Part shown: in pieces, positions 1-64,000 of the stretch | How positions within the stretch are numbered: position 1 is the stretch's first letter | How the letters are laid out: every line of letters begins with the position of its first letter | Assembly (NCBI GenBank): GCA_964500205.1 | Contig: CAZCNS010000003.1 | Location: 62,606-126,605 of the forward strand | Direction: 5' to 3' | Source of the DNA: an uncultured Chryseobacterium sp. | Lineage (GTDB): Bacteria > Bacteroidota > Bacteroidia > UBA10329 | DNA: 64,000 bases | The notes under the pieces: model-generated | Seen by the model: only the letters and a program-made list of their open reading frames with translations | Told to the model about the DNA's origin: nothing | The model's database searches: none | Made by a program: the position numbers and the translations under genes

Positions 1-214
1 CGGGAAGCTGTTCATCCTGGAACATGACCTGCCGGAGCACCCCCTGCTATCCTACATAAGTTCCCGCCTCATGAACCTCTTTGAGAGCAAGTACTACCTC
101 GATTTCATGCAGACAGACCTGGATCAATACCTGCAAACCCTCGGGTTCAGGGTAGAGGCCAGCACCCACTATCTGGGCCACCATCTGCGGCTCATCACCC
201 TGTCGAAGCAATAA
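1..214 (+). CDS. 3' end of a hypothetical protein (partial; reading frame opens at nt 2)
   Basis: Frame 2 is open from the window edge to TAA at 212-214 (…GKLFILEHDLPEHPLLSYISSRLMNLFESKYYLDFMQTDLDQYLQTLGFRVEASTHYLGHHLRLITLSKQ*). Third codon positions are G/C-rich like the rest of the genome. The 47..307 minus-strand ORF in the track runs into the repeat region and is less plausible. Confidence 0.45.
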   Translation, partial: GKLFILEHDLPEHPLLSYISSRLMNLFESKYYLDFMQTDLDQYLQTLGFRVEASTHYLGHHLRLITLSKQ

Positions 215-263
215 CGCTGCACACGCCTCGCACCCCAACCCACCATCGACCATTTTTCTTGTT

Positions 264-660
264 AAGCGCAGCGAAATCCCGCCACTGCTGGACGGGATTG
301 CGTGCAACTCTTTCTCTGCAACTCTGTTTCTCTGTGTGAAAATCCTTTGCGTCTTCGCTTCCGCCCGTTAAGCGCAGCGAAATCCCGCCACTGTGGAATC
401 CCGCACGTGCGGGAGAAATCCCGCGACTGCGGGACGGGATTGCGAGACCCCTTCACCGCCTGCCCACACAATTTTCCATTTTCCATTCTCCATTTTCCCT
501 TCGTTGAGCGAAGCGAAATCCCGCGACTGCGGAATCCGGCACGTGCGGGAGAAATCCCGCGACTGCGGGACGGGATTGCGAGACCCCTTCACCGCCCGCC
601 CACACGATTTTCCATTTTTCTTATTGAACGCAGCGCAATCCCGCACCTGCGGGAAGCTCA
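264..660. repeat. Composite intergenic repeat block: about 3.5 nested or tandem units built on the core AGCGAAGCGAAATCCCGCGACTGCGGGA(CGGGATTGCG), flanked by TTTTCCAT-type short tandem repeats
   Basis: Units are seen directly at about 264-305, 366-500, 503-625 and 626-660. Each unit contains the hairpins TCCCGC-GACT-GCGGGA and CCCGC-ACGT-GCGGG. The same core recurs at 16663-16715 in inverse orientation and at 21400-21470. Confidence 0.7.
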
Positions 661-698
661 CCGCCTGTGGCGGTTCGGTGCGCTCAATGGCTGATTGA

Positions 699-3600
699 CT
701 ATCCCACCACCTTGTCCTTCACGAATACCAGTCGCACCTTCTCCACCAGCAGATACATCACGGGTACGATGATGAGCGTGAGGAACGTGGCGAACGTCAG
801 TCCGAAGATCACCGTCCATGCCATCGGTCCCCAGAAGGCCACGTTGTCGCCCCCGAAGAAGATGTTGGGGTCGAGGTCGGAGGCCAGGGTGTAGAAGTTG
901 ATGTTCATGCCCACGGCCAGCGGCAGCAGTCCGAGCACGGTGGTGATGGCCGTGAGGAGCACAGGGCGCAGGCGGGTGCGACCACCCTCCACGATGCACG
1001 CGATGGCCTCATGCAGTGGCAGGATGCTGTTGTCATCCATGCCCAGCTCGGAGCGTCTGCGGGCGCGGGTCAGGTCGATGTAGTCGATCAGTACGATGGC
1101 GTTGTTCACCACCACCCCTGCCAGCGACACGATGCCGATGCCGGTCATCATCACCGATATGGTCATGTTGAACGTGGCAATGCCAATGAACACCCCGATG
1201 GTGCTGAACACCACCGAGCCGAGGATGATCATCGGCTTGATGGCAGAGTTGAACTGCGACACGAGGATGAGCAGGATCAGCGCAATGGCGATCATGAACG
1301 CCCTGCCGAGGAAGGCCGCGGCCTTGTCCTGCTCCTCGCTCTCGCCTGTGAAACGCACCATGAAACCCTCCGGCACGGGGTAGTTGGCAAACTTGGCCTG
1401 TATCTTCTGGTTGATCTCGTTGGCGTTGTAGCCCTCTATCACGTTGCTCCAGATGGTGATGGTGCGGTTCTGGTCGCGTCTCTTCACTGAGCCGAGGCCC
1501 GTGGTGTAGCTCACGTCTGCCACGGCAGAGATGGGCACCTGCTTGATGCGGCCTGTGGTCATATCACGGAAGGTCACCTTCTGGTTGAGCAGGGTGGTGA
1601 GGTCGTAGCGGTAGTCGTCATTGAGCTTCATGACGATCTTGTAGTCGTCCTCCCCATCCTTGTACTTGCTCACCTCCTTGCCGAAGAGCGCTGTGCGCAG
1701 CGTGCTGCCGATCTGCCCCGTGGTGATGCCGAAGGCACGGGCACGGGCGCGGTCGATGTTCACCACCAGTTCGGGCTTGCCGGTCTCCAGGTCGAGGTTC
1801 AGGCCCTCGATGCCGGGGATGTTCTCGGCATTGACGGCTGCACGTATCTCCTCGGTCAGCACCACCAGCTTGTCGAAATCATCGCCACTCACCTCAATGT
1901 TGATGGGCTTGCCCACGGGCGGGCCTTCGTTGTTCTTCTGCACATTGACCTTGACCCCCGGCCGCTTGGTGATGTCTGCCGAGAGTCTGCGCATCACCTC
2001 GCTGCTGCTGATGCCCTCGCGGAACTCGAACTCCACGAACGAGATGGTGATCTTGGACTTGTTGGGCGTCTCGCCTGCCTGTGCACCGTCCATCGGGTCG
2101 CTGCTGCCTTCTCCTACGTTCACCACCACAGAGTTGATGGCCGCGCGGTAGGGCTCTATGATGCCGAATACCTCTTCCTCGATGGCAAGGGTCAGTTCAT
2201 TGGCCTCTTCCAGGTCGGTGCCCTGTGCGGCCTCGATGAACACGTTGATGTATTTCGGGTCATTCTCCGGGAAGAACTCCACAGGCGGACTCACGATGCC
2301 CACCATGATGATGGAACCGAACAGCAGTGCGATGGAACCGAAGAAAAGTGCATACGGCCTCCACGAGGACAGCGAGCCTTTGAGTATGCTCAGATAGACG
2401 TTCTCCAACCACACCAGCGCGCGGTCCTGGAACCATTTGGCGATAGGGGTGAGGACGTAGTGGTTCAGTGGAATGAGCAAGGCCATGGTGCCAGCGAGCA
2501 TTCCCGCGCTCCGGAAGTCTCCGAGATAGAGCAGGGCGGCAAGCACGATGAAGGCCGCTGTCCATATCCACAGCTTCTTCACAGAGGTCTTGGCCTCCGT
2601 GTTCTCATCCTGCATGAAGAAGGCCGCCATCACCGGGTTAATGATGAGGCCCACGAACAGCGAGCTTCCAAGCACCGCTATCAACGTCAACGGCAGATAA
2701 CCCATGAACTCGCCCATCACGCCTTCCCAGAAGAGTAGGGGAGCGAACGCGCCCAATGTGGTCAGTGTGCTGGTGATGATCGGAATGGCGATCTCGCCCA
2801 CGCCTTCTCGCGCGGCCTGCATCACGCCCTTTCCCTCCTGCAATTGGCGATAGACGTTCTCGATCACCACGATGCCATTGTCCACCAGCATCCCCAGCGC
2901 GAGGATGAGGCCGAAAAGCACGATCATGTTGATGGTGACGCCCATCGCGGCCAGAATGATGAAGCTCATCAGCATGGACAGCGGTATGGCGATACCCACG
3001 AACAGTGCATTTCTAAGTCCAAGGAAGAAGAACAGCACCGCCACGACCAGGATCACCCCAGAGTAGATGCTGTTCTCCAGGTTGAGCAGCTGGCCCTTCA
3101 CCTGATCGCTCTGGTCGTTGGTGATGGTCACCTTCAGGTCGCTCGGAAAACTGCCGCGCTTGCTCTCAGCCAGTGCCTTCATGATCTTGTCGGTGGCATC
3201 GAGCAGGTTGGCCCCCGACTTCTTCACCACGTCCACGCTTACCACCGGTTTTCCTTCCAGGCGTGCGAAGCTGTTGCGCTCTGCGTAGCCATCCACCACC
3301 TGGGCTATGTCACGCAGATAGATGATGTTGCCGAACTCCGCCTTCACGATGGTGTTGGCGATCTCGTCCATGGTGCGGAACTCGCCTTCCACGCGGATGG
3401 CCCTGCGCTTGCCGTCCGTCAGCAGCGCGCCCCCGCTGATGTTCATGTTCTCGTAAGCGATGGCCTGCTCGATGTCATCAAAGCTCACCTGTCGCATCTC
3501 CATCTGATGCAGGTCCACAATGATGTTGATTTCCCGCTCCAGTGCCCCGCGCACATCGGCCTTAGATATCTCCGGGATGAGCTCCAAGCGGTCTTTCAGC

Positions 3601-4127
3601 TTGTCGGCATACACCTTCAGGTCGTCCACGCTGTAGTCGCCAGAGAGGTTGATGTTCATGATGGGCAGCTCGCTCAGGTTCACGTCCATCACGATGGGGT
3701 CGATGTCGAGGTCGCTGGGCAGTTCGCTCTTGGCGCGGTCCACGGCATCCTTCACGTCCTGCAAGGCCACCTTCACCTCCACATCGGTGTTGAATTCGAC
3801 CATGATGATGCTGTTGTCCTGCACCGAGGTCGAGGTGAACTTGCTCAGCCCTTTCAGCGGCTTGATCTCCTTCTCCAATGGCCGCGTGATCAGGTTCTCG
3901 ATGTCCACGGGCGAGTTGCCGGGATACACCGTGCGCACGTAGATCTGTGGCAGCACGATCTCCGGGAACAGCTCCTTGGGCATCGTGTTGTAGGCCAGCA
4001 TCCCTCCGAACAGGATGATCACCGTCAGGATGATCACGCTGGTGGCGTTGCGCAGTGCCAATGAGGTGGGCCCGAACTCCTTGACCACGGTGGGGCGGGA
4101 GGGCTTCTGTTGTTGGTCGTCAGACAT
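699..4127 (-). CDS. RND (HAE1/AcrB/CzcA-family) efflux permease, 1142 aa
   Basis: Full-length 12-TM RND architecture with two large periplasmic loops and the family-typical ordering of motifs across both halves. It is the last gene of a four-gene minus-strand operon. Confidence 0.95.
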   Translation of the reverse strand: MSDDQQQKPSRPTVVKEFGPTSLALRNATSVIILTVIILFGGMLAYNTMPKELFPEIVLPQIYVRTVYPGNSPVDIENLITRPLEKEIKPLKGLSKFTSTSVQDNSIIMVEFNTDVEVKVALQDVKDAVDRAKSELPSDLDIDPIVMDVNLSELPIMNINLSGDYSVDDLKVYADKLKDRLELIPEISKADVRGALEREINIIVDLHQMEMRQVSFDDIEQAIAYENMNISGGALLTDGKRRAIRVEGEFRTMDEIANTIVKAEFGNIIYLRDIAQVVDGYAERNSFARLEGKPVVSVDVVKKSGANLLDATDKIMKALAESKRGSFPSDLKVTITNDQSDQVKGQLLNLENSIYSGVILVVAVLFFFLGLRNALFVGIAIPLSMLMSFIILAAMGVTINMIVLFGLILALGMLVDNGIVVIENVYRQLQEGKGVMQAAREGVGEIAIPIITSTLTTLGAFAPLLFWEGVMGEFMGYLPLTLIAVLGSSLFVGLIINPVMAAFFMQDENTEAKTSVKKLWIWTAAFIVLAALLYLGDFRSAGMLAGTMALLIPLNHYVLTPIAKWFQDRALVWLENVYLSILKGSLSSWRPYALFFGSIALLFGSIIMVGIVSPPVEFFPENDPKYINVFIEAAQGTDLEEANELTLAIEEEVFGIIEPYRAAINSVVVNVGEGSSDPMDGAQAGETPNKSKITISFVEFEFREGISSSEVMRRLSADITKRPGVKVNVQKNNEGPPVGKPINIEVSGDDFDKLVVLTEEIRAAVNAENIPGIEGLNLDLETGKPELVVNIDRARARAFGITTGQIGSTLRTALFGKEVSKYKDGEDDYKIVMKLNDDYRYDLTTLLNQKVTFRDMTTGRIKQVPISAVADVSYTTGLGSVKRRDQNRTITIWSNVIEGYNANEINQKIQAKFANYPVPEGFMVRFTGESEEQDKAAAFLGRAFMIAIALILLILVSQFNSAIKPMIILGSVVFSTIGVFIGIATFNMTISVMMTGIGIVSLAGVVVNNAIVLIDYIDLTRARRRSELGMDDNSILPLHEAIACIVEGGRTRLRPVLLTAITTVLGLLPLAVGMNINFYTLASDLDPNIFFGGDNVAFWGPMAWTVIFGLTFATFLTLIIVPVMYLLVEKVRLVFVKDKVVG

Positions 4128-4308
4128 TTCTTTCTGTTTGATAATTAGCCGATGAGCGAATTAGCGGGTGGTGGGAAGGGATGGGATGGTTCTTGCAAAG
4201 CCGCGAAGGCGTATTGTTTTTCTGCGAATGAATCACTCTTACTTTGAGCTCTTTGCGTCATCCTTTGCGTTCTCTGCGTGAAAAAAAACTTCACACCTGA
4301 TCTGCTCA

Positions 4309-5442
4309 TTACAAACGGATCACATCCCCGTTCGCCACCTCGTTGTATCCCTGGACGATGACGGAGTCGCCTGCGCTCAATCCCTCGGTCACAAGGGTGT
4401 TGCCTTCGCTGCTTCTGTCGGTCTCCACGTAGGTCTTGGCGGCCTTCTTGGCACCGTCCATGTCGCGCACCACGAACACGAAGCTGCCCTTGGCGTCCTT
4501 GCCTACGCAGATACTCGGCACCACCATGGCGTTCTCCGCCTCGAAGTCTTTGATGCGCAGTATCGCTACCGCGTTAGGTTTCAGGGTGCCTTTGCTGTTA
4601 TTGAGCCGCACTTCCACATTGAACGATCGGTTGGCGGGGTTGATGATGCTGCCCACTGTGGTGATCGGGGCCTTCATGTCGATGCCGAATGATGGAAGCC
4701 GCACCTCGGCCGTCTGTCCTTTGCGCACGGCCAGTGCATAGTTCTCGCTCACATCGGCCTTCACGCGCAGTTCCGAGAGGTTCACCATCGTGAGGATGGG
4801 CATGCCCGGTGCGGCCAGCTCGCCTTCTTTCTGATGAAGCTTGTCAACCACCCCATCAAATGGGGCAGACACATTGCTCAAGGCCAGTTGGGCCTGCAGC
4901 GTCTTTTTCTTCTTCTCAAGGCTTTCCACCTGGTTCTTGGCCTGCAGGTACTGCATCTCCGACCCGATGTTCTGGTCCCATAGGCGCGACTGCCGCTCGA
5001 AGGTGGTGCGTGCCAGGATCAGGGCGTTGTCCAGCTCCTCCATGTTGGCGTTCACCACACTGGTGTTCAAAGATGCCAGCAACTGGCCCTTTTTCACCGT
5101 CTGCCCCTCTATCACGTGGATGCGGGTGATGTTGCCACCTTGCTCGGCACTCACGTTGGCGATCTCCATGGCCTCCACCGTGCCGTTCACCTCGAAGAAA
5201 TGCTCGAAGGTCTCGGCCTCGAGGACTTTCAGCCCCACCAGCACACCCTCAGGTGTCTCTGCGATGCCATTGCCGTTCAGTTCCAGCTCTGCCTTCAGGC
5301 TGGCGATCTCCTCTTCCAGCTTGGCGAGTTCCATCTTCTTGGCCTCCAGCAGCTTCTGCTTGGCCTCGGGCGATTCGTCCTTGCCACCGCAGGCGGATAG
5401 CAGCACCATGGCCGCAAGGAATGATAGGGTAGGGTTTTTCAT
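4309..5442 (-). CDS. Efflux RND periplasmic adaptor subunit (membrane-fusion protein, HlyD-like), lipoprotein
   Basis: Lipoprotein signal MKNPTLSFLAAMVLLSACGG, a coiled-coil segment (LEEEIASLKAELE…), and beta-barrel/MP-domain ordering typical of MFPs. It lies directly upstream of the RND permease. Confidence 0.9.
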   Translation of the reverse strand: MKNPTLSFLAAMVLLSACGGKDESPEAKQKLLEAKKMELAKLEEEIASLKAELELNGNGIAETPEGVLVGLKVLEAETFEHFFEVNGTVEAMEIANVSAEQGGNITRIHVIEGQTVKKGQLLASLNTSVVNANMEELDNALILARTTFERQSRLWDQNIGSEMQYLQAKNQVESLEKKKKTLQAQLALSNVSAPFDGVVDKLHQKEGELAAPGMPILTMVNLSELRVKADVSENYALAVRKGQTAEVRLPSFGIDMKAPITTVGSIINPANRSFNVEVRLNNSKGTLKPNAVAILRIKDFEAENAMVVPSICVGKDAKGSFVFVVRDMDGAKKAAKTYVETDRSSEGNTLVTEGLSAGDSVIVQGYNEVANGDVIRL

Positions 5443-5469
5443 CTTTTTGAAATGTGGAAGGGTAAGTGT

Positions 5470-5633
5470 GTGTTTTAAGGTGGTCAGGTTTTCAGGGAAT
5501 CAGGTTTTCAGCGGAAAGTGTTGAGGGGTTGAACGAGTGATGCTTCTCATCTGCTGAAAATCTGAATTGCTGATATGCTGAATTGCTGATATGCTGATTT
5601 GCTCGTGGCTAACGGCTTGGGGCTAATGGCTCA
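5470..5633. repeat. Short tandem repeats in the operon spacer between the TolC-like gene and the adaptor gene
   Basis: CAGGTTTTCAG is repeated twice, AATTGCTGATATGCTG twice, and GGCTAA(C/T)GGCT twice. This fills an unusually long (about 190 bp) intra-operon gap. Confidence 0.5.
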
Positions 5634-6974
5634 TCACTCCTCGAACACCCTGCTCAGTTCCAGCTTTGCATCCAGCGCTGAGAAGAGTTTGTTGATGTAG
5701 TCGGCCTGCGCCTGGGTCAGTTGGTTCTCGGTCTGTGTGAGCTCCATGCTGGTGCTGAGGCCCTCTTTGTACTTCGTGAGGGTGGTGTTGCGCACGCTAC
5801 GTGCCAGCTTGAGCCCTTTCTCCGCATTGGTGAGCTGTTCGAGTGCCGAGGTGAAGTTGTCCTTGCCTGAGATGTGGCGGAGCTTGAGGCCCTGCTCCAC
5901 ATTCCAAAGCTGATCACGCTTGCGCTGCTCCTCCAGTTTGGCCTTCTTGATGGATGCCAGATTGCCGAGGTTGTCCCAGATGGGCACGTTGAGCGATACA
6001 CCCCACAGCGTGAGCGGGAACCAGCGCCCGTTGCTGCCGAAGAAGTTGAACTGCTCACCGAACGCCTGCTGCTGGTAGTTGAAGAAGGTGTTCAGCGAAG
6101 GGAAGTATTTCGATTGCTCGATCTGTGTGAGGTACTTGTGCATCACCACGTCCTGACTCACGAGGTTGTGGTTGATGTTCATGGAAGGCTTGAACTCCCG
6201 GGACAGAAGTTGCTCAGGGTCAGTGGTCTGCCAGAGGGTCTCCAGACCATCGGTCAGCTCAATGGGGGTGCTCACATCCATGCCGATGGTGTATTTGAGC
6301 AGGTTTCTGGCGCCTTCGGTCTGTCGTTCGGCCATGCTGAGCTGGTTCTGCATGGAGGTGACCAGCAGTTCGATCTGCTCCACGTCCAGCAGCTCCGCGA
6401 AACCGTTCTCGTAGAGGGCCTTGGTCTCTTGCAGGGTCTTGTCCAGATTGGCGAGGTTCTCTTTAAGGATGCGGGTGTTCTCCTCCGCCACCAGTGCGGT
6501 GAAGTAGTTCTGCTCGGCCCTTGCCGCGATCTCATAGCCCACCTGCTTGCCCTTTGTGGCCTGCAATTGTTTCAAACCTCGCGCGCCTTTCAGCCCGATG
6601 AGATACGTGCCATTGAACACAGGCATGTTGGCGGAGATGCCCACGTTCATGCCATGCGGCACACCGAACTGCAAGGGTATCGGGTCACTTCCCGGAGGAA
6701 GCCCAGCGAACTCGGGCGGCAGCAGCGTGGTCGGCAGGTCCACGAAGTAGTTGTAGCTCACCTCTCCGTCCACCTTGGGCAGCAGACGTGCTGTGGCCAT
6801 CCAGATGTCCTTGTCGGCCTGCTCGATGTCTATGGCCGCGCCTTTGGCCTCGAAGCTGTGGACCATGGCGTGGGCCTTGGCTTGCTGAAGGCTCAATTGG
6901 ACCACCTGTGCATCCTGAGCAACGACCATGGAGGTCGCAAACAGACAGAGGGCCGCTGTTAGGTTTCTCATCAT
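5634..6974 (-). CDS. TolC-family outer-membrane efflux protein
   Basis: Signal peptide MMRNLTAALCLFATSMVVAQ, two-repeat helical/beta architecture of outer-membrane factors, and operon context with the adaptor and RND genes. Confidence 0.9.
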   Translation of the reverse strand: MMRNLTAALCLFATSMVVAQDAQVVQLSLQQAKAHAMVHSFEAKGAAIDIEQADKDIWMATARLLPKVDGEVSYNYFVDLPTTLLPPEFAGLPPGSDPIPLQFGVPHGMNVGISANMPVFNGTYLIGLKGARGLKQLQATKGKQVGYEIAARAEQNYFTALVAEENTRILKENLANLDKTLQETKALYENGFAELLDVEQIELLVTSMQNQLSMAERQTEGARNLLKYTIGMDVSTPIELTDGLETLWQTTDPEQLLSREFKPSMNINHNLVSQDVVMHKYLTQIEQSKYFPSLNTFFNYQQQAFGEQFNFFGSNGRWFPLTLWGVSLNVPIWDNLGNLASIKKAKLEEQRKRDQLWNVEQGLKLRHISGKDNFTSALEQLTNAEKGLKLARSVRNTTLTKYKEGLSTSMELTQTENQLTQAQADYINKLFSALDAKLELSRVFEE

Positions 6975-7657
6975 CAGAAAATGTTCATTTGTGTGTTGTC
7001 GATGTGTCGGAGCTTCTCTTGCAGGTACGCGATGCCTTTTTCGCTGGCAATGCCGCGTATGTGGTAGCGCATGGTCTCGATATAGACCTGCATGGGGTTG
7101 GTCTCGTTGGGCGGGAACAGCTCCCGGTCGAAGAAGACGTCAATGCGCCCTACGTACATCCCGGAGATGATGCGCGGGTTGAGGTTGTCGCGGTAGAGTC
7201 CCTGCGCCATGCCATCGCGCATGTTGCGCTCGATCACACTGCGGATGGTCTTCTGCTTGAAGTCCTTGAATACGCGGTCTGCCTTGGGGTAGTATTTCTC
7301 CAGGTCGAACAGGATGCTGGGGTGCACATCCTGCAATTGCTGCCCCACCTGCTGCACGATCAGGAACATCTCCTCGATGGCGTTGGGGGCCTCGCTGTGA
7401 ATGCGCTCCACGAGAGCGGCCTCGCGTTCAGCGTGCGAGATCATGGAAAGCTCCACCATCTCCGCCTTGTCCTCAAAGCACTGGTAGAGGGTCTTTTTGC
7501 TGATGCCGAGGTGACGAGCTATGTCGTCCATCGTCAGGCTACGGATGCCGTACTGCATGAACAGGCGCGTGACCTGCTGCAACATTTCCTGACACTTCGG
7601 TTCCATGGGGGCGCAAAAGTAATGCGGAGGGAACGTTGGAAACTTTGAATAGTTCAA
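6974..7657 (-). CDS. TetR/AcrR-family transcriptional regulator (probable true start at MEPKCQEM… about 7609)
   Basis: N-terminal HTH …LFMQYGIRSLTMDDIARHLGISKKTLYQCFEDKAEM… Its stop overlaps the TolC-like start (TGATG), so the regulator is co-transcribed with the pump. Confidence 0.85.
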   Translation of the reverse strand: MNYSKFPTFPPHYFCAPMEPKCQEMLQQVTRLFMQYGIRSLTMDDIARHLGISKKTLYQCFEDKAEMVELSMISHAEREAALVERIHSEAPNAIEEMFLIVQQVGQQLQDVHPSILFDLEKYYPKADRVFKDFKQKTIRSVIERNMRDGMAQGLYRDNLNPRIISGMYVGRIDVFFDRELFPPNETNPMQVYIETMRYHIRGIASEKGIAYLQEKLRHIDNTQMNIF

Positions 7658-7839
7658 AAGTTTCCGAAGTTTTTCATTTTGTTAACATCGTGCCGGGGTG
7701 GTCAGCAACGTTTGCAAGACAAAGCAGGACGAACTGCTTGACCTGACAGGTTTTCAATACCTGTTAACCCGAGTTCGGGGTAACCCAACTATGAAACGGC
7801 CGTCCCTGAGGGACATTTAACGCAATCGCGTACATTGCT

Positions 7840-8160
7840 CTATCATAGGGCCGCCCCGATGGGGCTTTATCCTGAAGCTTAGGAACGCCCGTCTGGTAAA
7901 AAGCTACCATAGGGCCGCCCCGATGGGGCTTTATCCTATCGCTTTGAAAAGTTCCGTAGGAACGCCCGTATGGTAGAAAGCGCCACAGATGAGGTCTTAC
8001 AAGTCCCGAAGGGACGGCCTTTTTGAAAATTCTTATCCTGAACCTGTCGCTTTGAGAAGTTCCGTAGGAACGCCCGTATGGTAGAAAGCGCCACAGACAA
8101 GGTCTTACAAGTCCCGTAGGGACGGCCCTTTAGAAAATTCTCATCCCGAACTCAGGTTGT
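7840..8160. repeat. Tandem array of small GC-rich hairpins (two units of about 110 bp)
   Basis: ATAGGGCCGCCCCGATGGGGCTTTATCCT occurs twice (7848-7876 and 7909-7937). GTTCCGTAGGAACGCCCGTATGGTAGAAAGCGCCACAGA..AGGTCTTACAAGTCCCG.AGGGACGGCC occurs twice (about 7952-8020 and 8060-8128). Internal hairpins include GCCCC-GAT-GGGGC and GTCCC-GAA-GGGAC. Confidence 0.6.
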
Positions 8161-8247
8161 CACGTCTTCACCGATGACCACTGAGTCTGTAACACCGCGC
8201 CATTGCCCTGTCTCAGGCACCGCATCTGCACGTAGGGTGTCCGATGC

Positions 8248-9477
8248 TCACTTCCCCTTCTTTTTCTTTCGTTTGAAGGTGGATTCCTCCTCCTTGGCGA
8301 TCAGGGTCTGCCAGTCGTGCTCGCGGCTGAAATCGAGGGTGGCGGAGTAATCGCCTTTGTCCATCTCCACCCGGTTGATGGGTTGGGTCAGGTATTCCTC
8401 GATCTCGGCCAGCGTGTCGCGCTCCTCATCGGCACAGAACGACACGGCCAGTCCCTTTTTCATCCCACGGCCTGTGCGACCTACGCGGTGTACATAGTTT
8501 TCGGGCTTGTCGGGCAGGTCGTAGTTCACCACGTAGTCCACATCGGGTATGTCGATGCCGCGTGCGCTCACATCGGTGGCGATGAGCACCTTCACATCCC
8601 CATGCCTGAAACGGTTCATGGCCTGCTGCCGCTCGTTGGCGTCCTTGTCGCTGTGTATGGTCACGGTGTCGATCTTCACCCGGTCCATGGCCTTGGCCAC
8701 GCGTTCGGCCCGCACCTTGGTGCGCACGAACACCAGGATCTTGCTCTCCGGGTTCTCGGTGACCACCCTTTCGAGAAAGAAGCGTTTGTCGTCTATGGCG
8801 ATGAAGGCCACCGAGTGGGTGATGTTCTTGGACACCGGGTCCTTGGGCGAGATCTGAATGCGTATCGGGTTGGTCACCAGCGAGTAGGCCAGGTCCTTGA
8901 TGCGGGTGTTGATGGTGGCCGAGAAGAAGAGCGTCTGCCGCTTCTTGGGCAATCTGTCCACCAGGTCGCGGATGTCCTTGATGAAGCCGAGGTCCAGCAT
9001 GTGGTCGGCCTCATCGAGCACCAGCACTTCCACACGGTGCAACAGCAGATGCCCCTGCGATGCGAGGTCGAACAGCCTACCGGGGGTCGCCACCAGCACA
9101 TCCACCCCTTTGTTCAGCCCCTCGATCTGCGGGGTCTGGTCCACGCCACCGTGAATGCACAGCACCTTTACCCGCGTGTATCGGGCCAGTTCTTTGAACA
9201 CGCCCGCGATCTGCTCGGCCAGTTCGTGTGTGGGTGCCATCACGATGCACTTCACCCCATCGGGCCTGTCGGGCCGTTTGCGGGCCTCTATCGTGCTGAT
9301 CACCGGGATGGCGAACGCGGCCGTCTTTCCCGTGCCGGTCTGCGCGATCGCCAGCACATCCTCTCCTTTCAGGATGGGAGGGATGCTCTTGAACTGAATG
9401 TCCGTAGGCTTCTTGAATCCCAGCCCGGCAAGGCTGCGCTTGATGCCCTCGTCAATGCGATAATCCTCAAATCTCAT
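8248..9477 (-). CDS. DEAD-box ATP-dependent RNA helicase with a basic C-terminal tail
   Basis: Q-motif/GFKKPTDIQ, motif I AQTGTGKT, Ia PTHELA, II DEAD (VLDEADHMLD), III SAT, VI HRVGRTGRG, and a KRKKKKGK tail. Confidence 0.95.
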   Translation of the reverse strand: MRFEDYRIDEGIKRSLAGLGFKKPTDIQFKSIPPILKGEDVLAIAQTGTGKTAAFAIPVISTIEARKRPDRPDGVKCIVMAPTHELAEQIAGVFKELARYTRVKVLCIHGGVDQTPQIEGLNKGVDVLVATPGRLFDLASQGHLLLHRVEVLVLDEADHMLDLGFIKDIRDLVDRLPKKRQTLFFSATINTRIKDLAYSLVTNPIRIQISPKDPVSKNITHSVAFIAIDDKRFFLERVVTENPESKILVFVRTKVRAERVAKAMDRVKIDTVTIHSDKDANERQQAMNRFRHGDVKVLIATDVSARGIDIPDVDYVVNYDLPDKPENYVHRVGRTGRGMKKGLAVSFCADEERDTLAEIEEYLTQPINRVEMDKGDYSATLDFSREHDWQTLIAKEEESTFKRKKKKGK

Positions 9478-9498
9478 GTCTTCTTCTCAAATGACGAC

Positions 9499-10707
9499 TC
9501 AGCGCCTGCCCTTTCCGGTCTCCAGCGTTTCCTCGAATTCCTGCAATTCTCTCAGCAGCTCTGCCTTCTCGTCCTCGGTGTAATACTGCGAGGTGATGAT
9601 GCCGCCCATGAACTTCTTAAGCCGCTGCTCAGGGTTCCGGCCCAGTCTGCGCTCGGCCTCTGCCATGTACAGGTGGCCCTCCAGGAAGGGGGGGTAGGCC
9701 GCCACCATGGTCTCCCACGCGGTGATGGCATCCTCATAGCGCGCATCGTTGAAATACTGCCAGCCTCTGCCGTTCAGTATCCCCAGACTGAAGGCGATCT
9801 CATCGCCATAATGCTTCTTGACCTCTGTGCTGAGCGAGTCCAGCATCGCCCTGCTTCCTGTGGTGTCGTTCATGTAGGCGTTCTGTATCTCGGACCACCG
9901 TTCCCAGACGCTGTAAAGCGCATGCACGGTATGAATGCCGGGCACCACGTTGTGGTCGGCCTGCTTCATCCACGAGCCCGAAGCAATGAATCCTTCGCTT
10001 TCACCCATGGTCGTCAATGTGCTGTCCATCAGGTGATAATCCTCTGGGAAATCATTGCCGATGGCGTAGCTGTAATAAGTCGTCCGGTCTTTCGGTAGCC
10101 GTGCGGGAACGGTGGTCATGGAGTCTGCGAGGTTCACGTTCTTGGAGGTGAAAAACGGACTGAGTGACACCACCGCGCTGAACAGGTCGGGGTGCTTGCA
10201 GAGCATGTAGGTGGTGAAATAGCCGTAGCGCGAGTGCCCGATCAACGTCACATGCCTGCCTGCTTTCAGTTGTGTGCGGGCCCAAGGCAGCAGTTCATCG
10301 GTGATGAAGAGCGCATTCTCCTCAGCACGTCCGTTGGGGTCTGCTATGCGCATCTGCGTCTCCTTGTACCTTTCTTCCATGGTCGATTCCACCCCGATGA
10401 TGATCGAGGCCGGCATCTGCTCGTTGGCCGTCAGGTAGTCTATGCTCTGATGGATGAACCCATGACTGCGCTCATTCTGGCGGTCGAAAACGATGATGAG
10501 CGGATAAGTGGCTGCGGAGGAGGGCTCAAACTCCTGCGGAACTGTCACTGTGATGCCGCGGTAGGTGTTCAGATACTTGGAGTACCAATCATCGTTTGCT
10601 ATCAGCGTGCGGTAACGTTCAAACTGCTGCGCATGAACAGGGAAGAAGGTCGCTGCAAGAACGAGACTTACGAGTGCATGTTTCATTTGAAGAGGTAAGC
10701 GGATCAT
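9499..10707 (-). CDS. Secreted alpha/beta-hydrolase (putative esterase family) with a C-terminal TPR-like segment (probable start MKHALVS… about 10686)
   Basis: Signal peptide, …IIVFDRQNERSHGF… and …VTLIGHSRYGYFT… consistent with the esterase fold, and a TPR-like C-terminus (YEDAITAWETMVAAYP…). Confidence 0.65.
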   Translation of the reverse strand: MIRLPLQMKHALVSLVLAATFFPVHAQQFERYRTLIANDDWYSKYLNTYRGITVTVPQEFEPSSAATYPLIIVFDRQNERSHGFIHQSIDYLTANEQMPASIIIGVESTMEERYKETQMRIADPNGRAEENALFITDELLPWARTQLKAGRHVTLIGHSRYGYFTTYMLCKHPDLFSAVVSLSPFFTSKNVNLADSMTTVPARLPKDRTTYYSYAIGNDFPEDYHLMDSTLTTMGESEGFIASGSWMKQADHNVVPGIHTVHALYSVWERWSEIQNAYMNDTTGSRAMLDSLSTEVKKHYGDEIAFSLGILNGRGWQYFNDARYEDAITAWETMVAAYPPFLEGHLYMAEAERRLGRNPEQRLKKFMGGIITSQYYTEDEKAELLRELQEFEETLETGKGRR

Positions 10708-10721
10708 AGGTTAACGCGGAA

Positions 10722-11873
10722 CTACAATTCACCGTCCCATTCCCGTATGGCCGCAGCCAGGATATCGGCAGTGCGTTCCAAGGTCACAGGGTCGAGGCAT
10801 TCGATGGTGTCGAGCCGGGTGTGGTAGGTGGGGTGCAGCCTGTTCATCGGCAGTCCCACAATGGATGTGGCTGAGATGCCATTGCGCGAGAAATTGCTTG
10901 CGTCCGTGGCTCCCACGGGTATGGAGGCCGATTTTGTCGGCATGCCGTGCGCTTCGAAGACCCTGGCAAGTCGGGCGTTCAGTTCCTTGTCGTGCCTTGC
11001 CGGGATGCTGGGCTCGGATGTGACGAGGTGCATGTTGTCCTTGTCCAAGATGCCATCGAGATTGATCACATGGTGCGGAGTGGCCTTAAGAAATCCTTTG
11101 TGGATGAGGTGGAAAGCGTACGAGCCCCGAAGCCCGGTCTCCTCAGACCCGAAAGACACGACCTGGATCCTCGTGTGTTGAAGCCTCTCGGCCGATAACT
11201 GCTTCCCTACCGCGCAGGCCACTGCAACACCGGAGAGGTTGTCCTGCGCGCCATCCACCACTTTTTTCCCGTGAATGAAGAAGAACAGCAGCGAAAAAGG
11301 GGACAGACCGACAAACACCCACCAGACAGGGCTTTCCCAAACCTGGACATCAAGGGCCAGAGAGACCCCGAGATAGAGTGGCAACAGCACGAACGACAGA
11401 CCTGCCACCACCATCAGCCTGATGCCCCAGTCCTTGAGCCAATACCACCAGATGAACTCAGGCGTGCTGTCCATGTGACCGGAGACGATGACCGTACTTC
11501 TCATTTCTCCCATGGGCTCGATCGTGCCGATCACATTGCGCGACTCCATGGACGGATACGCGAAGTCCAGCCAGTTGCGATACATCACGAAGTGACCCAG
11601 GAAGATGAACGCATTGATCCCTGACAGAATGAAAGCCCCGTGAAGACTGAAGGACGGCATGAGCAGCGCCACCCAGAAAAGCACACAGAAAACCCGAAGC
11701 GAACAGAACTTGGCGCCAAGGGGCGACCTGAAAGGCTCCACACTCACCCGGTCGCAATAACCGGACATCAGCTCTGACAGATACAGCTGCGCCTTGGTCT
11801 CCGATTCGCTTCCGGCCTTGCGCGGCCCGAACCTTTCAATGATATCAGCAACAAGTGAATAAGCGTCTGTCAT
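10722..11873 (-). CDS. M28-family metallopeptidase with an internal multi-TM insertion (longest ORF extends to 12068; start at MTDAYSLV preferred)
   Basis: N-terminal …AYSLVADIIERFGPRKAGSESETKAQLYL… and metal-ligand motifs VSGHMDS … FGSEETGLRGS typical of M28 aminopeptidases. A hydrophobic block of about 150 aa sits between them. Confidence 0.7.
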   Translation of the reverse strand: MTDAYSLVADIIERFGPRKAGSESETKAQLYLSELMSGYCDRVSVEPFRSPLGAKFCSLRVFCVLFWVALLMPSFSLHGAFILSGINAFIFLGHFVMYRNWLDFAYPSMESRNVIGTIEPMGEMRSTVIVSGHMDSTPEFIWWYWLKDWGIRLMVVAGLSFVLLPLYLGVSLALDVQVWESPVWWVFVGLSPFSLLFFFIHGKKVVDGAQDNLSGVAVACAVGKQLSAERLQHTRIQVVSFGSEETGLRGSYAFHLIHKGFLKATPHHVINLDGILDKDNMHLVTSEPSIPARHDKELNARLARVFEAHGMPTKSASIPVGATDASNFSRNGISATSIVGLPMNRLHPTYHTRLDTIECLDPVTLERTADILAAAIREWDGEL

Positions 11874-12100
11874 GGATGCCCTGTGAATGAGCTGCGAAGT
11901 AATGCATTGATTCACGGTTCTGCGGATTAGAATGGCGTTTGATGGGAATTGTATGCAAAGCGCGTGACCGCCCAGGGCTGTTAAATTCTCTTCACACAGA
12001 GATTCAGAGAGGATGACACGAAGTATGGCCGAGTTGCCACTGTTGCGTGGGTTGGCCCACGGTTTCAACCGTGGGATAGATGGACAGCGGAATGATGAGG

Positions 12101-12123
12101 AAACCGTTTTAACGGTTTTTATG
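12101..12123 (+). terminator. Terminator-like hairpin plus T-run in the divergent intergenic region (AAACCGTT-tt-AACGGTTT followed by TTTT)
   Basis: 8-bp inverted arms with a 2-nt spacer, immediately followed by a run of T on the plus strand, 150 nt upstream of the lipase start at 12273. Confidence 0.25.
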
Positions 12124-12272
12124 TCCCGCGCCTAAATCGTTGTTATTCTTTACGATACGAGTGAATCGGAAAGCGGTGTGGGCATTGTGAATTCCGCATT
12201 GAACAGCCCTGCGCGATCCCCTCGATGAAGTGATTTAATTCGTTTCTTTCGGCATTCATAAGATGAACGTCC

Positions 12273-13574
12273 ATGAGAAAATTAGCAATTCTTCAAGTTT
12301 TGTTTGCCGTCATCCTCGGATCCTGCTCCAAGGATGAGGTGAACGACCTCGTGCCCACAGGGTCGTGCGACTCCACCGCACTGCCCGTGGTGATGTGCCA
12401 CGGCTTTCTTGCCTCGGGCGACACCTACGCCCCGCAGGCCAAGCGGTTTGCAGCCAACGGCTACTGCGGTGGCAGTGTCCACGTTTTCGATTGGAACTCG
12501 CTGGGTGGCGGTTCCTCGGCCGATGCGCTCGATGCGTTCATTGACAATGTGCTCGCCACCACCGGGGCCGCGCAGGTCAATCTGGCGGGGCACAGCGCAG
12601 GCGGTGGTCTGGGCTACACTTACCTGTCCGATGCGGGCCGTGCCGCCAAGGTGGCACACTACGTCCACATAGGAAGCAATCCGCAGGAGAGTGCCGCAGG
12701 CCCGGAGGGCGCCAAAGTTCCCACGCTCAACATCTGGTCGCCTTTCGATGCCGTGGTGGCAGGGGGCGATATTCCCGGTGCGGAGAACCTGGTCCTCCAA
12801 GGCAAGGACCACTACGAGGTGGCCACCTCTGCCGAGACCTTCGAGGCGATGTTCAGGTTCTTCAATGGGAGGGAGGCAGCCTCATCGGCCATTGTATCCG
12901 ACAACACACGCAGCGTGGCAGGCCGCGTGCTCACGCTTGGCGAGAATGTGGCACTGCAAGCTGCAACGGTGCGCGTTTTCGTGGTGGACGGGGCCACAGG
13001 TTTCAGAACAGACGACAGCCCCCGCCACACCTTCACCACGGACAGCCAGGGCAACTGGGGAAGTTTCAATGCCGAGCAAGGCGCACATTACGAGTTTGAG
13101 GTGACCCCGGCCGAGGCCAATGGCCGCAAGCTGCACTACTACCGCGAGCCGTTCGTCACCAGCGACCATCTGGTCTATCTGCGTGCCATGCCACCTCCCG
13201 CATCTGTGGCCGGGCTGCTGCTGGCAAGTCTTCCGAGGAATGACGAGCAAACGGTGGTCATCGCGTTCGCATCCAGTCAAGCGGTCATTTCGGGCCGCGA
13301 TCAACTGGTGGTCAACGGCCTTGAACTGAGCACCGAGGAGTTCGCATCCGAGGACGACAGCGCCATTGCCTTCTTCCTGTACGACAACGACAACGGGCAG
13401 ACCGATGGCACCCCTGTGGGGCTGTTCGGCAACTTCCCCTTCCTGAGCGGGGTGGACATGTTCTTCCCGACCATCGAGCCGGAGAGCATCTCCCTCACAA
13501 TGAACGGCCGCACGCTCAAGGTGCGCAACTGGCCCTCAGAGACCGAGGGCATCACGGTGGCGGTGTTTGACTGA
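12273..13574 (+). CDS. Secreted lipoprotein alpha/beta-hydrolase (lipase/esterase, GHSAGG nucleophile elbow) with a C-terminal beta-rich domain
   Basis: Lipoprotein signal MRKLAILQVLFAVILGSCS, …VVMCHGFLASGDTY…, and the GxSxG motif in …NLAGHSAGGGLG…. Confidence 0.8.
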   Translation: MRKLAILQVLFAVILGSCSKDEVNDLVPTGSCDSTALPVVMCHGFLASGDTYAPQAKRFAANGYCGGSVHVFDWNSLGGGSSADALDAFIDNVLATTGAAQVNLAGHSAGGGLGYTYLSDAGRAAKVAHYVHIGSNPQESAAGPEGAKVPTLNIWSPFDAVVAGGDIPGAENLVLQGKDHYEVATSAETFEAMFRFFNGREAASSAIVSDNTRSVAGRVLTLGENVALQAATVRVFVVDGATGFRTDDSPRHTFTTDSQGNWGSFNAEQGAHYEFEVTPAEANGRKLHYYREPFVTSDHLVYLRAMPPPASVAGLLLASLPRNDEQTVVIAFASSQAVISGRDQLVVNGLELSTEEFASEDDSAIAFFLYDNDNGQTDGTPVGLFGNFPFLSGVDMFFPTIEPESISLTMNGRTLKVRNWPSETEGITVAVFD

Positions 13575-13688
13575 GCGGAAGGGCTTTTGCCTACCTGTTG
13601 CAGGGGCGGGAAATCAATTGCAGTGCTGCGGGAGTGTTACAGCATTGGGTGTTGGTGGACGTCCTGTGCTTTGGTCTTGGTCGGCAAT

Positions 13689-13868
13689 CAGTCTCTCTTG
13701 TCCATGAAATGAACGGCCAGCCCAACGATCACGCCAATTGTCATGGATTTCCAAAGGACAGCGCACATTTTGTGCATTGAGAATCCATGATAGAAAAAGG
13801 TCTCTGCTGCCATCAGCACGAGAGCTACCAGAAATGTGATCAGACCTATTTTCAAGTTGCGCTGCATT
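13689..13868 (-). CDS. Small hydrophobic protein (59 aa, hypothetical)
   Basis: ATG…TGA ORF MQRNLKIGLITFLVALVLMAAETFFYHGFSMHKMCAVLWKSMTIGVIVGLAVHFMDKRD at the start of the AT-rich island. It shares the upstream motif ACCGTTGG(C/T)AATAAT with the next gene. It is below the ORF-track length cutoff. Confidence 0.3.
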
Positions 13869-14024
13869 CTTTAAATTTAATTATTACCAACGGTTTGCAT
13901 ATGGCTTGTGGCGGTTTCGAAGCACTTTCTTGTCCACCGAAACCAAACTTGGCTACGGAGCAGAAACCTGGCTGGCAGCCGTTCACCCGCCACAAGCTAT
14001 ATGTGTTGTTGGCAATAGTGTTTT

Positions 14025-14420
14025 TTACAATACCTGCACTAGTTGAATATTATTTCCGCAGGTGTCATTGAGAATGGCATATTTTACATTACCCATTTCT
14101 GTCGGTTTAACGCTGAATTCGACACCAAGCTTAGTCAATCGTTCATATTCGCCATCTACGTTTTCTACATCAAATTGCGTCCAAGGAATTCCTGCCTCTT
14201 TCAATGCGTCTTGATATACTTTTGAAGGCTCAAAATGATTAGGTGCTGGTTCCAACAATAGTTCAGGTCCATCTTGCCAATCTTTTGAAACTAAGGTCAA
14301 CCACCTATTTCCACCTCCTAAAGGCTCGTCCTTCTTTTTAATAAAGCCTAATTTCTCTGTATAAAATTTAAAGGCTTGTTCTTGGTCTCGGACTGTAATA
14401 CTTATCAGTGTTACTTTCAT
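14025..14420 (-). CDS. VOC-family (glyoxalase/bleomycin-resistance fold) protein
   Basis: MKVTLISITVRDQEQAFKFYTEKLGF… and …GVEFSVKPTEMGNVKYAILNDTCGNNIQL are typical of VOC paired beta-alpha-beta-beta-beta modules. AT-rich codon usage is foreign to the flanks. Confidence 0.8.
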   Translation of the reverse strand: MKVTLISITVRDQEQAFKFYTEKLGFIKKKDEPLGGGNRWLTLVSKDWQDGPELLLEPAPNHFEPSKVYQDALKEAGIPWTQFDVENVDGEYERLTKLGVEFSVKPTEMGNVKYAILNDTCGNNIQLVQVL

Positions 14421-14591
14421 TATGTGTCTTTTTACATTATTGCCAACGGTGCGCCTAAAAGTATTGCGTTTTGAAACTACTGAGTTTTCGAGATACGGTA
14501 ACGCAGCAGAACGAAACTGAGACTGACTGACGTACCGTCCCGCGCAATAATTTTAGGCATTGTTGTGTGTAGTTGTTTCATTTCAATCCGG

Positions 14592-15317
14592 TCACTTGAA
14601 AAAGCGCATAAACTTTTTTTGCTCCAGAATATCGAACTGGTCCTTCATTGCACTGTAACTTGTCATTAGACGCCTACAGTCATCTCTGATTGCCTCCGCA
14701 GTTTGCGCAAACGTGGGTAACGTTTTTGGTGTCGTGTATAAATCTGGGTTGCTGGAAGAAGGAGAAACGCGTAAGGCCATTTCACTGTTGAAATTACTTA
14801 GTTCATTACCTAGCTTTTTGACTAGTTCATTCGTTTTCGTGTCATTGAATTTGAACTCTGCACTCAATACGGTATAGAAAAACTCTTCGATTTGATCTAT
14901 CTCGTAGCTGAAGATTGAAATGTTGTTCGATATTCTATTCATTTGATACATGAAAGTATCGTGGTTAGACAGTTTGTAGATTTCATTAATCCGCTTCAAA
15001 TCGCTCAGGTAAAGGTTTCCGTAGTGGTTAAAAATTTTGGCGCCAAGTGGAATAATGGCACCTATCACAATCATGAATACCCCTAGAAACGTCAGAATAT
15101 TATTCTCTAGTTCAATAGTCTCAGCCAACTCAGGTCTAATTAGAATTGCGATGTATGGAAAGACATTACTAAAACCGAGAATTGAAATGCCACCCCCTAT
15201 GAAACCTAAACTGATTCTGGAGATTACTCGTCCTTTTAAGTAGGCTTGAAATAGGTCCAGTCCTTTGCTAATTAGGTCACGTGTTTCTTTGTCCATTAGT
15301 ATTTCTGTTAAATGCAA
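14592..15317 (-). CDS. Hypothetical membrane protein (two N-proximal TM helices plus a roughly 140-aa cytoplasmic domain)
   Basis: Hydrophobic helices ISRISLGFIGGGISILGFSNVFPYIAILI and ILTFLGVFMIVIGAIIPLGAKIF. No recognisable catalytic motif. AT-rich. Confidence 0.6.
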   Translation of the reverse strand: MHLTEILMDKETRDLISKGLDLFQAYLKGRVISRISLGFIGGGISILGFSNVFPYIAILIRPELAETIELENNILTFLGVFMIVIGAIIPLGAKIFNHYGNLYLSDLKRINEIYKLSNHDTFMYQMNRISNNISIFSYEIDQIEEFFYTVLSAEFKFNDTKTNELVKKLGNELSNFNSEMALRVSPSSSNPDLYTTPKTLPTFAQTAEAIRDDCRRLMTSYSAMKDQFDILEQKKFMRFFK

Positions 15318-15407
15318 GTTTTATAAATAAGTCATATATGAAAGGTGCCGCTTTTATCATGGTTGTTGCGTGTACTTGGTTTGATTTCAAAAATCAAAGT
15401 ACAGGAA

Positions 15408-16262
15408 TCAATGCTGCCTTTTTTCGATTTCCATTATTTGATTTTCGAAACCACGCAGGTCAGCATGTTGCCAATTCATCAATTCAATCTGTAAGGAGTC
15501 AAATTTTAGCAACGGCCGTTGTCCAAGGACTAAAAACTTATCGGGTTTTCCATTTTCGTCATGTATCTGAATTAAGCATTCTTCAATATTTTTCTTCTCA
15601 AATTTTCGCACCAAAACTGAATACTTTGTAATGCCTTCATGATTGATATAAGGTACTGTGATTTCCACTATTGACTTGAAAATTCTTCTCGTCCCTGAGA
15701 CCGAACCACGTGCGAAATGGAAGCCTTTTGGCTTCTTCCTGTTATTCTTGTCAGACTTAGGATATAATGTGTGAACAATCTTAGTGCCTTTGTATGTCAG
15801 TAGTTTATATTTCGCTGTGCTACCGTCTTTGTGTTTATAGTGGGCGACAAACAACTCAAACTCTTCAGGACGATGGTTGTTCTCAATGTCTAAATTGTCT
15901 TCAGAATAAATGGCGTCTGCTATTCTTGCGTAATCCAGTATTGGGATTGAATCGGTTCTGAACCTACTTGGCTCTTGAAGTTTCTTTCTGGTATTTCCAG
16001 ATGCTTCATTTGAATCAATCCAATTGAAAGATTCTGACCAAAATTCATGTCGGGCATGAATATGTGTGAATCCGGTATGCTCGTTACCCTTTACGAAAAC
16101 CAGTTCCTTTACTGGCGAGATATTCCAAATTGTTTTATGTCCAGGACCAAAAAGATTAATGACATTTTGATTCTTTAATACTGGATTCAGACGAGCAAAC
16201 TCCTCAATTTCCTGAATTTCTGCCTTTGTAAGAAGGATTTCAGATGCAGCGGCCATTTCCAA
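15408..16262 (-). CDS. Hypothetical soluble protein with a His-cluster (HTGFTHIHARHEF), 284 aa
   Basis: Clean AT-rich ORF directly upstream of, and co-oriented with, the 2-TM gene. No family recognised. Confidence 0.6.
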   Translation of the reverse strand: MEMAAASEILLTKAEIQEIEEFARLNPVLKNQNVINLFGPGHKTIWNISPVKELVFVKGNEHTGFTHIHARHEFWSESFNWIDSNEASGNTRKKLQEPSRFRTDSIPILDYARIADAIYSEDNLDIENNHRPEEFELFVAHYKHKDGSTAKYKLLTYKGTKIVHTLYPKSDKNNRKKPKGFHFARGSVSGTRRIFKSIVEITVPYINHEGITKYSVLVRKFEKKNIEECLIQIHDENGKPDKFLVLGQRPLLKFDSLQIELMNWQHADLRGFENQIMEIEKRQH

Positions 16263-16616
16263 TTACACACAACGATTGGCTAAAGATACCTGGTTATCCT
16301 TAGCCGACTCTGTCGATTCAGGTTAAACGTTTGTAGTTGAGTTGATTGATGCTGAATGTCCGTTTTAGCGGACTGGTGATGTCAGGCGAATTCTTTGAGC
16401 TGGCAGGTGCGTAGATGGCGGTTGTTTTTAAGCTGGTAAGGTCGAAGAACTGTGGTACGTAGTGTGTCTGTTCTCCCTTGTCCGCGAAGTGGGGGGCAAA
16501 GCAATCTCCGAACCAATAAAGGTTGCTGTTGCTCTATCATCTCCGCATCCTATGGCTTTGTTCCTTTGGTCAGAGGCAAATCTATGACATAGAACATTAG
16601 GTTGGGCGAGGGGGGG

Positions 16617-16800
16617 GCTTGGTAATTAAAAATTAAGAATTAAAAATTAAGAATTGGGGGGGCGCAGTCGCGGGATTTTGCTTCGATTAGCGCAGTCGCG
16701 GGATTCAACGGGCGGGTAGATGGCTTCGGTGGTTCCTCCCTCGCAATGACGGGGCGGTCGTCCCTCCCTCGCAATGACGGGGCGGGGCCGCAATCCCTCG
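16617..16800. repeat. Second locus of the dispersed composite repeat (inverse orientation) plus a 26-bp tandem duplication
   Basis: (AAAAATTAAGAATT)x2, then CGCAGTCGCGGGATTTTGCTTCG…CGCAGTCGCGGGATT, which is the reverse complement of the locus-1 core. CCTCCCTCGCAATGACGGGGCGG occurs twice (16738-16790). Confidence 0.6.
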
Positions 16801-16839
16801 TTTCCCGTGTCATGCTCATGAAGTGGGCGAACTCAAGGC

Positions 16840-19800
16840 TCACTGGAATTTACCGATGACCACGGCTACGAGATTGCAGTACACGTAGTAGCCCGTGCCG
16901 GCTCCCACGTGCCAATAGCCCTGAAAGGTGACCGTGCCATCGGCAGTGGCCCTGAAGAGGCCGGTGCTGTGCCCCCCGCTCCAGTCGGTGCCATTGGAGG
17001 TAATCCAGTTTGATGGCAGCACCCAGGTTCCCGTTCCGCTGGAATTGAGTACGCGCATGTAGGTCGTGTTGACAATGGAGTTCGAGAGGTTGCACGCGCA
17101 GTCCACTTTCACCAGGTCCTCATTCTGCACTGTGATAGTGGTACTCAGGTCCGCACCCGTGAAGACCGAGGTGGTGGAAGTAGTGGAACCCACCACGCTC
17201 GACTCGTCCGCAGCGAAAGTGGCCACCCCTCTCACTTTGCCGTTCACATCAAGCTTTGCCGTGGGTGCGGTGATGCCGATGCCGACCCTGTCGTTGGTTG
17301 CATCCACTGACAAAGTGGAGCCGTCAACATTGAAGACGTCCACACCATTGCCTGTAAAGCTGAGCTTGTTGGTGGCAGAAAGCCCAGAAACGGTCGTGGC
17401 CTGAGTAAGCGCACCTCCCAGACGGACGGTGGCCGGGGCTGTTTCCGTCAGGCCGTTCTCTACCGTGATGATTCCTGTAGGGTCGCTCCATGTCGGTGCC
17501 CCCGCCCCGTTGCTGCGCAGCAACTGACCAGATGTGCCGGCTGCGGTAAAGGCGTAGGCCGACCCTGTGCCGTAAGCCAGCCCCCCGTTTGTAGGGGCTG
17601 CGTTTGAGTTTGTTCCCCCGTTGGCGATGGGCAGTATTCCTGTTACCTCTGCCGAGGCCAGACCAATGGCTCCAGCGGTGAACCCGGAGCCGTTGCCCTT
17701 GACCGGGCCGTTGAGCGTGGTGGTCACGGCAATGGTGCCACTTCCTGTCACCGGAGAGCTTCCGACCGAGAGGCCCGATGGCATTGTGAGGCCCACGGAG
17801 GTCACCGTGCCTACGTTAGCGGTGTTGATGTTCGATGCGGTCACCACTCCGGCTGGGCTTATGGTGAGTAGGCGGTCCTGACCAGAGCCGTTCAATGTGG
17901 GAAGGGTAAAGACGCCTGCTTGCGAAATGCGCATTCGTTCTATAAACGAGTTGCTTACCGACCCGGTCTGCAATATGATGTCTCCACCGCTGTTTGCAGC
18001 ACTGAGCTGATTGGTTCCGGAGCGCAGCAGCAGGTCTCCACCTGTCGCAGTGCCAGTGAGGTTGTAGCCGGCTCCGGCCTCCAACACCAGGTCGCCTCCG
18101 GAGCGCGCGCCACTGTCAGAGGAGGCATCGCCTGCCTTGACCGACAATGCGGAGCCGTCTGAGCTGCCCACGGCTTTCTGCAGGGTGATGTTCTTTGCAC
18201 CACCGCGCGAGAGCAGTACGTTGCCGCTCACATGAAGCCGTTCCAGAGGCGCAGACTCGCCAATGCCTACATTGGCCCCATTGCCCAGCACAACGCTGTT
18301 GCTTGCGCCCACCACAGCATTGGAACCTATGGCCGTTGCGTTGGTGAGGTTGTTCACTGAGGCATCGGCATTGATGCCCAGAAAAGTGTTTTGCGACCCG
18401 GTAGTGTTGAAATCGCCCGCGGCATCGCCCATGGCGATGTTGCCACTGCCTGTGGTGTTGTTGTACAGGGCCAGATAGCCCAAGGCCACATTGCTGTTGC
18501 CCGTGGTGTTGAATAGCATGGCATCCTTGCCTATGGCGGTGTTCCGGATGCCTTGTGTATTGTCGCGCAAGGCATCCTTGCCCATAGCAGTGTTGTCGAG
18601 TCCGGTGGTATTGCTATACATGGCACCAGACCCAAGCGCACTGTTGAAGTTGCCCGTGGTATTGTTGCGCAAGGCATCCCGGCCCATGGCGGTATTGTTG
18701 GATCCTGTGGTGTTGCTGACCAACGCCAGAACGCCTATGGCCGCATTGTTGAAGCCTGATGTGTTCACACGGAGTGCATCCTTTCCAATGGCGGTGTTCT
18801 GCCCGCCTGTGGTGTTGGTGCGCAGTGCGTCTCTGCCCACGGCCGTGTTGTCATTCCCGGTCGTATTGCTCACCAATGCCTGAAAGCCCAAGGCCGCGTT
18901 ACTGCTACCTGTGGTGTTGGACAGCATGGCATCCTTACCGATGGCGGTGTTCTGCCCGCCCGTGGTATTGTCGCGCAGTGCGTCCCTGCCCGCTGCCGTG
19001 TTGTCGCTTCCTGTTGTATTGCTTTGCAAGGCCCGCGATCCGAGTGCACTGTTGAATATGCCTGTGGTATTACTGCTCATGGCATTCCTACCCACGGCCG
19101 TATTGTCATTCCCGGTGGTGTTGTTGAGCAACGCCTGAAAGCCGTTGGCCACATTGCTCACACCTGTGGTGTTCGACAGGAGAGCATCCTTGCCGATGGC
19201 GGTGTTTTGAATGCCTGTGGTGTTGGCACGCAGTGCGTCCTTGCCCACGGCCGTGTTGTCGTTCCCGGTGGTATTGCTGCGCATGGCTTCCCGTCCCATG
19301 GCGGTGTTGTTGGCCCCGGTGGTGTTGGAAAGAAGGGTATTGTAGCCCACACCGGTGCTTGAGTTGGAGGTGTTCACGTTCCCCGCCTGATAGCCGAGAA
19401 AAACCTCGCCCGTGCTGGCCACCCTTCCTGCCTTCTGGTTGTTCACGCGGATGTTGAAGGGTATATTGTCTGTGGTACCTATGAAATGTGTGCCGTCCAC
19501 TGTGCTCGCATTTCCACTGAGCGACCAAGCTTCAGCAGTGACCACTGCAGTGGGGTCTGTCCATGTCATCCTTCCGTTGGCGTCAGAGACGGGGACGAAA
19601 CCAGTGGCCTGATTGCCGTCCACCATGCGGATGTTGCCTACCACATGCAGCCTGTCGCTGGGTGCCGAGATGCCGATGCCCACATTGCCGTTCTCATTAA
19701 TGGTCAATGCAGTGTTGGTGATCCCTGTCGCATAGTCATTGGACGTGCCGAGCATCAGCTTTGACCCGAAGCCATTGCTCTGTGCAGCGATCCGAGCGAT

Positions 19801-20400
19801 GGGGTTCGTTGCATCCGCGAAAATGAAGTCCATGGCTGCAAATCCTCCATTGGTGGTGGTCCCCTCCATGCTGAACATGCCTCTTGTGCTTCCTGTGAAG
19901 CTGCCGATCTGGTTTCCATTTACATGCAACCTCGACAATGGAACCGCAGCACCTATGGCCACATTCCCGGTGCGGTTGATGGCTCCGGTGGAATTGGCGG
20001 GGCCGTTCCAAGTGGGGTCAAGCTCTGTGAAGCTGGTGAGATACCCTACGGTGGCATGGTTCCCCCAACCGAATGCGGTGTTCCAGTTGGTGATGTCCGT
20101 GTTGGTTATCCCGAACGATGGGCTGGCGGAAAATATCGGGTCTGTCTCCACCGTAGAGGCAAATGAGGTCCAGCTGCTACCGTTCCATCCTTGGAACTGC
20201 CCCAAGGAGCCATTCCATCGGATGGTGCCCGCCCCGCCCGTGGGGGCACCTGCACCGATATCGGAGCTTAGGCGAAGTCGGCCAGCAATGTCGAGTTTCT
20301 CCTGCGGGGCAGGCACGCCAACACCCACGTTCTGAGCATGGGCCGCTGTTAAAGAAAGAAGCAATGTGGACAGTAGTACAGGTCTAAAGGACATCATCAT
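16840..20400 (-). CDS. Secreted giant protein (1186 aa) with a long run of YadA-like (Hep_Hag) 7-11-residue repeats and a tail-fibre-like C-terminal region
   Basis: Signal peptide MMMSFRPVLLSTLLLSLTAAHA. There are more than 40 repeats of the form NTAIGxxALxxNTTGxxNTAxG. The C-terminal has a G(I/V)LP(I/V)ANGGT motif (GILPIANGGTNS) common in phage tail-fibre and tail-fibre-like proteins. Confidence 0.85.
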   Translation of the reverse strand: MMMSFRPVLLSTLLLSLTAAHAQNVGVGVPAPQEKLDIAGRLRLSSDIGAGAPTGGAGTIRWNGSLGQFQGWNGSSWTSFASTVETDPIFSASPSFGITNTDITNWNTAFGWGNHATVGYLTSFTELDPTWNGPANSTGAINRTGNVAIGAAVPLSRLHVNGNQIGSFTGSTRGMFSMEGTTTNGGFAAMDFIFADATNPIARIAAQSNGFGSKLMLGTSNDYATGITNTALTINENGNVGIGISAPSDRLHVVGNIRMVDGNQATGFVPVSDANGRMTWTDPTAVVTAEAWSLSGNASTVDGTHFIGTTDNIPFNIRVNNQKAGRVASTGEVFLGYQAGNVNTSNSSTGVGYNTLLSNTTGANNTAMGREAMRSNTTGNDNTAVGKDALRANTTGIQNTAIGKDALLSNTTGVSNVANGFQALLNNTTGNDNTAVGRNAMSSNTTGIFNSALGSRALQSNTTGSDNTAAGRDALRDNTTGGQNTAIGKDAMLSNTTGSSNAALGFQALVSNTTGNDNTAVGRDALRTNTTGGQNTAIGKDALRVNTSGFNNAAIGVLALVSNTTGSNNTAMGRDALRNNTTGNFNSALGSGAMYSNTTGLDNTAMGKDALRDNTQGIRNTAIGKDAMLFNTTGNSNVALGYLALYNNTTGSGNIAMGDAAGDFNTTGSQNTFLGINADASVNNLTNATAIGSNAVVGASNSVVLGNGANVGIGESAPLERLHVSGNVLLSRGGAKNITLQKAVGSSDGSALSVKAGDASSDSGARSGGDLVLEAGAGYNLTGTATGGDLLLRSGTNQLSAANSGGDIILQTGSVSNSFIERMRISQAGVFTLPTLNGSGQDRLLTISPAGVVTASNINTANVGTVTSVGLTMPSGLSVGSSPVTGSGTIAVTTTLNGPVKGNGSGFTAGAIGLASAEVTGILPIANGGTNSNAAPTNGGLAYGTGSAYAFTAAGTSGQLLRSNGAGAPTWSDPTGIITVENGLTETAPATVRLGGALTQATTVSGLSATNKLSFTGNGVDVFNVDGSTLSVDATNDRVGIGITAPTAKLDVNGKVRGVATFAADESSVVGSTTSTTSVFTGADLSTTITVQNEDLVKVDCACNLSNSIVNTTYMRVLNSSGTGTWVLPSNWITSNGTDWSGGHSTGLFRATADGTVTFQGYWHVGAGTGYYVYCNLVAVVIGKFQ

Positions 20401-21339
20401 GTGCCTAATGGTTGAGTAGAGGATGCAAATTTTACTAAAAAGTCTATGCGTACGACCTGTGGTTGATCAAAATGGTATTTTGAAAAGAAAACGTGATTGA
20501 TAGTGAGATGTGAAGTGATCACAGCTCCTTTCAGACGATGAAAGACCATGCTGCTGGAGCGATCATCTGGTCTATCGAAGCCATTGAGCATGCTATGCGT
20601 TGCAACGCATGGGCATTGAAGACCCCCGGTTCTACCCCCACATCATAGCGCTTCAAAGGGTGAAACAGTGCCGATCGAAGGTTCTGAACCCCTTTTTGGG
20701 GTGTTCTGGCCTTTTTGGCGCAGGTTCTGAGCCATTCGCTGTTTCGTGTTGGGAACATTAAAATATCCCGAAACTTTGGAGTGCGTTCTTTGAAAATCCT
20801 GACCCTCCCGCCTGTTGGTTGGATATAACCGCGAGAAGATCATGTCCTACCATCGCAAGATTATATATAACGGTCTCACGGTTATATATGTATTTCTCAA
20901 GGTTATATGTCACCAAAGAAAGTTTGGATGAAAACCTTTGATGTTTATGTCCAACATTGACAAAAATAGGTACTACCGTCCGTTTTTCAGACCCAACCAT
21001 GAGACGGAGATGTCCAACCATGGAACGGTTGGCTCACAACAAGACGGGGAGAGAAGGAATCAATAGACGCATAAATCATTGTTTAATAATTAAATAAACG
21101 TCCATGACAGCAACTTGAAGCACCTTGCCGCCCGTTTGTGCAGACACAGACCCGGTAAGTACAACCGACAGTTCATTTACAATTCAAGTTCACTTGACGA
21201 TTAAATAAAACTTAAAAGCCATGTCAACAACACCAGACGGCATACCCCTGAATATGACGGAGTTCTATGCTTTCATTTAAGACCTCTCTACCGGCATGGT
21301 GGCCGCTGTGGTGGTAGGGTGAGGCCCTGCCAGTGTGCG

Positions 21340-21560
21340 ATCTCCGACCTGCTTGTCCGTCCGTCCGCCTCAGGCGGACGGACAGGTGGGCGGGCGGGAT
21401 TTTTTTGATTGTTGAGCGAAGCGAAATCCCGCCCAAGCGGGAAGCGAAGCGAAATCCCGCGACTGCGGGAAGATTGCTGATTGCTAATTGCTGATTGACG
21501 AGGGAGGGATTGACAATTAAAAGTTACCAATTACCAATTACCAATTAACAATTGGGGGTG
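21340..21560. repeat. Third locus of the dispersed composite repeat, with a GC hairpin and T-run
   Basis: Hairpin CCGTCCGTCCGCC-TCAG-GCGGACGGACAGG, then GGGCGGGCGGGATTTTTTT, then AGCGAAGCGAAATCCCGC…GCGAAATCCCGCGACTGCGGGA, then (GATTGCT)x3-4 and (CCAATTA)x3. Confidence 0.6.
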
Positions 21561-21665
21561 GAGGGGAGGTGGAAGAGGGGAGAGGATGATTTTTAATGTT
21601 GTTCTGTTTGTTTTGCAACCGACATAAAAGGGAAGTTAGTAAGTTCACCCCCACGAAACTGACGT

Positions 21666-23174
21666 ATGAACTTCGACCAGACCTTCAAGAACATTGATGA
21701 CGTGCTCCGCAGGGAGACCGACTCCGAACTCGACTACATAGAGCAGACCTCGTGGATACTCTTCCTTCGCTACTTGGACGAACTGGAGCAGGAGCGCGCA
21801 GATGAGGCCGAGCTGCGGGGCAACGAATACCGTTTCCTCCTGGCCGAGGAATACCGCTGGGGCGCATGGGCCATGCCCAAGGATGCCAAAGGGGCGTACG
21901 ATTTCAAGTCCGCCCTGACGGGGCCCGACCTCATCGAGTTTGTCAATGGCAAGCTGCTGCCCTACCTGCGCACCTTCAAAGAGGCGCACAGCGACAACCC
22001 CCGCACCCTCGAATACAAGGTGGGCGAGATATTCGGAGAGCTGAAGAACAAGCTGGGCAGCGGCTACAACCTGCGCGAGATACTGGAGGCCATAGACACC
22101 CTGCCCCTCAAGAGCAGCAAGGACCGCCACGAGCTCAGCTTCCTCTACGAGAGCCGCATCCGCAACATGGGCAACGCGGGCCGCAACGGAGGCCAGTACT
22201 ACACCCCCCGCCCCCTCGTGCGCGCCATGATTCAGGTGACCGACCCCCGCATAGGCGAGACCGTCTATGATGGGGCCGCAGGCTCTGCGGGCTTCCTCTG
22301 CGAGGCATACGAGTACATGGCCCCGCAGACCGAGCGCCACCCCACGCTATCAAGCACCGAGGCCCTGCGCGTGCTGCAAGAGGAGACCCTCTATGGCAAG
22401 GAGGTGAAGAACCTCGCCTACATCATCGGCATCATGAACATGATACTGCATGGCGTGGAGGCCCCCAACCTCATCCATATCAACACGCTGGCCGCACACG
22501 ACAGTCAGGTGCAGGAGCGCGACCGCTATGATGTCATCCTCGCCAATCCGCCCTTTGGCAGCAAGGAGCGGCCCGAGGTGCAGCAGGCATTCGCCATCAA
22601 GACCAGCGAGACGGCCTTCCTCTTCCTTGAGCACTTCATCCGCTATCTGAAGACGGGAGGCCGCGCGGCCATCGTCATCAAGAACACCTTTCTGAGTAAC
22701 ACCGACAATGCGGCCGTGAGCCTGCGCAAGCACCTGCTGGAGACCTGCAACCTCCACACCGTGCTCGACATGCCGCAGGGCACCTTCCTCGGGGCGGGCG
22801 TCAAGACCGTCATCCTCTTCTTCACCAAGGGCGAGCCTACCCGCAACATCTGGTACTACCAGCTGAACCCCGGCCGCAACATGGGCAAGACCAACCCCCT
22901 CAACGACAGCGACCTGGCCGAGTTCATCGAACTCCAGAAGACCCGCCCAGAGACCGAGTGCAGTTGGAAAGTTGGGGTCACTTCGAGTGACGCTGACGAA
23001 GGAGGCGTTGTATCGAGAAGCCCCAACGCCACCAACGGCTTCGACCTCTCCGTAAAGAACCCCAACACCCCCGAAGAGGCACCCCTGCGCAGCCCACAGG
23101 AGATACTGGACGAGATGACCGCCTTGGACGAAGAGACCAAGGAACTGTTGGACGGGATAAGGGAGTTGCTATGA
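21666..23174 (+). CDS. hsdM: Type I restriction-modification N6-adenine DNA methyltransferase subunit
   Basis: HsdM N-terminal domain and catalytic motif IV NPPF (…VILANPPFGSKERPE…). It overlaps the specificity subunit by ATGA. Confidence 0.95.
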   Translation: MNFDQTFKNIDDVLRRETDSELDYIEQTSWILFLRYLDELEQERADEAELRGNEYRFLLAEEYRWGAWAMPKDAKGAYDFKSALTGPDLIEFVNGKLLPYLRTFKEAHSDNPRTLEYKVGEIFGELKNKLGSGYNLREILEAIDTLPLKSSKDRHELSFLYESRIRNMGNAGRNGGQYYTPRPLVRAMIQVTDPRIGETVYDGAAGSAGFLCEAYEYMAPQTERHPTLSSTEALRVLQEETLYGKEVKNLAYIIGIMNMILHGVEAPNLIHINTLAAHDSQVQERDRYDVILANPPFGSKERPEVQQAFAIKTSETAFLFLEHFIRYLKTGGRAAIVIKNTFLSNTDNAAVSLRKHLLETCNLHTVLDMPQGTFLGAGVKTVILFFTKGEPTRNIWYYQLNPGRNMGKTNPLNDSDLAEFIELQKTRPETECSWKVGVTSSDADEGGVVSRSPNATNGFDLSVKNPNTPEEAPLRSPQEILDEMTALDEETKELLDGIRELL

Positions 23175-24322
23175 GTACTAACAAATGGACTCCATTCCGA
23201 AATGTCGGAAATGTTCAGTCGGGAGCTGGATTTCCAATTGTTTATCAAGGCCTAACGGAAGGTGAATACCCCTTCTACAAGGTTGGAGACATGAATTCAG
23301 AAGGCAACGAGATATTCATGTCTCAAGCCAACCATTACATATCTGATGAAGTTCGCAGGGAACTTGGAGCTAAAGTAATTCCACCAGACAGTATAATCTT
23401 CCCCAAAGTTGGCGGGGCCATATTGACTAACAAAAAAAGGATTACAACTCTTCCATGCTGTATTGACAACAACTTGATGTCAATCTGGGTCGACCCAGCA
23501 GCATATTCCAAAAAGTACTTCTACTATTTCTTCAATTCGATTGATTTATTTGAGTTGTCTAATAAAGCTGGGTTGCCATCAATTACGCAAACAGCTCTTT
23601 ACGAACTGAAAGTTCCCATCCCACCCCTCCCCGAACAGGAGCGCATCGTTGCCAAGTTGGATGCCGCCTTTGCGGCCATCGATAAGGCCAAGGCCAATGT
23701 GGAGCGCAACCTGCACAATGCCAAGGAGCTTTTTCAGAGCAAGCTCAATGAGGTGTTTGAAAATTTGGAATCACAATATGAAAGGACTCCTATAGCTTCT
23801 GTTTGCAAAGAGATATTTGCTGGAGGTGATGCCCCACGTGAAAACTTCTCCGAAGCCAGAACAGATAAATTTCACATTCCAATAATTGCCAATGCCGTTA
23901 AAGACCATGGTCTTTACGGATATACAGATTTGGTGAGAGTTTCGGAGCCATCAATTACCATAGCAGCACGCGGAAGTGGTACTGGACATACTGAAATCAG
24001 GTTGGAGCCATTTTTCCCAATTGTCAGGTTAATTGTCCTGATTCCAAAGAGGGAGATGATTGACCTTTCCTTTTTCTGTTACTCAATCAAAAATTTGGAG
24101 ATTTTGAGAAGCGGTTCTGCAATACCGCAGTTGACTGTGCCCATGATTAAAGGTTACTCGCTTGCTGTGCCACCTTTGGAAACTCAAGAAGTGTTAGTTG
24201 AAATGCTTAACTCGTTGGAGGGCAGTTTGCAGTCCCTTGAAACCTATTATACCCGCAAACTAACAGAATTGGAAACCTTGAAGAAGTCGGTTTTGGAGCG
24301 GGCTTTTAGGGGGGAGATTTGA
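23171..24322 (+). CDS. hsdS: Type I R-M specificity subunit (two target-recognition domains)
   Basis: AT-rich variable TRDs separated by the conserved central helix (…LPPLPEQERIVAKLDAAFAAIDKAKANVERNLHNAKELFQSKLNEVF…), and the conserved distal helix …LETQEVLVEMLNSLEGSLQSLETYYTRKLTELETLKKSVLERAFRGEI*. Confidence 0.9.
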   Translation: MSTNKWTPFRNVGNVQSGAGFPIVYQGLTEGEYPFYKVGDMNSEGNEIFMSQANHYISDEVRRELGAKVIPPDSIIFPKVGGAILTNKKRITTLPCCIDNNLMSIWVDPAAYSKKYFYYFFNSIDLFELSNKAGLPSITQTALYELKVPIPPLPEQERIVAKLDAAFAAIDKAKANVERNLHNAKELFQSKLNEVFENLESQYERTPIASVCKEIFAGGDAPRENFSEARTDKFHIPIIANAVKDHGLYGYTDLVRVSEPSITIAARGSGTGHTEIRLEPFFPIVRLIVLIPKREMIDLSFFCYSIKNLEILRSGSAIPQLTVPMIKGYSLAVPPLETQEVLVEMLNSLEGSLQSLETYYTRKLTELETLKKSVLERAFRGEI

Positions 24323-24359
24323 AAAGAGAAAATGACATAGTGTTCATTTGCAGCCTCTT

Positions 24360-24463
24360 TGTGGGACACGTAGGACATAGCGTGGGACGTGGCGGAGTGG
24401 GAGCCTCCATCGTGCAGTTCCACGGAGCGTCCCAAGCGTCCCACAGCAAATAGCCCACAGCCT
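24360..24463. mobile_element. MITE/PATE-like about 100-bp element, copy A (terminal inverted repeats TGTGGGAC…GTCCCACA)
   Basis: GTGGGACACGTAGGACATAGCGTGGGACGTGGCGGAGTGG … CACGGAGCGTCCCAAGCGTCCCACAGC. Arms are mutually complementary (CGTGGGACG vs CGTCCCACG). Near-identical copies lie at 24543-24640 and 26324-26433. Confidence 0.5.
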
Positions 24464-24524
24464 CAAACTAACAGAATTGGAAACCTTGAAGTAGTCGGTT
24501 TTGGAGCGGGCTTTTAGGGGGGAG
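24464..24524 (+). pseudogene. Orphan duplicate of the hsdS 3' end (…KLTELETLK*SVLERAFRGEL), copy 2 of 3
   Basis: A roughly 60-bp direct repeat of 24262-24322 with an internal stop (TAG). A third copy at 24653-24716 runs into the KAP NTPase reading frame. Confidence 0.6.
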
Positions 24525-24542
24525 CTATGAAAATAAAAATGG

Positions 24543-24640
24543 AGGACACGTAGGGCATAGCGTGGGAAGTGGCGGAGTGGTGGTCACCATCGTGCAGTCC
24601 CACGGAACGTCCCAAGCGTCCCACAGCATGAAGCCCACAG
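24543..24640. mobile_element. MITE/PATE-like element, copy B
   Basis: GGACACGTAGGGCATAGCGTGGGAAGTGGCGGAGTGG…CACGGAACGTCCCAAGCGTCCCACAGC. Confidence 0.5.
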
Positions 24641-24736
24641 CAAACCCACTACACCCGCAAACTAACAGAACTTGAAACCTTGAAGAAGTCGGTTTTGGAG
24701 CGGGCTTGTAGGGGGGGATATGAAACAGGAAGCGAT

Positions 24737-26116
24737 ATGAAAGGAAGACACAATGACTTGATAATCGACCTCAATGAACCTTTCAAAGAGTGCAAACTCA
24801 ATCGAAAGCGGAATGCGGAGATTCTAACCGAGGTGGTGCAGAGGTACAAGGATGGTTTTGTCCTTGCGATAAACAACCCTTGGGGTGCGGGTAAGACCAC
24901 CTTCGTGAAGATGTGGCAGCAGCACTTGGAGAATGAACATTTCCGTACCGTCTATTTTAACGCTTGGGAGAACGACCTTGGCAATGCCATTTTCCCTGCC
25001 CTGCTCTCTGAATTGGAAGGAATTGACCGCGCACATAGAGATGGCGAGAATCAACAGAATCCAAGGTTTGCTGACGTATTAGACAAGGCCGCCCCGATTG
25101 CAAAATCTTTAATGCCCGCAGTGGCAAAGATTCTGTTTGACAGATTTGCAGGCAAGGGTGCTGCATCGGAACTAGCAGAGGCAATTGCAGCGGGTGGTGC
25201 AGAGGTACTGGCAGAAGGCATCAAAGACTACAGGGCACAAAAGCAAGGACTTGGTGAGTTCAAAAAATCGCTAACCGAGTTTGTGGAGACCTACACTTCT
25301 TATGGCAGGCCCATCATCTTCATTATAGACGAGCTTGACCGCTGCCGTCCCGACTATGCGGTCTCCGTGCTAGAACACATCAAGCACCTTTTCTCTATAC
25401 GCAGAGTAGTTTTCGTGCTTTCCATAGACAAGGTGCAATTGGGTCACGCCATTTGTGGGGTGTATGGCAGTGACAACTTCGATTCCAATGAGTACTTGAG
25501 AAGGTTTATTGATTTGGAGTACAATCTGCCCGTTCCGAACTACACTGAAATCACGAAATACTTTTTCAACTACTTCGGATTTGAAGATGTTGCATTGCTA
25601 AAAAACAAACCAAATGCATGGTTTTCTGATGAGGAACTGTTTGACTTTATGGGGCAACGCTTCAGACATCTGAATTGGAATATTCGAAGAATAGAGAAAC
25701 TGATGGCACGCTGCAGAGTTACCATGAGTCTTGTTGCACCAGATGAATTTCATCTCATGCCGTTCTACTTGTACCTATCTTTCCTTTACGAATTAGATGG
25801 TGAATTCGCTGGCAAGCTGACATCCGGTAAACTCACTATTACAGAAGTCAACTCCAAATTGAAGAGTCCTGAACTGCTGTTTGGGGCGAGTTTTGAAGCA
25901 CCATTTTGGCAGAAGTGCTTCGCATTTATTTTATTATCTATATCCGATAATTTTACTGACATCTCGAAACTAAATCCAATAAATGCTATCAAACAACAAC
26001 CGCTATCTGCGTTTTCTTCAGTTGTACATGCGGGATCATATGGTCAGCTATCGCTTCCCGGAATAGTTGAAATAGGCAGGAGGTTAAGACATTCCTATAG
26101 TTTTGAAGCAGCTTAA
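24737..26116 (+). CDS. KAP-family P-loop NTPase inserted between hsdS and hsdR (ORF in track begins at TTG 24680 inside the hsdS-end repeat; ATG at 24737 preferred)
   Basis: Walker A NNPWGAGKTTFVKMW, the KAP-typical YFNAWEND motif, and Walker B IIFIIDELDRCRPDY. AT-rich relative to hsdM and hsdR. Confidence 0.85.
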   Translation: MKGRHNDLIIDLNEPFKECKLNRKRNAEILTEVVQRYKDGFVLAINNPWGAGKTTFVKMWQQHLENEHFRTVYFNAWENDLGNAIFPALLSELEGIDRAHRDGENQQNPRFADVLDKAAPIAKSLMPAVAKILFDRFAGKGAASELAEAIAAGGAEVLAEGIKDYRAQKQGLGEFKKSLTEFVETYTSYGRPIIFIIDELDRCRPDYAVSVLEHIKHLFSIRRVVFVLSIDKVQLGHAICGVYGSDNFDSNEYLRRFIDLEYNLPVPNYTEITKYFFNYFGFEDVALLKNKPNAWFSDEELFDFMGQRFRHLNWNIRRIEKLMARCRVTMSLVAPDEFHLMPFYLYLSFLYELDGEFAGKLTSGKLTITEVNSKLKSPELLFGASFEAPFWQKCFAFILLSISDNFTDISKLNPINAIKQQPLSAFSSVVHAGSYGQLSLPGIVEIGRRLRHSYSFEAA

Positions 26117-26118
26117 TC

Positions 26119-26178
26119 AATGAACGAATCCGAAACCCGCGCCCATTTCATCGCCCCCGCCCTGATAGCCAAGGGATA
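26119..26178 (+). pseudogene. Truncated, diverged copy of the hsdR 5' end (MNESETRAHFIAPALIAKG*)
   Basis: 20 codons, about 80% identical to the true hsdR start at 27077 (VNESNTRAHYIDPALIAKGW…), with TAG where hsdR has TGG. Confidence 0.5.
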
Positions 26179-26323
26179 GGGGCTAATAACAGCCATTGAA
26201 CCGAGCGGTTGAAAACCCCTTTCAGGAGGGCAGCATGTTCAGGTTCCGCTGTTCCACGGCACGGCCCATAAACCCCACAGAAAACCCCACCCGTAGAAAC
26301 CATGGCGCACTCACCGTCTTTTT

Positions 26324-26433
26324 TGTGGGACACGTAGGACATGACGTGGGACGTGGCGGAGTGGCAAGCACCTTCGGCCGTCCTGCGGAGCGTCCCATGC
26401 AGTCCCACAAGTCCCACAGCACAAAGCCCACAG
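26324..26433. mobile_element. MITE/PATE-like element, copy C
   Basis: TGTGGGACACGTAGGACATGACGTGGGACGTGGCGGAGTGG…GGAGCGTCCCATGCAGTCCCACAAGTCCCACAGC. Confidence 0.5.
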
Positions 26434-26462
26434 AACATCCAACCAACCTAACATATTGACAA

Positions 26463-27047
26463 TTGCACTACATTAGCCCCATGGCAACGGAGAATCCAGG
26501 CGGTTTTATCCCAAAGAATGGGGGTTATAGAAACCTCTATGCCTTCCAGAAGGCCGAGATCATTTATGATGGCACGGTCTATTTCACCAAACGGTTCTTC
26601 GGGAAATACGACCGCACTGTAGATCAGATGGTGCAGGCTGCCCGCAGCGGCAAGCAGAACATAGGCGAGGGCAGCGTGGTATCGGCCACCTCCAAACAGT
26701 TGGAGATCAACCTGACCAACGTGGCCCGCGCCAGCTTGGAAGAACTCAAGATGGACTACGAGGATTTCCTGCGCACCAACAAGCTGCCCATCTGGGACAA
26801 GAACCACCGCCTTGCCCTGCGGGTGCGCGAATTGAACCGTACGCCCAATGCCGATTACAGTACTTTTCAGAAGGCCATAGAGCACGAGAGCCCTGAGATC
26901 TGTGCCAACACGCTGCTCACCCTCATCAACATCGCCATTTACCTGCTCAAGAACCAGTTGGCCACCCTCGAAAAGGAGTTCCTTGAAGAAGGGGGTATCC
27001 GCGAACGAATGACCCGCGCCCGCATTGCCAAACGCAAGGGCGGGTAG
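26463..27047 (+). CDS. Four-helix-bundle protein (23S rRNA intervening-sequence protein / Avd-like family) with a C-terminal extension; alternative start MATENPGG at 26481
   Basis: YRNLYAFQKAEIIYDGTVYFTKRF…DRTVDQMVQAARSGKQNIGEGS…KQLEINLTNVARASLEEL matches the family hallmark (…W/FQKA…L…IY…T…FP…E…L…Q…RAA.SI..NIAEG…F…A.GSL.EL). It sits between a MITE-like copy and hsdR. Confidence 0.65.
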   Translation: MHYISPMATENPGGFIPKNGGYRNLYAFQKAEIIYDGTVYFTKRFFGKYDRTVDQMVQAARSGKQNIGEGSVVSATSKQLEINLTNVARASLEELKMDYEDFLRTNKLPIWDKNHRLALRVRELNRTPNADYSTFQKAIEHESPEICANTLLTLINIAIYLLKNQLATLEKEFLEEGGIRERMTRARIAKRKGG

Positions 27048-27076
27048 CTGCCAGCAAATGAAACCGCCCCGTTGAC

Positions 27077-29620
27077 GTGAACGAATCCAACACCCGCGCG
27101 CATTACATAGACCCTGCCCTTATAGCCAAGGGATGGGGTTTCAATGCGCCCATGAACGAAGGACGCATACGCACGGAGCATTTCATCACCAATGGCCGCA
27201 TATTGGGCCAGAGCGTAGGCAGCAAGCGATCGAAGGATGGGCTGATACACGGTGAGCGGCTCAAGGCCGACTATGTACTGCAATACCGCAACCGCAACAT
27301 TGGTATTATAGAGGCCAAGGCTGATACGCAGGACTTCACCGAAGGCGTGGGGCAGGCCAAGGAGTACGCCACCCGCCTACAGGTGCGCTTTGCCTTTAGC
27401 ACCAATGGCAAACGCATCTATTGCATCGACATGCAGGAGGGCACCGAGAGCGAGGTGCGCGAATACCCCACACCCGATGAGCTGTGGGCCATGACGTTTG
27501 ACGCAGATTCGGAGTGTCACACTAAGCGGAGTCGAAGTGCAAACGAGGAATCTGGGGCTTCCAACGGACTCCATCCCGAATCTTCGGGACTCAGAATGAC
27601 ACCCCCCGACCACGGCATCAACTGGATGGAACGGTTCAGCGCAGTGCCCTTCGAGGACCGTGGCGGCACATGGCAGCCGCGCTACTATCAGGAGAACGCC
27701 ATCACCAACGCCCTCGATGCCATGGCCGAGGGCCGTGACCGCATCCTGCTCACCCTCGCCACCGGCACAGGCAAGACGGCCATCGCCTTTCAGATATGCT
27801 GGAAGCTGTATCAAAGCCGTTGGAACCTGAGGCGCGATGGCAGCGGCCTGCCGCGCATCCTTTTCCTGGCCGACCGCAACGTGCTGGCCGATCAGGCATT
27901 CAATGCGTTTAACCTCTCTTTTGAGGAGAACGCACTGGTGCGCATCACCCCCGAGGAGATACGCAAGGCAGGCAAGGTGCCGACCAGCGGAAGCCTGTTC
28001 TTCACCATCTTCCAGACCTTCATGACAGGCGGCAATACCGATGCAGGCGAGACCGAGGACATGGAAGCGGGCAAGGCCCATTTCTGGGGCTACCCGAAGG
28101 ACTTCTTCGACCTTATCATCATTGACGAGTGCCACCGTGCAGGGGCGAAGGACAACAGCTCATGGCGGGCCATCATGGAGTATTTCAAGCCTGCGGTGCA
28201 GATAGGTCTCACCGCCACGCCCAAGCGCGATGTGAATGGCGACACCTACCGCTATTTCGGTGACCCCGTGTATGTCTATTCGCTCAAAGAAGGCATCAAC
28301 GATGGTTTCCTCACGCCTTTCCGCTACAAGGAGATGAGCACCACGGGGGATGAGTACACCTACACCGAGGGCGACATCGTGATGGAAGGAGAGGTGGAAT
28401 ATGGCCGCACTTACACGCAGGAGGAACAGAACCGTGTAATCATCCTGGAGGATGTAGAGCGTTTTCGTGTGCAGAAGCTGCTCGAAAGCATAGACCAGCG
28501 GCACAAGACCATCGTGTTTTGCAATGACCAGCTGCACGCCCTCGCGGTGCGCAACCTCATCAATCAGCTCTCAACCAGTCGCAACCCGCACTACTGCCAC
28601 CGTGTCACGGCAGACGATGGCAAGCAGGGCGAACAGTACCTCAAGCACTTTCAGGACAACCAGAGCAGCATCCCCACAATCCTTACCACCTCGCAGAAAC
28701 TGAGCACGGGTGTGGACGCACCAGAGGTGCGCAACATCGTGCTGATGCGCGTGGTGCGCAGCATGGTGGAGTTCAAGCAGATCATAGGGCGCGGCACACG
28801 CCTTCATGATGGCAAGAGCTACTTCACGGTCTATGATTTCTATTGGCGGTTACACACCCACTTCGAGGATCCCGAATGGGACGGCCCGCCCGAAGAGCCT
28901 GAACCCCCAGTGGAACGGCCGTTGACCGACCCTTGTCTGAACTGTGGTCAGAGGCGCTGCATCTGCAACCAGCCTCCGCCAGAGCTGTGCGAACTCTGCG
29001 CCAAACATCCCTGCGAGTGCGAAGGCGAACCACGCCCCAAGAAGATACGCATCAAGATGGCCGATGGCAGCGTGCGTGATCTGCAGGGCATGACCCGCAC
29101 CAGATACTACGGCAAGAATGGACAGCTTGTGACGGGCGATGCCTTCATTCAGGAACTCTTTGGCGACCTGCCTTCCTTCTTCTCCGATGAGGAGAAACTA
29201 AGGGAGATATGGAGCACGCCCGACACCCGCAGGAAACTGCTGGAAGAGATGAAGGAGAAGGGCTACAGCGAGGAACAGCTCAAGGAATTGCAAGAGCTGG
29301 TGCATGGCCGCGACAGCGACCTGTATGATGTGCTCTCCTACGTGGCCTATCACCGCGACCTTGTGCCGCGCTCCGACCGCGCAGACCGCGCCAAGGTGCA
29401 TTTCGCCACCTACGACCCCAAGCAGCAGGAGTTCCTCAACTTCGTGCTGGAGCAGTACGTGCGTTCAGGCGTCCACGAACTGGACGACCAGAAACTGCCC
29501 CAGCTCCTCGACCTCAAATACAAGAGCGTGGCCGATGCCAAGGCGCAGCTTGGCTCTCCTAACACCATTCGAGACACCTTCATCGGCTTTCAGAAATGGC
29601 TGTATGGGGAGGTGGGGTAG
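27077..29620 (+). CDS. hsdR: Type I restriction enzyme R subunit (GTG start), with a Cys-rich C-terminal insert
   Basis: N-terminal NESNTRAHYIDPAL. SF2 helicase motifs LTLATGTGKT, IIIDECHRAG, GLTATP, QIIGRGTRL. C-terminal DUF3387-like region. CxxC x4 cluster CLNCGQRRCICNQ…CELCAKHPCEC. Confidence 0.95.
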   Translation: MNESNTRAHYIDPALIAKGWGFNAPMNEGRIRTEHFITNGRILGQSVGSKRSKDGLIHGERLKADYVLQYRNRNIGIIEAKADTQDFTEGVGQAKEYATRLQVRFAFSTNGKRIYCIDMQEGTESEVREYPTPDELWAMTFDADSECHTKRSRSANEESGASNGLHPESSGLRMTPPDHGINWMERFSAVPFEDRGGTWQPRYYQENAITNALDAMAEGRDRILLTLATGTGKTAIAFQICWKLYQSRWNLRRDGSGLPRILFLADRNVLADQAFNAFNLSFEENALVRITPEEIRKAGKVPTSGSLFFTIFQTFMTGGNTDAGETEDMEAGKAHFWGYPKDFFDLIIIDECHRAGAKDNSSWRAIMEYFKPAVQIGLTATPKRDVNGDTYRYFGDPVYVYSLKEGINDGFLTPFRYKEMSTTGDEYTYTEGDIVMEGEVEYGRTYTQEEQNRVIILEDVERFRVQKLLESIDQRHKTIVFCNDQLHALAVRNLINQLSTSRNPHYCHRVTADDGKQGEQYLKHFQDNQSSIPTILTTSQKLSTGVDAPEVRNIVLMRVVRSMVEFKQIIGRGTRLHDGKSYFTVYDFYWRLHTHFEDPEWDGPPEEPEPPVERPLTDPCLNCGQRRCICNQPPPELCELCAKHPCECEGEPRPKKIRIKMADGSVRDLQGMTRTRYYGKNGQLVTGDAFIQELFGDLPSFFSDEEKLREIWSTPDTRRKLLEEMKEKGYSEEQLKELQELVHGRDSDLYDVLSYVAYHRDLVPRSDRADRAKVHFATYDPKQQEFLNFVLEQYVRSGVHELDDQKLPQLLDLKYKSVADAKAQLGSPNTIRDTFIGFQKWLYGEVG

Positions 29621-29775
29621 AGATAACCCCCGAAGCCCCTGAGCATGTCTATTGCATCCCCTTGGAGGCCATGAAGGGCAACACCCTCACCTTCGAGGAT
29701 GTGCGCCCCTGTTGGAAGAAGATCGCGGAGCGCACTGCCTTCTATTGGGACAGTGAGAGCCGCACGTTGCGGTAG

Positions 29776-29795
29776 AGACGCGATGCATCGCGTCT
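29776..29795. terminator. Perfect 20-bp palindrome AGACGCGATGCATCGCGTCT between convergent hsdR and aroE (candidate bidirectional terminator or protein site)
   Basis: Self-complementary sequence seen directly. A second imperfect inverted repeat TGCAACGC…GCGGTTGCA follows. GGTAGAGACGC occurs twice (29771 and 29821). Confidence 0.3.
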
Positions 29796-29834
29796 GTGCA
29801 ACGCGGATGATGCGGTTGCAGGTAGAGACGCTAT

Positions 29835-30599
29835 TCACCCGCCATTGCGCGAGGGTTCAACCCCGTTCCAGATCTCCCAGCTGGCATCGGCCTGGAGATG
29901 CAGCATGTCGAGTCCGTTGCGCACGGTGGCACCACGCTCCAGCCCTGTGCGCATGAATGCGGTCTCCAACGGATTGTACACCATGTCAAACAGCAGGTGG
30001 TCGGGTGTGATGGCTCCGTAGGGCAGGTCAGGTCGGTCGTTCACGTTCGGGTACATACCTAAGGGGGTGCAGTTCACCACAATGGTATGGTCGCGCATCA
30101 TCTGCATGGAGAGGTTGGGGTAGTCCACGTCACCAGAGTCAGGGTCGCGCGACACGACCGTGCATTCCAAACCCAATCCCGATAGCACATGCAAGGCAGC
30201 CTTGGCCACGCCTCCTGTGCCCAGGATCATCGCACTGCTGTGATGCTCAGCGACCAATGGCGCGATGCTCTGCCGGAAGCCGGTCACATCCGTGTTGTAG
30301 CCCTTCAAGCAGACCTTGCCGCAGGAGCGGTCTATGCGGACGGTGTTCACCGCGTGGATCTCCCGCGCCTCATCATCCATCTGGTCCAGGTGCTTGATGA
30401 TGGCCGTCTTGAACGGGATGGTCACGTTCACGCCCATGAGCAAAGGGTCGTTGCGCATGGCGTCCAAGGCATCGGTCAGCTTGGCGAAATCGAGGTTCAC
30501 GTACTCGTCCTCGATGCCGAGGTCTTTGAACTTCGCTTCAAAATATCCCTTGCTGAAAGAATGACCGAGCGGATGCCCGATCAGGCCGAAGCGTCTCAT
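29835..30599 (-). CDS. aroE: Shikimate 5-dehydrogenase
   Basis: N-terminal …FGLIGHPLGHSFSKGYF… substrate-binding motif and a C-terminal Rossmann domain (…ILGTGGVAKAAL…). Confidence 0.9.
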   Translation of the reverse strand: MRRFGLIGHPLGHSFSKGYFEAKFKDLGIEDEYVNLDFAKLTDALDAMRNDPLLMGVNVTIPFKTAIIKHLDQMDDEAREIHAVNTVRIDRSCGKVCLKGYNTDVTGFRQSIAPLVAEHHSSAMILGTGGVAKAALHVLSGLGLECTVVSRDPDSGDVDYPNLSMQMMRDHTIVVNCTPLGMYPNVNDRPDLPYGAITPDHLLFDMVYNPLETAFMRTGLERGATVRNGLDMLHLQADASWEIWNGVEPSRNGG

Positions 30600-30624
30600 G
30601 GATGTTGCGTTTTATTCGGAAAGA

Positions 30625-31650
30625 TCAAGAACGAGCGGCCATGCGCTCCATCACGGTGACGAGCAGGAAACCTGCAATGGCACAGCCGATGGCCATACCG
30701 ACCTGAGAGGGTTCGCCCGTGACCTGCTCAAAGACAGCGGGCAGCACGCTTTTCTCCAGAAAAGGGACTTCCTCACCGTGGCTGTTCGTCCTGTATTGTA
30801 ACACCTCCTTCCACGGCCACACCTTGTTGAGCGACCCGATCATGAAACCCGTGAGCCCGGCCATGGTAGCGTCATAGGCCCGCTTGAAAAGCCAAGAGAG
30901 GAAGTTGCTGAACGCGATGATGCCAACGATGCAACCACCGATGAAAACCGCGATGTTGATGCCGTTGGGCAGGATGGCCTCCATGTCCACGGCACGGAGT
31001 CCGTCCACCAGTCCGCTGATGCTTCCGAGCACCGTGGCATAAGCACCGAGCAGCAGCAGAATGAAGCTGCCCGAGATGCCGGGCAGGATCATGGCACAGA
31101 TGGCGATGCAGCCGGCAAGGAAGATGTAGCCCGGGCCTTCGGGCATCTGGGCAGGTGCGGCCACCGTGATGAAGTAGGCCACAGCAGCAGTGATCACCAG
31201 CATGATGGCGTTGTAGGCATTCCATTTCCTTATCTCCTTGGAGATCAGAATGGTGGAGGCGATGATGAGGCCGAAGAAGAAAGCCCATACCAGCACAGGG
31301 TAGGTGTGCAGCATGAAGGTGATGCCCTTGGCCAAGGAGATGATGCTGGTGAAAATGCCCAGGAAGAGGGCCACAAGGAAGTTGCCGTTGATCTGTTGCC
31401 AAGCGGCTTTCAGTCCTTCGTTCTTCCAAGTCACGAGTACCTGCGGTCGGATGCCCTTGATGGTGTCGAGCAGCTCCTGGTAGATGCCAGTGATGAAGGC
31501 GATCGTACCTCCCGACACGCCCGGCACCACATCTGCCGCACCCATGGCCATGCCTTTGATGTAAATGAGCAGGTATTGGGCTTTGGTGCGGTCGGGTGTC
31601 ATTGGGTCAGTAGATGGTATGTGGGAATGGGTCCGGCAGAAGGACGGCAA
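30625..31650 (-). CDS. DUF368-family polytopic membrane protein (family recently implicated in undecaprenyl-phosphate recycling)
   Basis: Duplicated signature …VVPGVSGGTIAFITG… and …ILPGISGSFILLLLG…, with about 8-10 TM helices. The start is uncertain (MAMGAADVV vs upstream M). Confidence 0.8.
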   Translation of the reverse strand: MPSFCRTHSHIPSTDPMTPDRTKAQYLLIYIKGMAMGAADVVPGVSGGTIAFITGIYQELLDTIKGIRPQVLVTWKNEGLKAAWQQINGNFLVALFLGIFTSIISLAKGITFMLHTYPVLVWAFFFGLIIASTILISKEIRKWNAYNAIMLVITAAVAYFITVAAPAQMPEGPGYIFLAGCIAICAMILPGISGSFILLLLGAYATVLGSISGLVDGLRAVDMEAILPNGINIAVFIGGCIVGIIAFSNFLSWLFKRAYDATMAGLTGFMIGSLNKVWPWKEVLQYRTNSHGEEVPFLEKSVLPAVFEQVTGEPSQVGMAIGCAIAGFLLVTVMERMAARS

Positions 31651-31661
31651 ATGCTTTTGCC

Positions 31662-32837
31662 TCAGTACTTCTCCAAGGACCGGTCGATCTTATCGGCCCA
31701 AGCGAGGATGCCACCTCTGAGGTTGTAGAGGTTCTCCATGCCGAAGCGCGACTCCAGCGCGCTCACCACGTTGGCAGAGCGTCCACCGCTGCGGCATTGC
31801 ATGATCACTGGCACGTCTGTGCGAAGTTCTTCCACGCGGTCAAGTATCTGTCCCATCGGAATATGCGTTCCACCTATGGTGCATACCTCCACCTCCCAGT
31901 CCTCGCGCACATCAATGAGCTGGAAGTCCTCCTTGGCATCCATCTTCTGTTTCAGTTCTTCTACGGTAAGTTCTTTCATGGCTGTGTCCTTGGTTATCTG
32001 AATGGCTTTGTTGGCATCGATGTCCTGCGGCAGATGGTTGAAGAATGTATCGCCACGCAGGCCGAGTCTTAGTGTTTCGAGAGGTATGACCTCCGAGGGT
32101 GCGATATTACCAAGATTGACATTCGCACCCAACAGGTTGATGAACCAGACCTGCTGTTCTTTTTTCGGGGCTTCCCAAATGACCTTGTCGGCAGGGATCA
32201 CACCCAGTATCTTGTTGATGAGGCTGACGTGAGCCGAGCCGTTGGGCCGGTAGATGCCGACCGTTCCGCTCTCGCGTGCCTCTGCGATGACCTTCCACGC
32301 GCCTGCATCCATCTCGGCCAGCATCATCTTCTTCCAGCGGTTGGGGTGAATGATGATGCCCGACTCCTTGGAACCCACTTCGCTCAGGGTCACGAACTCG
32401 CGCGAGAGCACCTGTATCAGTTCGCATTTCTTGCCGTGGTCCAGCGATATGGAGCCGTCAGACACCTCGATCATGCCGATGCCCAGGTTGCGCACCATCT
32501 TCCGGTACTCATCGAACTTGCCCCTGATGATGAACGCCTCGAACAGCGTACCGCCCAGATAGACGTCAATGCCTGCATCGCGGTAGAGTTTCACCTTCTC
32601 CTTGATGTTCCTGCCTACGAGCGATGTGCCGAATCCGAGCTTTACCATATCGGTAAGATGACCGGATGCCTCGATGAGATGCTCGGCCTCGCGCAGGCTG
32701 AGGCCCTTGTCCATCACCATGGTGAGCCCGCGCTGACGCGGTTTCTCGGGGCGGTCTGGGATGAAAGGCAGTATGGGGTCTGACAACGCGTTGGATTTAG
32801 GTTCGCGGCAGTTGCTGGCAGTGCGACAAAGCAACAA
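31662..32837 (-). CDS. Phosphosulfolactate synthase (ComA)-like domain fused to a C-terminal rhodanese domain
   Basis: N-terminal …PEKPRQRGLTMVMDKGLSL…LGFGTS… ComA-like TIM-barrel pattern. C-terminal rhodanese with active-site loop …VIMQCRSGGRSANV…. Confidence 0.8.
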   Translation of the reverse strand: MLLCRTASNCREPKSNALSDPILPFIPDRPEKPRQRGLTMVMDKGLSLREAEHLIEASGHLTDMVKLGFGTSLVGRNIKEKVKLYRDAGIDVYLGGTLFEAFIIRGKFDEYRKMVRNLGIGMIEVSDGSISLDHGKKCELIQVLSREFVTLSEVGSKESGIIIHPNRWKKMMLAEMDAGAWKVIAEARESGTVGIYRPNGSAHVSLINKILGVIPADKVIWEAPKKEQQVWFINLLGANVNLGNIAPSEVIPLETLRLGLRGDTFFNHLPQDIDANKAIQITKDTAMKELTVEELKQKMDAKEDFQLIDVREDWEVEVCTIGGTHIPMGQILDRVEELRTDVPVIMQCRSGGRSANVVSALESRFGMENLYNLRGGILAWADKIDRSLEKY

Positions 32838-32939
32838 AAACGTATTGATTCACCGGAATGGCTTACACCCAGTTATCAAAAGTGATGGTTGACATCTTCG
32901 GGACTGGCAAAAAGTATCCTCCTCGTAGGCTTCTGCCCC

Positions 32940-34346
32940 TCATTGTCCGTAGATACCAATGATGTCCATCACCCTCGGATGGTGAACGGCCTCCGGGTAC
33001 TCCTCAAAAAGAGCGATATGGCCCTCATAGTTCATCTCCAGGCCGTTCTGAAGAAAGTGAAGCGCATCGGTGGTTCGTCCTGCGATCAGCATCATGGCGG
33101 CAGTGCGGTAGTGCAGTTCTGCGTCATCAGGTGCCATTTTGATGGCTTCCATCATGGCATCCAATCCTGAGGGACGGTCAAGGTAGTGGAACAGCACTTG
33201 CGCCCTGGCAAGGTGGAATCTCGATTCATCAGGGGCGATCTCCAGTGCTTTTTCGTAGGCTGTGGCAGCTTCCTTGAATTCACAGAACTGCTCCAGAAGG
33301 TCTCCGAAGAAGAACCAGAACTCCGCGTCCATCGGGTTTATCTCGATGGCTCTCTTGAGATAGGGTATGCACTCGTGGTAGCGTTCCTGTTTCTCGCGTA
33401 TCACTGCCATCCCATACCACGCTTCTGCACATTCGGGGTCGATGTTCGTGGCCTGCCGGTAAAGGCTGAAGGCGCGCTCGTAGTCCTTGCGTCCTTCAGC
33501 GCATTCGGCCAGACCGACAATTGTGTCCGGAAATTCAGGTTCGAGTTCAAGCAATGTGCGGAACTGTTCCTCTGCACGGTCCCAATTCCCTGTCTCGAGG
33601 TAGCAGTCGCCCAGTTCTTCCATCGCCATGGTATCCTCCTCATCTATGGCAATGCACAATTCCAGAGCCCAGATGGCCTTGTGGTACTCCTCAAGCCTGC
33701 GGTAGAATCCGCTGAGATTGAACCAAGCTGCGCTGGAGTAGGGGTTTGCGTCAATGAACCGGTTCAGGTATTCGATGGCTTGTTTGTGATCGCCCACAAC
33801 ATCGTAGAGAAAGCTGATCTCATAGATGAGCGCTGGCTGGTCCGGGTCGTCCAAGATGGCCGACCGGAGTTGATTGATCGCCTCGGCACGATTGTCCATT
33901 GCCTCATACTCATAACTGATGAGCAGATGAAGTTCGGTGCGGTCCTCCGCGAATTCCAAGGCTGACCTGAAGATGCGGATGGCTTCTCCATGGTCTCCCA
34001 TTTTGCTTAGAATGGTGCCTTTAAGGATGATGGCATCGATATTCGTGGGGTCTATGGCCTCCAGCAGGGAGATGGACCGCAGTGCTTGTTGGTCTTCCCC
34101 TTTCTGGGCAAGGATGTCAGCACGTCTAAGCTCGAAATCGCGGTTGTGAGGGTGCTGCTGCGATGCGAGTTCGAGTACCCTCCAAGCCTTGTCCAGGTCA
34201 AAGCTCATCATGTAATGCTCCACCAGGTCCTCGAGGTCTTCCACATCAAAATAGTACTGGTCATCATTGGCCAGCATGTGTTCGAACCGCTCAAGGCTTT
34301 CGTTTCCCCGCTCGAATTCGTGGTCTGATTCAGGGTCGTGATTCAT
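32940..34346 (-). CDS. Tetratricopeptide-repeat protein (468 aa)
   Basis: Repeated A/Y/W-rich helical pairs (…AEAWYGMAVIREKQERYHECIPYLKRAIEINP…), with about 10 TPRs. Confidence 0.8.
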   Translation of the reverse strand: MNHDPESDHEFERGNESLERFEHMLANDDQYYFDVEDLEDLVEHYMMSFDLDKAWRVLELASQQHPHNRDFELRRADILAQKGEDQQALRSISLLEAIDPTNIDAIILKGTILSKMGDHGEAIRIFRSALEFAEDRTELHLLISYEYEAMDNRAEAINQLRSAILDDPDQPALIYEISFLYDVVGDHKQAIEYLNRFIDANPYSSAAWFNLSGFYRRLEEYHKAIWALELCIAIDEEDTMAMEELGDCYLETGNWDRAEEQFRTLLELEPEFPDTIVGLAECAEGRKDYERAFSLYRQATNIDPECAEAWYGMAVIREKQERYHECIPYLKRAIEINPMDAEFWFFFGDLLEQFCEFKEAATAYEKALEIAPDESRFHLARAQVLFHYLDRPSGLDAMMEAIKMAPDDAELHYRTAAMMLIAGRTTDALHFLQNGLEMNYEGHIALFEEYPEAVHHPRVMDIIGIYGQ

Positions 34347-34456
34347 GCATCAAAAGCTTTGGTTAAGACTACTCGATCATTCGACAGGCCAAACCCGTGC
34401 AAACGCCTAATTTTTCACAGGCAGTGTTCAAAAATTAACGTCCTGTAAGCGGTCGC

Positions 34457-35929
34457 ATGGTGCAAAGGTCGGGCTTTCCCCTCGATGTGACCATGTACTT
34501 TTGCAGGCTAACCAAAAATGAAGTTATGTCTTTGATCAAATCCATCTCAGGAATCAGAGGAACCATTGGCGGCAGGGCAGGAGAGGGGCTCAGTCCTTTG
34601 GACGCGGTCAAGTTCACTGCGGCCTACGCACACTTCATCAAGAACCGTAGCGGTGTATCCAGACCGAAGGTCATTGTGGGCCGCGATGCACGCATTTCTG
34701 GCGAAATGGTCAACCGATTGGTGACGGGAACCCTGATGGGTTGCGGCATTGATGTCATCGACCTTGGTCTCAGCACTACGCCCACGGTCGAGGTGGCCGT
34801 TGCTGAGGAGAAGGCGCATGGAGGAATCATCCTTACCGCCAGCCACAACCCCAAGCAGTGGAACGCCCTCAAGTTGCTCAATGAGAAAGGGGAGTTCATC
34901 TCGGGTGAAGAGGGCGAGGAAGTGCTTCGGCTGGCCGACTCGGATGACATTGTGTTTGCGAACGTGGATGCCTTGGGCTCAGTTACGCACATGGACAACT
35001 ATATGGACCGCCACATTGAGATGGTGCTCAAGCTGCCACTGGTTGACGTGGAGGCCATCAGAAAGATGAAGTACCACGTGGTCATCGACTGCGTGAACAG
35101 CACAGGAGGGCTGGTATTGCCCAAGCTGCTCAATGCGCTGGGTGTGGACAAGGTGACGGAGCTGTACTGCGAGCCGAACGGTCATTTCCCCCACAACCCT
35201 GAACCGCTGCCAGAGCACCTTTCCGAGATCTCCGAGACCATCAAGCGGGTAAAAGGCCATGTGGGTTTTGTGGTCGATCCCGATGTGGACCGCCTTGCCA
35301 TGGTGTGCGAGGACGGTGAGATGTTCGGTGAGGAATACACGCTGGTCGCTGTGGCAGACCATGTGCTCAGCCACAAGGTGGGCAACACCGTGAGCAACCT
35401 GAGCAGCACCCGTGCGCTGCGGGATGTGACGGAGAAAGCCGGTGGAACCTATCATGCCAGTGCTGTGGGCGAGGTGAATGTGGTGGACATGATGAAAGCG
35501 ACCGATGCGGTCATCGGTGGCGAGGGCAACGGGGGTATCATCTATCCCGACCTGCACTATGGCCGCGATGCGCTGGTGGGCATTGCGTTGTTCCTCACGC
35601 ACATGGCCAAGAAAGGTGTCAGTGCAAGCCGCTTGCGGGCCATGTACCCCAACTATTTCATCAGCAAGAACAAGGTTTCGCTCACACCGGAGACCGATGT
35701 GGATGCCATTTTGGAGGCTGTGCGCGCCAAGTATGCCAAGCAACCGATCAATACTGTGGACGGGGTGAAGATCGAGTTCGGGAAGGAGTGGGTTCACCTG
35801 CGCAAGTCCAACACCGAGCCCATCATCCGCATCTACTGCGAGAGCGAGAATGAGGTGACCGCCAATCGCCTCGCTAACAAGATCATAGACGATATCAAGG
35901 AGGTGATGAAGGGGCAGGAGGTGGAGTGA
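34457..35929 (+). CDS. glmM: Phosphoglucosamine mutase (alpha-D-phosphohexomutase family); probable start MSLIKSISGIRGT at 34526
   Basis: Bacteroidota GlmM-typical N-terminal MSLIKSISGIRGTIGG, the active-site phosphoserine loop TASHNP, and a GEGNGG sugar-binding loop. Confidence 0.85.
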   Translation: MVQRSGFPLDVTMYFCRLTKNEVMSLIKSISGIRGTIGGRAGEGLSPLDAVKFTAAYAHFIKNRSGVSRPKVIVGRDARISGEMVNRLVTGTLMGCGIDVIDLGLSTTPTVEVAVAEEKAHGGIILTASHNPKQWNALKLLNEKGEFISGEEGEEVLRLADSDDIVFANVDALGSVTHMDNYMDRHIEMVLKLPLVDVEAIRKMKYHVVIDCVNSTGGLVLPKLLNALGVDKVTELYCEPNGHFPHNPEPLPEHLSEISETIKRVKGHVGFVVDPDVDRLAMVCEDGEMFGEEYTLVAVADHVLSHKVGNTVSNLSSTRALRDVTEKAGGTYHASAVGEVNVVDMMKATDAVIGGEGNGGIIYPDLHYGRDALVGIALFLTHMAKKGVSASRLRAMYPNYFISKNKVSLTPETDVDAILEAVRAKYAKQPINTVDGVKIEFGKEWVHLRKSNTEPIIRIYCESENEVTANRLANKIIDDIKEVMKGQEVE

Positions 35930-35989
35930 ATCCGCCCAAGACCTGAAAGTCATCTTCGAATAACGATCCAGTAAACCAACATCCCCACC

Positions 35990-37132
35990 GTGCCCATCTT
36001 CCTCGACAACGCAGCCACGACCCGCATCGACCCACAGGTCCTTGAGGCCATGACCGATGTGATGGGACGTGTTTACGGCAATCCGTCCTCGACCCACAGC
36101 CTTGGCCGCGAGGCAAGGGCGGAGATAGAGAAAGCCCGCAGAAAGGTGGCATCGCTCATCGGGGCATCGCCTGCCGAGGTGTTCTTCATGTCGGGCGGAA
36201 CAGAGGCGGACAACATGGCCATTTCTTGTGCGGTGCGTCACCTTGGGGTTAGGCACATCATTACGTCTCCTATAGAGCATCACGCTGTACTGCACACCGT
36301 GCAGGCAGAGCAGGAGGGAGGCCACATCCGTGTCAGCATGTTGAAGCTTGCGGACAAGGGCCATGTCGATCTGGGGCACCTGAAGGAGCTGCTCAAGGAA
36401 GAGGGGCCTGCCCTTGTCTCGTTGATGCATGGCAATAACGAGATCGGAAATCTGCTCGATCTCGCGCAGGTATCGTCCATTTGCCGAGATCACGGGGCAT
36501 ATTTCCATTCAGATACGGTGCAGACCATGGCGCATTACCCCATGGATCTTAAGAAGATAGATATTGATTTCATCACCTGCTCCGCTCACAAGTTCCATGG
36601 CCCGAAGGGAGTCGGATTCCTGTACATCAGCCCGAAGGTCAAGGTAGGGGCCTTCATGCACGGTGGCTCGCAGGAGCGCAACATGCGCGGTGGCACGGAG
36701 AACCTGTACGGCATCGTAGGTCTTGCCAAGGCATTGGAACTGGCCCACGAAGGCATGGAGCAACACCGCGCTCACATTCAGGGCTTGAAGTCTTACATGA
36801 TCGAGAAGTTGCGGGAAGCCATCCCTGACGTGAGGTTCAATGGTGATGCGGAGGGAGATTCGCTTTACACGGTGCTCAACGTCAGTTTCCCTGAAACACC
36901 CATCAGCGAGATGCTGCTGTTCAGCCTTGATATAGCAGGTATCTGTGCCTCGGGAGGCAGTGCCTGTAGCAGCGGTAGCAATGTCGGCTCGCACGTACTT
37001 GCGGCACTCAACCCTGGTAGCAACCGGCCCTCGGTCAGGTTCTCGTTCGGCAAGTACAACACCAAAGCAGAGATTGACAAGACCGTTGCGGAGTTGGTAA
37101 GATTGCTTGTCCCGAGCGGTGTGGCAAACTGA
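35990..37132 (+). CDS. Cysteine desulfurase (class V aminotransferase, NifS/IscS-like)
   Basis: …FLDNAATTRIDPQVLEAM…, PLP-lysine motif SAHKFHGPKGVGFLY, and active Cys loop …SGGSACSSGS…. Confidence 0.9.
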   Translation: MPIFLDNAATTRIDPQVLEAMTDVMGRVYGNPSSTHSLGREARAEIEKARRKVASLIGASPAEVFFMSGGTEADNMAISCAVRHLGVRHIITSPIEHHAVLHTVQAEQEGGHIRVSMLKLADKGHVDLGHLKELLKEEGPALVSLMHGNNEIGNLLDLAQVSSICRDHGAYFHSDTVQTMAHYPMDLKKIDIDFITCSAHKFHGPKGVGFLYISPKVKVGAFMHGGSQERNMRGGTENLYGIVGLAKALELAHEGMEQHRAHIQGLKSYMIEKLREAIPDVRFNGDAEGDSLYTVLNVSFPETPISEMLLFSLDIAGICASGGSACSSGSNVGSHVLAALNPGSNRPSVRFSFGKYNTKAEIDKTVAELVRLLVPSGVAN

Positions 37133-37135
37133 TAT

Positions 37136-37510
37136 TTGTCAGGCGATTTTTCCGTTAGAAACCTCATATTCGAAGTCCTAAGATCCTTAAGCGTTGCCAT
37201 GACAACTTCCGTTTCCTCAGAAAGTAACTCAGCCATGCCTATCGGTGGTTTGCCCAGCACAGGCACCATCAAAGGCAAGACCGTGGATGGCACCAACGGT
37301 GACCGTCTATTCGGGGTGGTGGTGGAATTGGTCGGCACTGGCCGCTCCTACGTCACTTCTCCCACGGGCTATTTCAAGATGACCGACCTGGACGAAGGTG
37401 TCTATGTGATGCGTTTCACCGTGGCCGGCTATGCGCCTGTGGAAGAAGCCGTATCGCTGATCGCAGGGGAGACGCTCGACCTTGAGGTGGAGCTGGGACG
37501 GGTAGCCTGA
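37136..37510 (+). CDS. Small carboxypeptidase-regulatory-like (CarboxypepD_reg) domain protein; start may be MTTSVSS at 37198
   Basis: …GTIKGKTVDGTNGDRLFGVVVELVGTGRSYVTSPTGYFKMTDLDEGVYVMRFTVAGYAPVEEAVSL… has the typical beta-sandwich signature. Confidence 0.45.
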   Translation: MSGDFSVRNLIFEVLRSLSVAMTTSVSSESNSAMPIGGLPSTGTIKGKTVDGTNGDRLFGVVVELVGTGRSYVTSPTGYFKMTDLDEGVYVMRFTVAGYAPVEEAVSLIAGETLDLEVELGRVA

Positions 37511-37544
37511 GATATTCCGCTTTCCTGTAGCTCCAGGCGTAACA

Positions 37545-39158
37545 TCATTTCTTGATGATGACGCTGTCCTCCCGCATCAAAGCACCATTGTCGAACCGGA
37601 CCATGTAGGTGCCTGCACTCAGTTTGGAGCAATCGATTGTGGTCTTGTTGCTGTCCCTGATCTTGACATCGATGCTTTGCTTGGCAACGGTCTCACCTTT
37701 CAATGATAGGATGGAAACCGTTCCTTTTGTGGCGAATGGCACTGTCAATTCCAGATGAAGCACATCCGACACGGGATTCGGATAGAGCTTCATTCCGAAT
37801 ACCTCTCGACCGGTGATGACCGTACCGCTGTTCACAGACGTGGCCGTTTTCTCCACGAAAACCTTGAACAGCCGGTTGCTCGCGTCACTTTGTGTGCCAT
37901 CATTCACGAAGAAGATGTTTCTGGCCGAGCTCTCTATTCCTCCGAAAACGTAACCCACCAGAACCTGCTCTCCGACCGGCAGGTCATCCAGCGTGAGGAT
38001 TTCGCCATTCAGGTAATTCACTGTTTTCAATGGCACGAACTCCGCACCGGAACCGAGGTAAGCTGGCATTTCGATAGGCAATGCGGTCTCGGTCATGCTG
38101 CCATCGGCATCTCTCGTCACCAGGCTGATGGTCTTGACGAAGGGAACAGCAGGGTCGTCTATCAACGTGCCTGACTGCTGATCGAGATAGTATCGGCCTA
38201 TGCCACCGAAGAAGATGGTGTGCATCTGATTTCCCATCCCATCATAAACCGGAAGGTGGGCCGAGTGATACTGGTTCAGTAGCTGGTTGAAGCTGTTGTT
38301 GACCACATATCCGTCAGGTGTGATGTCCACCGTGTTCAGCCAAGGCAGATCCACATCATGCTGAAACACACCAGAGAAGGCTGTGAAGCCCTCCGTTCCG
38401 TCAGGAAACACCTGCGGCACAAGATTGTAGTCGCGCCTGTGCAGATGGGCAGCATCCACTTGCTCCGAGTAATCAGCGATGATGAGTGTACTGCCATTAT
38501 CCTCGATTCTGAATTGCTGAATGGCCTCCGTGTATTGCTGAATGAAGCCCGGGCCATTGTTCGGGCCTTGTGGATTGTACCTGCCTTCGAAGTATTGGCC
38601 TCCCACCTGATAGAACTTGCCGTCAAGGAAATGTAGGTAACCCCCGGTCACAGCCATTCTGCTGTCCTCCACATATCTGAAATGCGGGGCAATGGCTGCT
38701 CCGCCCATTACTGCCGCTATCGCCCCCGGCAGGTTGATGGCCGTGAGCAGGGCGTGCGTCACGTGGTCGTTCTGCATATCGCTGCGGCCATATCCGCCTA
38801 TGACGTAAAGCACGGTGTCGCGCTGCGTGAACTCCATGTTGGTGCTCTGCAACTGCTCGAACTGGATAGTGGGCAATGAGGTCAGCGGTGCAGCCCAAAC
38901 GCTCAACGTGGCCGGGTCGATCACGTAGGCGTTCACATTGTTGTCCTCTGGCAGGAAAGCAGCCCAAGGCTGCCTGCGATGCAAACCGTCCGTTCTCCCA
39001 CCCACGACCAGCCATTTCCCATCATGCTCCCCCATCGAGAAAGAATGCACACCGGGTGATTCCATAAAAGCCACCTCCTCGATGGTGAGGTTGAATGAGG
39101 GTTGGGCGAACAACGAACCCGCAAGCAGGGTCAGAAGGACAGGAAGGAATGTTTTCAT
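37545..39158 (-). CDS. Kelch/beta-propeller secreted protein with a T9SS type-A C-terminal sorting domain
   Basis: Signal peptide. Kelch-like GG motifs (…WLVVGGRTDG…, …LYVIGGYGRS…). C-terminal …LYPNPVSDVLHLELT…GTYMVRFDNG…. Confidence 0.8.
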   Translation of the reverse strand: MKTFLPVLLTLLAGSLFAQPSFNLTIEEVAFMESPGVHSFSMGEHDGKWLVVGGRTDGLHRRQPWAAFLPEDNNVNAYVIDPATLSVWAAPLTSLPTIQFEQLQSTNMEFTQRDTVLYVIGGYGRSDMQNDHVTHALLTAINLPGAIAAVMGGAAIAPHFRYVEDSRMAVTGGYLHFLDGKFYQVGGQYFEGRYNPQGPNNGPGFIQQYTEAIQQFRIEDNGSTLIIADYSEQVDAAHLHRRDYNLVPQVFPDGTEGFTAFSGVFQHDVDLPWLNTVDITPDGYVVNNSFNQLLNQYHSAHLPVYDGMGNQMHTIFFGGIGRYYLDQQSGTLIDDPAVPFVKTISLVTRDADGSMTETALPIEMPAYLGSGAEFVPLKTVNYLNGEILTLDDLPVGEQVLVGYVFGGIESSARNIFFVNDGTQSDASNRLFKVFVEKTATSVNSGTVITGREVFGMKLYPNPVSDVLHLELTVPFATKGTVSILSLKGETVAKQSIDVKIRDSNKTTIDCSKLSAGTYMVRFDNGALMREDSVIIKK

Positions 39159-39202
39159 GCCGCGAAATTCCTTCGAGACACCCCATCACTCAGTGACGAT
39201 CG

Positions 39203-40354
39203 TCACCCGACCAGCAGCAGCAATCCTTTCAGGTACTCGCCTTCGGGATGAAAGATGCTGACAGGGTGGTCGGGCTGATGGCCGAGCCGTTGCAGCACCC
39301 GCACATTGCGCCCTGCGTTGATGGCCGCTGAAAGAACAGTTTTCTCGAAGAGCTCGGGTGAGACCACTTGCGAGCATGAGAAGGTGAAAATCAGTCCGTT
39401 AGGCTCGATTCGCTTCAGAGCTATCTCGTTCAGTCTCTTGTAGCCCTGCACGGCCTGATGACGGGCCTTCATGCCCTTGGCAAATGCCGGAGGGTCGAGG
39501 ATGATGAGGTCGAATCCTGTGGCGGTCTCCAGATATTTGAACGCATCGGTCGCCACCGCCTCGTGCCGCTGACCGTGGTCGGGGCTGTTCAGCTCAACAT
39601 TCTCAGTTGCAAGTGCAACGGCCCTCTCGCTCACATCGACAGAAACGACACGTTTTGCATCACCTTTCATCGCATAAACGGAGAAGCCCCCTGTGTAGCA
39701 GAAGGTATTGAGCACCGAACGTCCTTTCGCCAAGCCCTTCAGCATCATCCGGTTGTCCCGCTGGTCGAGAAAGAATCCGGTCTTCTGACCGTCCACCCAA
39801 TTCACATGGAACTGATGACCATTTTCCGACACCTGACACTGAGCGGAATCACCGAGCAGGTGGCGTGTGGTCTTTCCTGCAATGTCGCGCAGGTAGATGG
39901 TGTCGAGTGTTAATGAATCCAACTGCCCCAATGCATCGGCAACGGCTTGTGCCGCCAAGGCCATGCCCGTGGTGTGGGTCTGTACCACGGCTGTTCGTGC
40001 ATAGATGTCGATGATGAGGCCGGGAAGGCCGTCCCCCTCACCGTGTACCAGTCTGAAGCTGTCTGTCGCCACAGATGGCAGGCCCACCGCCATCCTTGCT
40101 GAGAGAGCATCAGCAAGCCGTTCATACCAGAATGTGCTGTCTATCGGTCTGTCCTCGAATGAGAGGATGCGGACAGCAATGCTTCCGTTATGCCACTGCC
40201 CTATGCCGAGGAACCTGCCATTCGCAGCTTCCACGCGCACCATATCACCGTTATCAGGAAGTTCCTGTTTCGGGGCCACAGCACCGCTGAACACCCATTG
40301 ATGCCTTCGTAGCAACGATACTTCCTTGCCTTTCAGCAGTTTGATGGTGTTCAT
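39203..40354 (-). CDS. Class I SAM-dependent rRNA methyltransferase, RlmI/RlmK-like (PUA plus MTase)
   Basis: N-terminal PUA-like …LLRRHQWVFSGAV…GDMVRVEAANGRFLGIG…. MTase core …VLNTFCYTGGFSVYA… and …DLIILDPPAFAK…. Confidence 0.8.
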   Translation of the reverse strand: MNTIKLLKGKEVSLLRRHQWVFSGAVAPKQELPDNGDMVRVEAANGRFLGIGQWHNGSIAVRILSFEDRPIDSTFWYERLADALSARMAVGLPSVATDSFRLVHGEGDGLPGLIIDIYARTAVVQTHTTGMALAAQAVADALGQLDSLTLDTIYLRDIAGKTTRHLLGDSAQCQVSENGHQFHVNWVDGQKTGFFLDQRDNRMMLKGLAKGRSVLNTFCYTGGFSVYAMKGDAKRVVSVDVSERAVALATENVELNSPDHGQRHEAVATDAFKYLETATGFDLIILDPPAFAKGMKARHQAVQGYKRLNEIALKRIEPNGLIFTFSCSQVVSPELFEKTVLSAAINAGRNVRVLQRLGHQPDHPVSIFHPEGEYLKGLLLLVG

Positions 40355-40405
40355 TCAGTGTTATTGAGGTTTGAGCCACGATGAGATGGCATGGTGGCGA
40401 CAGCG

Positions 40406-43400
40406 TCAGTCAAGCAAGACCTGTACCCATCCGGCACGCTCTTCATCCAGTACCTTGGCGATGAAGTAATAGGTGCCATCCGGGACGAGATTGCCAGCCT
40501 TGGTACGACCGTCCCAGCAGTTGCCAGTTCCTATCGACTCGAAGAGTAGCGCGCCCCAGCGATTATAGACCTTGAGCTCATAACAGTCGCTGAACTCTCC
40601 GATGAAACCGGGCTTGAAACAGTCGTTCAGTCCGTCTCCATTGGGGGTGATCACATTGGCCCAGACAATGTCCACCGAATCGTTGTTGAAGGTCTGACCT
40701 GCGTAGTCTATGGTCAGGCTGTTGTCGCAACCGCTGGAAGAGAGCGTTGCTGTAAGGGTCACTGTCGGCCCCTGTCCGTTGGGGAAATAAATGATCGGGT
40801 TGAGCATGTCAGAGCTGAACGGGGCCAAGGAGAAGTCCCATGCGTAGCTGTCCGCGTCAAGGGTGCTGTTGATGAAGGTGGCCCTCACACCATCGCAGGT
40901 TGGGATGAATTCGCCCTCGAAAGCTGCTGTTGGTGCGGGGAGCACCGTCAGCGTCACATCCGCACTCACCTCGCAGCCTACTGCTGCCGTGACAGTGACA
41001 GTGTATGTGGTGTTGTCGATGGGTGATGCGAAAGTGCTCTGCGCGTTCGGTGAGGTGAGGCCATCGCTCGGCTCCCAACTGAAAGCCGTCCCACCCGAAG
41101 CCACGATCTGCACCGAGTCACCGATGCAGAGGCTGTTGCCGGGAATGGCATTGGCTGTGACGTTGAACACATTCACCGTGACCGACCCGTTGGCGGTGCA
41201 GCCGTTCGCATCCGTCACGGTGACCAAGTAGGTAGTGGTCTCTGCGGGCGATACGGTCGGGGTTGCGCTGTTGGGGTTGTTGATGCCCACGAGCGGTGTC
41301 CAAGCGTAGCTCACCCCGCCCTCGGCCGTCAGCGCGGTCGATTGCCCGATGCAGATCTCCACATCAGGGGAAGTTGTGGCAATAGGGGAGGGGAGCACTG
41401 CGACATTTACCTGATCCGTACCCACGCAGCCGTTGGCATCGGTCACGGTGAGGGTGTAGGTGATGTCCTGTTCGGGTGTCGAGACAGGACTCTGGACAGC
41501 AGGGTCGTTGAGGAAAGTGGCGGGACTCCACTGGTACTGCACCCCTCCTGAGCCGCTGAGAGTCACTGGCTGGCCGTCACAGGCCACACGGTCGGGCCCG
41601 GCATTCACAGCGGCAGGTGGGAAGACATCTACTGGGATGTCAAGCACTACCACACAGCCTTGTCCGTTGCTCACCGCCACGTTGAAGGTGGTAGGAGTAC
41701 TGACTGTGGCGATGGGATTCTGTGCGGTCGGGTCGTTCAGCAGGTTGGCGGGCGACCAGTTCCACGCCACTCCGTTGTCCACCCCGAGCTGTGCCGTGAA
41801 ACCGGGGCACACGCCCGACTGCCCTACGGCATTGGCATTGAAAACGCCCACTGTCACCTCGGCCGTGTTCACACATCCATTGGCATCCGTGCCGGTCACG
41901 GTGAAAGTCGTGGTCTCCGTCATCGTGGCCTGCGGACTTACGGTGTTGGGATTATTCAGCCCTGCTGCGGGCGACCATGCGTAGGTCAGCGCCCCGCTGG
42001 ATTGGAGCTGCACCACATCGCCCGCGCACACCTCCGTAGCCGGGGCTGCGGTGACGGTCGGAAGTTGGTTCACCGAAACCGTCACCTGATCTGTGCCTGT
42101 GCAGCCGTTCTGATCGGTAGCGGTGAGCGTGTAAGTGATGTTCTGTTCGGGTGTGGAAACCGGATTTGCGATGGAAGGATTGTTGAGGTAGGTGGCGGGA
42201 CTCCACTCGAACTGCACGCCACCGCTGCCGCTGAGTGTTACGCTGCCGCCTGTGCAAGCGGCCTGGTCCGCGCCCGCACTCACAACAATGGAAGGACTGA
42301 CCTGCACCGTCACTTCTCGGGTGATGACGCAGCCCGCCCCGTTGTCGATCTCCACGCTGAACTGTGTGGTCTCCGTCACCGTTGCCAATGGAAATTGGGC
42401 TGCGGGGTCGTTCAAAGGTGCTGCGGGAGTCCAAGTCCAAGTGGCAGCTTGAGATGCACCGAGCTGCACGGTCGCGCCCCCATCGCAGACCGTAGTATCG
42501 CCCAGGGCCTGTGCATCGAACACATCCACCAGCACCTGATCCGTGCTCTGGCATCCGTTCTGATCGGTCACGGTGAGGGTGTAGGTCTGCTGACCGGAGC
42601 TACTGGCGGTCGGTTGTGCCACGTTGGGGTTAGACAGGCCCACTGCGGGCGACCAAGCGTAGGTATAGCCAGCGATGGCAGGTGACCCGACCTGCACACT
42701 TCCCTGCCCGCAGGCCACTTGATTGGGGCCGGCATCTGCCGGGTTGTCAATGTCAAAGACAGTGATGGTGGCATAGGCTGTGTCCGCGAACTGCCCTCCC
42801 GTGCAGAGCACCGTGTCCATGCCCATCAAAGCGATGATGTAAGTGCCAGGCGAGGTGAAGGTGTGCGTGGGGTTGGGCTGATCGGAGAAGTTGCCGTCAC
42901 CGAAATCCCAAGTGATGTCAGAGGCATTCACCAATTGCGATGTGAATTGCACCTGAAGAGGGGCGCAACCTTGGGCATTGTCGCCAGCTGTGATCTCCAC
43001 ATTTACCCCCGTTATCTCCATATCAAGTTTAATCACACCTACATTGCAACCTCCCGGTGCGTTGTTCGTGTTTGACCATGCGCCTGGGGTGGTGGGGAAG
43101 GCACTGCTTCCTCCGCAGCCCGCACATACGGCCTGATAGATCACCCCACTCGGATCAAATCGGCTCGTGCCACCGTCCACATGTTCCTGAACATTCCCAG
43201 AACCTCCGAAATAAGTGGCGTACAGCAGCCCCGTGGCTTCCGCATCCATTACCATGAAATAAAAATCACTTCCGTTGGTGGTGTTCTGGAAAGCATCCGT
43301 TGTCAGCGGCATGTTGTTGGTGTTGCCCGTGGCATTGTTCCAGAAATTGTTGGTGCCGCCACCCCATCCCGATACATAGATGCGGTCGCAGATGTCAACG

Positions 43401-45271
43401 AGGAAGGCCGTGGGCGAGATGTTGACCGCAGTGCCACCGCTCCCGAAGCGGGTACTCAGTTGCAGGGTCGAGAGGTCGCTATCGAGCCGTTGAATGAACT
43501 GACGTCCGTTGGTGTTGAAGTACACATTGGGTGTAAGGGTCAGCGTTCCAAGCGACTGACCGTAAACGTAAACGTTCTCATTTCCGTCAACTTCCACGAA
43601 AAACGTCTGGTCGTAGGCCGAGGTTCCGATGTAGGTGGCACGTTCCAATGTGCTGCCGTCATTCGAGATACGGGCTATGAAACCGTCCGCGCTACCGCCT
43701 TGATAGGCGGTGGTGAGCGCGTTGGGCGTGGTAGGGAAATTCTGACCTTCAGTTCCACCCGTCACGAAAAGGTCACTACTGTTGCCAAGCTTCAGCGAAT
43801 AACCAGCATCAGCACCATCACCGCCAAGGTAGCCGCACCACAGCAGGTTGGAAACGTTGGCGTTAAACTTCGCCACCACCGCGTCCTGCGTTCCTGAGAG
43901 CGTGCCATCGAAAACGCCCGGGGTCACTGGCATGTCGGCCGACAGGGTGCTACTGGTGATGTAGATGTCATCGTTGGCATCCACGATCACCTCACCACGC
44001 AGGTTGTCTCCATAGTTGTAGGCCAGTTGCGCATTCTGGTTGAGGCCATCATTGCCAGAGCCGCCCAGGAAAGTACTTCCCAGCAGGGCAGACCCGTCAG
44101 CACTCAGCACCAGCACCACGATGTCCGAACCATTATCGTAGTCCAGTCCATTGCTCGCGTAACTGATGGGGTTGCCTCCATTGTAGGTCTGGTCGAAGGC
44201 GTTGGGTGTGGTGGGGAAATTGGAGGAAGAAGTGCTGCCCAGCACCACCAGCTGCCCTTGACTGTTGACGACCATACTGTTGGGGGCCTCTGCGGAGATG
44301 CCGCCCAAGTAGGTGCTCCAGATGAGCGTGCTGCCATCGGGCGAGAACTTCGTCAGTGCCATGTCCACCTGCCCTCCGAAGCCGTTGTTGTACGCCCCGA
44401 CAGTGGTCGGATAGTTCGCCCCGAATGTGGTGCCGCCTGCGTAGAGCGCGCCATTGTTGTCGTAAGTGGCCGTGAAACCGAAGTTGTTGGCCACCGACCC
44501 TGTGTAGCTGCTGAAGATCAGTGCAGGGTCGATCAACAGTTCATGCTCGTGGTCGTACCCTTCGGGAAATGCAAAGCCCACCGTGCTGCCATCGAGGGTG
44601 AACGCGCAGGGCACGGAGACCCTTTGGCCCGCAATGGTCTGGTAGGCCACGGGCTGCTGTTCCACCACCTCGTTGAAGGTGTTTTTCACATGAAGTTTCC
44701 CATCCTTGAGAAAAATGCCGTCAACGCCCTCGTAGCGCATGGCAATGACCGAGGCATCGACACCAGCTTTCACGATGACATCGTATTTCAACGTGCCTTC
44801 ATGGCCGAAATAGTGCAGATCTACCCCTTCGTAAACACCCTCGTATCTAAGTTCTGCGAAGGCTTTCACCCCTGATGCCCAGCGTGAAGGGTCATTTCCC
44901 GCGAGAAAATGGCTCACATCGCCATAAGGAGTGTTCCCTGTAACAGATGCGCCTGCCGATGCATTCTCGAAAATGACCTGATAGGCATGCGCGTTAATGC
45001 CGTCCTTGCTGTGCGCATGGTCGTGGTGGCCCTCTGCATCATGGTGATGATGGCCAAGCAAGTGAGGGTCGCTGAAGTTGAAGGTCAGCCGGTCACGCTC
45101 GAAGAACACATCCGCGTTGGCAACCCTCAGGGAGTGGGTCACTTGGCTGGGCCATTGCCCTTTGTTCTCGATGAAACGAGGACCATTGTTCGCATTTCCC
45201 GTTAGGGACAGAAAAAAGAAAAAGAGGGAGGCCAAGCCCCCTCGCAGCATGAATCCGGTTCCTGATGGCAT
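40406..45271 (-). CDS. Giant secreted repeat protein (1621 aa) with a T9SS type-B (gliding-motility-associated) C-terminal domain
   Basis: Signal peptide. N-terminal His-rich stretch. SBBP-like beta-propeller repeats. About ten roughly 85-aa Ig-like repeats (…YTLTATDQNGCTGTDQVTVSV…). C-terminal …VITPNGDGLNDCFKPGF…YNRWGALLFES…CWDGR…DGTYYF…. Confidence 0.85.
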   Translation of the reverse strand: MPSGTGFMLRGGLASLFFFFLSLTGNANNGPRFIENKGQWPSQVTHSLRVANADVFFERDRLTFNFSDPHLLGHHHHDAEGHHDHAHSKDGINAHAYQVIFENASAGASVTGNTPYGDVSHFLAGNDPSRWASGVKAFAELRYEGVYEGVDLHYFGHEGTLKYDVIVKAGVDASVIAMRYEGVDGIFLKDGKLHVKNTFNEVVEQQPVAYQTIAGQRVSVPCAFTLDGSTVGFAFPEGYDHEHELLIDPALIFSSYTGSVANNFGFTATYDNNGALYAGGTTFGANYPTTVGAYNNGFGGQVDMALTKFSPDGSTLIWSTYLGGISAEAPNSMVVNSQGQLVVLGSTSSSNFPTTPNAFDQTYNGGNPISYASNGLDYDNGSDIVVLVLSADGSALLGSTFLGGSGNDGLNQNAQLAYNYGDNLRGEVIVDANDDIYITSSTLSADMPVTPGVFDGTLSGTQDAVVAKFNANVSNLLWCGYLGGDGADAGYSLKLGNSSDLFVTGGTEGQNFPTTPNALTTAYQGGSADGFIARISNDGSTLERATYIGTSAYDQTFFVEVDGNENVYVYGQSLGTLTLTPNVYFNTNGRQFIQRLDSDLSTLQLSTRFGSGGTAVNISPTAFLVDICDRIYVSGWGGGTNNFWNNATGNTNNMPLTTDAFQNTTNGSDFYFMVMDAEATGLLYATYFGGSGNVQEHVDGGTSRFDPSGVIYQAVCAGCGGSSAFPTTPGAWSNTNNAPGGCNVGVIKLDMEITGVNVEITAGDNAQGCAPLQVQFTSQLVNASDITWDFGDGNFSDQPNPTHTFTSPGTYIIALMGMDTVLCTGGQFADTAYATITVFDIDNPADAGPNQVACGQGSVQVGSPAIAGYTYAWSPAVGLSNPNVAQPTASSSGQQTYTLTVTDQNGCQSTDQVLVDVFDAQALGDTTVCDGGATVQLGASQAATWTWTPAAPLNDPAAQFPLATVTETTQFSVEIDNGAGCVITREVTVQVSPSIVVSAGADQAACTGGSVTLSGSGGVQFEWSPATYLNNPSIANPVSTPEQNITYTLTATDQNGCTGTDQVTVSVNQLPTVTAAPATEVCAGDVVQLQSSGALTYAWSPAAGLNNPNTVSPQATMTETTTFTVTGTDANGCVNTAEVTVGVFNANAVGQSGVCPGFTAQLGVDNGVAWNWSPANLLNDPTAQNPIATVSTPTTFNVAVSNGQGCVVVLDIPVDVFPPAAVNAGPDRVACDGQPVTLSGSGGVQYQWSPATFLNDPAVQSPVSTPEQDITYTLTVTDANGCVGTDQVNVAVLPSPIATTSPDVEICIGQSTALTAEGGVSYAWTPLVGINNPNSATPTVSPAETTTYLVTVTDANGCTANGSVTVNVFNVTANAIPGNSLCIGDSVQIVASGGTAFSWEPSDGLTSPNAQSTFASPIDNTTYTVTVTAAVGCEVSADVTLTVLPAPTAAFEGEFIPTCDGVRATFINSTLDADSYAWDFSLAPFSSDMLNPIIYFPNGQGPTVTLTATLSSSGCDNSLTIDYAGQTFNNDSVDIVWANVITPNGDGLNDCFKPGFIGEFSDCYELKVYNRWGALLFESIGTGNCWDGRTKAGNLVPDGTYYFIAKVLDEERAGWVQVLLD

Positions 45272-45286
45272 TGCTTCCTAACTGTG

Positions 45287-48200
45287 TCAGCGAATCAGCG
45301 TGACATAGCCAGCGTGATCCACTCCGTTCAGTCGGGAAATGTAGTAATAAGTTCCGTCATCCACGATGTTGCCCGCCTTGGTGCGCCCGTCCCAGCAATG
45401 GCCTTGCCCGCCAGTTGACTCGAAGATCATTGCACCCCATCGGTTATATACCACCAGGCTGTAGCAATCGCTGAATTTCCCATCGAACCCGGGGCGGAAG
45501 CAGTCGTTCAGACCGTCTCCGTTAGGGGTGAAAATGGTGGTGTAAACCACGTCAATGGTGTCGTTGCCGAACCACTGCCCTGTGAAGTCGATGGTAAGCG
45601 TATCCGAGCAGAGACCGTCATTGTTGAAGGCTGTGAGCGTGACGATGCTGCCCGGCCCAGGCTGGTACGTGTGCGTCACGTTCAGCATGTCGCTCTCTGT
45701 TCCGTCACCGAGGTCCCAAGCGTAGGTATCGGCATTCTGCGATTCGTTGATGAACTGGGCGAAAATGCCGTCACAGCTCGGCAGGAAGGTAGGGGAGAAG
45801 CCCGCAACTGGCACTGTCAGCACTTCCACGGTCACCTCGTCCGTGTCATTGCAGCCCGTTTCGCTGGTCATAGTCACGGTGTAGGTGGTGGTCTCAGTCG
45901 GACTGAGGAGCGGTCCGGCACCGGTCGGGTCGCTCACCCCCGTGGTCGGTGTCCAGCTGAAAGTGGTGCCACCGAGCGCAAGTGCTGGGAAGCTCTCTCC
46001 CTGGCAGATGGTGCCGCCTGGCCCGGCAGATGCGGTGAACAGGCTGACGAAGACCTCGTCCGTGCCGGTGCAGCCGTTGGCATCCGTACCGGTCACGGTG
46101 TAGGTGGTCGGGTTCTGTGGCGATGCGGTGGGCGATGCGCTCTGTGGGTCGCTGAGCCCTGTGCTCGGTGTCCAAGCGTAGCTCACGCCCCCGGTGGCAT
46201 TCAGAACAAGGTTTCCCCCGATGCAGATCACACTGTCCGCCCCTGCGCTGATGGTCGGCAGCGGGTTCACGGTCACCTGCATCTGGTCGGTGGCGGTGCA
46301 GTTGTTGGCATCTGTCACTGTCACAGTATAGGTAGTGTTCTCATCCGGGCTCGAAGTGGGCTGCTGGGCGTTAGTGTCGTTGAGAAAGGTGGCGGGTGAC
46401 CATTGGTAACTCACACCACCCGCGCCCTGCAACGTGGTGCTTCCTCCAGCGCACACCTGTCGGTCCGGGCCTGCGCTGACTTGTGGAAGCTGATTCACTG
46501 TAAGGGTCATCTGGTCCGTTGCGGTGCAGCCGATGGCATCCTGTACCTGAAGGGTGTAGGTGGTGGTCACAGTTGGTGTCACGTTGGTGGTAGGCGATGT
46601 GGCATCCTCCAGTCCGAGTGGCGGGAACCACTGGTAAACCGTTCCTCCAGAGCCCTGCATCCCGTAGCTGCCACCGATGCAGATGGACATGTCAGGCCCA
46701 GCACTTGCAGCAGGCAGCGAATTCACGTCAATTTGCACACTTGCCGTGCTAAAACAAAGCGTGCTGAAAGAGATGTCGTCAATACCGAAGTCGTTGCCGC
46801 CTGTAATGGTGTTCTGATTCAAGATGCAGATGACTGCCTGTGTGGCATTACCTGAGTTCCACGTTTGAAAGAACTGGTTCCAGTTGTTCAGATTGAAAGG
46901 CGCGGTGAACGGTGCGCCCATCGTCTGCCCGTTAATGGAGAACTGCAGGATGGCAGGGTTGTTCGCCACTACAGAGCTGACCCATGCACCGAAGAAATAT
47001 TCGGTGTTCGGGGTAACGGAGATGGTCTGGCACCAGACATCCAGCCCTGCGGTACTCGATCCATTGACAACAAGGAAGAGGTCGTCTGGGGCATTGCCCG
47101 TGTGCCCCGTTCCTACGAAAGCGGGATGCACTGAGCTGGCATCTGCCACCACGCTGTAGCGCGACTCTGGTATCAGGTCATTCGAGAAGGTGTAGTCACT
47201 GGTGAAGCCCACGTTGCCCTGCGTGAAGTCACCGTTGGTCACAAGGTTGCCCGATGGCTGGCCCACGGTCACGGTGTAGGTGGTCGATGCCGTTGGCGTG
47301 GCTACAGGCGTGGCGATGTTCGGGTTGCTCAGACCATCGGCCGGAGACCATTGATAAGAAGTGCCTCCGGTCGCTGTCAGGTTCACACTCTGCCCGGGGC
47401 AGATGGTCGTGTCCGGCCCTGCTGTGACCTGCGGCAGGTCGAGCTGCCACACAGAAACGGTGGCCGTGTTAACGCATCCGAACTGGTCGGTGCCGGTCAC
47501 GGTGAAGGTCATCGTGTCCTGAAGGAAGGTGACCAGCGGGTTGCCGATGTTCGGGTTGCTGAGGCCCAGCGCGGGTGTCCAAACATAACTCACCCCTCCA
47601 GTGGCGCTGAGCTGTGCGTCAGTGCCTACGCATACGCCTTGGTTGAAACCGGCCGATATGGTGGGCAGAGGAGAAACGGTGACGGTCACCTCATCTGAGC
47701 CGATGCAGCCGTTGGCGTCCGTTCCGCTCACAGTATAGGTGGTGGTCTGCGCGGGCGAGGCCACTGGATTGGCGATGTCTGTGGCACTGAGTCCGTCCGA
47801 GGGAGTCCATGTGTAATCCACCGCGCCTGTGGCAATGAGTTGTGTGCTTTCCCCGATGCATACCACCGCATCGGCAGGTGCGGTGATTAGCGGGTCGGCC
47901 ACGGTCACAGTCACCGTGCCAGTGGTAACGCAGCCATCAGCATTCGTCACGGTCACAGTGTAGCTTGTCGTTGAAGATGGCGAAGCGGTAGGTGTGGCAG
48001 AGGTCGCGTCATCGAGCGATACGGCAGGAGTCCATAGATAGCTCACACCACCCGATGCGCTGATGGTCACGCTTCCGCCTGGGCAGATGGTCTCGTCTGG
48101 TCCTGTCTGTGCGTCTCCGTCCCCGAAAATGCTGAGGGTCATCTGGTCGGTATTCGAGCAGCCCACCGCATCCGTCACAGTCAGCGTGTAAGCGGTGTTC

Positions 48201-49546
48201 TGCGAGACCGTTGCTGTGGGTTGCGCCAATGCGGCATCGTCAAGACCGGTGGCCGGTGACCATAGGTAGGTGAGACCGGGAATCCCTGGTGTGCCTATCA
48301 GCTCCGATCCGCCCGGGCACACACCGAGGTCGCTGCCTGCATCAGCGGTAACAGGCGGCTGGATCGTGATGGTCTGCACCGTGGTGTCTGTGCAGAGCGG
48401 ATCGTTCGGGTTCTCGGGGTTGAAAACGATGAGTGTGAGGTCATACTGACCAGGCCCGGGGTAGGTGTAAGAGGTGTTTGGCCCGGTCGCCCCGGCCAAC
48501 GGGTCAGTGGGGTCCCCGAAGTTCCAGATGACGTTGAACCCGCTTGAGTTCTGCGCGGTCAAATCCACGAACGGGGTGCAGTTGGTGAAGGGGAACTGCG
48601 CACTTACGGCATTGATGTCGGTAGGCGTGGCGATGGGAGCCTGGCAGTTGACTACACTCACCTGAAACTCGCGCTTGGTCTCGCCCAGCAGAATGCCGTT
48701 GCGGTACTCCTGCACGCACATGCCGATGAGGTAGGTGCCCTGAGTGCCCGGGCTGGCACTGATCTGTCCGGTCACGGGGTCGATGGTAAATGGAACCGCC
48801 CCTCCGAGCATGTCATTCTGAGAGAACGGAGGCGCCCAGACTATAGGCGTGAAGGGCGGGGGAGCAGGCGGGTTGGGTGCGGGGTTATTGAAGCTGCCCC
48901 CTTCAAAAGGGGTACAAATGTTATATACCAGCGAATCGCCATCTATGTCGGTGGCCGACTGGTCGAAGGTGAAGGGAAGGCCTGCACAAATGAAAAGGGG
49001 CGGCACTTCATTCCAAATAGGATTGCTGTTCTGTGGCAATGACTCGCTGCCAGGAATCGTGGCAACGAAAGTGGCACCCACTGAACCGGGATTCTCCACG
49101 TTCTGCACGATGCCATTGCGGCAGCAACGCTGGTATGCGATGGTGTATCCCCCCGGGATGGGTGGCAGCGTGACAATGACCGTATAGTAACCCACATCGG
49201 TACAGACATTGGTCGGGGCGGTCACGCAAGAGGAGTTAATGGTGGATTGAAGCACCGTCACCGAGTCCAGTGTTGCTGAGATATTCTGCACCAGACCACC
49301 ATTGGAGTTGAAGATGCCAATGCTGGCAGGATTGTCGAACGGGGCCTGACCACCGAGACAGTCGCGATACACCGTCATGGTGATAGCGTACTGGTCATTG
49401 CCCAGATTGACATAGTTCAGCTCACCTCCCACGATGTGGGTTGCCCAGCTCGCCTGCGGAATGAACAACAGCACTGTAGATACAAGAATCAGGAGGTTGT
49501 TTCTCACACGGTTGGGGATTGTTGAGTGATGAAGTTCACAATGCAA
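45287..49546 (-). CDS. Giant secreted repeat protein (1419 aa) with a T9SS type-B C-terminal domain
   Basis: Signal/TM N-terminus. Multiple Ig-like repeats (…YTVTVTDANGC…). C-terminal …FTPNGDGLNDCFRPGF…VYNRWGAMIFES…CWDGR…DGTYYY…. Confidence 0.85.
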   Translation of the reverse strand: MHCELHHSTIPNRVRNNLLILVSTVLLFIPQASWATHIVGGELNYVNLGNDQYAITMTVYRDCLGGQAPFDNPASIGIFNSNGGLVQNISATLDSVTVLQSTINSSCVTAPTNVCTDVGYYTVIVTLPPIPGGYTIAYQRCCRNGIVQNVENPGSVGATFVATIPGSESLPQNSNPIWNEVPPLFICAGLPFTFDQSATDIDGDSLVYNICTPFEGGSFNNPAPNPPAPPPFTPIVWAPPFSQNDMLGGAVPFTIDPVTGQISASPGTQGTYLIGMCVQEYRNGILLGETKREFQVSVVNCQAPIATPTDINAVSAQFPFTNCTPFVDLTAQNSSGFNVIWNFGDPTDPLAGATGPNTSYTYPGPGQYDLTLIVFNPENPNDPLCTDTTVQTITIQPPVTADAGSDLGVCPGGSELIGTPGIPGLTYLWSPATGLDDAALAQPTATVSQNTAYTLTVTDAVGCSNTDQMTLSIFGDGDAQTGPDETICPGGSVTISASGGVSYLWTPAVSLDDATSATPTASPSSTTSYTVTVTNADGCVTTGTVTVTVADPLITAPADAVVCIGESTQLIATGAVDYTWTPSDGLSATDIANPVASPAQTTTYTVSGTDANGCIGSDEVTVTVSPLPTISAGFNQGVCVGTDAQLSATGGVSYVWTPALGLSNPNIGNPLVTFLQDTMTFTVTGTDQFGCVNTATVSVWQLDLPQVTAGPDTTICPGQSVNLTATGGTSYQWSPADGLSNPNIATPVATPTASTTYTVTVGQPSGNLVTNGDFTQGNVGFTSDYTFSNDLIPESRYSVVADASSVHPAFVGTGHTGNAPDDLFLVVNGSSTAGLDVWCQTISVTPNTEYFFGAWVSSVVANNPAILQFSINGQTMGAPFTAPFNLNNWNQFFQTWNSGNATQAVICILNQNTITGGNDFGIDDISFSTLCFSTASVQIDVNSLPAASAGPDMSICIGGSYGMQGSGGTVYQWFPPLGLEDATSPTTNVTPTVTTTYTLQVQDAIGCTATDQMTLTVNQLPQVSAGPDRQVCAGGSTTLQGAGGVSYQWSPATFLNDTNAQQPTSSPDENTTYTVTVTDANNCTATDQMQVTVNPLPTISAGADSVICIGGNLVLNATGGVSYAWTPSTGLSDPQSASPTASPQNPTTYTVTGTDANGCTGTDEVFVSLFTASAGPGGTICQGESFPALALGGTTFSWTPTTGVSDPTGAGPLLSPTETTTYTVTMTSETGCNDTDEVTVEVLTVPVAGFSPTFLPSCDGIFAQFINESQNADTYAWDLGDGTESDMLNVTHTYQPGPGSIVTLTAFNNDGLCSDTLTIDFTGQWFGNDTIDVVYTTIFTPNGDGLNDCFRPGFDGKFSDCYSLVVYNRWGAMIFESTGGQGHCWDGRTKAGNIVDDGTYYYISRLNGVDHAGYVTLIR

Positions 49547-49679
49547 AAAAAGGTAAACCGATCCAGCTTTGAGGGCTTATGTTCCACTTTAGATGCCTAA
49601 AGTATCAGACTTACCAAAGGGCCCATCAAAAAAACGGCTCCTTTTCAGAGCCGCTTTCGAAAACGTGAAAGTTTCATGG

Positions 49680-51173
49680 TCAGTCGATCACCCGATACTT
49701 GTGTACCCAGGCATCGGGCACATCTGCTTTTCGGGTGGAGCGCATCTCCTTGCGGGCATCCTTCTCATTGCCGAATCGCTTGGAGTACAGGTAGTACCAC
49801 TTGCGCTCGCTGTCATACACGATGATGGCCTCGCGTCCTTTCTCTTGCCAAAGCTTCACGCCACGTTGGGCGTTCTCTGCACTTCTGAATGACTCGATGA
49901 CCACGTACCACCCGGCCTGCAGCGGTGTGCTCTCCAGTTCGGTGGTGCCATCTTCGCGCTGAATGGCCCGTATCTCCTGCAACAGACCTTCGAGCTGTGT
50001 GCTGTCTATCTTCACGTTCTCCAGTTCCTCGATTTCCTTGGCAAGGCGGTCGATATCCTTTTGGATACGGTTGAGGTCCTCGTCCCTTATCTGTTGGATA
50101 TTGCCGGCCAGCGAGTCCATCTTCGCATTGAGGGCCGTCTGAAGGCTGTCGAGGATGTCGAGCACCTCTCCGCGTTCCTGGTCCATCTCATCCATGCGGT
50201 CCTCCAGCTTCTTGAAACGCTTCTTGAAACCATCGAGATGGAACGAGACCATGATCTCGTTGCTCCACGGGTTGCCCCATGTGTTGCCGTCTATGTTGTT
50301 GAGCGAGAAGTCGTAGGCGTAGGCAAAGCTGAACTTATCTGCGATGCGGAAGCCGATGCCTGCCACCGGGCCGGTCTCTGCGCGCCACATCACCGAGCCC
50401 CATACGATGCGCTTGTAGCCGATCTTCACCGCAGCATCCCACGACACAGGTGCATCCGGCAGCCAGCGCACCATTCCCATGGGCACGATGTTGATGTTCT
50501 TGATCATGTAATCGTAAGTGGCGTAGAACCGGTAGTGCCGGGTTATATCGTGGCGGAAATCCACATCGCTACTCTTGAACTGTCCAAGGTTCTCCAGCAT
50601 GTTGGGCACGGCCGCGCCCACTTCCAGACCTTTCCAATGATAGCGGATCCCGGCATCCAACGCCAAGGTGGTGTTGCCTACGTTGCCATTGGCAAGAATG
50701 ATGTCTGTGGGGTCCTCCACAATGGCATCGTTAAGGTTGAACTGCACACTGTGTACCCCTGCCGATATCCCGAGCGATATGTAATGCTCCTTGGTGAGGC
50801 GGATGTTGTGCGCGTAGGCCAACTGCACGTTCAGTGTGCTGATGAGGTCGGTCTGGTCATAGACCACGCCACCGCCTATGTTGGTGTTCTTGCCCAAGGG
50901 TGCGTGCAGGTTGAGCCATCCGGTGGTAGGGGAGCCTTTCATGCCCGCCCATTGATTGCGGAAGTTCAGGTGACCGACCAGACCGTCCTCATAGCCCGCA
51001 GCGGCCGGGTTGATCATGAACCTGTTCTGAAAGTACAGGCTGGACATGGGCAGCTGCTGCGCCATGGCGACCGATGCCACGTTCATCAGCATCAGCATCG
51101 ACAACAGACCCTTCGTGTAGCAATATCTCATCTTCGGCAGATTAAGCGTTGGATTAGTGGAGTTCTGTGGCAT
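49680..51173 (-). CDS. PorP/SprF-family T9SS outer-membrane protein fused to a C-terminal coiled-coil plus SPOR domain (start probably MRYCYTKG… about 51131)
   Basis: …QQLPMSSLYFQNRFMINPAAAGYEDGLVGHLNFRNQWAGMKGSPTT… is the PorP/SprF signature. The C-terminal …WYVVIESFRSAENAQRGVKLWQEKGREAIIVYDSERKWYYLY… is SPOR-like. Confidence 0.85.
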   Translation of the reverse strand: MPQNSTNPTLNLPKMRYCYTKGLLSMLMLMNVASVAMAQQLPMSSLYFQNRFMINPAAAGYEDGLVGHLNFRNQWAGMKGSPTTGWLNLHAPLGKNTNIGGGVVYDQTDLISTLNVQLAYAHNIRLTKEHYISLGISAGVHSVQFNLNDAIVEDPTDIILANGNVGNTTLALDAGIRYHWKGLEVGAAVPNMLENLGQFKSSDVDFRHDITRHYRFYATYDYMIKNINIVPMGMVRWLPDAPVSWDAAVKIGYKRIVWGSVMWRAETGPVAGIGFRIADKFSFAYAYDFSLNNIDGNTWGNPWSNEIMVSFHLDGFKKRFKKLEDRMDEMDQERGEVLDILDSLQTALNAKMDSLAGNIQQIRDEDLNRIQKDIDRLAKEIEELENVKIDSTQLEGLLQEIRAIQREDGTTELESTPLQAGWYVVIESFRSAENAQRGVKLWQEKGREAIIVYDSERKWYYLYSKRFGNEKDARKEMRSTRKADVPDAWVHKYRVID

Positions 51174-53260
51174 CAGCGTTGATCCCTTAGAATAGTAACC
51201 GAGCCGTCAAACCGCTCTTTGATACCATCACACTCGATGATATAGAAGTAGGCCCCTTCGGGCAGCGGACTGTCCTTGTAGGTGCCCTCCCAGTCGTTGA
51301 GGTACGGTTTGGCGGAGAAGACCTCATTGCCATATCGGTTGAAGACCTGAACCTTGCAGTCTGCATATTCTTCTATGTTACCTACATAAAACCGCTCGTT
51401 CTTGCCGTCACCGTTGGGTGTGAAAAGATTCACAGGCTTGAGGTTGTAATCCATCAGCACGAAGACCTGCACCTCAAGGGAGCTTTCGCAGCCATTGCCG
51501 TCTGTTCCGGTCGCGGTATAGGTGATGTCTGAGGTGGGAGAGCTCACAGGGCTTTCGGAGAAAGGATTGTCCAAGAAGGTGTCGGAGGTCCAGACGAAAC
51601 TGCCGGCCCCAGTTACTATCAGTTGCACGCTTTCGCCTAAGCTGATGGTAGTGTCGGCAGTGATGGTGAGCACCGGCAGCGGGTTCACGGTCACAGCGAT
51701 GTCCTCATGCCCACGGCAACCATTGCCATCTATGATGGTGGCGGTGTAGATGCCCGAAGTGGAAACGGTGATGGTCTTGGTCAGTTCGCCCGTGCTCCAG
51801 AGGGTGGTGACCCCTTCAGGGTTCACGTCCAGCACCACAGAACCGCCATCGCAGAACTCCAGCGGGCCATTTGCGCTGATAACTGGCTTGGGAAGATCCC
51901 ACACGTTGACAAGTTGGGAGATGGTATCGCGGCATCCGTCAGTGCTGTACGCGATCAGAGACACGTTGTAGCCGCCTGGTGCGATGTAGCCGTGAAAGGG
52001 ATTGGTGGCAACGCTCACATTGGCATCATCGAAGTTCCAGAGGAAGCTTTGGATGGTGCCCCCGTTGGGTGTTGATGTGTTGCCGAACGAGCTCTGCTCA
52101 CCGATGCACACCTCTGTGAAGGTGAAGTTGGCGGTTGGTGCGGGTCTTACTGTCACTTCTTGCGTCAGGGAGGCCACACAGCCGAAGGAGGTGGTCCCCG
52201 TCAGAGTTACGGGGAAAGTCCCGCTGTTCTGAAAGGTGAATGATGGCGCGGTTTGCTGTGACGAACCGAACGCCCCGAAAGCCCACTGGTAATTGATGGT
52301 GCCCACCACATTGCCCGTGAAATTGTTGAACTGCACAGGCTCAGCTTGACAGACGGTGTTGTAGCTGAAGTTGATGTAAGGGTAGGGGGCAATGGTCACC
52401 AGTTGGAAGGTATCTGCCACGCAACCTTGGTCGGAGGTCACGCGAAGACCGATCTGGTAATTGCCATCACTGATGAACTGCTGCGTCACGGTGACCTCAT
52501 CTGCATCATCAAAAAGACCGTTGCCATTGAGTTCCCAAGCGTAGCTGGTGATCTGTCCACCGTCCACATTGGCGGTGGCGGTCAATACGGTCTCATCTCC
52601 AAGGCAGACATTCTGGGCCGAAAGCGACACGGTGGGCTGGGGGTCCACCACCACAGTCTCGGTGGTGGTGCTCACACATCCTTGGTCGCTCACCACGCGC
52701 AGCCCTACGATATGCGGGCCTACATCCGCGAACAGATGGCTGATGCTCACACCCTCTGAATCATCGAACTGGCCATCGTTATCGAGGTCCCATTGATGCA
52801 AGACCATCTCTCCTGACGAGATGGTCGAAGTACTGGTGAGCTGCATCAGTTCGCTCTTGCACACATTAGGGGCTGTGATGTCTGCCAATGGAGCAGGGTT
52901 CACATTCACCAGCTTGTAGCGTACCACCACGCTGCCCTGGTCCGTTGTGATGCGCAGCCCAATCTGAAAAGTCCCCGAATTCGGGAAAGTGTAGTTGACC
53001 ACTGGCCCTGTCTCATCACCGAAAATCCCATTTGCATCCAAATCCCATTCCCAAAGCACAATCGTTTCTCCACCAGATGCCGCGCTGGTGCTGGAGAAGG
53101 TGCTCTGAGCACCGAAGCAGACCGCATCTGCCGTGAAGTCTGCCGTGTTGGCATGAGTGGTCATCGCAAGCAGCCAGAGGCTGAGAACGGATAATGGTCG
53201 CAAAATCATTTTCATGCTAAAGGTCATTAATGAGGAAAGGCCCGAAAGGACGATCATCAA
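51173..53260 (-). CDS. PKD-repeat secreted protein with a T9SS type-B C-terminal domain
   Basis: Repeated …WDLD.NG.F.D……Y.F…G…V.L.V… PKD modules. C-terminal …FTPNGDGKNERFYV……VFNRYGNEVFS…YFYI…. It overlaps the downstream porP/sprF-like gene. Confidence 0.85.
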   Translation of the reverse strand: MMIVLSGLSSLMTFSMKMILRPLSVLSLWLLAMTTHANTADFTADAVCFGAQSTFSSTSAASGGETIVLWEWDLDANGIFGDETGPVVNYTFPNSGTFQIGLRITTDQGSVVVRYKLVNVNPAPLADITAPNVCKSELMQLTSTSTISSGEMVLHQWDLDNDGQFDDSEGVSISHLFADVGPHIVGLRVVSDQGCVSTTTETVVVDPQPTVSLSAQNVCLGDETVLTATANVDGGQITSYAWELNGNGLFDDADEVTVTQQFISDGNYQIGLRVTSDQGCVADTFQLVTIAPYPYINFSYNTVCQAEPVQFNNFTGNVVGTINYQWAFGAFGSSQQTAPSFTFQNSGTFPVTLTGTTSFGCVASLTQEVTVRPAPTANFTFTEVCIGEQSSFGNTSTPNGGTIQSFLWNFDDANVSVATNPFHGYIAPGGYNVSLIAYSTDGCRDTISQLVNVWDLPKPVISANGPLEFCDGGSVVLDVNPEGVTTLWSTGELTKTITVSTSGIYTATIIDGNGCRGHEDIAVTVNPLPVLTITADTTISLGESVQLIVTGAGSFVWTSDTFLDNPFSESPVSSPTSDITYTATGTDGNGCESSLEVQVFVLMDYNLKPVNLFTPNGDGKNERFYVGNIEEYADCKVQVFNRYGNEVFSAKPYLNDWEGTYKDSPLPEGAYFYIIECDGIKERFDGSVTILRDQR

Positions 53261-56200
53261 CGGACAATGGTGAATCTCGCCAACGAGCGCTCTGATGCCG
53301 AATGGAGGGTGAGGATGTACATGCCCTGTCCCAGTGCTGAGACATCAAGCACTATCCGACCCTGGGCTTTGACGGTTGAAACAGCCACAGACATCACCCG
53401 CTGTCCTGCGATGGAGTGTATCTCCAGCATCCCCTCACCACTGAAGCCGCTTCCGGGGACCACATGGAGCAGGTCGCTTGCCGGGTTGGGATAGGGCGAT
53501 GGCATCGTGCCTTCTGGATCATCCATACCGATGGTCAGCGTGTTCACGGTGCGTGTCCGAGTGCGTGTGCCGCAGTCATTGGTAGCAGCAAGTGTAGCCG
53601 TGTAGAAACCGGGCACTGCATAGAAATGTACAGGACTGAACTCTGTACTTGAAATCCCGTCACCGAATGTCCACAGGTAAGAGTCTGCGAACTGAGAGGT
53701 GTTGTTGAAGAACACCGCTTCTCCAGAGAGCACCCAGTTGAATTCGGGCTCAGGTATGGGGTAAAGGAATGGAAGTGTGACCTCTGTGCTCACGGTGCAT
53801 CCGTTGGCATCGGCCATTTCCAGAATGTAAGTGCCGTTGGTGAGCTCGGAGAATGTCCCTAAGGACTGAGGAAGGCCACCACTGAGAGAGAAGGTGAAAC
53901 CTCCGACCCCGCCATCTCCCGAAGCCTCGATCTGCCCCGTGAAGGTGCCAGAACATTCTACGCCCACAATATTGTTCACGGTGAGCTCAAGCGCAGGCGG
54001 TGCGGTCAGCAAGAGGGTCTCAGAGGCTACGCAGCCATTGGCGTCCCTTACCGTTACTGTGACCTCACCCACACCGAGCCCGATGATGATGGAGGGCGTC
54101 TGGAAATTGATGCCGTCCACACTGTACTGATAGCCGTCTCCAGGAGTTCCACCATTGGCAACTATCGTCACGGATCCATTGGTTGAAAGACCGCACGTAG
54201 GATCGCTTACCAGTGTTTGAGAGATGGTCACAGGTGCAGCAGGTGCGGTAACCTCAACAGTGGTCTGCGCCTGACAGCCATTGATGTCCTGTACGAAGTA
54301 GTTGTAGGTTCCGGCTGCCAGTCCGCTGAAGGTCGGGGAGCCTTGAAAGACCACACCGTTAGCAGAATACGCGTAGGTAGGCGTGCCTCCATCTGCCGAC
54401 AAGGTTACGGAGCCAGTGGCGTCACCCGTGCAGAGCACTGGAGAGGAGCTGCCAGAGAGACTGATGGCCGCTTGAGGCTGGGAGACAGTTGCGGATTCAG
54501 ACACCTCGCAGCCGTTGGCATCGCGCACGATCAGCGTGTAAGTTCCCGCTGCAAGCGATGTCACGCTGGCCTGTGTGGTGAAAGAGTTCCCTCCGTTGAA
54601 AGAGTAGGTATAGGGCGTTGTGCCACCGCTTGCCGTAATGGTTGCCGTGCCAGTGCTTTGGCCGAAGCACAGCACAGGCGCTGTGGTAGTGCTGATGGCC
54701 ACCTGCGTGGGCTGGGTCACGTTCACAGACACCGAGGCGAGGCAGTTGTTCGCATCCCGGGCCGTCAAGGTGTAGCTGCCTGCCACCAAGCCATTGAACT
54801 GGCCGCTGCCTTGGAATGCGGACCCGTCCAAGCTGTACTGATAGGGTCCTGTGCCCGAGGCGGCTGCAACCTGAACCGTGCCGTTTGGCTGGCTATTGCA
54901 AAGAGCATTGGTGCTGCCCACTACTGAGACCTGAAGCACTCCCGGCTGGGTGATGGTTACGTTGAGTGGGGTCTCGCAGCCGTTGGCATCGCGCACCACG
55001 ATGGTCTTCTGACCGGCCGATAGGCCAGTGAAGGTATTCGACTCACCGAAGAAACCGCCTTCGATGTTATACAAGTAAGGTTGGGTACCTCCGGCAGCTA
55101 TTACGTTCACCGAGCCTGAATTGTCACCGTTACAGAGTAGATTGCTTGATGCGGCAAGTTGTAGGGTCAATACGGCAGGCTCTTCAATGGTGTAAAACTG
55201 TGTGGACTCACTGCAACCATTGGCATCTACTGCTTCTACGAAATAATCCCCCGCTTCAAGCCCTGTGAAAAGGCCGCTGGACTGGAAAGCCCCTCCAGAA
55301 AGGGAATAGGTGTAGGGCGCGGTTCCTCCGTTGGCGGCTATCTCCAGTGCTCCGGTGCTGTTTCCGTTGCAGGTGAGGTTGGTAAAGGTGGGTTCTTCTA
55401 CCGACACTGGGGCAGAGGGCTGGCTTACCGTTACGGTTCCGGTTCCTTCGCATCCGAACTCGTCCACCACATCCACGGTGTAGCTGCCAGAAGCAATGCC
55501 ATTGAACAGGAATTGATTGGTCACCGCTGCGCCACCGTTGATACTTACATCCCAGAAATCGGCAACAGGCGGGATGGGCTGCACAAAGATGCTACCGGTG
55601 GTTCCACCGAAACAGAGGGCAGCAGTGGGTTCAAGCGTGAACTGTGGGTTACGGTAAACCTCAACTTGCTGCGAGAGGCTTGCCACGCATGATTGTGGGG
55701 AGGTCACCGTCAGTGTCACAGTATAGAATCCTTCTGCGGCATAAGTTTTTGTTGGATTCGCGAGTACCGAGGAGTTATTATCTCCGAAATCCCAGGAATA
55801 GCTTCCGGCAGACGAACCGTTGGTGAAGGCAATGGATGCACCAGCGCATGCGTCATCAAAATCAAATGCCACGGTTGGAAGTCCGATCACGTTGACAGCG
55901 TTGCTGACCGAGGACTGACAGCCACCTGGTGCGGTCACGGTAAGCGTGGTGGTGTAAGTGCCGCTGGCAGCGTAGGTGTATGAAGGATTCTGGTCGGTAG
56001 ATGTTTCACCGTCACCGAAGCTCCAAGCATAGGAGAGGCCCGTGCCGAAGCTCAGGTCATTGAATTGGGTGGCGTTGCCCTCGCAAACAGAGCTGGAGCT
56101 GAACTGCGCCTGAGGGAGCGCACTCACCGTTGCAGTCTTCTGAATGGTGTTGGTGCATCCGTTGTCTGTGGTAGCGGTCAGGGTCACGGTGAAGATGCCG

Positions 56201-58098
56201 GACGTGGCGTAGGTGTAGGTTGGCGATACGGCAGTGCTGACCGGGCTTCCATCACCGAAATTCCATGTGTAATTCACGGTTCCTGTATAGCCCGGGTCGA
56301 TGATGCTCTCGTTCACGAATGCACTCTCCAGACCAAGGCAAACCGGTGCCACCGAGAAGTCGGCTGTGGGGCCGGGGGTTACGGTAACGGTCTGCGTGAT
56401 GGCATCAACGCATCCCTCACCCGAAACGACCGTCAGCGTCACATCATAATCGCCACCCACCGGGTACTGATAGATGGGGTTCACTTGGGTCACAGGACCG
56501 CTTCCGTCCCCAAAGTCGTAGCTGTGGCTGATGATGTTGTAACCGGTCAGGATGGTCGATGTGCTGTTGAAGAACATCGCTTCTGCCACGCAAGCGGGGG
56601 TAAATGTGAACCCTGCAACCGGACGGGCATTCACAGTCACAGTGAAACTGCAAGTGGCGGTATTGCCTCCGTCATCGGTGATCAGGTAGGCGATGGTTGT
56701 GGTGCCCACTGGGAAAACATCACCAGAAACGAGGCCGCTGCCATCGGTGCGAGTTATCACGAAGTTGCAATTGTCGCTTCCAACGGGAGCAGGAAAGGCC
56801 ACCTGAGCACCGCTGTTGTCCGTGGCACACACTGTGATGTCTGCTGGGCACGTAATCTGCGGGTCGATGTCATCTACCACAGTTACAATGGCCGTGCAGG
56901 TCGAAGTGTTGCCGTTGACGTCCTCGACAGTGAGGGTGACAGTGTTGTCTCCGATGTTTGAACAGTCGAAATCCTCCTGACTGACACTGATACCTGCTAT
57001 GCCGCAAGCATCGTTGGAACCATTGTTCACCATTGCGGCAGTGATGCTGCCCTGACCAAGCGCATTGAGCACCACGGTCACGTCCTGACACAAAGCAACC
57101 GGATTCACATCATCTGCCACATCAACCTGCACATTGCACGTGGCAGTGTTCAGAGCAACGTCCGTTATTGTGAGCGTAACGGTCTGCGCTGCACCGATGT
57201 CAGAGCAATCAAAAGCGGTCTTGGACAAGGCAAGGGAGAAGCCGCAGTTGTCCGCGCTTCCCGCATCCACCTCGGCAATGGTAAGCGTTCCATCCCCGGC
57301 CGCATCCAGAAAAACGGTCAATGGTCCAGCTACGCATGAGGCAGTGGGGTCAATGTTGTCCTCCACCGAGATCTCGGAGACGCAGATCTCCGTATTCCCC
57401 AATCGGTCTGTCAATGTGAGCGTGACGTCCACCGTACCAAGGTCATCGCAATCAAAAGCATTCTCGGAAAGCGTGAATCCCACAACACCGCTCGGTGCGG
57501 TGCTTCCATTGTCGATGGATGGCCGTTGGAGCATCCGAGTACTGAAGATGAGGTCAACGTTCTGCCCTGCAAAATTCACGTTGCTTCCTTCGCTCCTTCC
57601 TCCGGGATAGGGGTTCGCCTGTATGCCGCGCGGGGTGAAGGTTCCGGTCACCACCGAGATCTCGAAGGTGTATAGTTGCGATGCGGTAACGTCAACCGTG
57701 GCAAGGATCTCAAATGTGTTCGTGCCGTTGAAAAGTGCCGCCACCGGCTGGCTGTGAAGTAGTGCGCCCCCTGTTCCTTCACCCTCGAAAACCCGCAGTT
57801 GGATGCCGGTCGGGGAGGAGGGAGCGTTCATATCCACAGTTATGCGCTCAAGGATACCCGACACGTTGGGAGTGAACGACTGCCAGACCAAATTGGTATT
57901 GTAGGCGGCATTGGATGTCCCTGGAACAAGGACATCGGTTTGCGGGCTGAAAACCAAGGCGTCCGGCAGCGAGGCATTGCCATTGGCATCAAGTTGCACA
58001 GTAGCATTCTGACACTGAGCTACCTGAGCCCGTGAATCGGTGAACGATGCTGCCAGTATGAGACTTGGAATCAGCGTTCTGAGTAGAGTTCTTTTCAT
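53257..58098 (-). CDS. Giant (1613 aa) secreted adhesin-like protein with HYR/PKD modules, SprB repeats and a T9SS type-A sorting domain
   Basis: SprB-type repeats (…CNGNSTGALEIAANGGTAPYTYSLSGGAFQSSGLFTGLEAGDYFVEAVDANGC…). C-terminal …PYPNPASDLLHVV…GMYILTLHS…. Confidence 0.85.
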   Translation of the reverse strand: MKRTLLRTLIPSLILAASFTDSRAQVAQCQNATVQLDANGNASLPDALVFSPQTDVLVPGTSNAAYNTNLVWQSFTPNVSGILERITVDMNAPSSPTGIQLRVFEGEGTGGALLHSQPVAALFNGTNTFEILATVDVTASQLYTFEISVVTGTFTPRGIQANPYPGGRSEGSNVNFAGQNVDLIFSTRMLQRPSIDNGSTAPSGVVGFTLSENAFDCDDLGTVDVTLTLTDRLGNTEICVSEISVEDNIDPTASCVAGPLTVFLDAAGDGTLTIAEVDAGSADNCGFSLALSKTAFDCSDIGAAQTVTLTITDVALNTATCNVQVDVADDVNPVALCQDVTVVLNALGQGSITAAMVNNGSNDACGIAGISVSQEDFDCSNIGDNTVTLTVEDVNGNTSTCTAIVTVVDDIDPQITCPADITVCATDNSGAQVAFPAPVGSDNCNFVITRTDGSGLVSGDVFPVGTTTIAYLITDDGGNTATCSFTVTVNARPVAGFTFTPACVAEAMFFNSTSTILTGYNIISHSYDFGDGSGPVTQVNPIYQYPVGGDYDVTLTVVSGEGCVDAITQTVTVTPGPTADFSVAPVCLGLESAFVNESIIDPGYTGTVNYTWNFGDGSPVSTAVSPTYTYATSGIFTVTLTATTDNGCTNTIQKTATVSALPQAQFSSSSVCEGNATQFNDLSFGTGLSYAWSFGDGETSTDQNPSYTYAASGTYTTTLTVTAPGGCQSSVSNAVNVIGLPTVAFDFDDACAGASIAFTNGSSAGSYSWDFGDNNSSVLANPTKTYAAEGFYTVTLTVTSPQSCVASLSQQVEVYRNPQFTLEPTAALCFGGTTGSIFVQPIPPVADFWDVSINGGAAVTNQFLFNGIASGSYTVDVVDEFGCEGTGTVTVSQPSAPVSVEEPTFTNLTCNGNSTGALEIAANGGTAPYTYSLSGGAFQSSGLFTGLEAGDYFVEAVDANGCSESTQFYTIEEPAVLTLQLAASSNLLCNGDNSGSVNVIAAGGTQPYLYNIEGGFFGESNTFTGLSAGQKTIVVRDANGCETPLNVTITQPGVLQVSVVGSTNALCNSQPNGTVQVAAASGTGPYQYSLDGSAFQGSGQFNGLVAGSYTLTARDANNCLASVSVNVTQPTQVAISTTTAPVLCFGQSTGTATITASGGTTPYTYSFNGGNSFTTQASVTSLAAGTYTLIVRDANGCEVSESATVSQPQAAISLSGSSSPVLCTGDATGSVTLSADGGTPTYAYSANGVVFQGSPTFSGLAAGTYNYFVQDINGCQAQTTVEVTAPAAPVTISQTLVSDPTCGLSTNGSVTIVANGGTPGDGYQYSVDGINFQTPSIIIGLGVGEVTVTVRDANGCVASETLLLTAPPALELTVNNIVGVECSGTFTGQIEASGDGGVGGFTFSLSGGLPQSLGTFSELTNGTYILEMADANGCTVSTEVTLPFLYPIPEPEFNWVLSGEAVFFNNTSQFADSYLWTFGDGISSTEFSPVHFYAVPGFYTATLAATNDCGTRTRTRTVNTLTIGMDDPEGTMPSPYPNPASDLLHVVPGSGFSGEGMLEIHSIAGQRVMSVAVSTVKAQGRIVLDVSALGQGMYILTLHSASERSLARFTIVR

Positions 58099-58210
58099 GG
58101 TCTGATGTTCAAAGGCGAGTGTCCTGAAAACGGCTGCAAAGTAGCAAAATGCAGGGCGAACCTCGGGTAGTGACCGATAAAGCTAAAAGTGTTGTCGATG
58201 AACGGCAATC

Positions 58211-58753
58211 CTACCACTCGCAGCCTGTCATCACGGTGTAGCCTAACAGCCCGCTTCCGAACTGGTAGGTTACCGAGTCGCCCATGGGAAATCGGTCCAC
58301 AGGAAAACGCCTGATGCGGTAGAATTCATCGTAGGCACCATTTTCCAGAAAAATGACGGCCCATGCATTGTCCGCCTGCACACTGACCACGTGGTGCCTT
58401 TCAATATAGGGTTCGTGAAAACTTCTGTTCACCGTGAGCAGGGTCGCCATGAACAAAGGTGTCAATCCGAAGATGCTGATGATGAGTCCGTCAGTGAAGT
58501 CAAGATGAAGTTTGTCCTTGCTCAAGTGCAGCGCCACGAACGATGCTGCCCAGAAAAAAAGCATCCATCGACTGGCGGTCATCAGGCTCATGAGCGTGAC
58601 CTCCAGTTGAATGTAGATGACACCAACATTGATGAATACAAGCGGGATCACCAGCCAAAGTAACCACTCGGGTAGCCCTGTTAAATTGGGTGCTTGAGGA
58701 ATAACCGAAGCACTCTCAGACGACCATTTTCGGAGCGAAGGAAGCAATTTCAC
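58211..58753 (-). CDS. Hypothetical integral membrane protein (180 aa)
   Basis: Three or four hydrophobic helices (LLWLVIPLVFINVGVIYI, WMLFFWAASFVAL, LIISIFGLTPLFMATLL). No motif recognised. Confidence 0.5.
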   Translation of the reverse strand: MKLLPSLRKWSSESASVIPQAPNLTGLPEWLLWLVIPLVFINVGVIYIQLEVTLMSLMTASRWMLFFWAASFVALHLSKDKLHLDFTDGLIISIFGLTPLFMATLLTVNRSFHEPYIERHHVVSVQADNAWAVIFLENGAYDEFYRIRRFPVDRFPMGDSVTYQFGSGLLGYTVMTGCEW

Positions 58754-59028
58754 AAATGCTTGTCTTTAGTCTGGAATTACTTTGGGATTGAAGGTTTTTT
58801 ACTGCTCAAATTATTGTTAATAAATTAATTAATCCGCAATTCATTGGTTTGGGAGTGTAATTATTGAATTGAATTAGGAAAAGCGTCTATAAATGGTTGT
58901 AAAAAATTATTTATCAGCGATTTAATTGTATGGTATCATGCTTAGGAACGTAATTTATCCCGATATGATTGTAACGTATCCACGACAAGGCGCATCTTCC
59001 TTTGTGTCGCTCACAAATGTCGGGACTC

Positions 59029-62000
59029 ATGCGTATACTGCTTTCACTGCTTGTTTTTCTCGGAATGATGTCATCTGCGACCGCCCAGCAGCGGTGGCTC
59101 AACCGTGGCGGTGGCACGGGAAATGACGAGGTGCATGACATGGTGCGCGATGACGAGGGCAACTTCTATGTCACGGGGTACTTCTCCTTCGGGGGGCAGT
59201 TCGGGTCGCAGTCACTCGCAGCAGCGGGCAGCACCGATGTGCTGGTGGCGAAGGTCAACGGCAGCACGGGGCAGTTCATCTGGGCCAAGGCGTTCGGAGG
59301 CGCGGGCGCGGACGCGGGCATCTCCATCGCTACGCTGCAGGGTGGAGGAATAGCGGTCACGGGCTTCTTCGAGGGGCAGGCATCCTTCGGCACACAGGAG
59401 GTGAGCGCGGTGGCGGGTTCGCAGGACATTTTCGTGCTGCGGCTGGACAATGACGGCAACGTGCTCTGGGTGCGCACTGGCGGTGGCCCCGACTCGGACA
59501 TCCCCTACGGCATCGCGGCCGACAATGACGGCAACATCTTGACAACAGGCTCCTTCAAGGGCGCGGCCAACTTCAGCGGGCAGGCCATGACCAGCGTCAT
59601 CGACCCCATTCTCGAAGAGCCGTCCTATGACATCTACATATTGAAATACGGTGCGCAGGGGGCTTTTCAATGGGGGTTGCAAGGTGCTGCGGAGTACGAG
59701 GACCGTGGCATGGCCATCGCTACGGGGCTGGACGGCAGCATTTTCGTGGCGGGGCAGTTCTCAGACACCATCACCTTCAATCAGACCTACAACAACGGCA
59801 TGTACAATGCGGGCTTCCTGATGCGCCTCGCGCCAGATGGCACCGAACAGTGGCTTACACGCTTCGGTGCTACTATGTGTCTGCCAAGATCCATGAAGGT
59901 GGATAACGCAGGCAGGATTTATCTGACCGGTGATTTCCTCGGCAACATGGCCGTGTTCGGCTCGCAGACCGTCACAGCCACCAACCCGTACACGAGAAAG
60001 GTGTTCCTCGCCCGCTTCGATGGGGACGGTGACGCGGACTGGATCAGCACCCTCGGTTCGGACAATCAGCTCACATCGCAGAAGGTAGCACTGGACACTG
60101 ACGGTGCGCCCTACATCGCGGGCGACTTCAAGTGCTCGTTCTCTGAGTTGACGGATGTGCACGCCCCCGGGGTTTTCCAGAGCGTGGGGTTCAGGGATGT
60201 GTTCACCGCCAAGTTCAGCGTGGACGGAGAGCGGCTGCGGGAGCATCACATGGGCGGCCCGCGTGACGACCGTGCTGGCGGACTTGCCCTGCGCGGGGTG
60301 GACAGGCCAGTGGTGGCGGGAGGTTTTCAGGCCACTTTCAATGTACCGAATGTCGCTTCCTCCTTCCTTATAGTGGATGAACAGAATGAGGAGTTCGGCC
60401 ATGTGAACCCGGCAACGCTCGATTATTGCGGTGATGGCAATTATGGCAGCTTCGTCAGCGTGGTGTCGGCAGGTCAGCGTGACGTTTTCATCACCGATGG
60501 ATATGATGCCTCGCGCCAACCTTACGACTATTTCAGACGGACGGGGGATGTCTGTGACCGCGACTATCTGAGTCCCCTCATTAACAATGGAGCGACCACC
60601 GCTGCGGGCTGCGACTCGGTCTGGATTCAAATCGGAACGCGTACCGACCAGGCCTCACGCATCGGGCCGCTGCACCATTTCAATTGGTCGAACGGGCTCA
60701 ACGGGCCAGAGGAGACCTCTTTCTGGGTGACGACATCGCAACTGCTCACCGTGGAGACCACAAGGTTGGACGGCTGCCGCATTTTCCACGACACCATTGA
60801 CGTGACCGTTTACCTGTCCGCCACAGCACCACTTGTGAGCGATAATGCAGGTTTTAACGAGGCAACACCCCCCAATGCCTCGCCCATCTTCGTCTGCCAT
60901 CCCGATTCGGTGATGTTGTGGGGCGTGGACATGCAGCCCAACCACACCTACTACTGGACAACCCCGTCCGGTCAGGTCAATACAGACACACTCACTCTGA
61001 CGGAGACGGCCACGGTACACCGCGTGGCACTGTCGGACGGGGGATGCTCCAGCTCGAACGAGGTGGTGGTGATGATCGATGATTTCGCGAATGAGGAGCC
61101 CATCGACCCGCACATGCTCATCTACGACCAGTTCGGTGAACTTTTCTGGGACGACACGATGCACGTCTGCCGCTTGGACGAGATCTCAGTCCGGGTTTTC
61201 GACAGTCTGGAGGTATCCGGTAATGGATTCATACTGCCGTACATGGATTATGCGTGGCAGGTGACGCCCACTGGGGTGTTGAACCTTATCGCCATGTCCT
61301 CCTCGCAGAATTATCGCTGGTACAGCGTTGAGCAGTCGGGCTGGGTCACCATTTCGGTCACCGTCACCGACCATTGCAACGAGGAATATCCATCCTATCA
61401 GTTGTCGAGGACATTCTACCTCAACATGGCCGACTGGTCTAACAACCCACAGGTCAGCGGCCCGAGTGACATTTGCCCTGGTGACACGGTGACCCTCACT
61501 GCAAGCGGAGGGCAGACTTACGCTTGGAGCGGGCCAGGAGTGGTTGCACCGAACACAGGGAGTTCTGTGAGCGTGGTTACTGGTGGGGACTATCAGTTGC
61601 ATTCTACCGTGGAGACGGAGGAAGGCTGTGTGAATCAGACCACTGTCACGTTCAACCTGCCCATCCGTTCCGCCCCGCAGATCACTATGGATCCGTTCAA
61701 CGGCATCATCTGCCCCTACGATTCCGTGCTAATGACCATGCCAGCGGGCAGTGACTTCCAGTGGATCGGGCCTGACGGAGGGGTCATCGGCACCTCGCAG
61801 TCGGTGCATGGACAGGTGGCGGGGCCGTACTACGGGCTGATGACCGACCCCACGGGTTGCGCGCTGGTGAGCGACATCGTGGAACTGGCCGAATACACCT
61901 CGCCCTATATCGTGGCCGAACCATCGCTGCAACTCTGCGAGGGGCAGACCATCACGTTGGAGGTCTTTGCTAATGACGGATCTATCCTCAACTGGTCGTC

Positions 62001-64000
62001 ACCGCTCACGGGCGGGGGCTTCTTCCAGACCGTGAGCGACACGGGCACTTACACCGTGTCGGCCACGCTGTGCGGGATCACCGAGACGGTCAGCGTCACC
62101 ATCTCTGAGTTCAACCTGCCCATTGAGGCCATTATTGTAGGTGCCGATTCCGTCTGCCACGGGGAGACGGTGCTGCTCGCGGCCTCGCCCGCCTATCCGT
62201 TCATGGAATGGTCGGACGGCACCCAGTCGCAGTACCAGGAGGTGACCGAGGGCGGATCCTATTCCGTTTCGATAATGGATGACAGCGGCTGCGAGGCGGT
62301 GTCGAACGTGGTGGTGCCGTACTTCCGCCCCCCGCTGCCCGTGCCCGCGGGTCTTGACACTACGCTGTGCCATGGCGACACGCTCTTCCTCCTGACCCAG
62401 ACCGATTCGGAGCTAAATCTGCTGTGGTCGCTCACCTCGGTGATGCCGCAGTGGATGCCTGCGCCCGACACGCTGGTCATCGGCCCTGTGACGGGACAGA
62501 CGGGCGGTGCCGTGGCCTTCACCGACAGCATCTGCGTCAGCGGGATGACCACTGTGAATGTCGCGCCAGTGGCGGCATCGGGGCCACCTCCGTTCGATGG
62601 TGCGACCTCGCTCTGCATCGGTGACACGCTCCAACTCGAAGTGCCTGATGCCGGGGATGCCATCATCGCGTGGACGCTGCCGAGCGGTGACGTGGTGCAG
62701 GGCGCATCTCTCCTTGTCCCGCAGCCCGACACGGGCAGTTACACCATCAGCATCGACCCGCTGGTGTGCCCTGTCCGCGACAGCATTTTCCCCGTGAACA
62801 TCCATCTGCCCATACCATTAAACATTCAGGCGGATGCGCTTCACTACTGCATCACCGACTCCCTGCTGCTCTCGGTGGCGGATGTGTCCGATGCGGTCTG
62901 GCATCCGATGTTGTCGGAAGGGAACGCGCTTTACGTGCAGGAGGAAGGGCTGCTGGAATTCTCCGTCACGGCCATCGACACGAACGGATGCAGCGTCACA
63001 TCCGACACCGTGGCCGTCACGGGCCATGCACCGCCATCGGCACCGCAGGTCTCCGACACCACTGTTTGCCAGTGGCAGGAGGTCGTGATCCCGTTCGGGA
63101 ATTCGGGAGTGTCGCATTCGTGGAGTTTCTTGGGTGACAGCCTTGTCACGGAGTCGGACACGCTTTTCATCGCGGCCATTGACACGGGGGGCATGGTTAT
63201 CGTCACCCCGTTCGACAGCCTCTGCACCGGGCTTCCCGAAACGTTCCTCATCACGGTGATTCCTTTCCCCGCGCTGGGCGGTATCAGCGATACGCTCACC
63301 GTCTGCCATCATGGGCCGCTGGCTGTCGGGGTCGCAGGTGTGGAGGGCGCGACCGTGGAATGGACGCTGCCCGATGGCTCGCCCGTGGCCTCTGATTCCC
63401 TGCTGATAGACATCCCGCAGGAGGGCATCCACATCCTTTCCGCAGCGAATGGCGCGTGCAGCGTCACGGACACGTTCATGGTGGCGGTGGTGGCGCAACT
63501 GCCCGTGGAGGTGACCTCCGAAGTGCCGCTTTTCCTCTGTCCGAATGCCACGCTGGAGGTCTCCGGACCTGAAGGGTTTGCGGGGTACGTTTGGCTGCCC
63601 GACAGCGCATCGGGGATGGGATTCACCGTGGAGGACGCGGGGCAGTTCGTGCTCCACGCGCTCGACTCGCTGGGCTGCACCCATCCGTCAGACACCTTCA
63701 CGGTGGAGGCGATGCCCGCACCATTCCCGCCCGACCTGCCAATGGACACGCTCGTCTGCGAGGGTGCGGGGCTGGTGCTTTCCACGGACAGCCCCGCGCT
63801 GATGCACCACTGGGTTGTTGATGATTCCCCTTCGGGAAATGGCAACGTGCTCACTTTGAATACCATTCAGCATGAAATGACCGTCACCCTCAGTGTGAGC
63901 GACACGCTGACGGGCTGCATGTCGGACACCTTGACGGTACAGGTCGGGGTCATCGCGCTCCCCGATGTTTCCACGCAGGTCACCACGCCCCTGTGCGAGG
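59029..64000 (+). CDS. 5'-partial giant secreted repeat protein (more than 1650 aa in the window; SBBP-like beta-propeller N-terminus plus many Cys-containing roughly 80-aa repeats). Not in the ORF track because no stop lies in the window
   Basis: ATG at 59029 gives MRILLSLLVFLGMMSSATAQQ (signal peptide), then …GNFYVTGYFSFGGQFGS… and …DGNILTTGSFKGAANFSG… (SBBP-type repeats). Frame 1 stays open through 64000 with repeat-like …C..D…T…V.V… periodicity. All other-frame ORFs in this span are short. Confidence 0.75.
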   Translation, partial: MRILLSLLVFLGMMSSATAQQRWLNRGGGTGNDEVHDMVRDDEGNFYVTGYFSFGGQFGSQSLAAAGSTDVLVAKVNGSTGQFIWAKAFGGAGADAGISIATLQGGGIAVTGFFEGQASFGTQEVSAVAGSQDIFVLRLDNDGNVLWVRTGGGPDSDIPYGIAADNDGNILTTGSFKGAANFSGQAMTSVIDPILEEPSYDIYILKYGAQGAFQWGLQGAAEYEDRGMAIATGLDGSIFVAGQFSDTITFNQTYNNGMYNAGFLMRLAPDGTEQWLTRFGATMCLPRSMKVDNAGRIYLTGDFLGNMAVFGSQTVTATNPYTRKVFLARFDGDGDADWISTLGSDNQLTSQKVALDTDGAPYIAGDFKCSFSELTDVHAPGVFQSVGFRDVFTAKFSVDGERLREHHMGGPRDDRAGGLALRGVDRPVVAGGFQATFNVPNVASSFLIVDEQNEEFGHVNPATLDYCGDGNYGSFVSVVSAGQRDVFITDGYDASRQPYDYFRRTGDVCDRDYLSPLINNGATTAAGCDSVWIQIGTRTDQASRIGPLHHFNWSNGLNGPEETSFWVTTSQLLTVETTRLDGCRIFHDTIDVTVYLSATAPLVSDNAGFNEATPPNASPIFVCHPDSVMLWGVDMQPNHTYYWTTPSGQVNTDTLTLTETATVHRVALSDGGCSSSNEVVVMIDDFANEEPIDPHMLIYDQFGELFWDDTMHVCRLDEISVRVFDSLEVSGNGFILPYMDYAWQVTPTGVLNLIAMSSSQNYRWYSVEQSGWVTISVTVTDHCNEEYPSYQLSRTFYLNMADWSNNPQVSGPSDICPGDTVTLTASGGQTYAWSGPGVVAPNTGSSVSVVTGGDYQLHSTVETEEGCVNQTTVTFNLPIRSAPQITMDPFNGIICPYDSVLMTMPAGSDFQWIGPDGGVIGTSQSVHGQVAGPYYGLMTDPTGCALVSDIVELAEYTSPYIVAEPSLQLCEGQTITLEVFANDGSILNWSSPLTGGGFFQTVSDTGTYTVSATLCGITETVSVTISEFNLPIEAIIVGADSVCHGETVLLAASPAYPFMEWSDGTQSQYQEVTEGGSYSVSIMDDSGCEAVSNVVVPYFRPPLPVPAGLDTTLCHGDTLFLLTQTDSELNLLWSLTSVMPQWMPAPDTLVIGPVTGQTGGAVAFTDSICVSGMTTVNVAPVAASGPPPFDGATSLCIGDTLQLEVPDAGDAIIAWTLPSGDVVQGASLLVPQPDTGSYTISIDPLVCPVRDSIFPVNIHLPIPLNIQADALHYCITDSLLLSVADVSDAVWHPMLSEGNALYVQEEGLLEFSVTAIDTNGCSVTSDTVAVTGHAPPSAPQVSDTTVCQWQEVVIPFGNSGVSHSWSFLGDSLVTESDTLFIAAIDTGGMVIVTPFDSLCTGLPETFLITVIPFPALGGISDTLTVCHHGPLAVGVAGVEGATVEWTLPDGSPVASDSLLIDIPQEGIHILSAANGACSVTDTFMVAVVAQLPVEVTSEVPLFLCPNATLEVSGPEGFAGYVWLPDSASGMGFTVEDAGQFVLHALDSLGCTHPSDTFTVEAMPAPFPPDLPMDTLVCEGAGLVLSTDSPALMHHWVVDDSPSGNGNVLTLNTIQHEMTVTLSVSDTLTGCMSDTLTVQVGVIALPDVSTQVTTPLCE

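What the first reader, a model, noticed from the sequence alone, without database searches (positions are those of the whole stretch)
24249..24736. Three tandem copies of the hsdS 3' end and a diverged duplicate of the hsdR 5' end
The last roughly 60 bp of hsdS (…TRKLTELETLKKSVLERAFRGEI*) recur at 24464-24524 (with an internal TAG) and 24653-24716. The third copy runs in-frame into the KAP ORF, which is why the track's longest KAP ORF starts at a TTG inside the repeat. Each copy is followed by a MITE-like element, giving a roughly 200-bp tandem unit. Separately, 26119-26178 encodes MNESETRAHFIAPALIAKG*, a truncated and roughly 20% diverged copy of the real hsdR start (27077). Such long 'target duplications' are not produced by ordinary transposition. 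They suggest homologous-recombination-driven cassette exchange, or serial site-specific insertion next to a conserved hsd sequence, possibly enabling hsdS and cargo shuffling.
Basis: seen in the sequence. Interest (0 to 1): 0.6.

Follow-up and report, generated by a model that had tools for sequence, protein, structure and literature searches.

The report
Recombination scars between stacked restriction-operon cassettes
Short leftover copies of the end of hsdS and the start of hsdR mark the borders of extra genes stacked inside a type I restriction operon, and similar leftovers in about ten related operons suggest how such operons gain and swap embedded defence genes.

Summary
An EcoAI-type type I restriction operon carries three direct copies of the last 64-85 nt of hsdS and one orphan copy of the first 60 nt of hsdR. 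They border a KAP NTPase gene (PADLOC candidate PDC-S20) and a four-helix-bundle (4HB) suffix gene.

It is not an assembly artefact. The copies differ by 5-18% and by indels. Independent assemblies of related loci show the same design.

Orphan hsdS-3' or hsdR-5' pieces recur in 8 of 62 loci of this family analysed, and in two further loci. Internal control segments almost never recur. Their inner ends vary, two hsdR-5'|hsdS-3' joints sit on microhomologies, and several orphans carry another allele's synonymous changes.

My best explanation is that these are scars of "insertion with long target duplication". Hsd loci with different cargo recombined using conserved gene ends as a homologous anchor, with an illegitimate joint on the other side. 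A local tandem duplication was added.

The "MITE-like" element is not a MITE. It is a hairpin repeat seen only next to 4HB-suffix genes in hsd operons.

Site-specific insertion is not supported.

This is a new variant of a known kind, of moderate interest.

The parts
21666..23174 (+). hsdM (N6-adenine methyltransferase subunit)
   Evidence: Pfam N6_Mtase 7.5e-54 and HsdM_N. It is 78-79% identical in DNA to hsdM of L017 and L099.
23171..24322 (+). hsdS (specificity subunit). Its last roughly 85 nt (24240-24322) are repeat copy 1.
   Evidence: Pfam Methylase_S 3.8e-28. The C-terminus is ...LETYYTRKLTELETLKKSVLERAFRGEI*.
24358..24463 (+). Hairpin element E1: GTGGGAC / GTAGGAC direct motifs followed by inverted GTCCCA(C) motifs.
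   Evidence: the repeat finder family D1. RNA fold -44.2 kcal/mol, z = -2.4.
24464..24539 (+). Orphan hsdS 3' end, copy 2. Homology runs from 66 nt before the stop to 17 nt after it. In-frame TAG at 24492-24494.
   Evidence: 95.7% over 70 nt to copy 1. Three non-synonymous and no synonymous codon differences. Its junction to E2 (…GGGGGGAGCTATGAAAATAAAAATGGAGGAC) resembles, by eye, the junction of hsdS-3' copy 3 to the first E unit in L099.
24541..24641 (+). Hairpin element E2
   Evidence: 89% identical to E1 over 98 nt. RNA fold -36.9 kcal/mol.
24642..24720 (+). Orphan hsdS 3' end, copy 3. Homology starts about 84 nt before the stop. The stop was lost by a 1-nt deletion, so the copy runs in frame into KAP.
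   Evidence: It encodes QTHYTRKLTELE..., and its CAAACCCACTACACCC is 16/16 identical to the hsdS allele of L103.
24737..26116 (+). Embedded KAP-family P-loop NTPase gene (459 aa)
   Evidence: Pfam KAP_NTPase 2.9e-36. PADLOC PDC-S20 7.4e-128, PifA 1e-22, QatA 2e-15. An identical 459-aa protein is in the database as P0121.
26120..26179 (+). Orphan hsdR 5' end (MNESETRAHFIAPALIAKG*). It starts 3 nt after the KAP stop codon.
   Evidence: 86% over 57 nt to 27078-27134. Translation. No detectable hsdR homology beyond codon 20.
26180..26247 (.). 68 nt of unexplained origin between the orphan hsdR start and the half E unit
   Evidence: No significant similarity to HsdR N-termini. No Rfam family; the only hit is a chance-level CRISPR-DR35 match, E=0.87.
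26248..26291 (+). Half E unit (right arm only)
   Evidence: Families D3 and D7: 73% to the right arm of E1. Homology of the window to L099 starts here.
26322..26434 (+). Hairpin element E3, in the leader of the 4HB gene
   Evidence: RNA fold -52.2 kcal/mol, z = -4.0. Its 18-nt AGTCCCACAAGTCCCACA is identical to the E-like element of L106.
26481..27047 (+). Embedded four-helix-bundle suffix protein gene (188 aa)
   Evidence: NCBIfam TIGR04258 3.1e-22 and TIGR02436. Homologues at 92% and 75% identity are also embedded between hsdS and hsdR.
27077..29620 (+). hsdR (EcoAI/FtnUII-family restriction subunit), GTG start
   Evidence: NCBIfam restrict_EcoAI 3e-222. An identical protein with a later called start is P0001.

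Best explanation
**What the repeats are.** They are relics (scars) at the borders of cargo stacked between hsdS and hsdR of a type IB restriction-modification operon.

**The core block.** The block [hsdS-3' copy 3 - KAP - hsdR-5' copy] keeps native operon junctions. It is what remains of an hsdS-KAP-hsdR arrangement.

**What separates the orphans from the working genes.** DNA carrying the hairpin element E now lies between each orphan gene end and the working gene. On the left this DNA is E1 - copy 2 - E2. On the right it is a half E unit - E3 - the 4HB gene.

**Likely mechanism.** Such 'insertions with long target duplication' most likely arise when two hsd loci with different cargo recombine.
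- One side of the incoming DNA pairs homologously with a conserved hsd sequence (the hsdR body, the hsdM/hsdS body, or an existing hsdS-3' copy).
- The other side is joined illegitimately, often at a few bases of microhomology.
- The stretch between the joint and the start of homology ends up twice.

**Copy 2.** Copy 2 plus E2 is best explained by an additional local tandem duplication of the [hsdS 3' end + E] unit.

**Consequences.** The orphan pieces are probably not functional. As 45-150-bp direct repeats they can support later deletion, duplication and cassette exchange.

**Shown versus inferred.**
- Shown: the anatomy, the recurrence, variable end points, microhomology joints in two relatives, and the foreign-allele signature of several orphans.
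- Inferred: the order of events, the recombination pathway (homology-facilitated illegitimate recombination or a related route), and the lack of function.
For: 1. **The copies are real and diverged.** They differ by 5-18% and by indels.
2. **Native junctions.** The KAP stop is followed after 3 nt by the ATG of the orphan hsdR start. Copy 3 ends about 16 nt before the KAP ATG. Cassettes in other loci are packed equally tightly.
3. **Foreign-allele signatures.**
   - Copy 3 carries QTHY, as do the hsdS alleles of L103 and L104, against the resident ETYY.
   - The orphan hsdR start is 84% identical to P0004, P0006 and P0007 against 77% to the resident.
   - In L054 the orphan reads MNESET against the resident MNEAET.
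   - In L055 and L062 the differences are mostly synonymous (6:1 and 6:3). Summed codon-position differences are 26, 22 and 49.
4. **Recurrence.**
   - Each locus's own hsdS-3' or hsdR-5' 115-mer recurs in 8 of 62 loci (9 of 124 gene-end segments).
   - Only 1 of about 604 internal control segments gave a hit of comparable length (Fisher p = 8e-7).
   - The hsdM 3' end recurs in 0 of 53 loci.
   - L099/L100/L101 also has three hsdS-3' copies, each heading a cassette, and L103 has an orphan hsdR start.
5. **End points and joints.** Inner end points vary. The hsdR-5'|hsdS-3' joints in L049 and L054 lie on CCGCCCTC and GAAAC microhomologies.
6. **Link to stacking.** Scars go with two or more cassettes (6/8 against 9/32, p = 0.036).
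7. **No mobility genes.** No integrase or transposase was recognised in or near the inserts.
8. **Precedent.** The phenomenon class is documented for RM-linked DNA (PMC2853133). One-sided homologous plus illegitimate recombination is documented experimentally in transformable bacteria (summarised in PMC6382021).
Against: - No isogenic 'empty' allele (hsdS-KAP-hsdR, or hsdS-E-4HB-hsdR without KAP) was recovered, so the order and direction of events are not shown.
- The window's own joints (E tail to hsdS-3' copies; orphan hsdR start to the half E unit) show at most 1-3 nt of microhomology. A 68-nt piece (26180-26247) is unexplained.
- Copy 2 has only non-synonymous changes, which fits in-situ duplication rather than import.
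- Excess of third-position differences can also arise after an old in-situ duplication, if the functional copy stays under purifying selection.
- All three E-bearing stretches lie exactly between an orphan and its functional gene end. An active role of E is therefore not excluded.
- Nothing is known about natural competence or recombination in the source organism.
Confidence: 0.6

Rival explanations
1. Purely local origin. Replication slippage or unequal crossing-over duplicated the [hsdS 3' end + E] interval and the hsdR start in situ. The orphans then decayed, and no DNA came from other hsd loci.
For: - Copy 2 differs from copy 1 only by non-synonymous changes, including a stop.
- Units 1 and 2 form a roughly 200-bp tandem.
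- E units form a perfect 129-nt tandem array in L099.
- Within the window the three core copies are closer to each other (92-96%) than to other species' hsdS ends (85-91%).
Against: - Copy 3 extends further left than copy 2 and carries another allele's sequence (QTHY, 16/16 nt as in L103).
- Orphans in L054, L055, L062 and L078 differ from the resident mostly at synonymous sites.
- In L099 the cassettes behind identical hsdS-3' copies are only 32% identical in protein.
- KAP lies between an orphan hsdS end and an orphan hsdR start. A simple duplication of one interval does not produce that.
Confidence: 0.15
2. Integron-like site-specific system. The E hairpins (or a core inside the hsdS 3' end) are recombination sites for a recombinase encoded elsewhere, and cassettes are inserted and excised there.
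For: - E is a roughly 100-nt imperfect palindrome of repeated 7-mers, conserved across lineages.
- All three E-bearing stretches in the window flank inserted blocks.
- Cassettes are single, same-strand, tightly packed genes.
Against: - No integrase or transposase family was found among the ORFs scanned between 8.2 and 37.1 kb, and there is no Y1 transposase in the window.
- Repeat end points vary between loci.
- Most loci with scars have no E. E occurs only with the 4HB gene, including L106, which has no extra cassette.
- Two joints lie on microhomologies.
- Three nearby ORFs have no family match (16840-20400, 15408-16262, 14592-15317), so the absence of a recombinase is not absolute.
Confidence: 0.08
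3. Functional leaders. The hsdS-3' copies are retained because they carry signals (ribosome binding, translational coupling, RNA processing) needed by the cassette that follows.
For: - In L099, L017, L055 and L062, and in the window for copy 3, an hsdS-3' copy lies directly upstream of a cassette start.
- The purine-rich end GGGCTTTTAGGGGGGAG is the best-kept part.
- Copies 1 and 2 in L099 are 100% identical over 44 nt although the genes behind them are only 32% identical.
Against: - Copy 2 in the window and copy 3 in L099 precede a non-coding hairpin, not a gene.
- The G-run lies 19-22 nt from the next ATG, too far for a Shine-Dalgarno site, and KAP has its own AGGAAG 8 nt upstream.
- The same 44 nt are conserved among hsdS alleles of different species (L017, L099, L101), so identity needs no special selection.
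- The idea does not account for orphan hsdR starts.
Confidence: 0.1
4. Assembly artefact (collapsed or misjoined repeats).
For: None found. The source assembly and its reads could not be inspected.
Against: - The copies differ by substitutions and indels, and each has unique flanks.
- Three independent metagenome assemblies (L099, L100, L101) and an NCBI genome (L017) show the same architecture.
- A separate assembly (L102) reproduces the E3 - 4HB - hsdR segment at 87% identity.
Confidence: 0.02

Closest known systems
Insertion with long target duplication of RM-linked DNA (Nobusato et al. 2000, from my own knowledge; Furuta et al. 2010, PMC2853133)
   Same: - The inserted DNA is flanked by direct repeats longer than 30 bp and of variable length.
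- The repeats are copies of the target sequence.
- The insert carries no transposase or integrase.
- The phenomenon is linked to restriction-modification loci.
   Different: - There, a whole RM system is the insert and an ordinary gene or spacer is the target. Here the RM operon is the target.
- Here the duplicated targets are always the hsdS 3' end or the hsdR 5' end.
- Here the inserts are embedded cargo genes or a hairpin element.
- Here several insertions are nested, and chimeric hsdR-5'|hsdS-3' joints occur.
Defence genes embedded in type I RM operons (prrC and rlo genes, from my own knowledge; TgvAB, PMC11411939; 'guilt by embedding', bioRxiv 10.1101/2024.01.29.577857)
   Same: - Accessory genes on the same strand lie between hsdS and hsdR.
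- The KAP gene matches PADLOC candidate PDC-S20, and a relative's cassette matches PDC-S42.
- The cargo families are the usual ones: Fic, RhuM, Schlafen-like, HNH, GmrSD.
   Different: Those studies catalogue the cargo. The texts I searched do not mention recombination or flanking gene-end remnants ('recombination' occurs 0 times in the preprint). This finding concerns the borders and how the cargo got there.
Homology-facilitated illegitimate recombination in transformable bacteria (de Vries & Wackernagel 2002; Prudhomme et al. 2002; summarised in PMC6382021)
   Same: A one-sided homologous anchor plus a joint at 3-10 bp of microhomology. This predicts orphan pieces with variable inner ends, and chimeric joints such as CCGCCCTC in L049.
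   Different: It was shown experimentally for selected markers. Here it is only inferred from scars. Competence of the host is unknown, and the window's own joints show little microhomology.
Element-borne replacement of a gene's 3' end at att sites (e14 or phage 21 in icd; islands in tRNA genes). From my own knowledge.
   Same: A duplicated gene 3' end with synonymous differences, one copy attached to the working gene and one orphan.
   Different: Those cases need an integrase and a fixed crossover core. Here there is no integrase, the end points vary, and the start of the downstream gene (hsdR) is duplicated as well.
Phase-variable hsdS shufflons or invertons (PMC7672463)
   Same: Partial hsdS sequences are repeated inside a type I locus.
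   Different: Those have inverted repeats, silent copies that carry target-recognition domains, and a recombinase. Here the repeats are direct, cover only the last 45-85 nt, hold no recognition domain, and no recombinase was found.

Membership tests
Type I RM operon with embedded cargo | hsdM, hsdS and hsdR are present, complete and on one strand | tested here: met
   Pfam and NCBIfam hits: N6_Mtase 7.5e-54, Methylase_S 3.8e-28, restrict_EcoAI 3e-222.
Type I RM operon with embedded cargo | Non-hsd genes lie between hsd genes in the same orientation and match known embedded or defence-candidate families | tested here: met
   KAP NTPase matches PDC-S20 at 7.4e-128. The 4HB-suffix gene is embedded in the same position in L099 and L106 but has no PADLOC match.
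Insertion with long target duplication (Furuta et al. 2010 criteria) | Direct repeats longer than 30 bp flank the insert | tested here: met
   Repeats of 64-70 nt (hsdS 3') and 57 nt (hsdR 5').
Insertion with long target duplication (Furuta et al. 2010 criteria) | The repeat is single-copy at the uninterrupted site in a compared genome | tested here: inconclusive
   Relatives with hsdS directly next to hsdR, or with a single cassette, hold single copies. No isogenic empty allele of this locus was found, and the window genome itself could not be fetched.
Insertion with long target duplication (Furuta et al. 2010 criteria) | No mobility gene in the insert | tested here: met
   The inserts hold only E elements, KAP and 4HB. 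tblastn with a Y1 transposase found nothing in the window.
Insertion with long target duplication (Furuta et al. 2010 criteria) | The inserted unit contains R and M genes | tested here: not met
   The RM operon is the target, not the insert.
MITE | Many dispersed copies with terminal inverted repeats and short target duplications | tested here: not met
   There are 3.5 copies, all inside the hsd locus. The 20-nt core gave only 16 chance hits in 185,579 genomes, none extending beyond the core. The motif occurs only in loci that carry a 4HB-suffix gene.
REP/REPIN with RAYT (Y1 transposase) | A Y1 transposase whose flanking hairpins match the repeat; genome-wide dispersal | tested here: not met
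   No Y1 transposase in the window. Y1 genes in L017 and L103 are flanked by different hairpins (CCCCGTTGGGGC). No dispersal.
Integron cassette array | An IntI-type tyrosine recombinase next to the array | tested here: not met
   No recombinase family among the ORFs scanned between 8.2 and 37.1 kb. Three ORFs have no family match, so absence is not absolute.
Integron cassette array | attC sites with conserved R''/R' cores and a fixed crossover point | tested here: inconclusive
   E is an imperfect palindrome, but its conserved motifs are GTGGGAC and GTCCCAC. No Rfam family matches. Cassette borders vary. No dedicated attC model was run.
Phase-variable hsdS shufflon / inverton | Inverted repeats bounding alternative hsdS segments that carry recognition domains, plus a recombinase | tested here: not met
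   All copies are direct, 64-85 nt, and cover only the C-terminal conserved helix. No relevant inverted repeats.
Homology-facilitated illegitimate recombination product | Illegitimate joint at 3-10 bp of microhomology next to a homologous anchor | tested here: inconclusive
   Met in relatives: L049 (CCGCCCTC) and L054 (GAAAC). In the window the joints show at most 1-3 nt.
Homology-facilitated illegitimate recombination product | RecA dependence and DNA uptake by the host | not testable with these tools
   Needs genetics in the source organism.

The most novel reading that the evidence does not exclude
Two linked ideas are not excluded.

1. The conserved ends of hsdS and hsdR act as portable homology arms, or 'landing pads'. 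This would make the hsdS-hsdR gap of type IB restriction operons an integrase-free, integron-like cassette array. Each acquisition leaves a new copy of the arm, which then serves for the next gain, loss or exchange of a defence gene.
2. The conserved GTGGGAC/GTCCCAC hairpin repeat that accompanies the four-helix-bundle suffix gene may take an active part. It could be an RNA or DNA partner of that protein, or a break-prone palindrome that seeds these rearrangements.
Probability: 0.15. Interest if true: 0.75.

Novelty: new variant of a known kind. Interest (0 to 1): 0.5.

Why it matters
It is established that defence genes sit embedded inside type I restriction operons, and this is used to discover new defence systems. 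How they get there has not been addressed in the work I could read.

Orphan hsdS-3' and hsdR-5' pieces at cassette borders are a readable record of those events. They recur in roughly a fifth of cargo-bearing loci of this family. They indicate that whole [gene end - cargo - gene end] blocks move between hsd loci by ordinary recombination, without a dedicated recombinase. Cargo can therefore be stacked rather than only replaced. The resulting direct repeats predict ongoing structural variation.

The scars could be used to date and orient acquisitions. They could also delimit cassettes, and so help pick out cargo as opposed to core subunits.

Separately, the four-helix-bundle suffix protein belongs to a very large, very conserved family of unknown function. 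In the two lineages I could examine, its gene sits between hsdS and hsdR with a hairpin element beside it. This gives a concrete handle for studying it.

Tried and rejected
- **Scan for the E core across species genomes.** Pattern CGTGGGANGTGGCGGAGTGG against one genome for each of 185,579 species gave 16 hits in unrelated phyla. None extends beyond the 20-mer. E is therefore not a widespread element.
- **Rfam.** Nothing at gathering threshold on the whole window. With permissive E-values on 24200-26500, only a chance-level CRISPR-DR35 hit appeared.
- **Consensus RNA fold of seven E copies.** The covariation term was only -0.59 kcal/mol, and the register differed from the single-sequence folds. 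There is no convincing evidence for a selected RNA structure, so I did not build a covariance model.
- **Promoter and terminator scan of 23900-27300.** Counts were not above shuffled expectation, and E is not followed by a T-run.
- **Fetching the window's own genome or near-identical contigs.** Exact look-up of KAP, hsdS and hsdR found nothing on record.
- **Looking for a donor-like hsdS-KAP-hsdR locus.**
  - The closest KAP homologue (62% identity) lies on a 3.5-kb contig whose gene layout fits, but no DNA or Pfam data were available.
  - The next one checked lies in a conjugative-transposon context.
- **Extending the orphan hsdR start beyond codon 20.** Three-frame comparison with 120 HsdR N-termini showed no support, so 26180-26247 stays unexplained.
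- **Viral contig scans for 4HB-suffix relatives.** These gave none, then one distant locus (46% identity) without the E motif.
- **hsdM 3' end duplicates.** None in 53 loci. The phenomenon is specific to the hsdS-hsdR junction.
- **Rejected readings.** MITE, REP/RAYT, integron, inverton and assembly artefact. Reasons are in the membership tests and the rival explanations.
Full report
**1. What is in the window**

The region 21.6-29.6 kb is a type I restriction-modification operon of the EcoAI/FtnUII (type IB) family:
- hsdM at 21666-23174;
- hsdS at 23171-24322;
- hsdR at 27077-29620 (Pfam and NCBIfam).

Two further genes lie between hsdS and hsdR on the same strand.
- A KAP-family P-loop NTPase at 24737-26116. 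It matches PADLOC phage-defence candidate PDC-S20 at 7e-128.
- A four-helix-bundle (4HB) 'suffix' protein at 26481-27047. It matches TIGR04258 and TIGR02436.

The neighbouring genes are ordinary housekeeping genes. No integrase or transposase family was found among the ORFs scanned between 8.2 and 37.1 kb.

**2.

- The last roughly 85 nt of hsdS recur as direct copies at 24464-24533 (95.7% over 70 nt) and 24653-24716 (95.3% over 64 nt). Homology of the latter reaches left to about 24642.
- Copy 2 has an in-frame TAG.
- Copy 3 lost the stop codon by a 1-nt deletion and reads in frame into KAP. That is why the longest ORF starts at a TTG at 24680.
- The true KAP start is the ATG at 24737, as in the identical database protein P0121.
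- An orphan hsdR start (MNESETRAHFIAPALIAKG*, 26120-26179) begins 3 nt after the KAP stop. It is 86% identical over 57 nt to the real start.
- No homology to hsdR is detectable beyond codon 20.
- None of these pieces occurs elsewhere in the 64 kb.
- Copies 1 and 2 are each followed by a roughly 100-nt imperfect hairpin, here called E (E1 at 24358-24463, E2 at 24541-24641).
- A half unit at 26248-26291 and a full unit E3 at 26322-26434 precede the 4HB gene.

**3. Not an artefact**

The copies differ by substitutions and indels, and each has unique flanks. Independent assemblies of related loci have the same architecture (see section 5). A separate assembly (L102) reproduces E3 - 4HB - hsdR at 87% identity.

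**4. E is not a MITE**

- E has no copy outside the hsd locus in the window.
- Its 20-nt core has no true match in one genome for each of 185,579 species.
- It matches no Rfam family.
- In the related locus L099 (also seen as L100 and L101; its 4HB protein is 92% identical), three E units form a perfect 129-nt tandem array directly upstream of the 4HB gene. A gene caller had read this array as a 150-aa ORF.
- In a more distant lineage (L106-L110; 4HB 75% identical) the operon is hsdM - hsdS - 4HB - E-like hairpin - hsdR. The 18-nt AGTCCCACAAGTCCCACA is identical to that in window E3.
- The pattern GTCCCA-N2-6-GTCCCA occurs only in the loci fetched that carry a 4HB-suffix gene. It is absent from the other 101 of the 110 loci.
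- E folds well in all lineages (z from -2 to -6.7).
- A consensus fold of seven copies shows little covariation. Whether E works as RNA or as DNA is therefore open.

So E is a conserved companion of the 4HB-suffix gene inside hsd operons.

**5. The orphan gene ends are recurrent in this RM family**

*Close relatives*
- L017 is the closest relative (hsdR 71% identical; an NCBI genome). Its layout is hsdS - 125-aa gene - hsdS-3' copy (88% over 58 nt) - Y1-transposase element - hsdR.
- L099 has three hsdS-3' copies, each heading a cassette: a 125-aa gene, a paralogous 132-aa gene, and the E array plus 4HB.
- In L099, copies 1 and 2 are 100% identical over 44 nt, although the two genes are only 32% identical in protein.
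- The same 44 nt are also conserved among hsdS alleles of other species. This identity therefore needs no special explanation.
- L103 has an orphan hsdR start (84% over 56 nt) after a PDC-S42 cassette.

*Metagenome survey*
- A metagenome scan with an HsdR alignment gave 80 further loci.
- I searched each locus with its own last 115 nt of hsdS and its own first 115 nt of hsdR.
- Among 62 analysable loci, extra copies of 29-94 nt occur in 8 (9 of 124 gene-end segments).
- Ten internal control segments per locus gave only 17-23-nt chance hits. The exception is one locus (L093) with an unrelated repeat. Fisher p = 8e-7.
- The hsdM 3' end is never duplicated (0 of 53).
- Forty loci have at least 300 bp between hsdS and hsdR.
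- The cargo is almost always on the hsd strand. It belongs to families typical of embedded defence genes: Fic, RhuM, Schlafen-like, HNH, DUF3800, reverse transcriptase, Zeta toxin and GmrSD.
- Scars go with two or more cassettes (6/8 against 9/32, p = 0.036).

**6. Anatomy of the scars**

- The outer end of each orphan coincides with the natural gene end (the stop of hsdS, or the start of hsdR).
- The inner end varies: from -43 to beyond -99 in hsdS, and from +17 to +92 in hsdR.
- In L049 an orphan hsdR start (codons 1-14) is fused directly to an orphan hsdS end at a shared CCGCCCTC.
- In L054 the same kind of chimera is joined at GAAAC.
- In L067 and L078 an orphan hsdR start lies directly after hsdS, ahead of the cargo.
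- In L055 and L062 cassettes are flanked by repeats of 94-nt (L055, extending to about 150 nt by eye) and about 135 nt (L062). Both include the hsdS end.
- Several orphans carry another allele's sequence:
  - window copy 3 has QTHY, with CAAACCCACTACACCC 16/16 as in L103, where the resident gene has ETYY;
  - the window's orphan hsdR start fits the family consensus better than the resident start;
  - L054 has MNESET against the resident MNEAET;
  - differences in L055 and L062 are mostly synonymous (6:1 and 6:3);
  - summed differences by codon position are 26, 22 and 49.
- By contrast, window copy 2 has three non-synonymous and no synonymous differences, as expected for a decaying local duplicate.

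**7. Most likely mechanism**

The block [copy 3 - KAP - orphan hsdR start] keeps native operon spacing on both sides. It looks like the remains of an hsdS-KAP-hsdR operon. E-bearing DNA lies between each orphan and the corresponding working gene.

The structure belongs to the class described as 'insertion with long target duplication' for RM-linked DNA. That class has direct repeats longer than 30 bp and of variable length, no mobility genes, and occurs mostly in naturally competent species (Furuta et al. 2010, PMC2853133).

The simplest route consistent with the variable inner ends, the microhomology joints and the foreign-allele signatures is recombination between hsd loci with different cargo. 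One end is anchored by homology in a conserved hsd sequence. The other end is joined illegitimately. This is homology-facilitated illegitimate recombination, summarised in PMC6382021.

Whatever lies between the joint and the start of homology is then present twice. One copy stays attached to the working gene and the other is orphaned.

Two variants cannot be told apart from structure alone:
- the orphan is the relic of a displaced resident gene;
- the orphan hitch-hiked with the imported cassette.

Copy 2 plus E2 is best explained by an added tandem duplication.

The steps shown are the anatomy, the recurrence, the varying end points, the microhomology joints in relatives and the allele signatures. 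The pathway, the order of events and the lack of function of the orphans are inferred.

**8. Rivals**

- A purely local duplication explains copy 2. It does not explain copy 3, the orphan hsdR start, or the relatives with synonymous-only divergence.
- An integron-like site-specific system is unsupported. No recombinase was found, the borders vary, and E is tied to the 4HB gene rather than to scars.
- A role of the hsdS-3' copies as functional leaders is possible. However, two copies precede non-coding DNA, and the idea does not explain the orphan hsdR starts.
- An assembly artefact is very unlikely.

**9. Relation to what is known**

- That defence genes are embedded in type I operons is established: prrC and rlo genes (my own knowledge), TgvAB (PMC11411939), and the 'guilt by embedding' survey (bioRxiv 10.1101/2024.01.29.577857).
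- The texts I could search do not discuss how cargo is inserted, or mention gene-end remnants.
- The scars fit a known rearrangement class, but with the roles reversed. The RM operon is the target, its own gene ends are what is duplicated, and the insertions are nested.

I therefore rate this as a new variant of a known kind, with moderate interest.

**10. Limits**

- The window's genome and close strains could not be retrieved, so no empty site is available.
- The window's own joints show little microhomology.
- The stretch 26180-26247 is unexplained.
- The survey covers one RM family and about 70 loci.
- The function of E and of the 4HB-suffix protein is unknown.

Noticed in passing
window 24358-24463, 24541-24641, 26248-26291, 26322-26434; L099 7597-7983; L102 13-124; L106 4583-4640: A hairpin element built from GTGGGAC/GTAGGAC direct motifs and inverted GTCCCA(C) motifs accompanies the four-helix-bundle suffix gene in hsd operons. 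It lies upstream as 1-3 tandem 129-nt units, or downstream as one 60-nt unit. An 18-nt core is identical between lineages whose 4HB proteins are only 75% identical. The motif is absent from the 101 fetched loci that lack a 4HB-suffix gene. In L106 the minus strand folds much better (-42 against -27 kcal/mol).
   Followed up: partly
window 26481-27047; L099 8001-8564; L106 4001-4579: The four-helix-bundle suffix protein (TIGR04258) belongs to a very large and very conserved family: the best 120 of 7,999 database hits are 70-98% identical. In both lineages examined its gene sits between hsdS and hsdR of an EcoAI-type operon. It has no PADLOC or PHROG match, and I found no paper on it. It may be a regular accessory of these operons.
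   Followed up: partly
L103 8001-11048 (protein P0006); also P0036: Some HsdR homologues (1015 and 912 aa) carry a GIY-YIG domain. In L103 (P0006) it lies in frame inside the ResIII helicase domain, resembling a domain or homing-endonuclease insertion.
   Followed up: no
L017 4449-5105; L103 7367-7990: A 150-aa Y1 (IS200-like) transposase gene lies directly upstream of hsdR in two relatives. It is flanked by inverted repeats and CCCCGTTGGGGC hairpins, and the junction to hsdR is the same in both. It looks like a RAYT-like or IS200-like element resident in the same hotspot.
   Followed up: partly
L093 3284-4476 and 1-460: A short repeat of about 110 nt is present in more than ten copies around an hsd locus, and one copy lies inside hsdR. 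This is a true MITE-like element. It was the only long hit among the internal control segments.
   Followed up: no
L099 6702-7079 and 7149-7547; L017 3966-4343: A family of 125-132-aa proteins (MEKKL...HFR...) with no Pfam, PADLOC or PHROG match occupies the first cassette position after hsdS. Members are only about 32% identical to each other, while their upstream leader (hsdS end plus AAAGAAGATTAGC) is conserved. The 35-nt spacer after hsdS in the window (24323-24357) may be a remnant of that leader.
   Followed up: partly
window 14000-16300 and 16840-20400: A low-GC stretch (38% against about 56%) holds two ORFs (241 and 284 aa) with no family match. Next to it lies a 1186-aa ORF, also with no Pfam or NCBIfam match, just upstream of the hsd operon.
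   Followed up: no
L100 3074-10267: This is the same locus as L099 from another sample, but hsdM, hsdS and hsdR are split into several ORFs. Either the operon is decaying or the assembly has frameshift errors.
   Followed up: no
window 27077: The working hsdR appears to start at a GTG (VNESNTRAHY...). The database protein for the same gene (P0001, 822 aa) was called 25 codons further downstream. The family alignment supports the upstream start.
   Followed up: partly

What the first reader, a model, noticed from the sequence alone, without database searches (positions are those of the whole stretch)
24360..26433. A roughly 100-bp MITE/PATE-like element with TGTGGGAC…GTCCCACA inverted termini, three copies, all inside the R-M locus
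Copies at 24360-24463, 24543-24640 and 26324-26433 share GTGGGACACGTAGG(A/G)CAT(A/G)(G/A)CGTGGGA(C/A)GTGGCGGAGTGG, a 15-25 nt variable centre, then C(C/A)CGGA(G/A)CGTCCCA(A/T)GC(G/A)GTCCCACA(G/A)C, then AGCCCACAG. The two arms can pair (CGTGGGACG with CGTCCCACG) into a long imperfect hairpin, as in IS200/IS605-derived palindrome-associated elements or structured small RNAs. Each copy sits immediately next to a gene-end duplication, so the element may be what mobilises cargo into this locus. An RNA role (e.g. antisense regulation of hsdS/hsdR ends) is also possible.
Basis: seen in the sequence. Interest (0 to 1): 0.55.

Follow-up and report, generated by a model that had tools for sequence, protein, structure and literature searches.

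The report
Hairpin repeats partnering a four-helix-bundle gene
The three roughly 100-base repeats are real, but they are not jumping mini-transposons: they are copies of a hairpin-forming "GGAC-heptad" element that travels with a small four-helix-bundle gene, a relative of genes found inside ribosomal-RNA intervening sequences, lodged in a restriction-modification operon of a Bacteroidota bacterium.

Summary
**Observation:** confirmed. There are three + strand copies (E1 24360-24463, E2 24540-24641, E3 26324-26433) and one truncated right arm (26248-26291). Each copy has three GT(G/A)GGAC heptads followed by three or four inverted GTCCCA(C/A) heptads, and can fold into a 20-22 bp interrupted hairpin.

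**Interpretation as a MITE/PATE:** not supported.
- A covariance model finds no copy outside the R-M locus, in this window or in about 124 kb of related DNA.
- Whole-collection scans found only sister R-M loci.
- There are no target-site duplications.
- Copy number changes by segmental or tandem duplication: a 194-208 nt unit here, and a 129 nt unit in 1, 2 or 3 copies in sister contigs.
- Cargo cassettes in sister loci are bounded by hsdS-end and hsdR-start copies without E.

**What it is:** E accompanies the "four helix bundle suffix" gene (PF05635/S23p fold; window 26481-27047). Homologous or analogous sense-strand heptad arrays or hairpins flank this gene in all ten loci I could read, inside and outside R-M operons.

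**Closest known:** 23S rRNA intervening sequences that carry S23p ORFs. They have an RNase III-cut stem and variable heptamer repeats upstream of the ORF.

**Mechanism (inferred):** a cis element on the sense transcript, acting as a dsRNA processing or protein-binding site. Covariation does not prove pairing.

The parts
24360..24463 (+). E1: heptad hairpin element. It has 3 GT(G/A)GGAC heptads, a variable centre, 3 GTCCCA heptads and a CA-rich tail. It is an orphan copy with no 4HB gene behind it.
   Evidence: dG -44.2, z -2.2; 105.5 bits
24540..24641 (+). E2: second orphan copy. Its left terminus has decayed to TGGAGGAC.
   Evidence: z -0.85; 94.6 bits
26248..26291 (+). Truncated E: right arm and tail only.
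   Evidence: family D3 (73% to the E1 right arm)
26324..26433 (+). E3: variant with 4 right-arm heptads. The hairpin ends 64 nt upstream of the 4HB start codon. It is the copy in the conserved position.
   Evidence: dG -52.6, z -3.8; 80.1 bits. Same position in L005, L002, L006 and L007.
26481..27047 (+). Four-helix-bundle suffix protein gene (188 aa), the gene the element belongs with.
   Evidence: PF05635 E 4e-6. TIGR04258 E 3e-22 and TIGR02436. AF2 model pLDDT 73.6. Best PDB folds are 2rld and 2gsc, the S23 family.
21666..23174 (+). hsdM (type I methyltransferase).
23171..24322 (+). hsdS (specificity subunit). Its last ~80 nt are the repeated 'hsdS-end'.
24461..24539 (+). hsdS 3' end copy 1. 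Together with E2 it forms the second tandem unit.
   Evidence: family D2 (92%)
24655..24733 (+). hsdS 3' end copy 2, the left border of the KAP cassette.
   Evidence: family D2 (82%)
24737..26116 (+). KAP-family P-loop NTPase cargo gene.
   Evidence: PF07693 E 3e-36. Weak QatA-like match.
26121..26181 (+). hsdR 5' start copy, the right border of the KAP cassette.
   Evidence: family D5 (85%)
27077..29620 (+). hsdR (restriction subunit).

Best explanation
**What it is (shown).** E is the cis-acting companion of the 'four helix bundle suffix' gene, which has the S23p/Avd-like fold. It is not an independent mobile element. E consists of 3-4 sense-strand (G/A)GGAC heptads at 9-12 nt spacing, usually followed by the inverted GTCC heptads.

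The native arrangement in this R-M lineage is hsdM-hsdS-E-4HB-hsdR, and E3 is that copy. E1 and E2 are orphan copies. They arose when a unit of [last ~80 nt of hsdS + E] was duplicated by unequal recombination between hsdS-end repeats. The same process changes E copy number (1, 2 or 3) in sister populations.

**How it works (inferred).** E is read on the sense transcript of the hsd operon, and there are two ways it could act.
- The two arms pair into a 20-22 bp interrupted dsRNA helix. That would be a processing or stability signal, probably an RNase III substrate, as in 23S rRNA intervening sequences that carry homologous ORFs. It would separate the hsdM-hsdS/cargo message from the 4HB-hsdR message.
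- The GGAC heptads are recognised by the oligomeric, basic-tailed 4HB protein, giving autoregulation or RNP formation.

**Confidence.** About 0.75 for the identity part (companion of the 4HB gene, amplified locally, not a MITE) and about 0.3 for the RNA-level mechanism. The figure given is for the whole statement.
For: **Locus specificity.** Model R1 finds E only in the hsdS-hsdR interval of the window and of sister loci.

**Conserved position.** E lies 63-66 nt upstream of the 4HB ATG in the window, L005 (4HB 98% identical), and L002/L006/L007 (92%). E identity between the window and L002 is about 75-77%, which equals the flanking coding DNA at 72-78%.

**Association beyond this lineage.** Every readable locus with a 4HB-suffix gene has the element or an analogue on the gene's sense strand.
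- L136-141: hsdS-4HB-E-hsdR, 29.5 bits, E 7e-6. It shares the 18-mer AGTCCCACAAGTCCCACA with E3.
- L133-135: 4 x AAGGACA upstream and 3 x GTCnTT downstream.
- L008: a downstream hairpin, z -3.1.
- L010: TGGGACTTGTGGGACAT, identical to L002a, lies upstream, with a second left arm downstream.
- L009: 3 x GACA heptads upstream.
- L132, a viral contig with a 46% identical 4HB: GGTCGGACAGAGTCGGAC on both sides of the gene.
- Prevotella nigrescens (49% identical): two heptad hairpins, z -5.7.

**Specificity of the motif.** Triple G[GA]AC clusters in 143 kb fall almost only in these elements.

**Duplication mode.** A 129 nt tandem unit is present in 2.7 copies at 97% in L002, with 2 copies in L006 and 1 in L007, on flanks that are 95-99% identical. 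The window units are 208 and 194 nt, each hsdS-end + E.

**Literature analogue.** The Coxiella burnetii 23S IVS carries an S23p ORF, a 28 bp terminal stem cut by RNase III, and 2-3 strain-variable heptamers (GACAGAT) just upstream of the ORF (PMC4990558).

**Signals.** There is no intrinsic-terminator or sigma-70 promoter signal at E.
Against: - **No covariation.** About 88-90% of cells pair, but only 0-2 double-sided changes occur, no better than shuffles. G-to-A changes in left heptads give A.C mismatches. Sequence rather than pairing is conserved, so pairing is not demonstrated.
- **The better-folding strand is inconsistent.** The - strand folds better in L136 and the + strand in L133.
- **Hairpin not universal.** Some loci have only direct heptads with a weak or absent inverted arm (L010, L132, L133; z about 0 for L010).
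- **Position and presence vary.** E lies upstream of the gene in some loci and downstream in others. No locus I read lacked a heptad array, so whether the array is dispensable could not be tested. The tight 17 nt hsdS-4HB junction in L136 shows only that it need not lie upstream.
- **No direct data.** There is no expression, RNase III or protein-binding evidence.
- **E1 and E2 have no 4HB gene next to them.** If they function, it is without the partner in cis.
- **Incomplete search.** The source genome outside the 64 kb window was not searchable.
Confidence: 0.45

Rival explanations
1. **DNA-level operator or iteron array.** The heptads are double-stranded binding sites, 3 direct plus 3 inverted, for a DNA-binding protein. 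That protein could be the 4HB-suffix protein or an unlinked regulator, and it would control transcription of 4HB-hsdR. The hairpin potential would then be a by-product of site symmetry.
For: - Sequence rather than pairing is conserved: GGAC and GTCCC are invariant and there is no covariation.
- The 9-12 nt spacing is close to one helical turn.
- The same 3+3 layout occurs as probable origin iterons next to a primase-helicase-like ORF in viral contigs.
- A type I R-M island in E. coli is repressed through three direct repeats bound by RptR (PMC12255303).
Against: - No recognisable DNA-binding regulator is encoded nearby.
- No promoter-like signal adjoins E, although Bacteroidota promoters are not modelled by that scan.
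- The element lies downstream of the gene in L136, L008 and Prevotella.
- Heptad strand polarity relative to the gene is constant in every locus, which a symmetric operator would not require.
- Spacing varies from 7 to 12 nt across loci.
Confidence: 0.2
2. **Functionless relic.** E is the decaying scar or terminal structure left by insertion of the selfish 4HB gene. It is kept only by linkage and amplified by unequal crossing-over.
For: - Copy number varies freely (1-3) among close relatives.
- Orphan copies, a truncated copy and a decayed E2 terminus exist.
- The right arm has decayed in L010 and L133.
Against: - E is as conserved as the adjacent coding DNA between the window and L002.
- The GGAC heptad motif is retained next to 4HB genes that are only 46-49% identical, in different phylogenetic and genomic contexts. 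This is hard to explain without selection.
Confidence: 0.15
3. **MITE/REPIN/PATE.** E is a non-autonomous palindromic element mobilised in trans by an IS200/IS605-type Y1 transposase or RAYT, and it helps bring cargo into the locus.
For: - It has 8 bp inverted termini ending TGT...ACA and a long hairpin.
- An IS200-like tnpA sits as a cassette in the sister locus L006 (PF01797 E 4.5e-24, NF033573). One of its flanking hairpins contains GTCCCAACGGGAC.
Against: - No copies occur outside the R-M interval.
- Two genome-collection scans found nothing, and the metagenome scan found only same-locus contigs.
- There are no target-site duplications.
- The duplicated units are larger than E.
- The E arms are not themselves short palindromes, as REPs are.
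- The tnpA flanks score nothing with the E model.
- The window has no Y1 transposase.
- The Prevotella analogue is unique in a complete 568 kb replicon.
Confidence: 0.07
4. **Recombination site.** E is either an attC-like cassette boundary or a recombinogenic palindrome that causes the neighbouring gene-end duplications.
For: - The layout resembles an array: E - short insert - E - KAP cassette - E - 4HB.
- Like attC, E is an imperfect palindrome built of 7 nt boxes with a variable centre.
- Long palindromes are known to promote template switching (general knowledge).
Against: - In L002 and L006 five cargo cassettes are bounded by hsdS-end and hsdR-start copies and none by E.
- There are no GTTRRRY/RYYYAAC core sites.
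- No integrase or other recombinase is encoded in the window.
- Tandem E copies in L002 are 'empty'.
Confidence: 0.08
5. **Protein-coding repeat.** E encodes a peptide; JGI called a 150 aa ORF across the three tandem copies in L002.
For: One frame (GTG GGA C..) is open through E in E1, E3 and all L002 copies, and the 129 nt period is divisible by 3.
Against: - The same frame has an in-frame TAG in the L005 copy.
- E1 and E2 have no start context and stop in the tail.
- ORFs 26196-26459 and 26148-26438 have no Pfam match.
- An open frame of 30-43 codons in GC-rich palindromic DNA is expected by chance.
Confidence: 0.02

Closest known systems
23S rRNA intervening sequences (IVS) carrying an S23p/PF05635 ORF (Coxiella burnetii, Leptospira, Brucella, Xanthomonas-type S23p)
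   Same: - The gene next to E belongs to the same protein family and fold.
- IVSs have inverted termini forming a long stem cut by RNase III.
- The Coxiella IVS has 2-3 tandem heptamers (GACAGAT) immediately upstream of the ORF, with strain-to-strain copy-number variation (PMC4990558). This parallels the GGAC(A) heptads and the 1-3 copy variation seen here.
- In L133 the gene lies between a left-arm heptad array and right-arm heptads, which resembles an ORF-in-loop layout.
   Different: - E is not in an rRNA gene. The window has no rRNA (Rfam), and E sits in a type I R-M mRNA operon or other protein-coding neighbourhoods.
- In most loci the complete hairpin lies beside the ORF, not around it.
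- The heptads are spaced 9-12 nt apart and are not contiguous.
- The protein carries an extra C-terminal 'suffix' domain (TIGR04258).
- RNase III cleavage has not been tested.
REP/REPIN elements and their RAYT (Y1, IS200-like) transposases; IS200/IS605 PATEs
   Same: - E is an extragenic imperfect palindrome of about 90-100 nt that can form a long hairpin.
- A GTAG tetranucleotide occurs in some heptads.
- An IS200-like Y1 transposase flanked by inverted short hairpins exists in a sister locus.
   Different: - E is not dispersed.
- Its arms are not self-palindromic REP units.
- The transposase's own flanks are unrelated to E.
- E amplifies by segmental tandem duplication, not by insertion.
Integron attC sites
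   Same: E is an imperfect palindrome of 60-140 nt made of 7 nt boxes with a variable centre, lying between promoter-less, co-oriented genes.
   Different: - The R'/R'' core consensus is absent.
- No integrase is present.
- Cassettes in sister loci are delimited by hsdS-end and hsdR-start homology, not by E.
Direct-repeat operators of R-M-linked regulators (RptR in an E. coli type I R-M/DarTG island) and iteron arrays of P4-like origins
   Same: Three short repeats at about one-turn spacing in a type I R-M locus (PMC12255303), and 3+3 inverted heptad/nonamer arrays in viral contigs.
   Different: - There is no RptR-like or replication gene here.
- The motifs are different: TAGCTA and TGTCCCAG, against GTGGGAC.
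- E keeps a fixed strand polarity relative to the 4HB gene, and it can lie downstream of that gene.

Membership tests
MITE | Terminal inverted repeats | tested here: met
   TGTGGGAC...GTCCCACA in E1 and E3, decayed in E2.
MITE | Target-site duplication flanking each copy | tested here: not met
   The flanks are CTCTT|..|GCAAA (E1), AAAAA|..|GCATG (E2) and TTTTT|..|GCACA (E3). There is no direct repeat, and a conserved tail follows the right terminus.
MITE | Multiple dispersed copies in unrelated genomic sites | tested here: not met
   The model finds copies only in the hsdS-hsdR interval. Collection scans gave 0, 0 and 2 same-locus contigs. The complete source genome was not available.
REP/REPIN-RAYT or IS200/IS605 PATE | Cognate Y1 (HUH) transposase whose flanking hairpins match the element | tested here: not met
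   The window has none. The L006 tnpA is flanked by different hairpins, and the E model finds nothing there at E up to 10.
REP/REPIN-RAYT or IS200/IS605 PATE | Unit made of two inverted short palindromic REPs; tens to hundreds of extragenic copies | tested here: not met
   The arms consist of direct heptads with no internal palindrome, and the element is not dispersed.
23S rRNA intervening sequence (IVS) | Located within a 23S rRNA gene (helix 25 or 45) | tested here: not met
   Rfam finds no rRNA in the window. E lies between hsdS and a protein-coding gene.
23S rRNA intervening sequence (IVS) | Inverted termini forming a long stem | tested here: met
   Folds of -37 to -53 kcal/mol, z down to -3.8. 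Analogues reach z -3.1 to -5.7 on the sense strand (-6.1 for the L136 - strand).
23S rRNA intervening sequence (IVS) | Association with an S23p/PF05635 ORF | tested here: met
   The ORF is adjacent to the hairpin rather than inside the loop, except partly in L133.
23S rRNA intervening sequence (IVS) | Excision or cleavage by RNase III | not testable with these tools
   Needs RNA end mapping or an in vitro cleavage assay.
Integron attC | R''/L''...L'/R' boxes with a GTTRRRY core, and an IntI integrase | tested here: not met
   The boxes are GTGGGAC/GTCCCAC. No integrase was found among the window ORFs.
Structured RNA supported by covariation | Compensatory base changes that maintain the pairs | tested here: inconclusive
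   0 of 20 pairs (7 sequences) and 2 of 18 pairs (10 sequences) show double-sided changes, no better than shuffles. There is no Rfam family.
Intrinsic terminator | GC-rich hairpin followed by a U tract | tested here: not met
   The tail is CA-rich, and the scan reports no terminator at E.

The most novel reading that the evidence does not exclude
The four-helix-bundle (S23p/Avd-like) suffix gene and its GGAC-heptad hairpin together form a previously unrecognised class of small selfish 'operon-intervening' elements in Bacteroidota. The 4HB oligomer would specifically recognise the heptads, on RNA or single-stranded DNA, to drive RNA excision or processing, or the element's own spread. These elements would preferentially colonise type I R-M operons. 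If true, this gives the first cis target, and so the first testable function, for the S23p/IVS protein family outside diversity-generating retroelements.
Probability: 0.17. Interest if true: 0.8.

Novelty: new variant of a known kind. Interest (0 to 1): 0.5.

Why it matters
PF05635/S23p four-helix-bundle proteins are very abundant. More than 8,000 close relatives of this protein scored E <= 1e-10, and a sample of 26 are about 70% identical to it. Since their discovery in 23S rRNA intervening sequences they have had no known function outside diversity-generating retroelements, where the homologue Avd is a nucleic-acid-binding partner of the reverse transcriptase.

A conserved cis element of sense-strand GGAC heptads, often arranged as a hairpin, that follows the gene into different contexts gives a concrete ligand candidate. 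It can be tested directly by protein-RNA or protein-DNA binding and by RNase III cleavage.

It would also bear on how Bacteroidota type I R-M operons separate methylase expression from nuclease expression. For annotation, it flags spurious ORF calls across these repeats.

The neighbouring observation may be of independent interest for defence-island evolution: cargo genes in these loci are bounded by copies of the hsdS 3' end and the hsdR 5' start.

Tried and rejected
- **Rfam.** Neither the gathering search nor the permissive search found a family. The only hit at E3 was a chance mir-662 match at 20 bits.
- **Strict left-arm pattern.** It found 0 matches in the genome collection and 0 in the metagenome collection.
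- **Exact-protein look-ups.** KAP, hsdS and hsdM are not on record. A housekeeping neighbour gave only a 5.7 kb Logan contig ending at the R-M border.
- **Viral contigs.**
  - The relaxed E pattern gave one chance hit in GC-rich coding DNA.
  - A triple-GTCCCA pattern gave at least 120 hits. Judging from the two I examined, these are collagen-like 9 nt coding repeats or origin iterons, not E.
  - The 4HB protein gave no hit and the 4HB alignment gave one.
- **Covariation.** Two alignments with a hand-drawn three-stem structure showed no signal beyond sequence conservation. RNAalifold chose a different register because the heptads are near-identical.
- **Strand inference.** G.U versus A.C mismatches and +/- fold energies gave contradictory answers between loci.
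- **Bacteroidota-type promoter (TTTG ... TAnnTTTG) between E and the 4HB ATG.** By eye there is only a one-mismatch -7 box (TACATTAG) with no correctly spaced -33 box, so this was not pursued. The sigma-70 and terminator scan was negative at E.
- **Homology between window 26182-26323 and the IS200 flanks of L006.** Only a 10-mer matched, at E 0.34.
- **Coding hypothesis for E.** Rejected because of the stop codon in the L005 copy.
- **Plasmid and phage collections.** They held only one further 4HB-suffix locus, in Prevotella.
Full report
**1. The observation**

The region 24360-26433 contains three + strand copies of an approximately 100 nt element, which I call E.
- E1 is at 24360-24463, E2 at 24540-24641 and E3 at 26324-26433.
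- A 24 nt left-arm pattern matches exactly three times in the 64 kb window, against zero in 100 shuffles.
- A truncated fourth copy, right arm only, lies at 26248-26291 (family D3).

Each copy has three GT(G/A)GGAC heptads with starts 10 and 12 nt apart, then a 25-30 nt variable centre. Next come three inverted GTCCCA(C/A) heptads (four in E3), and last a CA-rich tail, GCAnnAAGCCCACAG.

As + strand RNA the copies fold at -44.2, -36.9 and -52.6 kcal/mol, with z = -2.2, -0.85 and -3.8.

**2. Surroundings**

The host is a Bacteroidota bacterium. The window encodes type IX secretion proteins PorP/SprF and CHU_C, Por_Secre_tail and SprB repeat proteins.

The locus reads as follows:
- hsdM 21666-23174
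- hsdS 23171-24322
- E1
- a copy of the last ~80 nt of hsdS (24461-24539)
- E2
- a second hsdS-end copy (24655-24733)
- a KAP-family NTPase (24737-26116)
- a copy of the first 60 nt of hsdR (26121-26181)
- the truncated E
- E3
- a 188 aa 'four helix bundle suffix' protein (26481-27047; PF05635, TIGR04258, TIGR02436)
- hsdR 27077-29620

No transposase or integrase is encoded among the large ORFs of the window.

**3. Is it a dispersed mobile element? No.**
- A covariance model built from seven copies, run with filters off, finds only the three copies in the window.
- In about 124 kb of related loci it finds only copies in the equivalent R-M interval or beside the 4HB gene.
- Two patterns scanned over one genome from each of 185,579 species found nothing.
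- A pattern that fits all seven known copies found only two metagenome contigs, L006 and L007. Both are the same R-M locus type. No other contig from those samples carried it, which argues against many copies per genome.
- There are no target-site duplications.

The copies multiply as parts of larger units.
- In the window the unit is [hsdS-end + E], 208 and 194 nt long.
- In sister loci the unit is 129 nt, hairpin plus tail plus spacer. It occurs 3 times in L002-L004, 2 times in L006 and once in L007, on flanks that are 95-99% identical.

This is unequal crossing-over, not transposition.

**4. Is it the cargo-mobilising site? No.**
- In L002 and L006, five cargo cassettes lie between hsdS and hsdR: paralogous 124-132 aa ORFs, a 165 aa ORF, and an IS200-like tnpA.
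- All are bounded by hsdS-end or hsdR-start copies, and none by E.
- The hsdS-end copies are 85-93% identical between the window and L002. hsdM is 78% and hsdR about 73%. The homology at the cassette borders, not E, is therefore the likely recombination substrate.
- The IS200-like gene (PF01797 E 4.5e-24; NF033573) is flanked by its own nested inverted hairpins (GTCCCAACGGGAC / GCCCCGTTGGGGC; CCCTGAAAGGG / CCCTTTCAGGG). These are unrelated to E by the model.

**5. What E goes with**

In the window, L005 (4HB 98% identical) and L002/L006/L007 (92%), E ends 63-66 nt before the ATG of the 4HB-suffix gene. E is about as conserved (75-77%) as the flanking genes.

The decisive finding is that other 4HB-suffix genes carry the same kind of element, always with the GGAC-type heptads on the gene's sense strand.
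- **L136-141** (4HB 75% identical; order hsdS-4HB-E-hsdR). A shorter E lies directly after the stop codon, at 29.5 bits, E 7e-6, z -4.7. It shares AGTCCCACAAGTCCCACA with E3.
- **L133-135** (order hsdR-4HB-hsdM). Four AAGGACA repeats and a weak right arm lie upstream, and three GTCnTT heptads lie downstream, so the ORF sits partly between the arms.
- **L008** (next to ribonucleotide reductase). A downstream hairpin with changed but still complementary arms (GAGAC/GUUUC, AACAUU/AGUGUU), z -3.1.
- **L010** (next to a peptidase). The 17-mer TGGGACTTGTGGGACAT, identical to L002a, lies upstream, and a second left arm lies downstream.
- **L009.** Three GACA heptads and one GTCCC lie upstream.
- **L132**, a viral contig with a 46% identical 4HB. 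GGTCGGACAGAGTCGGAC occurs both 60 nt upstream and 424 nt downstream.
- **Prevotella nigrescens NZ_CP082843** (49% identical). Two hairpins of GGGAT/TAGGAA heptads lie just downstream, z -5.7. Hairpin 1 is unique in that complete 568 kb replicon.

A scan for three G[GA]AC motifs 5-8 nt apart over 143 kb returns 21 clusters, and all but about five lie in these elements.

The 4HB-suffix family is very large and highly conserved. 7,999 relatives scored E <= 1e-10 among the 8,000 candidates scored, and a sample of 26 aligns at about 70% identity. Its AlphaFold model (pLDDT 73.6) matches the S23-family bundles 2rld and 2gsc best.

**6. Comparison with what is known**

The closest described system is the 23S rRNA intervening sequence with an S23p ORF. 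In Coxiella burnetii the IVS has a 28 bp terminal stem cut by RNase III. Just upstream of the S23p start it has two or three tandem heptamers (GACAGAT), and their number varies among strains (PMC4990558).

E shares four things with this system:
- the gene family;
- the stem;
- the heptamer repeats containing GAC(A);
- the copy-number variation.

E is not a member. It is not in an rRNA gene, the hairpin usually lies beside the ORF rather than around it, and RNase III cleavage is untested.

REP/REPIN-RAYT, MITE and attC memberships each fail at least one tested defining feature, as listed in the membership table.

**7. Mechanism**

Shown:
- E is a locus-specific companion of the 4HB-suffix gene.
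- Its strand polarity relative to that gene is fixed.
- It is amplified by local duplication.

Inferred: E acts on the sense transcript, either as a 20-22 bp interrupted dsRNA helix or as an array of GGAC sites for the 4HB oligomer, whose suffix is a basic helix (GG-I/L-RERMT-K/R-AR). As a dsRNA helix it would be an RNase III-type processing or stability signal separating the hsdMS/cargo message from the 4HB-hsdR message.

Evidence against pairing being the selected feature:
- Covariation is absent: 0 of 20 and 2 of 18 pairs show double-sided changes, no better than shuffles.
- Some loci keep only the direct heptads.
- The better-folding strand differs between loci.

A DNA-level operator role (20%) and a functionless relic (15%) therefore remain serious rivals.

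**8. Verdict**

- The MITE/PATE and cargo-mobiliser readings are not supported.
- The element is best described as an IVS-like heptad hairpin belonging to the four-helix-bundle suffix gene module. This is a new variant of a known kind.
- Interest is moderate. It offers the first candidate cis target for a very abundant protein family of unknown function, but the functional claims are inferences from about ten loci.

Noticed in passing
window 24461-24539, 24655-24733, 26121-26181; L002 9090-9140, 9563-9586; L006 8529-8475, 7952-7908, 7912-7858, 7470-7416: Cargo genes between hsdS and hsdR are organised as cassettes bounded by copies of the hsdS 3' end and the hsdR 5' start. In L006 an hsdR-start copy abuts an hsdS-end copy, as expected for stacked [hsdS-end - cargo - hsdR-start] units. 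The hsdS-end copies are 85-93% identical between lineages whose hsdM and hsdR are only 73-78% identical. This suggests homology-driven cassette exchange between type I R-M loci.
   Followed up: partly
L006 6819-7271 (- strand) and flanks 6700-7420: An IS200-like Y1 transposase (150 aa; PF01797, NF033573) sits as one such cassette. It is flanked by nested inverted short hairpins (GTCCCAACGGGAC / GCCCCGTTGGGGC and CCCTGAAAGGG / CCCTTTCAGGG). This is a RAYT-like arrangement, unrelated to E by the covariance model.
   Followed up: partly
window 24737-26116: The cargo gene is a KAP-family P-loop NTPase (PF07693 E 3e-36) with a weak resemblance to the Qat anti-phage ATPase QatA (E 6e-13, far below the family cut-off). 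It may be a defence gene embedded in the R-M operon.
   Followed up: no
L002 8702-9079 and 9149-9547; L006 7479-7853: Paralogous small ORFs (124-132 aa, starting MEKKL/MEEKL, no Pfam or NCBIfam match) each sit about 12 nt after an hsdS-end copy. They are duplicated in L002 and single in L006/L007.
   Followed up: no
L002 9544-9996; window 26196-26459: ORFs are called or open across the E repeats (150 aa in the JGI annotation). They are probably spurious, because the same frame carries a TAG in the L005 copy.
   Followed up: yes
L136 3583-3658: The annotated hsdR start (3583) overlaps the E hairpin. The conserved hsdR start ATGAACGAAACTGAAACC is at 3659, so the gene call is probably about 25 codons too long.
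   Followed up: partly
L014 3399-3535; L015 1-110 (IMG/VR contigs): Sets of three 9 nt repeats (TGTCCCAG, or GTGGGACAG) occur in inverted orientation about 90 nt apart, next to an 842 aa ORF that I take, from reading its translation, to be primase-helicase-like. They are probably origin iterons of P4-like elements. They share the 3+3 layout of E but are not homologous to it.
   Followed up: partly
window 21415-21470: Two tandem 28 nt units (AGCGAAGCGAAATCCCGC...GCGGGA), each containing a small hairpin, lie about 200 nt upstream of hsdM. They follow a GC-rich palindrome (CCGTCCGCCTCAGGCGGACGG) and a T-run.
   Followed up: no
L001 5743-5387 = window 29644-30000: A 5.7 kb Logan contig that is 100% identical to the window over the 357 nt it overlaps my comparison region (window 29644-30000) ends 24 nt after the hsdR stop codon. 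This suggests the R-M locus is variable or absent in that sample's population.
   Followed up: no

What the first reader, a model, noticed from the sequence alone, without database searches (positions are those of the whole stretch)
24737..26116. KAP-family NTPase in the PrrC position: candidate R-M-guarded latent effector
Walker A (GAGKTT), the KAP-signature YFNAWEND and Walker B (DELDRC) are intact. The roughly 250-aa C-terminal half has no recognisable motif and is very AT-rich. KAP NTPases are recurrent in defence islands but have no established mechanism. Its placement between the S and R subunits of a Type I system is exactly where the anticodon nuclease PrrC (also an NTPase-effector fusion) sits. 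By analogy, the unknown C-terminal domain could be a toxic effector released when phage anti-restriction proteins hit the R-M complex.
Basis: inference. Interest (0 to 1): 0.7.

Follow-up and report, generated by a model that had tools for sequence, protein, structure and literature searches.

The report
KAP NTPase cassette inside Type I operon
This is an intact KAP-family ATPase gene of an already catalogued but untested candidate anti-phage family, sitting as an imported gene cassette between the S and R genes of a Type I restriction system; it most likely works on its own rather than as a toxin held in check by the restriction enzyme.

Summary
Window 24737-26116 (+) encodes an intact 459-aa KAP P-loop NTPase between hsdS and hsdR of a complete Type IB (EcoAI-family) system.

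- The KAP domain covers about residues 27-332, not just the N-terminal half.
- The remaining roughly 125 residues are a variable all-helical domain with no nuclease or pore fold.
- The protein belongs to PADLOC candidate family PDC-S20. That family was catalogued through "guilt-by-embedding" and has not been tested.
- The best match among solved structures is the RADAR ring ATPase RdrA.

About a fifth to a quarter of bacterial relatives sit in the same hsdS-KAP-hsdR slot, often with overlapping stop and start codons. The rest have no conserved neighbour. None of the 80 viral-contig relatives checked is next to hsd genes. Embedded and solitary members interleave on the tree. That pattern fits an autonomous single-gene defence module that repeatedly lodges in Type I operons, not an obligate PrrC-like guarded toxin.

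An unexpected extra: the gene is bracketed by a spare copy of the hsdS 3' end and a truncated hsdR 5' start. Related metagenome loci carry arrays of such bracketed cassettes. This points to cassette exchange by recombination within the conserved hsd gene ends.

The parts
21666..23174 (+). hsdM, Type I methyltransferase subunit (502 aa)
   Evidence: Pfam N6_Mtase 7.5e-54 and HsdM_N. PADLOC MTase_I 1.2e-144. GC3 is 0.85, host-like.
23171..24322 (+). hsdS, specificity subunit (383 aa, two target-recognition domains). Its start overlaps hsdM by 4 nt.
   Evidence: Pfam Methylase_S 3.8e-28 in two stretches. PADLOC Specificity_I. GC3 is 0.45, unlike hsdM and hsdR.
24253..24331 (+). hsdS 3' end, copy 1 (the native end of hsdS). 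It is the reference copy of a 79-nt direct repeat.
   Evidence: Repeat family D2; alignment A6.
24364..24461 (+). 98-nt hairpin-forming repeat, copy 1
   Evidence: Repeat family D1. RNA fold -49.9 kcal/mol, z -2.3. All three copies in the window lie within this locus.
24461..24539 (+). hsdS 3' end, copy 2 (92% identical to copy 1). It carries an internal stop codon, so it is a non-coding scar.
24544..24641 (+). 98-nt hairpin-forming repeat, copy 2 (89% identical). Its apical stem is kept through changes on both sides (GGGAG/CUCC becomes GGUGG/CACC).
24655..24733 (+). hsdS 3' end, copy 3 (82% identical), directly abutting the KAP start. It keeps the hsdS-stop / Shine-Dalgarno / ATG spacing seen in the related contig L081.
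24737..26116 (+). KAP-family P-loop NTPase, 459 aa, PADLOC family PDC-S20. Residues 1-26: conserved N-terminal peptide. Residues 27-84 and 191-290: NTPase core. Residues 85-190: helical hairpin insert. Residues 291-335: lid containing invariant R317. Residues 336-459: variable helical domain.
26120..26179 (+). Truncated copy of the hsdR 5' end. It forms a mini-ORF, MNESETRAHFIAPALIAKG*, that starts 3 nt after the KAP stop codon and is 85% identical to the true hsdR start.
   Evidence: Repeat family D4; sequence; motif scan.
26248..26444 (+). Hairpin repeat copy 3 (26328-25425 region: 26328-26425) plus a partial copy upstream of it
   Evidence: Repeat families D1, D3 and D7. RNA fold -54.5 kcal/mol, z -2.4.
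26481..27047 (+). Four-helix-bundle protein (23S rRNA intervening-sequence protein family) with the TIGR04258 suffix domain. It is a second embedded cassette.
   Evidence: Pfam 23S_rRNA_IVP, 27.5 bits, which is below the Pfam cut-off of 33.8. NCBIfam TIGR04258 3.3e-22 and TIGR02436, both above their cut-offs. 92% aa identity to the equivalent gene in L083 and L084.
27077..29620 (+). hsdR, Type IB (EcoAI/FtnUII family) restriction subunit (847 aa, GTG start)
   Evidence: NCBIfam NF046051, 740 bits against a cut-off of 550. Pfam ResIII, EcoEI_R_C and HSDR_N_2.

Best explanation
The gene encodes a soluble, self-contained KAP-family NTPase of PADLOC candidate family PDC-S20. It has an AAA+/RdrA-like fold.

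My reading of how it works (inferred, not shown): it is an NTP-driven oligomeric switch, probably a ring.
- Its two fast-evolving helical modules are the hairpin insert at residues 85-190 and the C-terminal domain at about 336-459. I take these to be the surfaces that recognise a phage-derived cue.
- Its output would come from the NTPase assembly itself, not from a fused nuclease or pore domain.

It acts as an independent second layer of defence. It is probably co-transcribed with the Type IB hsd operon, but it does not depend on the restriction enzyme to hold it in check.

It reached this locus as a cassette still carrying the 3' end of a donor hsdS in front and the 5' end of a donor hsdR behind. 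This implies import by recombination between related hsdS-KAP-hsdR operons.

Shown here: family membership, fold class, intact motifs, genomic distribution and cassette scars. Inferred: anti-phage function, ring assembly, the sensor role of the variable modules and co-transcription.
For: Identity:
- Pfam KAP_NTPase 3e-36.
- PADLOC PDC-S20 7e-128 over residues 1-377.
- More than 3,200 homologues, the listed ones about 460-480 aa long, with invariant Walker A, Walker B and R317.

Fold:
- The AlphaFold2 model has pLDDT 80.8.
- The best Foldseek hits in the PDB are the heptameric RADAR ATPase RdrA (TM 0.45-0.51 normalised to the query), followed by ORC/Cdc6 AAA+ proteins.
- No transmembrane segment: the maximum 19-residue hydropathy is 1.53.

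Autonomy:
- About 60 of about 80 bacterial species loci have no hsd neighbour and no conserved neighbour at all.
- 314 IMG/VR viral contigs encode relatives. None of the best 80 is near hsd genes.
- One viral copy lies 4 kb from a tape-measure gene.
- The window protein matches phrog_8614 at 1e-61.
- Embedded and solitary members interleave on a neighbour-joining tree.
- No residue is specific to the embedded members.

Variable modules:
- Pairwise identity is about 0.70 in the core, 0.37 in the insert, and falls from 0.38 to 0.23 along the C-terminus.

Cassette import:
- hsdS 3' copies and a pseudo-hsdR 5' copy flank the gene.
- The same scars occur in L081, L083 and L019.
- GC3 is 0.47 for KAP and 0.45 for hsdS, against 0.85 for hsdM and 0.75 for hsdR.

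Operon:
- No terminator-like site lies on the + strand between hsdM and the end of hsdR.

Precedents:
- KAP NTPases with uncharacterised C-terminal regions protect against phage, need Walker B, and did not behave as abortive infection (PMC13552941).
- The genes embedded in the V. cholerae Type I cluster defend on their own (PMC11411939).
Against: - No member of PDC-S20 has been tested as far as the searched literature shows. The PDC set is described as untested.
- No output activity can be named from sequence or fold.
- The recurrent hsdS-KAP-hsdR arrangement occurs in distant taxa and often with 4-nt stop/start overlaps (L003, L025, L027, L032, L082). That is tighter than mere island clustering and leaves room for functional coupling.
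- Ring assembly is extrapolated from a moderate structural match (TM about 0.5) to RdrA.
- The last 80 residues of the window protein are only about 9% identical to the family and are modelled at pLDDT 54-82. A partly decayed C-terminus cannot be excluded.
- The neighbour-joining tree has long branches and no support values.
Confidence: 0.58

Rival explanations
1. PrrC-like guard. When embedded, the KAP protein is held inactive by the HsdMS or HsdR complex. It is released as a growth-arresting effector when a phage anti-restriction protein disables the Type I enzyme.
For: - It occupies the slot between hsdS and hsdR, where PrrC sits in its Type IC system (the Type IC embedding is from PMC12707154; the exact prrB/prrD slot is my own knowledge).
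- About 17-20 of about 80 bacterial relatives are in hsd operons, almost always directly after hsdS and often with overlapping stop and start codons.
- Guarding of R-M by embedded or linked effectors has precedents: PrrC, and Ronin, where HsdMS masks RonA.
Against: - Most relatives have no hsd neighbour, and none of 80 viral copies does.
- Embedded members are not a clade and carry no signature residues.
- PrrC is almost exclusively embedded, and this family is not.
- No ABC ATPase fold, no PrrC hit in PADLOC, and no family-conserved HEPN-like Rx4-6H motif.
- The C-terminus has no nuclease or pore fold.
- In this window the gene is separated from both hsdS and hsdR by scars and another gene.
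Confidence: 0.15
2. Accessory factor of the restriction enzyme. The NTPase would modulate assembly, loading, restriction alleviation or turnover of the Type IB complex, rather than defend by itself.
For: - Operon embedding with translational coupling in several taxa.
- An AAA+/ORC-like loader-type fold.
- Association mainly with one Type I family, EcoAI-like HsdR.
Against: - The majority of solitary and phage-borne copies would have no client.
- In this sample most KAP-containing Type IB loci carry KAP as one of several interchangeable inserts, alongside Schlafen-like, DarTG and PD-(D/E)xK genes.
- The related locus L083 has the same operon without KAP.
Confidence: 0.07
3. Selfish or phage-derived passenger. 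The gene serves the mobile cassette or a prophage, for example in superinfection exclusion, addiction or a phage life-cycle function. Its presence in the hsd operon would be a by-product of recombination at a hotspot.
For: - 314 viral contigs carry relatives, and PHROG family 8614 exists for them.
- Cassette scars show hitch-hiking by recombination.
- KAP has foreign base composition.
Against: - Superinfection exclusion by a prophage is itself anti-phage defence, so this rival overlaps the best explanation.
- The ORF and all catalytic motifs are intact in a chromosomal operon, which argues for selection in the host.
- No integrase or transposase lies in the window's hsd locus.
Confidence: 0.08
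4. Decaying remnant. The gene is intact in frame but no longer functional, as suggested by its divergent tail and its uncoupling from hsdS.
For: - The last 80 residues are about 9% identical to the family, with a deletion of roughly 19 columns relative to the homologues.
- 415 nt of scars separate the gene from hsdS.
Against: - A full-length ORF with every invariant family residue retained.
- Its own Shine-Dalgarno-like sequence.
- No alternative-frame match to homologues' C-termini.
- The C-terminus is the most variable part across the whole family.
Confidence: 0.04

Closest known systems
PADLOC phage-defence candidate PDC-S20 (single-gene KAP NTPase; PDC set from Payne et al. 2024, 'guilt-by-embedding')
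   Same: - HMM PDLC04959 matches residues 1-377 at E 7e-128.
- Same length class (profiles of about 450-464 positions), and a single gene.
- Found both embedded in Type I R-M and solitary, as the PDC discovery procedure describes.
   Different: - The last roughly 80 residues fall outside the profile match, and the window protein's tail is unusually divergent.
- The closest relative found is only 62% identical.
- The family is an untested candidate, so membership says nothing about mechanism.
PrrC anticodon nuclease in the EcoprrI Type IC locus
   Same: - An NTPase-containing accessory gene embedded in a Type I R-M locus. That PrrC sits specifically between hsdS and hsdR is my own knowledge.
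- Part of a layered-defence logic.
   Different: - PrrC has an ABC-type ATPase plus a C-terminal anticodon nuclease. Here the fold is KAP/AAA+-like with an all-helical C-terminus that shows no nuclease match.
- No PrrC hit in PADLOC.
- The host system is Type IB, not Type IC.
- PrrC is almost exclusively embedded, whereas this family is mostly solitary.
RdrA, the ring ATPase of the RADAR defence system
   Same: - Best structural match among solved structures: Foldseek E 1e-5 and TM about 0.45-0.51 normalised to the query.
- Both are defence-associated P-loop ATPases with helical extensions.
   Different: - About 14% sequence identity, and RdrA is about 830-850 aa against 459 aa here.
- No adenosine deaminase (RdrB) was seen among neighbours in the window or among the 25 most frequent families in relatives' neighbours.
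- No RdrA hit in PADLOC.
PifA (F-plasmid T7 exclusion) and QatA (QatABCD), both KAP NTPases in known defence systems
   Same: They share the KAP NTPase core. PADLOC gives PifA 1e-22 over residues 37-276 and QatA 2e-15.
   Different: - Only the NTPase core aligns, against profiles of 593-720 positions.
- NCBIfam QatA scores 48 bits against a cut-off of 600.
- No QatBCD genes lie nearby.
Experimentally validated KAP NTPase defence proteins with unknown C-terminal regions (EF_KAP and metagenomic relatives, PLoS Biol 2026, PMC13552941)
   Same: - A KAP NTPase followed by a region with no known domain.
- Defence there needs Walker B and the C-terminal region.
   Different: - EF_KAP is modelled with two transmembrane helices and a 322-aa extra region. 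The window protein has no transmembrane segment and only about 125 variable residues.
- Sequence relatedness between the two was not tested here.
Ronin (HsdMS decoy with the RonA effector)
   Same: An accessory gene tightly linked to hsdS and hsdM, and a conceptual precedent for R-M-masked effectors.
   Different: - RonA is a 61-aa membrane peptide, and Ronin lacks hsdR.
- Here hsdR is intact and the accessory protein is a soluble 459-aa NTPase.

Membership tests
KAP family P-loop NTPase (Pfam PF07693) | Profile match above the curated gathering score | tested here: met
   125.5 bits against a cut-off of 20, E 3.3e-36, covering profile positions 5-292 of 293.
KAP family P-loop NTPase (Pfam PF07693) | Walker A GxxGxGKT and Walker B hhhhDE(L)DRC, with a long insert between them | tested here: met
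   WGAGKTT (residues 49-55), FIIDELDRC (195-203) and a helical insert at 85-190. All sit on invariant family columns.
KAP family P-loop NTPase (Pfam PF07693) | Transmembrane helices inserted in the NTPase domain (present in many members; not obligatory, from my knowledge of Aravind et al. 2004) | tested here: not met
   The maximum 19-residue Kyte-Doolittle hydropathy is 1.53, and that peak lies in a core beta-strand. The insert is an amphipathic helical hairpin.
PADLOC PDC-S20 | Match to a PDC-S20 HMM as a single-gene system | tested here: met
   PDLC04959 at E 7.4e-128 and three further PDC-S20 HMMs at 1e-40 to 3e-33. Solitary relatives have no conserved partner gene.
PADLOC PDC-S20 | Demonstrated anti-phage activity | not testable with these tools
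   The PDC systems are described as 145 untested candidates. No paper in the library mentions PDC-S20.
PrrC-type R-M-guarded anticodon nuclease | ABC-type ATPase N-domain | tested here: not met
   No PrrC model among the PADLOC hits at E <= 0.01. The fold search returns RdrA and ORC/Cdc6 AAA+ proteins, not ABC ATPases. PrrC is classed as an ABC ATPase.
PrrC-type R-M-guarded anticodon nuclease | C-terminal nuclease domain (all-alpha, HEPN-like; from my knowledge) | tested here: not met
PrrC-type R-M-guarded anticodon nuclease | Embedded in a Type I hsd locus (between hsdS and hsdR, from my knowledge) | tested here: met
   hsdS 23171-24322, KAP 24737-26116, hsdR 27077-29620. The host system is Type IB rather than Type IC.
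PrrC-type R-M-guarded anticodon nuclease | Near-obligate linkage to R-M across the family | tested here: not met
   About 17-20 of about 80 bacterial loci and 0 of 80 viral loci are hsd-linked. PrrC is almost exclusively embedded.
PrrC-type R-M-guarded anticodon nuclease | Latent toxicity masked by the R-M complex and released by anti-restriction proteins | not testable with these tools
   This needs expression, toxicity and interaction experiments.
RADAR (RdrA/RdrB) | RdrA ATPase paired with an RdrB adenosine deaminase | tested here: not met
   Structural resemblance only, with TM about 0.5 and 14% identity. No PADLOC RdrA hit. No deaminase among the window genes scanned or among the listed families in relatives' neighbours.
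QatABCD (QatA) | Equivalog-level match to QatA, with QatBCD neighbours | tested here: not met
   NCBIfam NF041923 scores 48.4 bits against a cut-off of 600. The neighbours are hsd genes and a four-helix-bundle gene.
Type IB (EcoAI-family) restriction-modification system (the host operon) | HsdR equivalog match, together with HsdM and a two-domain HsdS in one operon | tested here: met
   NF046051 scores 740.2 bits against a cut-off of 550. N6_Mtase plus HsdM_N, and Methylase_S in two stretches. No + strand terminator-like site within the operon.

The most novel reading that the evidence does not exclude
In this lineage of Type IB systems the hsdS-hsdR junction may work as a recombinase-free gene-cassette platform.

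- Each accessory gene (KAP, the four-helix-bundle gene, small unknown ORFs, even an IS200-like transposase gene) carries the last 50-80 nt of hsdS in front and the first 45-60 nt of hsdR behind.
- Cassettes are strung together by a conserved in-frame hsdR5'::hsdS3' linker mini-ORF.
- That linker reproduces the native stop/start spacings, which could preserve translational coupling along the array (an inference from the spacings, not tested).

On this reading, KAP and other defence genes are swapped between operons by homologous recombination within these conserved gene ends. That would explain how genes become 'embedded' in R-M systems.
Probability: 0.35. Interest if true: 0.6.

Novelty: new member of a known kind. 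Interest (0 to 1): 0.42.

Why it matters
KAP NTPases are widespread in defence contexts, yet only a few have been shown to protect against phage and none has a clear mechanism. This locus offers a compact, soluble, single-gene member. It occurs naturally in three settings: embedded in Type I R-M, solitary, and phage-borne. That makes the question "guard of R-M or autonomous sensor?" directly testable with a handful of constructs.

The flanking scars also give a concrete sequence-level route by which defence genes become embedded inside restriction operons. Published surveys have described the embedding phenomenon. The papers read here did not explain how the genes get there.

Tried and rejected
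- Rfam scan of 20300-27200 at E <= 1 found nothing, so the hairpin repeats match no curated RNA family.
- A profile search of the PDB by sequence found nothing meaningful; the best E-value was 0.05.
- The afdb50 fold library was unavailable.
- I looked for a HEPN-like Rx4-6H motif in the C-terminus. The only candidates (RFRH, RRLRH) have the wrong spacing and are not conserved in the family.
- I tested whether the divergent tail comes from a frameshift. tblastn of homologues' C-termini found no alternative-frame match.
- I tested for transmembrane segments and found none.
- I tested whether hsd-embedded KAPs form a specialised subfamily. They are not a clade and have no signature column after multiple-testing correction.
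- I considered an hsdS phase-variation shufflon as the source of the hsdS 3' repeats. I rejected it because the copies are direct, about 79 nt long, lack target-recognition domains, and no recombinase is nearby.
- I considered integron attC sites for the hairpins. I rejected this because there are no RYYYAAC/GTTRRRY cores and no integrase. A REP-like element is more likely, given an IS200-like (Y1_Tnp) gene in the related array L083.
- The source organism could not be identified. The exact protein has no contig on record and carries no source name.
- Self-similarity scans of 17 other hsd-embedded loci found a scar only in L019, so the scar architecture is lineage-restricted in this sample.
Full report
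**1. What is there**

The ORF at 24737-26116 (+) is real and intact. It has an ATG start preceded by an AGGAAG Shine-Dalgarno-like sequence, a TAA stop, and encodes 459 aa.
- GAGKTT, residues 50-55
- YFNAWEND, residues 73-80
- DELDRC, residues 198-203

All three fall on invariant columns of a 119-sequence family alignment.

Pfam KAP_NTPase matches at E 3e-36, 125.5 bits against a cut-off of 20. The match spans roughly residues 27-332 of the 459-aa protein. So the claim that the C-terminal 250 residues carry no recognisable motif is wrong. Only the last roughly 125 residues lie outside the domain model.

The neighbours are:
- hsdM, 21666-23174
- hsdS, 23171-24322
- a four-helix-bundle gene, 26481-27047
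- hsdR, 27077-29620, an EcoAI/FtnUII-family (Type IB) subunit scoring 740 bits against a cut-off of 550

No terminator-like site lies on the + strand across this stretch. Genes further out on both sides are housekeeping.

**2. What family it belongs to**

PADLOC places the protein in candidate family PDC-S20 at E 7e-128 over residues 1-377. Weaker, core-only matches go to PifA and QatA. NCBIfam QatA is far below its cut-off.

The PDC families come from Payne et al. 2024. That study nominated 145 untested candidates because they occur embedded in BREX, DISARM or Type I R-M systems.

More than 3,200 homologues were found. The listed ones are mostly about 460-480 aa and, where named, mainly from Bacteroidota. 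The closest is 62% identical.

**3. Structure**

With the family alignment, AlphaFold2 gives a confident model: pLDDT 80.8, pTM 0.81. Its parts are:
- a P-loop core
- a long helical hairpin inserted between Walker A and Walker B, residues 85-190
- an all-helical C-terminal region

The best solved-structure matches are the heptameric RADAR ATPase RdrA (TM 0.45-0.51 normalised to the query), then ORC/Cdc6 AAA+ proteins.

Further checks:
- There is no transmembrane segment.
- There is no family-conserved HEPN-type motif.
- Invariant R317 sits in the first lid helices, where AAA+ proteins carry an arginine that senses nucleotide. This last point is an inference from the fold class.
- Family-wide pairwise identity is about 0.70 in the core, 0.37 in the insert, and falls from 0.38 to 0.23 along the C-terminus.

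The insert and the tail are therefore the fast-evolving surfaces.

**4. Is it tied to restriction-modification?**

I fetched 80 loci from species-representative genomes and mapped hsd genes with iterated profiles.
- About 17-20 loci have the KAP gene inside or next to a Type I system.
- Thirteen of these are EcoAI-like operons with the order hsdM-hsdS-KAP-(other genes)-hsdR.
- In several the genes overlap by 4 nt (hsdS/KAP in L003, L025, L027, L038; KAP/hsdR in L032) or are separated by 1-4 nt (KAP/hsdR in L013, L027, L038).
- A 54%-identical metagenomic relative also overlaps its hsdS.
- The association is clearly non-random.

However, the remaining roughly 60 loci have no hsd neighbour. Pfam counts over their two upstream and two downstream genes show no recurrent partner. 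The neighbours are housekeeping genes plus scattered defence-type ATPases and SIR2.

IMG/VR holds 314 viral contigs encoding relatives. None of the best 80 lies near hsd genes. One copy lies 4 kb from a tape-measure gene. The window protein matches the same PHROG family, 8614, at 1e-61.

On a neighbour-joining tree the embedded and solitary members interleave. No alignment column distinguishes embedded members after multiple-testing correction.

PrrC, in contrast, is reported as almost exclusively embedded in Type I systems. A toxin that relies on R-M to mask it would not be expected to be mostly solitary or phage-borne.

**5. How the gene got here**

Directly upstream of the KAP start is a third copy of the last 79 nt of hsdS (24655-24733, 82% identical to the native end). 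Two further units lie between hsdS and KAP, each made of an hsdS 3' end plus a 98-nt hairpin repeat.

Three nucleotides after the KAP stop, a mini-ORF MNESETRAHFIAPALIAKG* (26120-26179) reproduces the first 19 codons of hsdR at 85% nucleotide identity.

The same architecture occurs elsewhere:
- **L081**, a sequencing-run contig with a 51%-identical KAP. It has the hsdS 3' end in front of the gene. About 300 nt downstream it has an in-frame hsdR5'::hsdS3' fusion mini-ORF.
- **L083**, a metagenome contig found with the hsdS 3' motif. It has the layout: hsdS | 132-aa ORF | hairpins | four-helix-bundle gene (92% identical to the window's) | hsdR 5' fragment | 165-aa ORF | hsdR5'::hsdS3' linker with the same junction point as L081 | 124-aa ORF | hsdS 3' fragment | IS200-like transposase | hsdR. 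It contains no KAP.
- **L019** (Penaeicola). It has a 28-nt hsdR 5' fragment directly before its KAP gene.

Base composition agrees with import. GC3 is 0.47 for KAP and 0.45 for hsdS, against 0.85 for hsdM, 0.75 for hsdR and 0.75 for the four-helix-bundle gene.

My reading is that accessory genes move between related hsd operons by recombination within the conserved hsdS 3' and hsdR 5' ends, and that arrays build up with these ends as linkers. The scars are shown. The mechanism is inferred.

Other KAP-containing Type IB operons carry different inserts: Schlafen-like ATPases, DarT plus a macro-domain protein, PD-(D/E)xK nucleases and a Bro-N protein. This fits a general insertion hotspot.

**6. 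Mechanism and verdict**

The best-supported explanation (about 0.58) is an autonomous single-gene KAP NTPase defence module that happens to be carried in, and probably co-transcribed with, a Type IB operon as a second layer. I infer an NTP-driven oligomeric switch whose variable helical insert and tail recognise a phage cue.

Published precedents fit this:
- KAP NTPases with unknown C-terminal regions protect against phage in a Walker-B-dependent way and did not behave as abortive infection.
- The gene pair embedded in the Vibrio cholerae Type I cluster works independently of the restriction enzyme.

The PrrC-like guard model is not excluded (about 0.15), because the tight hsdS-KAP-hsdR coupling recurs in distant taxa. 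It fails three of the four membership features that could be tested here. The remaining rivals are an R-M accessory factor, a selfish or phage-derived passenger, and a decaying remnant; all three are less likely.

**7. Novelty**

The gene is a new, rather divergent member of a known but untested candidate family. The embedding phenomenon is published. The cassette scars and linker mini-ORFs were not found in the papers searched. They are the most interesting by-product, but in this sample they are restricted to the window's lineage plus L019.

Noticed in passing
window 24364-24461, 24544-24641, 26328-26425 (plus a partial copy at 26248-26291): A 98-nt GC-rich repeat that folds into a long imperfect hairpin (-45 to -54 kcal/mol, z about -2.3). 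The apical stem is kept through changes on both sides between copies 1 and 2. All three copies in the 64-kb window lie inside the hsd locus. There is no Rfam match. Related copies flank the four-helix-bundle gene in L083 and L084, and L083's array also holds an IS200-like (Y1_Tnp) gene, so this may be a REP-like element.
   Followed up: partly
window 26481-27047 (+): A four-helix-bundle protein (23S rRNA intervening-sequence protein family) with the TIGR04258 suffix domain is a second embedded gene between KAP and hsdR. It is 92% identical at the protein level to the equivalent gene in two metagenome contigs (L083, L084) that lack KAP. Its role in Type I operons is unknown.
   Followed up: partly
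L081:1733-1819; L083 (reverse strand) at about 7858-7952 and 8450-8529: Mini-ORFs of 26-28 codons made of the first 14-16 codons of HsdR. Two of them (one in L081, one in L083) are fused in frame to the last roughly 14 codons of HsdS, with the same junction point in two independent contigs. They sit between accessory ORFs and reproduce the native stop/start spacings.
   Followed up: partly
window 16840-20400 (-): A 1186-aa ORF divergent from the hsd operon has no Pfam, NCBIfam or PADLOC hit. It matches PHROG 'virion structural protein' and 'tail spike protein' families at E 8e-76 to 3e-55, in several stretches. It may be a repeat-rich surface or phage-derived protein.
   Followed up: no
window 14000-16300: A low-GC patch (0.38 against 0.56 for the window) holds two ORFs (14592-15317 and 15408-16262, both on the - strand) with no hit in Pfam, PADLOC or PHROGs. 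They lie next to a glyoxalase-family gene. This is probably horizontally acquired DNA.
   Followed up: no
window 21666-29620: There is a sharp split in third-position GC within one operon: hsdM 0.85, hsdR 0.75 and the four-helix-bundle gene 0.75, against hsdS 0.45 and KAP 0.47. This suggests that the specificity subunit and KAP are recent imports into an older resident operon.
   Followed up: partly
L003:9439-10884, L026:9847-11298, L078:9587-11470, L040:6626-8364, L019:6480-7957, L002:5851-6699: Other Type I operons that contain a KAP gene also embed other genes: Schlafen AlbA_2 plus HATPase_c_4 proteins (three loci), a DarT / macro-domain pair, PDDEXK_3 and NucS-like nucleases, and a Bro-N protein. 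This indicates a shared insertion hotspot.
   Followed up: partly
L085-L164 (IMG/VR), e.g. L090:6001-7416: 314 predicted viral contigs encode relatives of this KAP family (PHROG 8614, function unknown). Many come from the same few metagenome samples. In L090 the gene lies about 4 kb upstream of a tail tape-measure gene on the same strand.
   Followed up: partly
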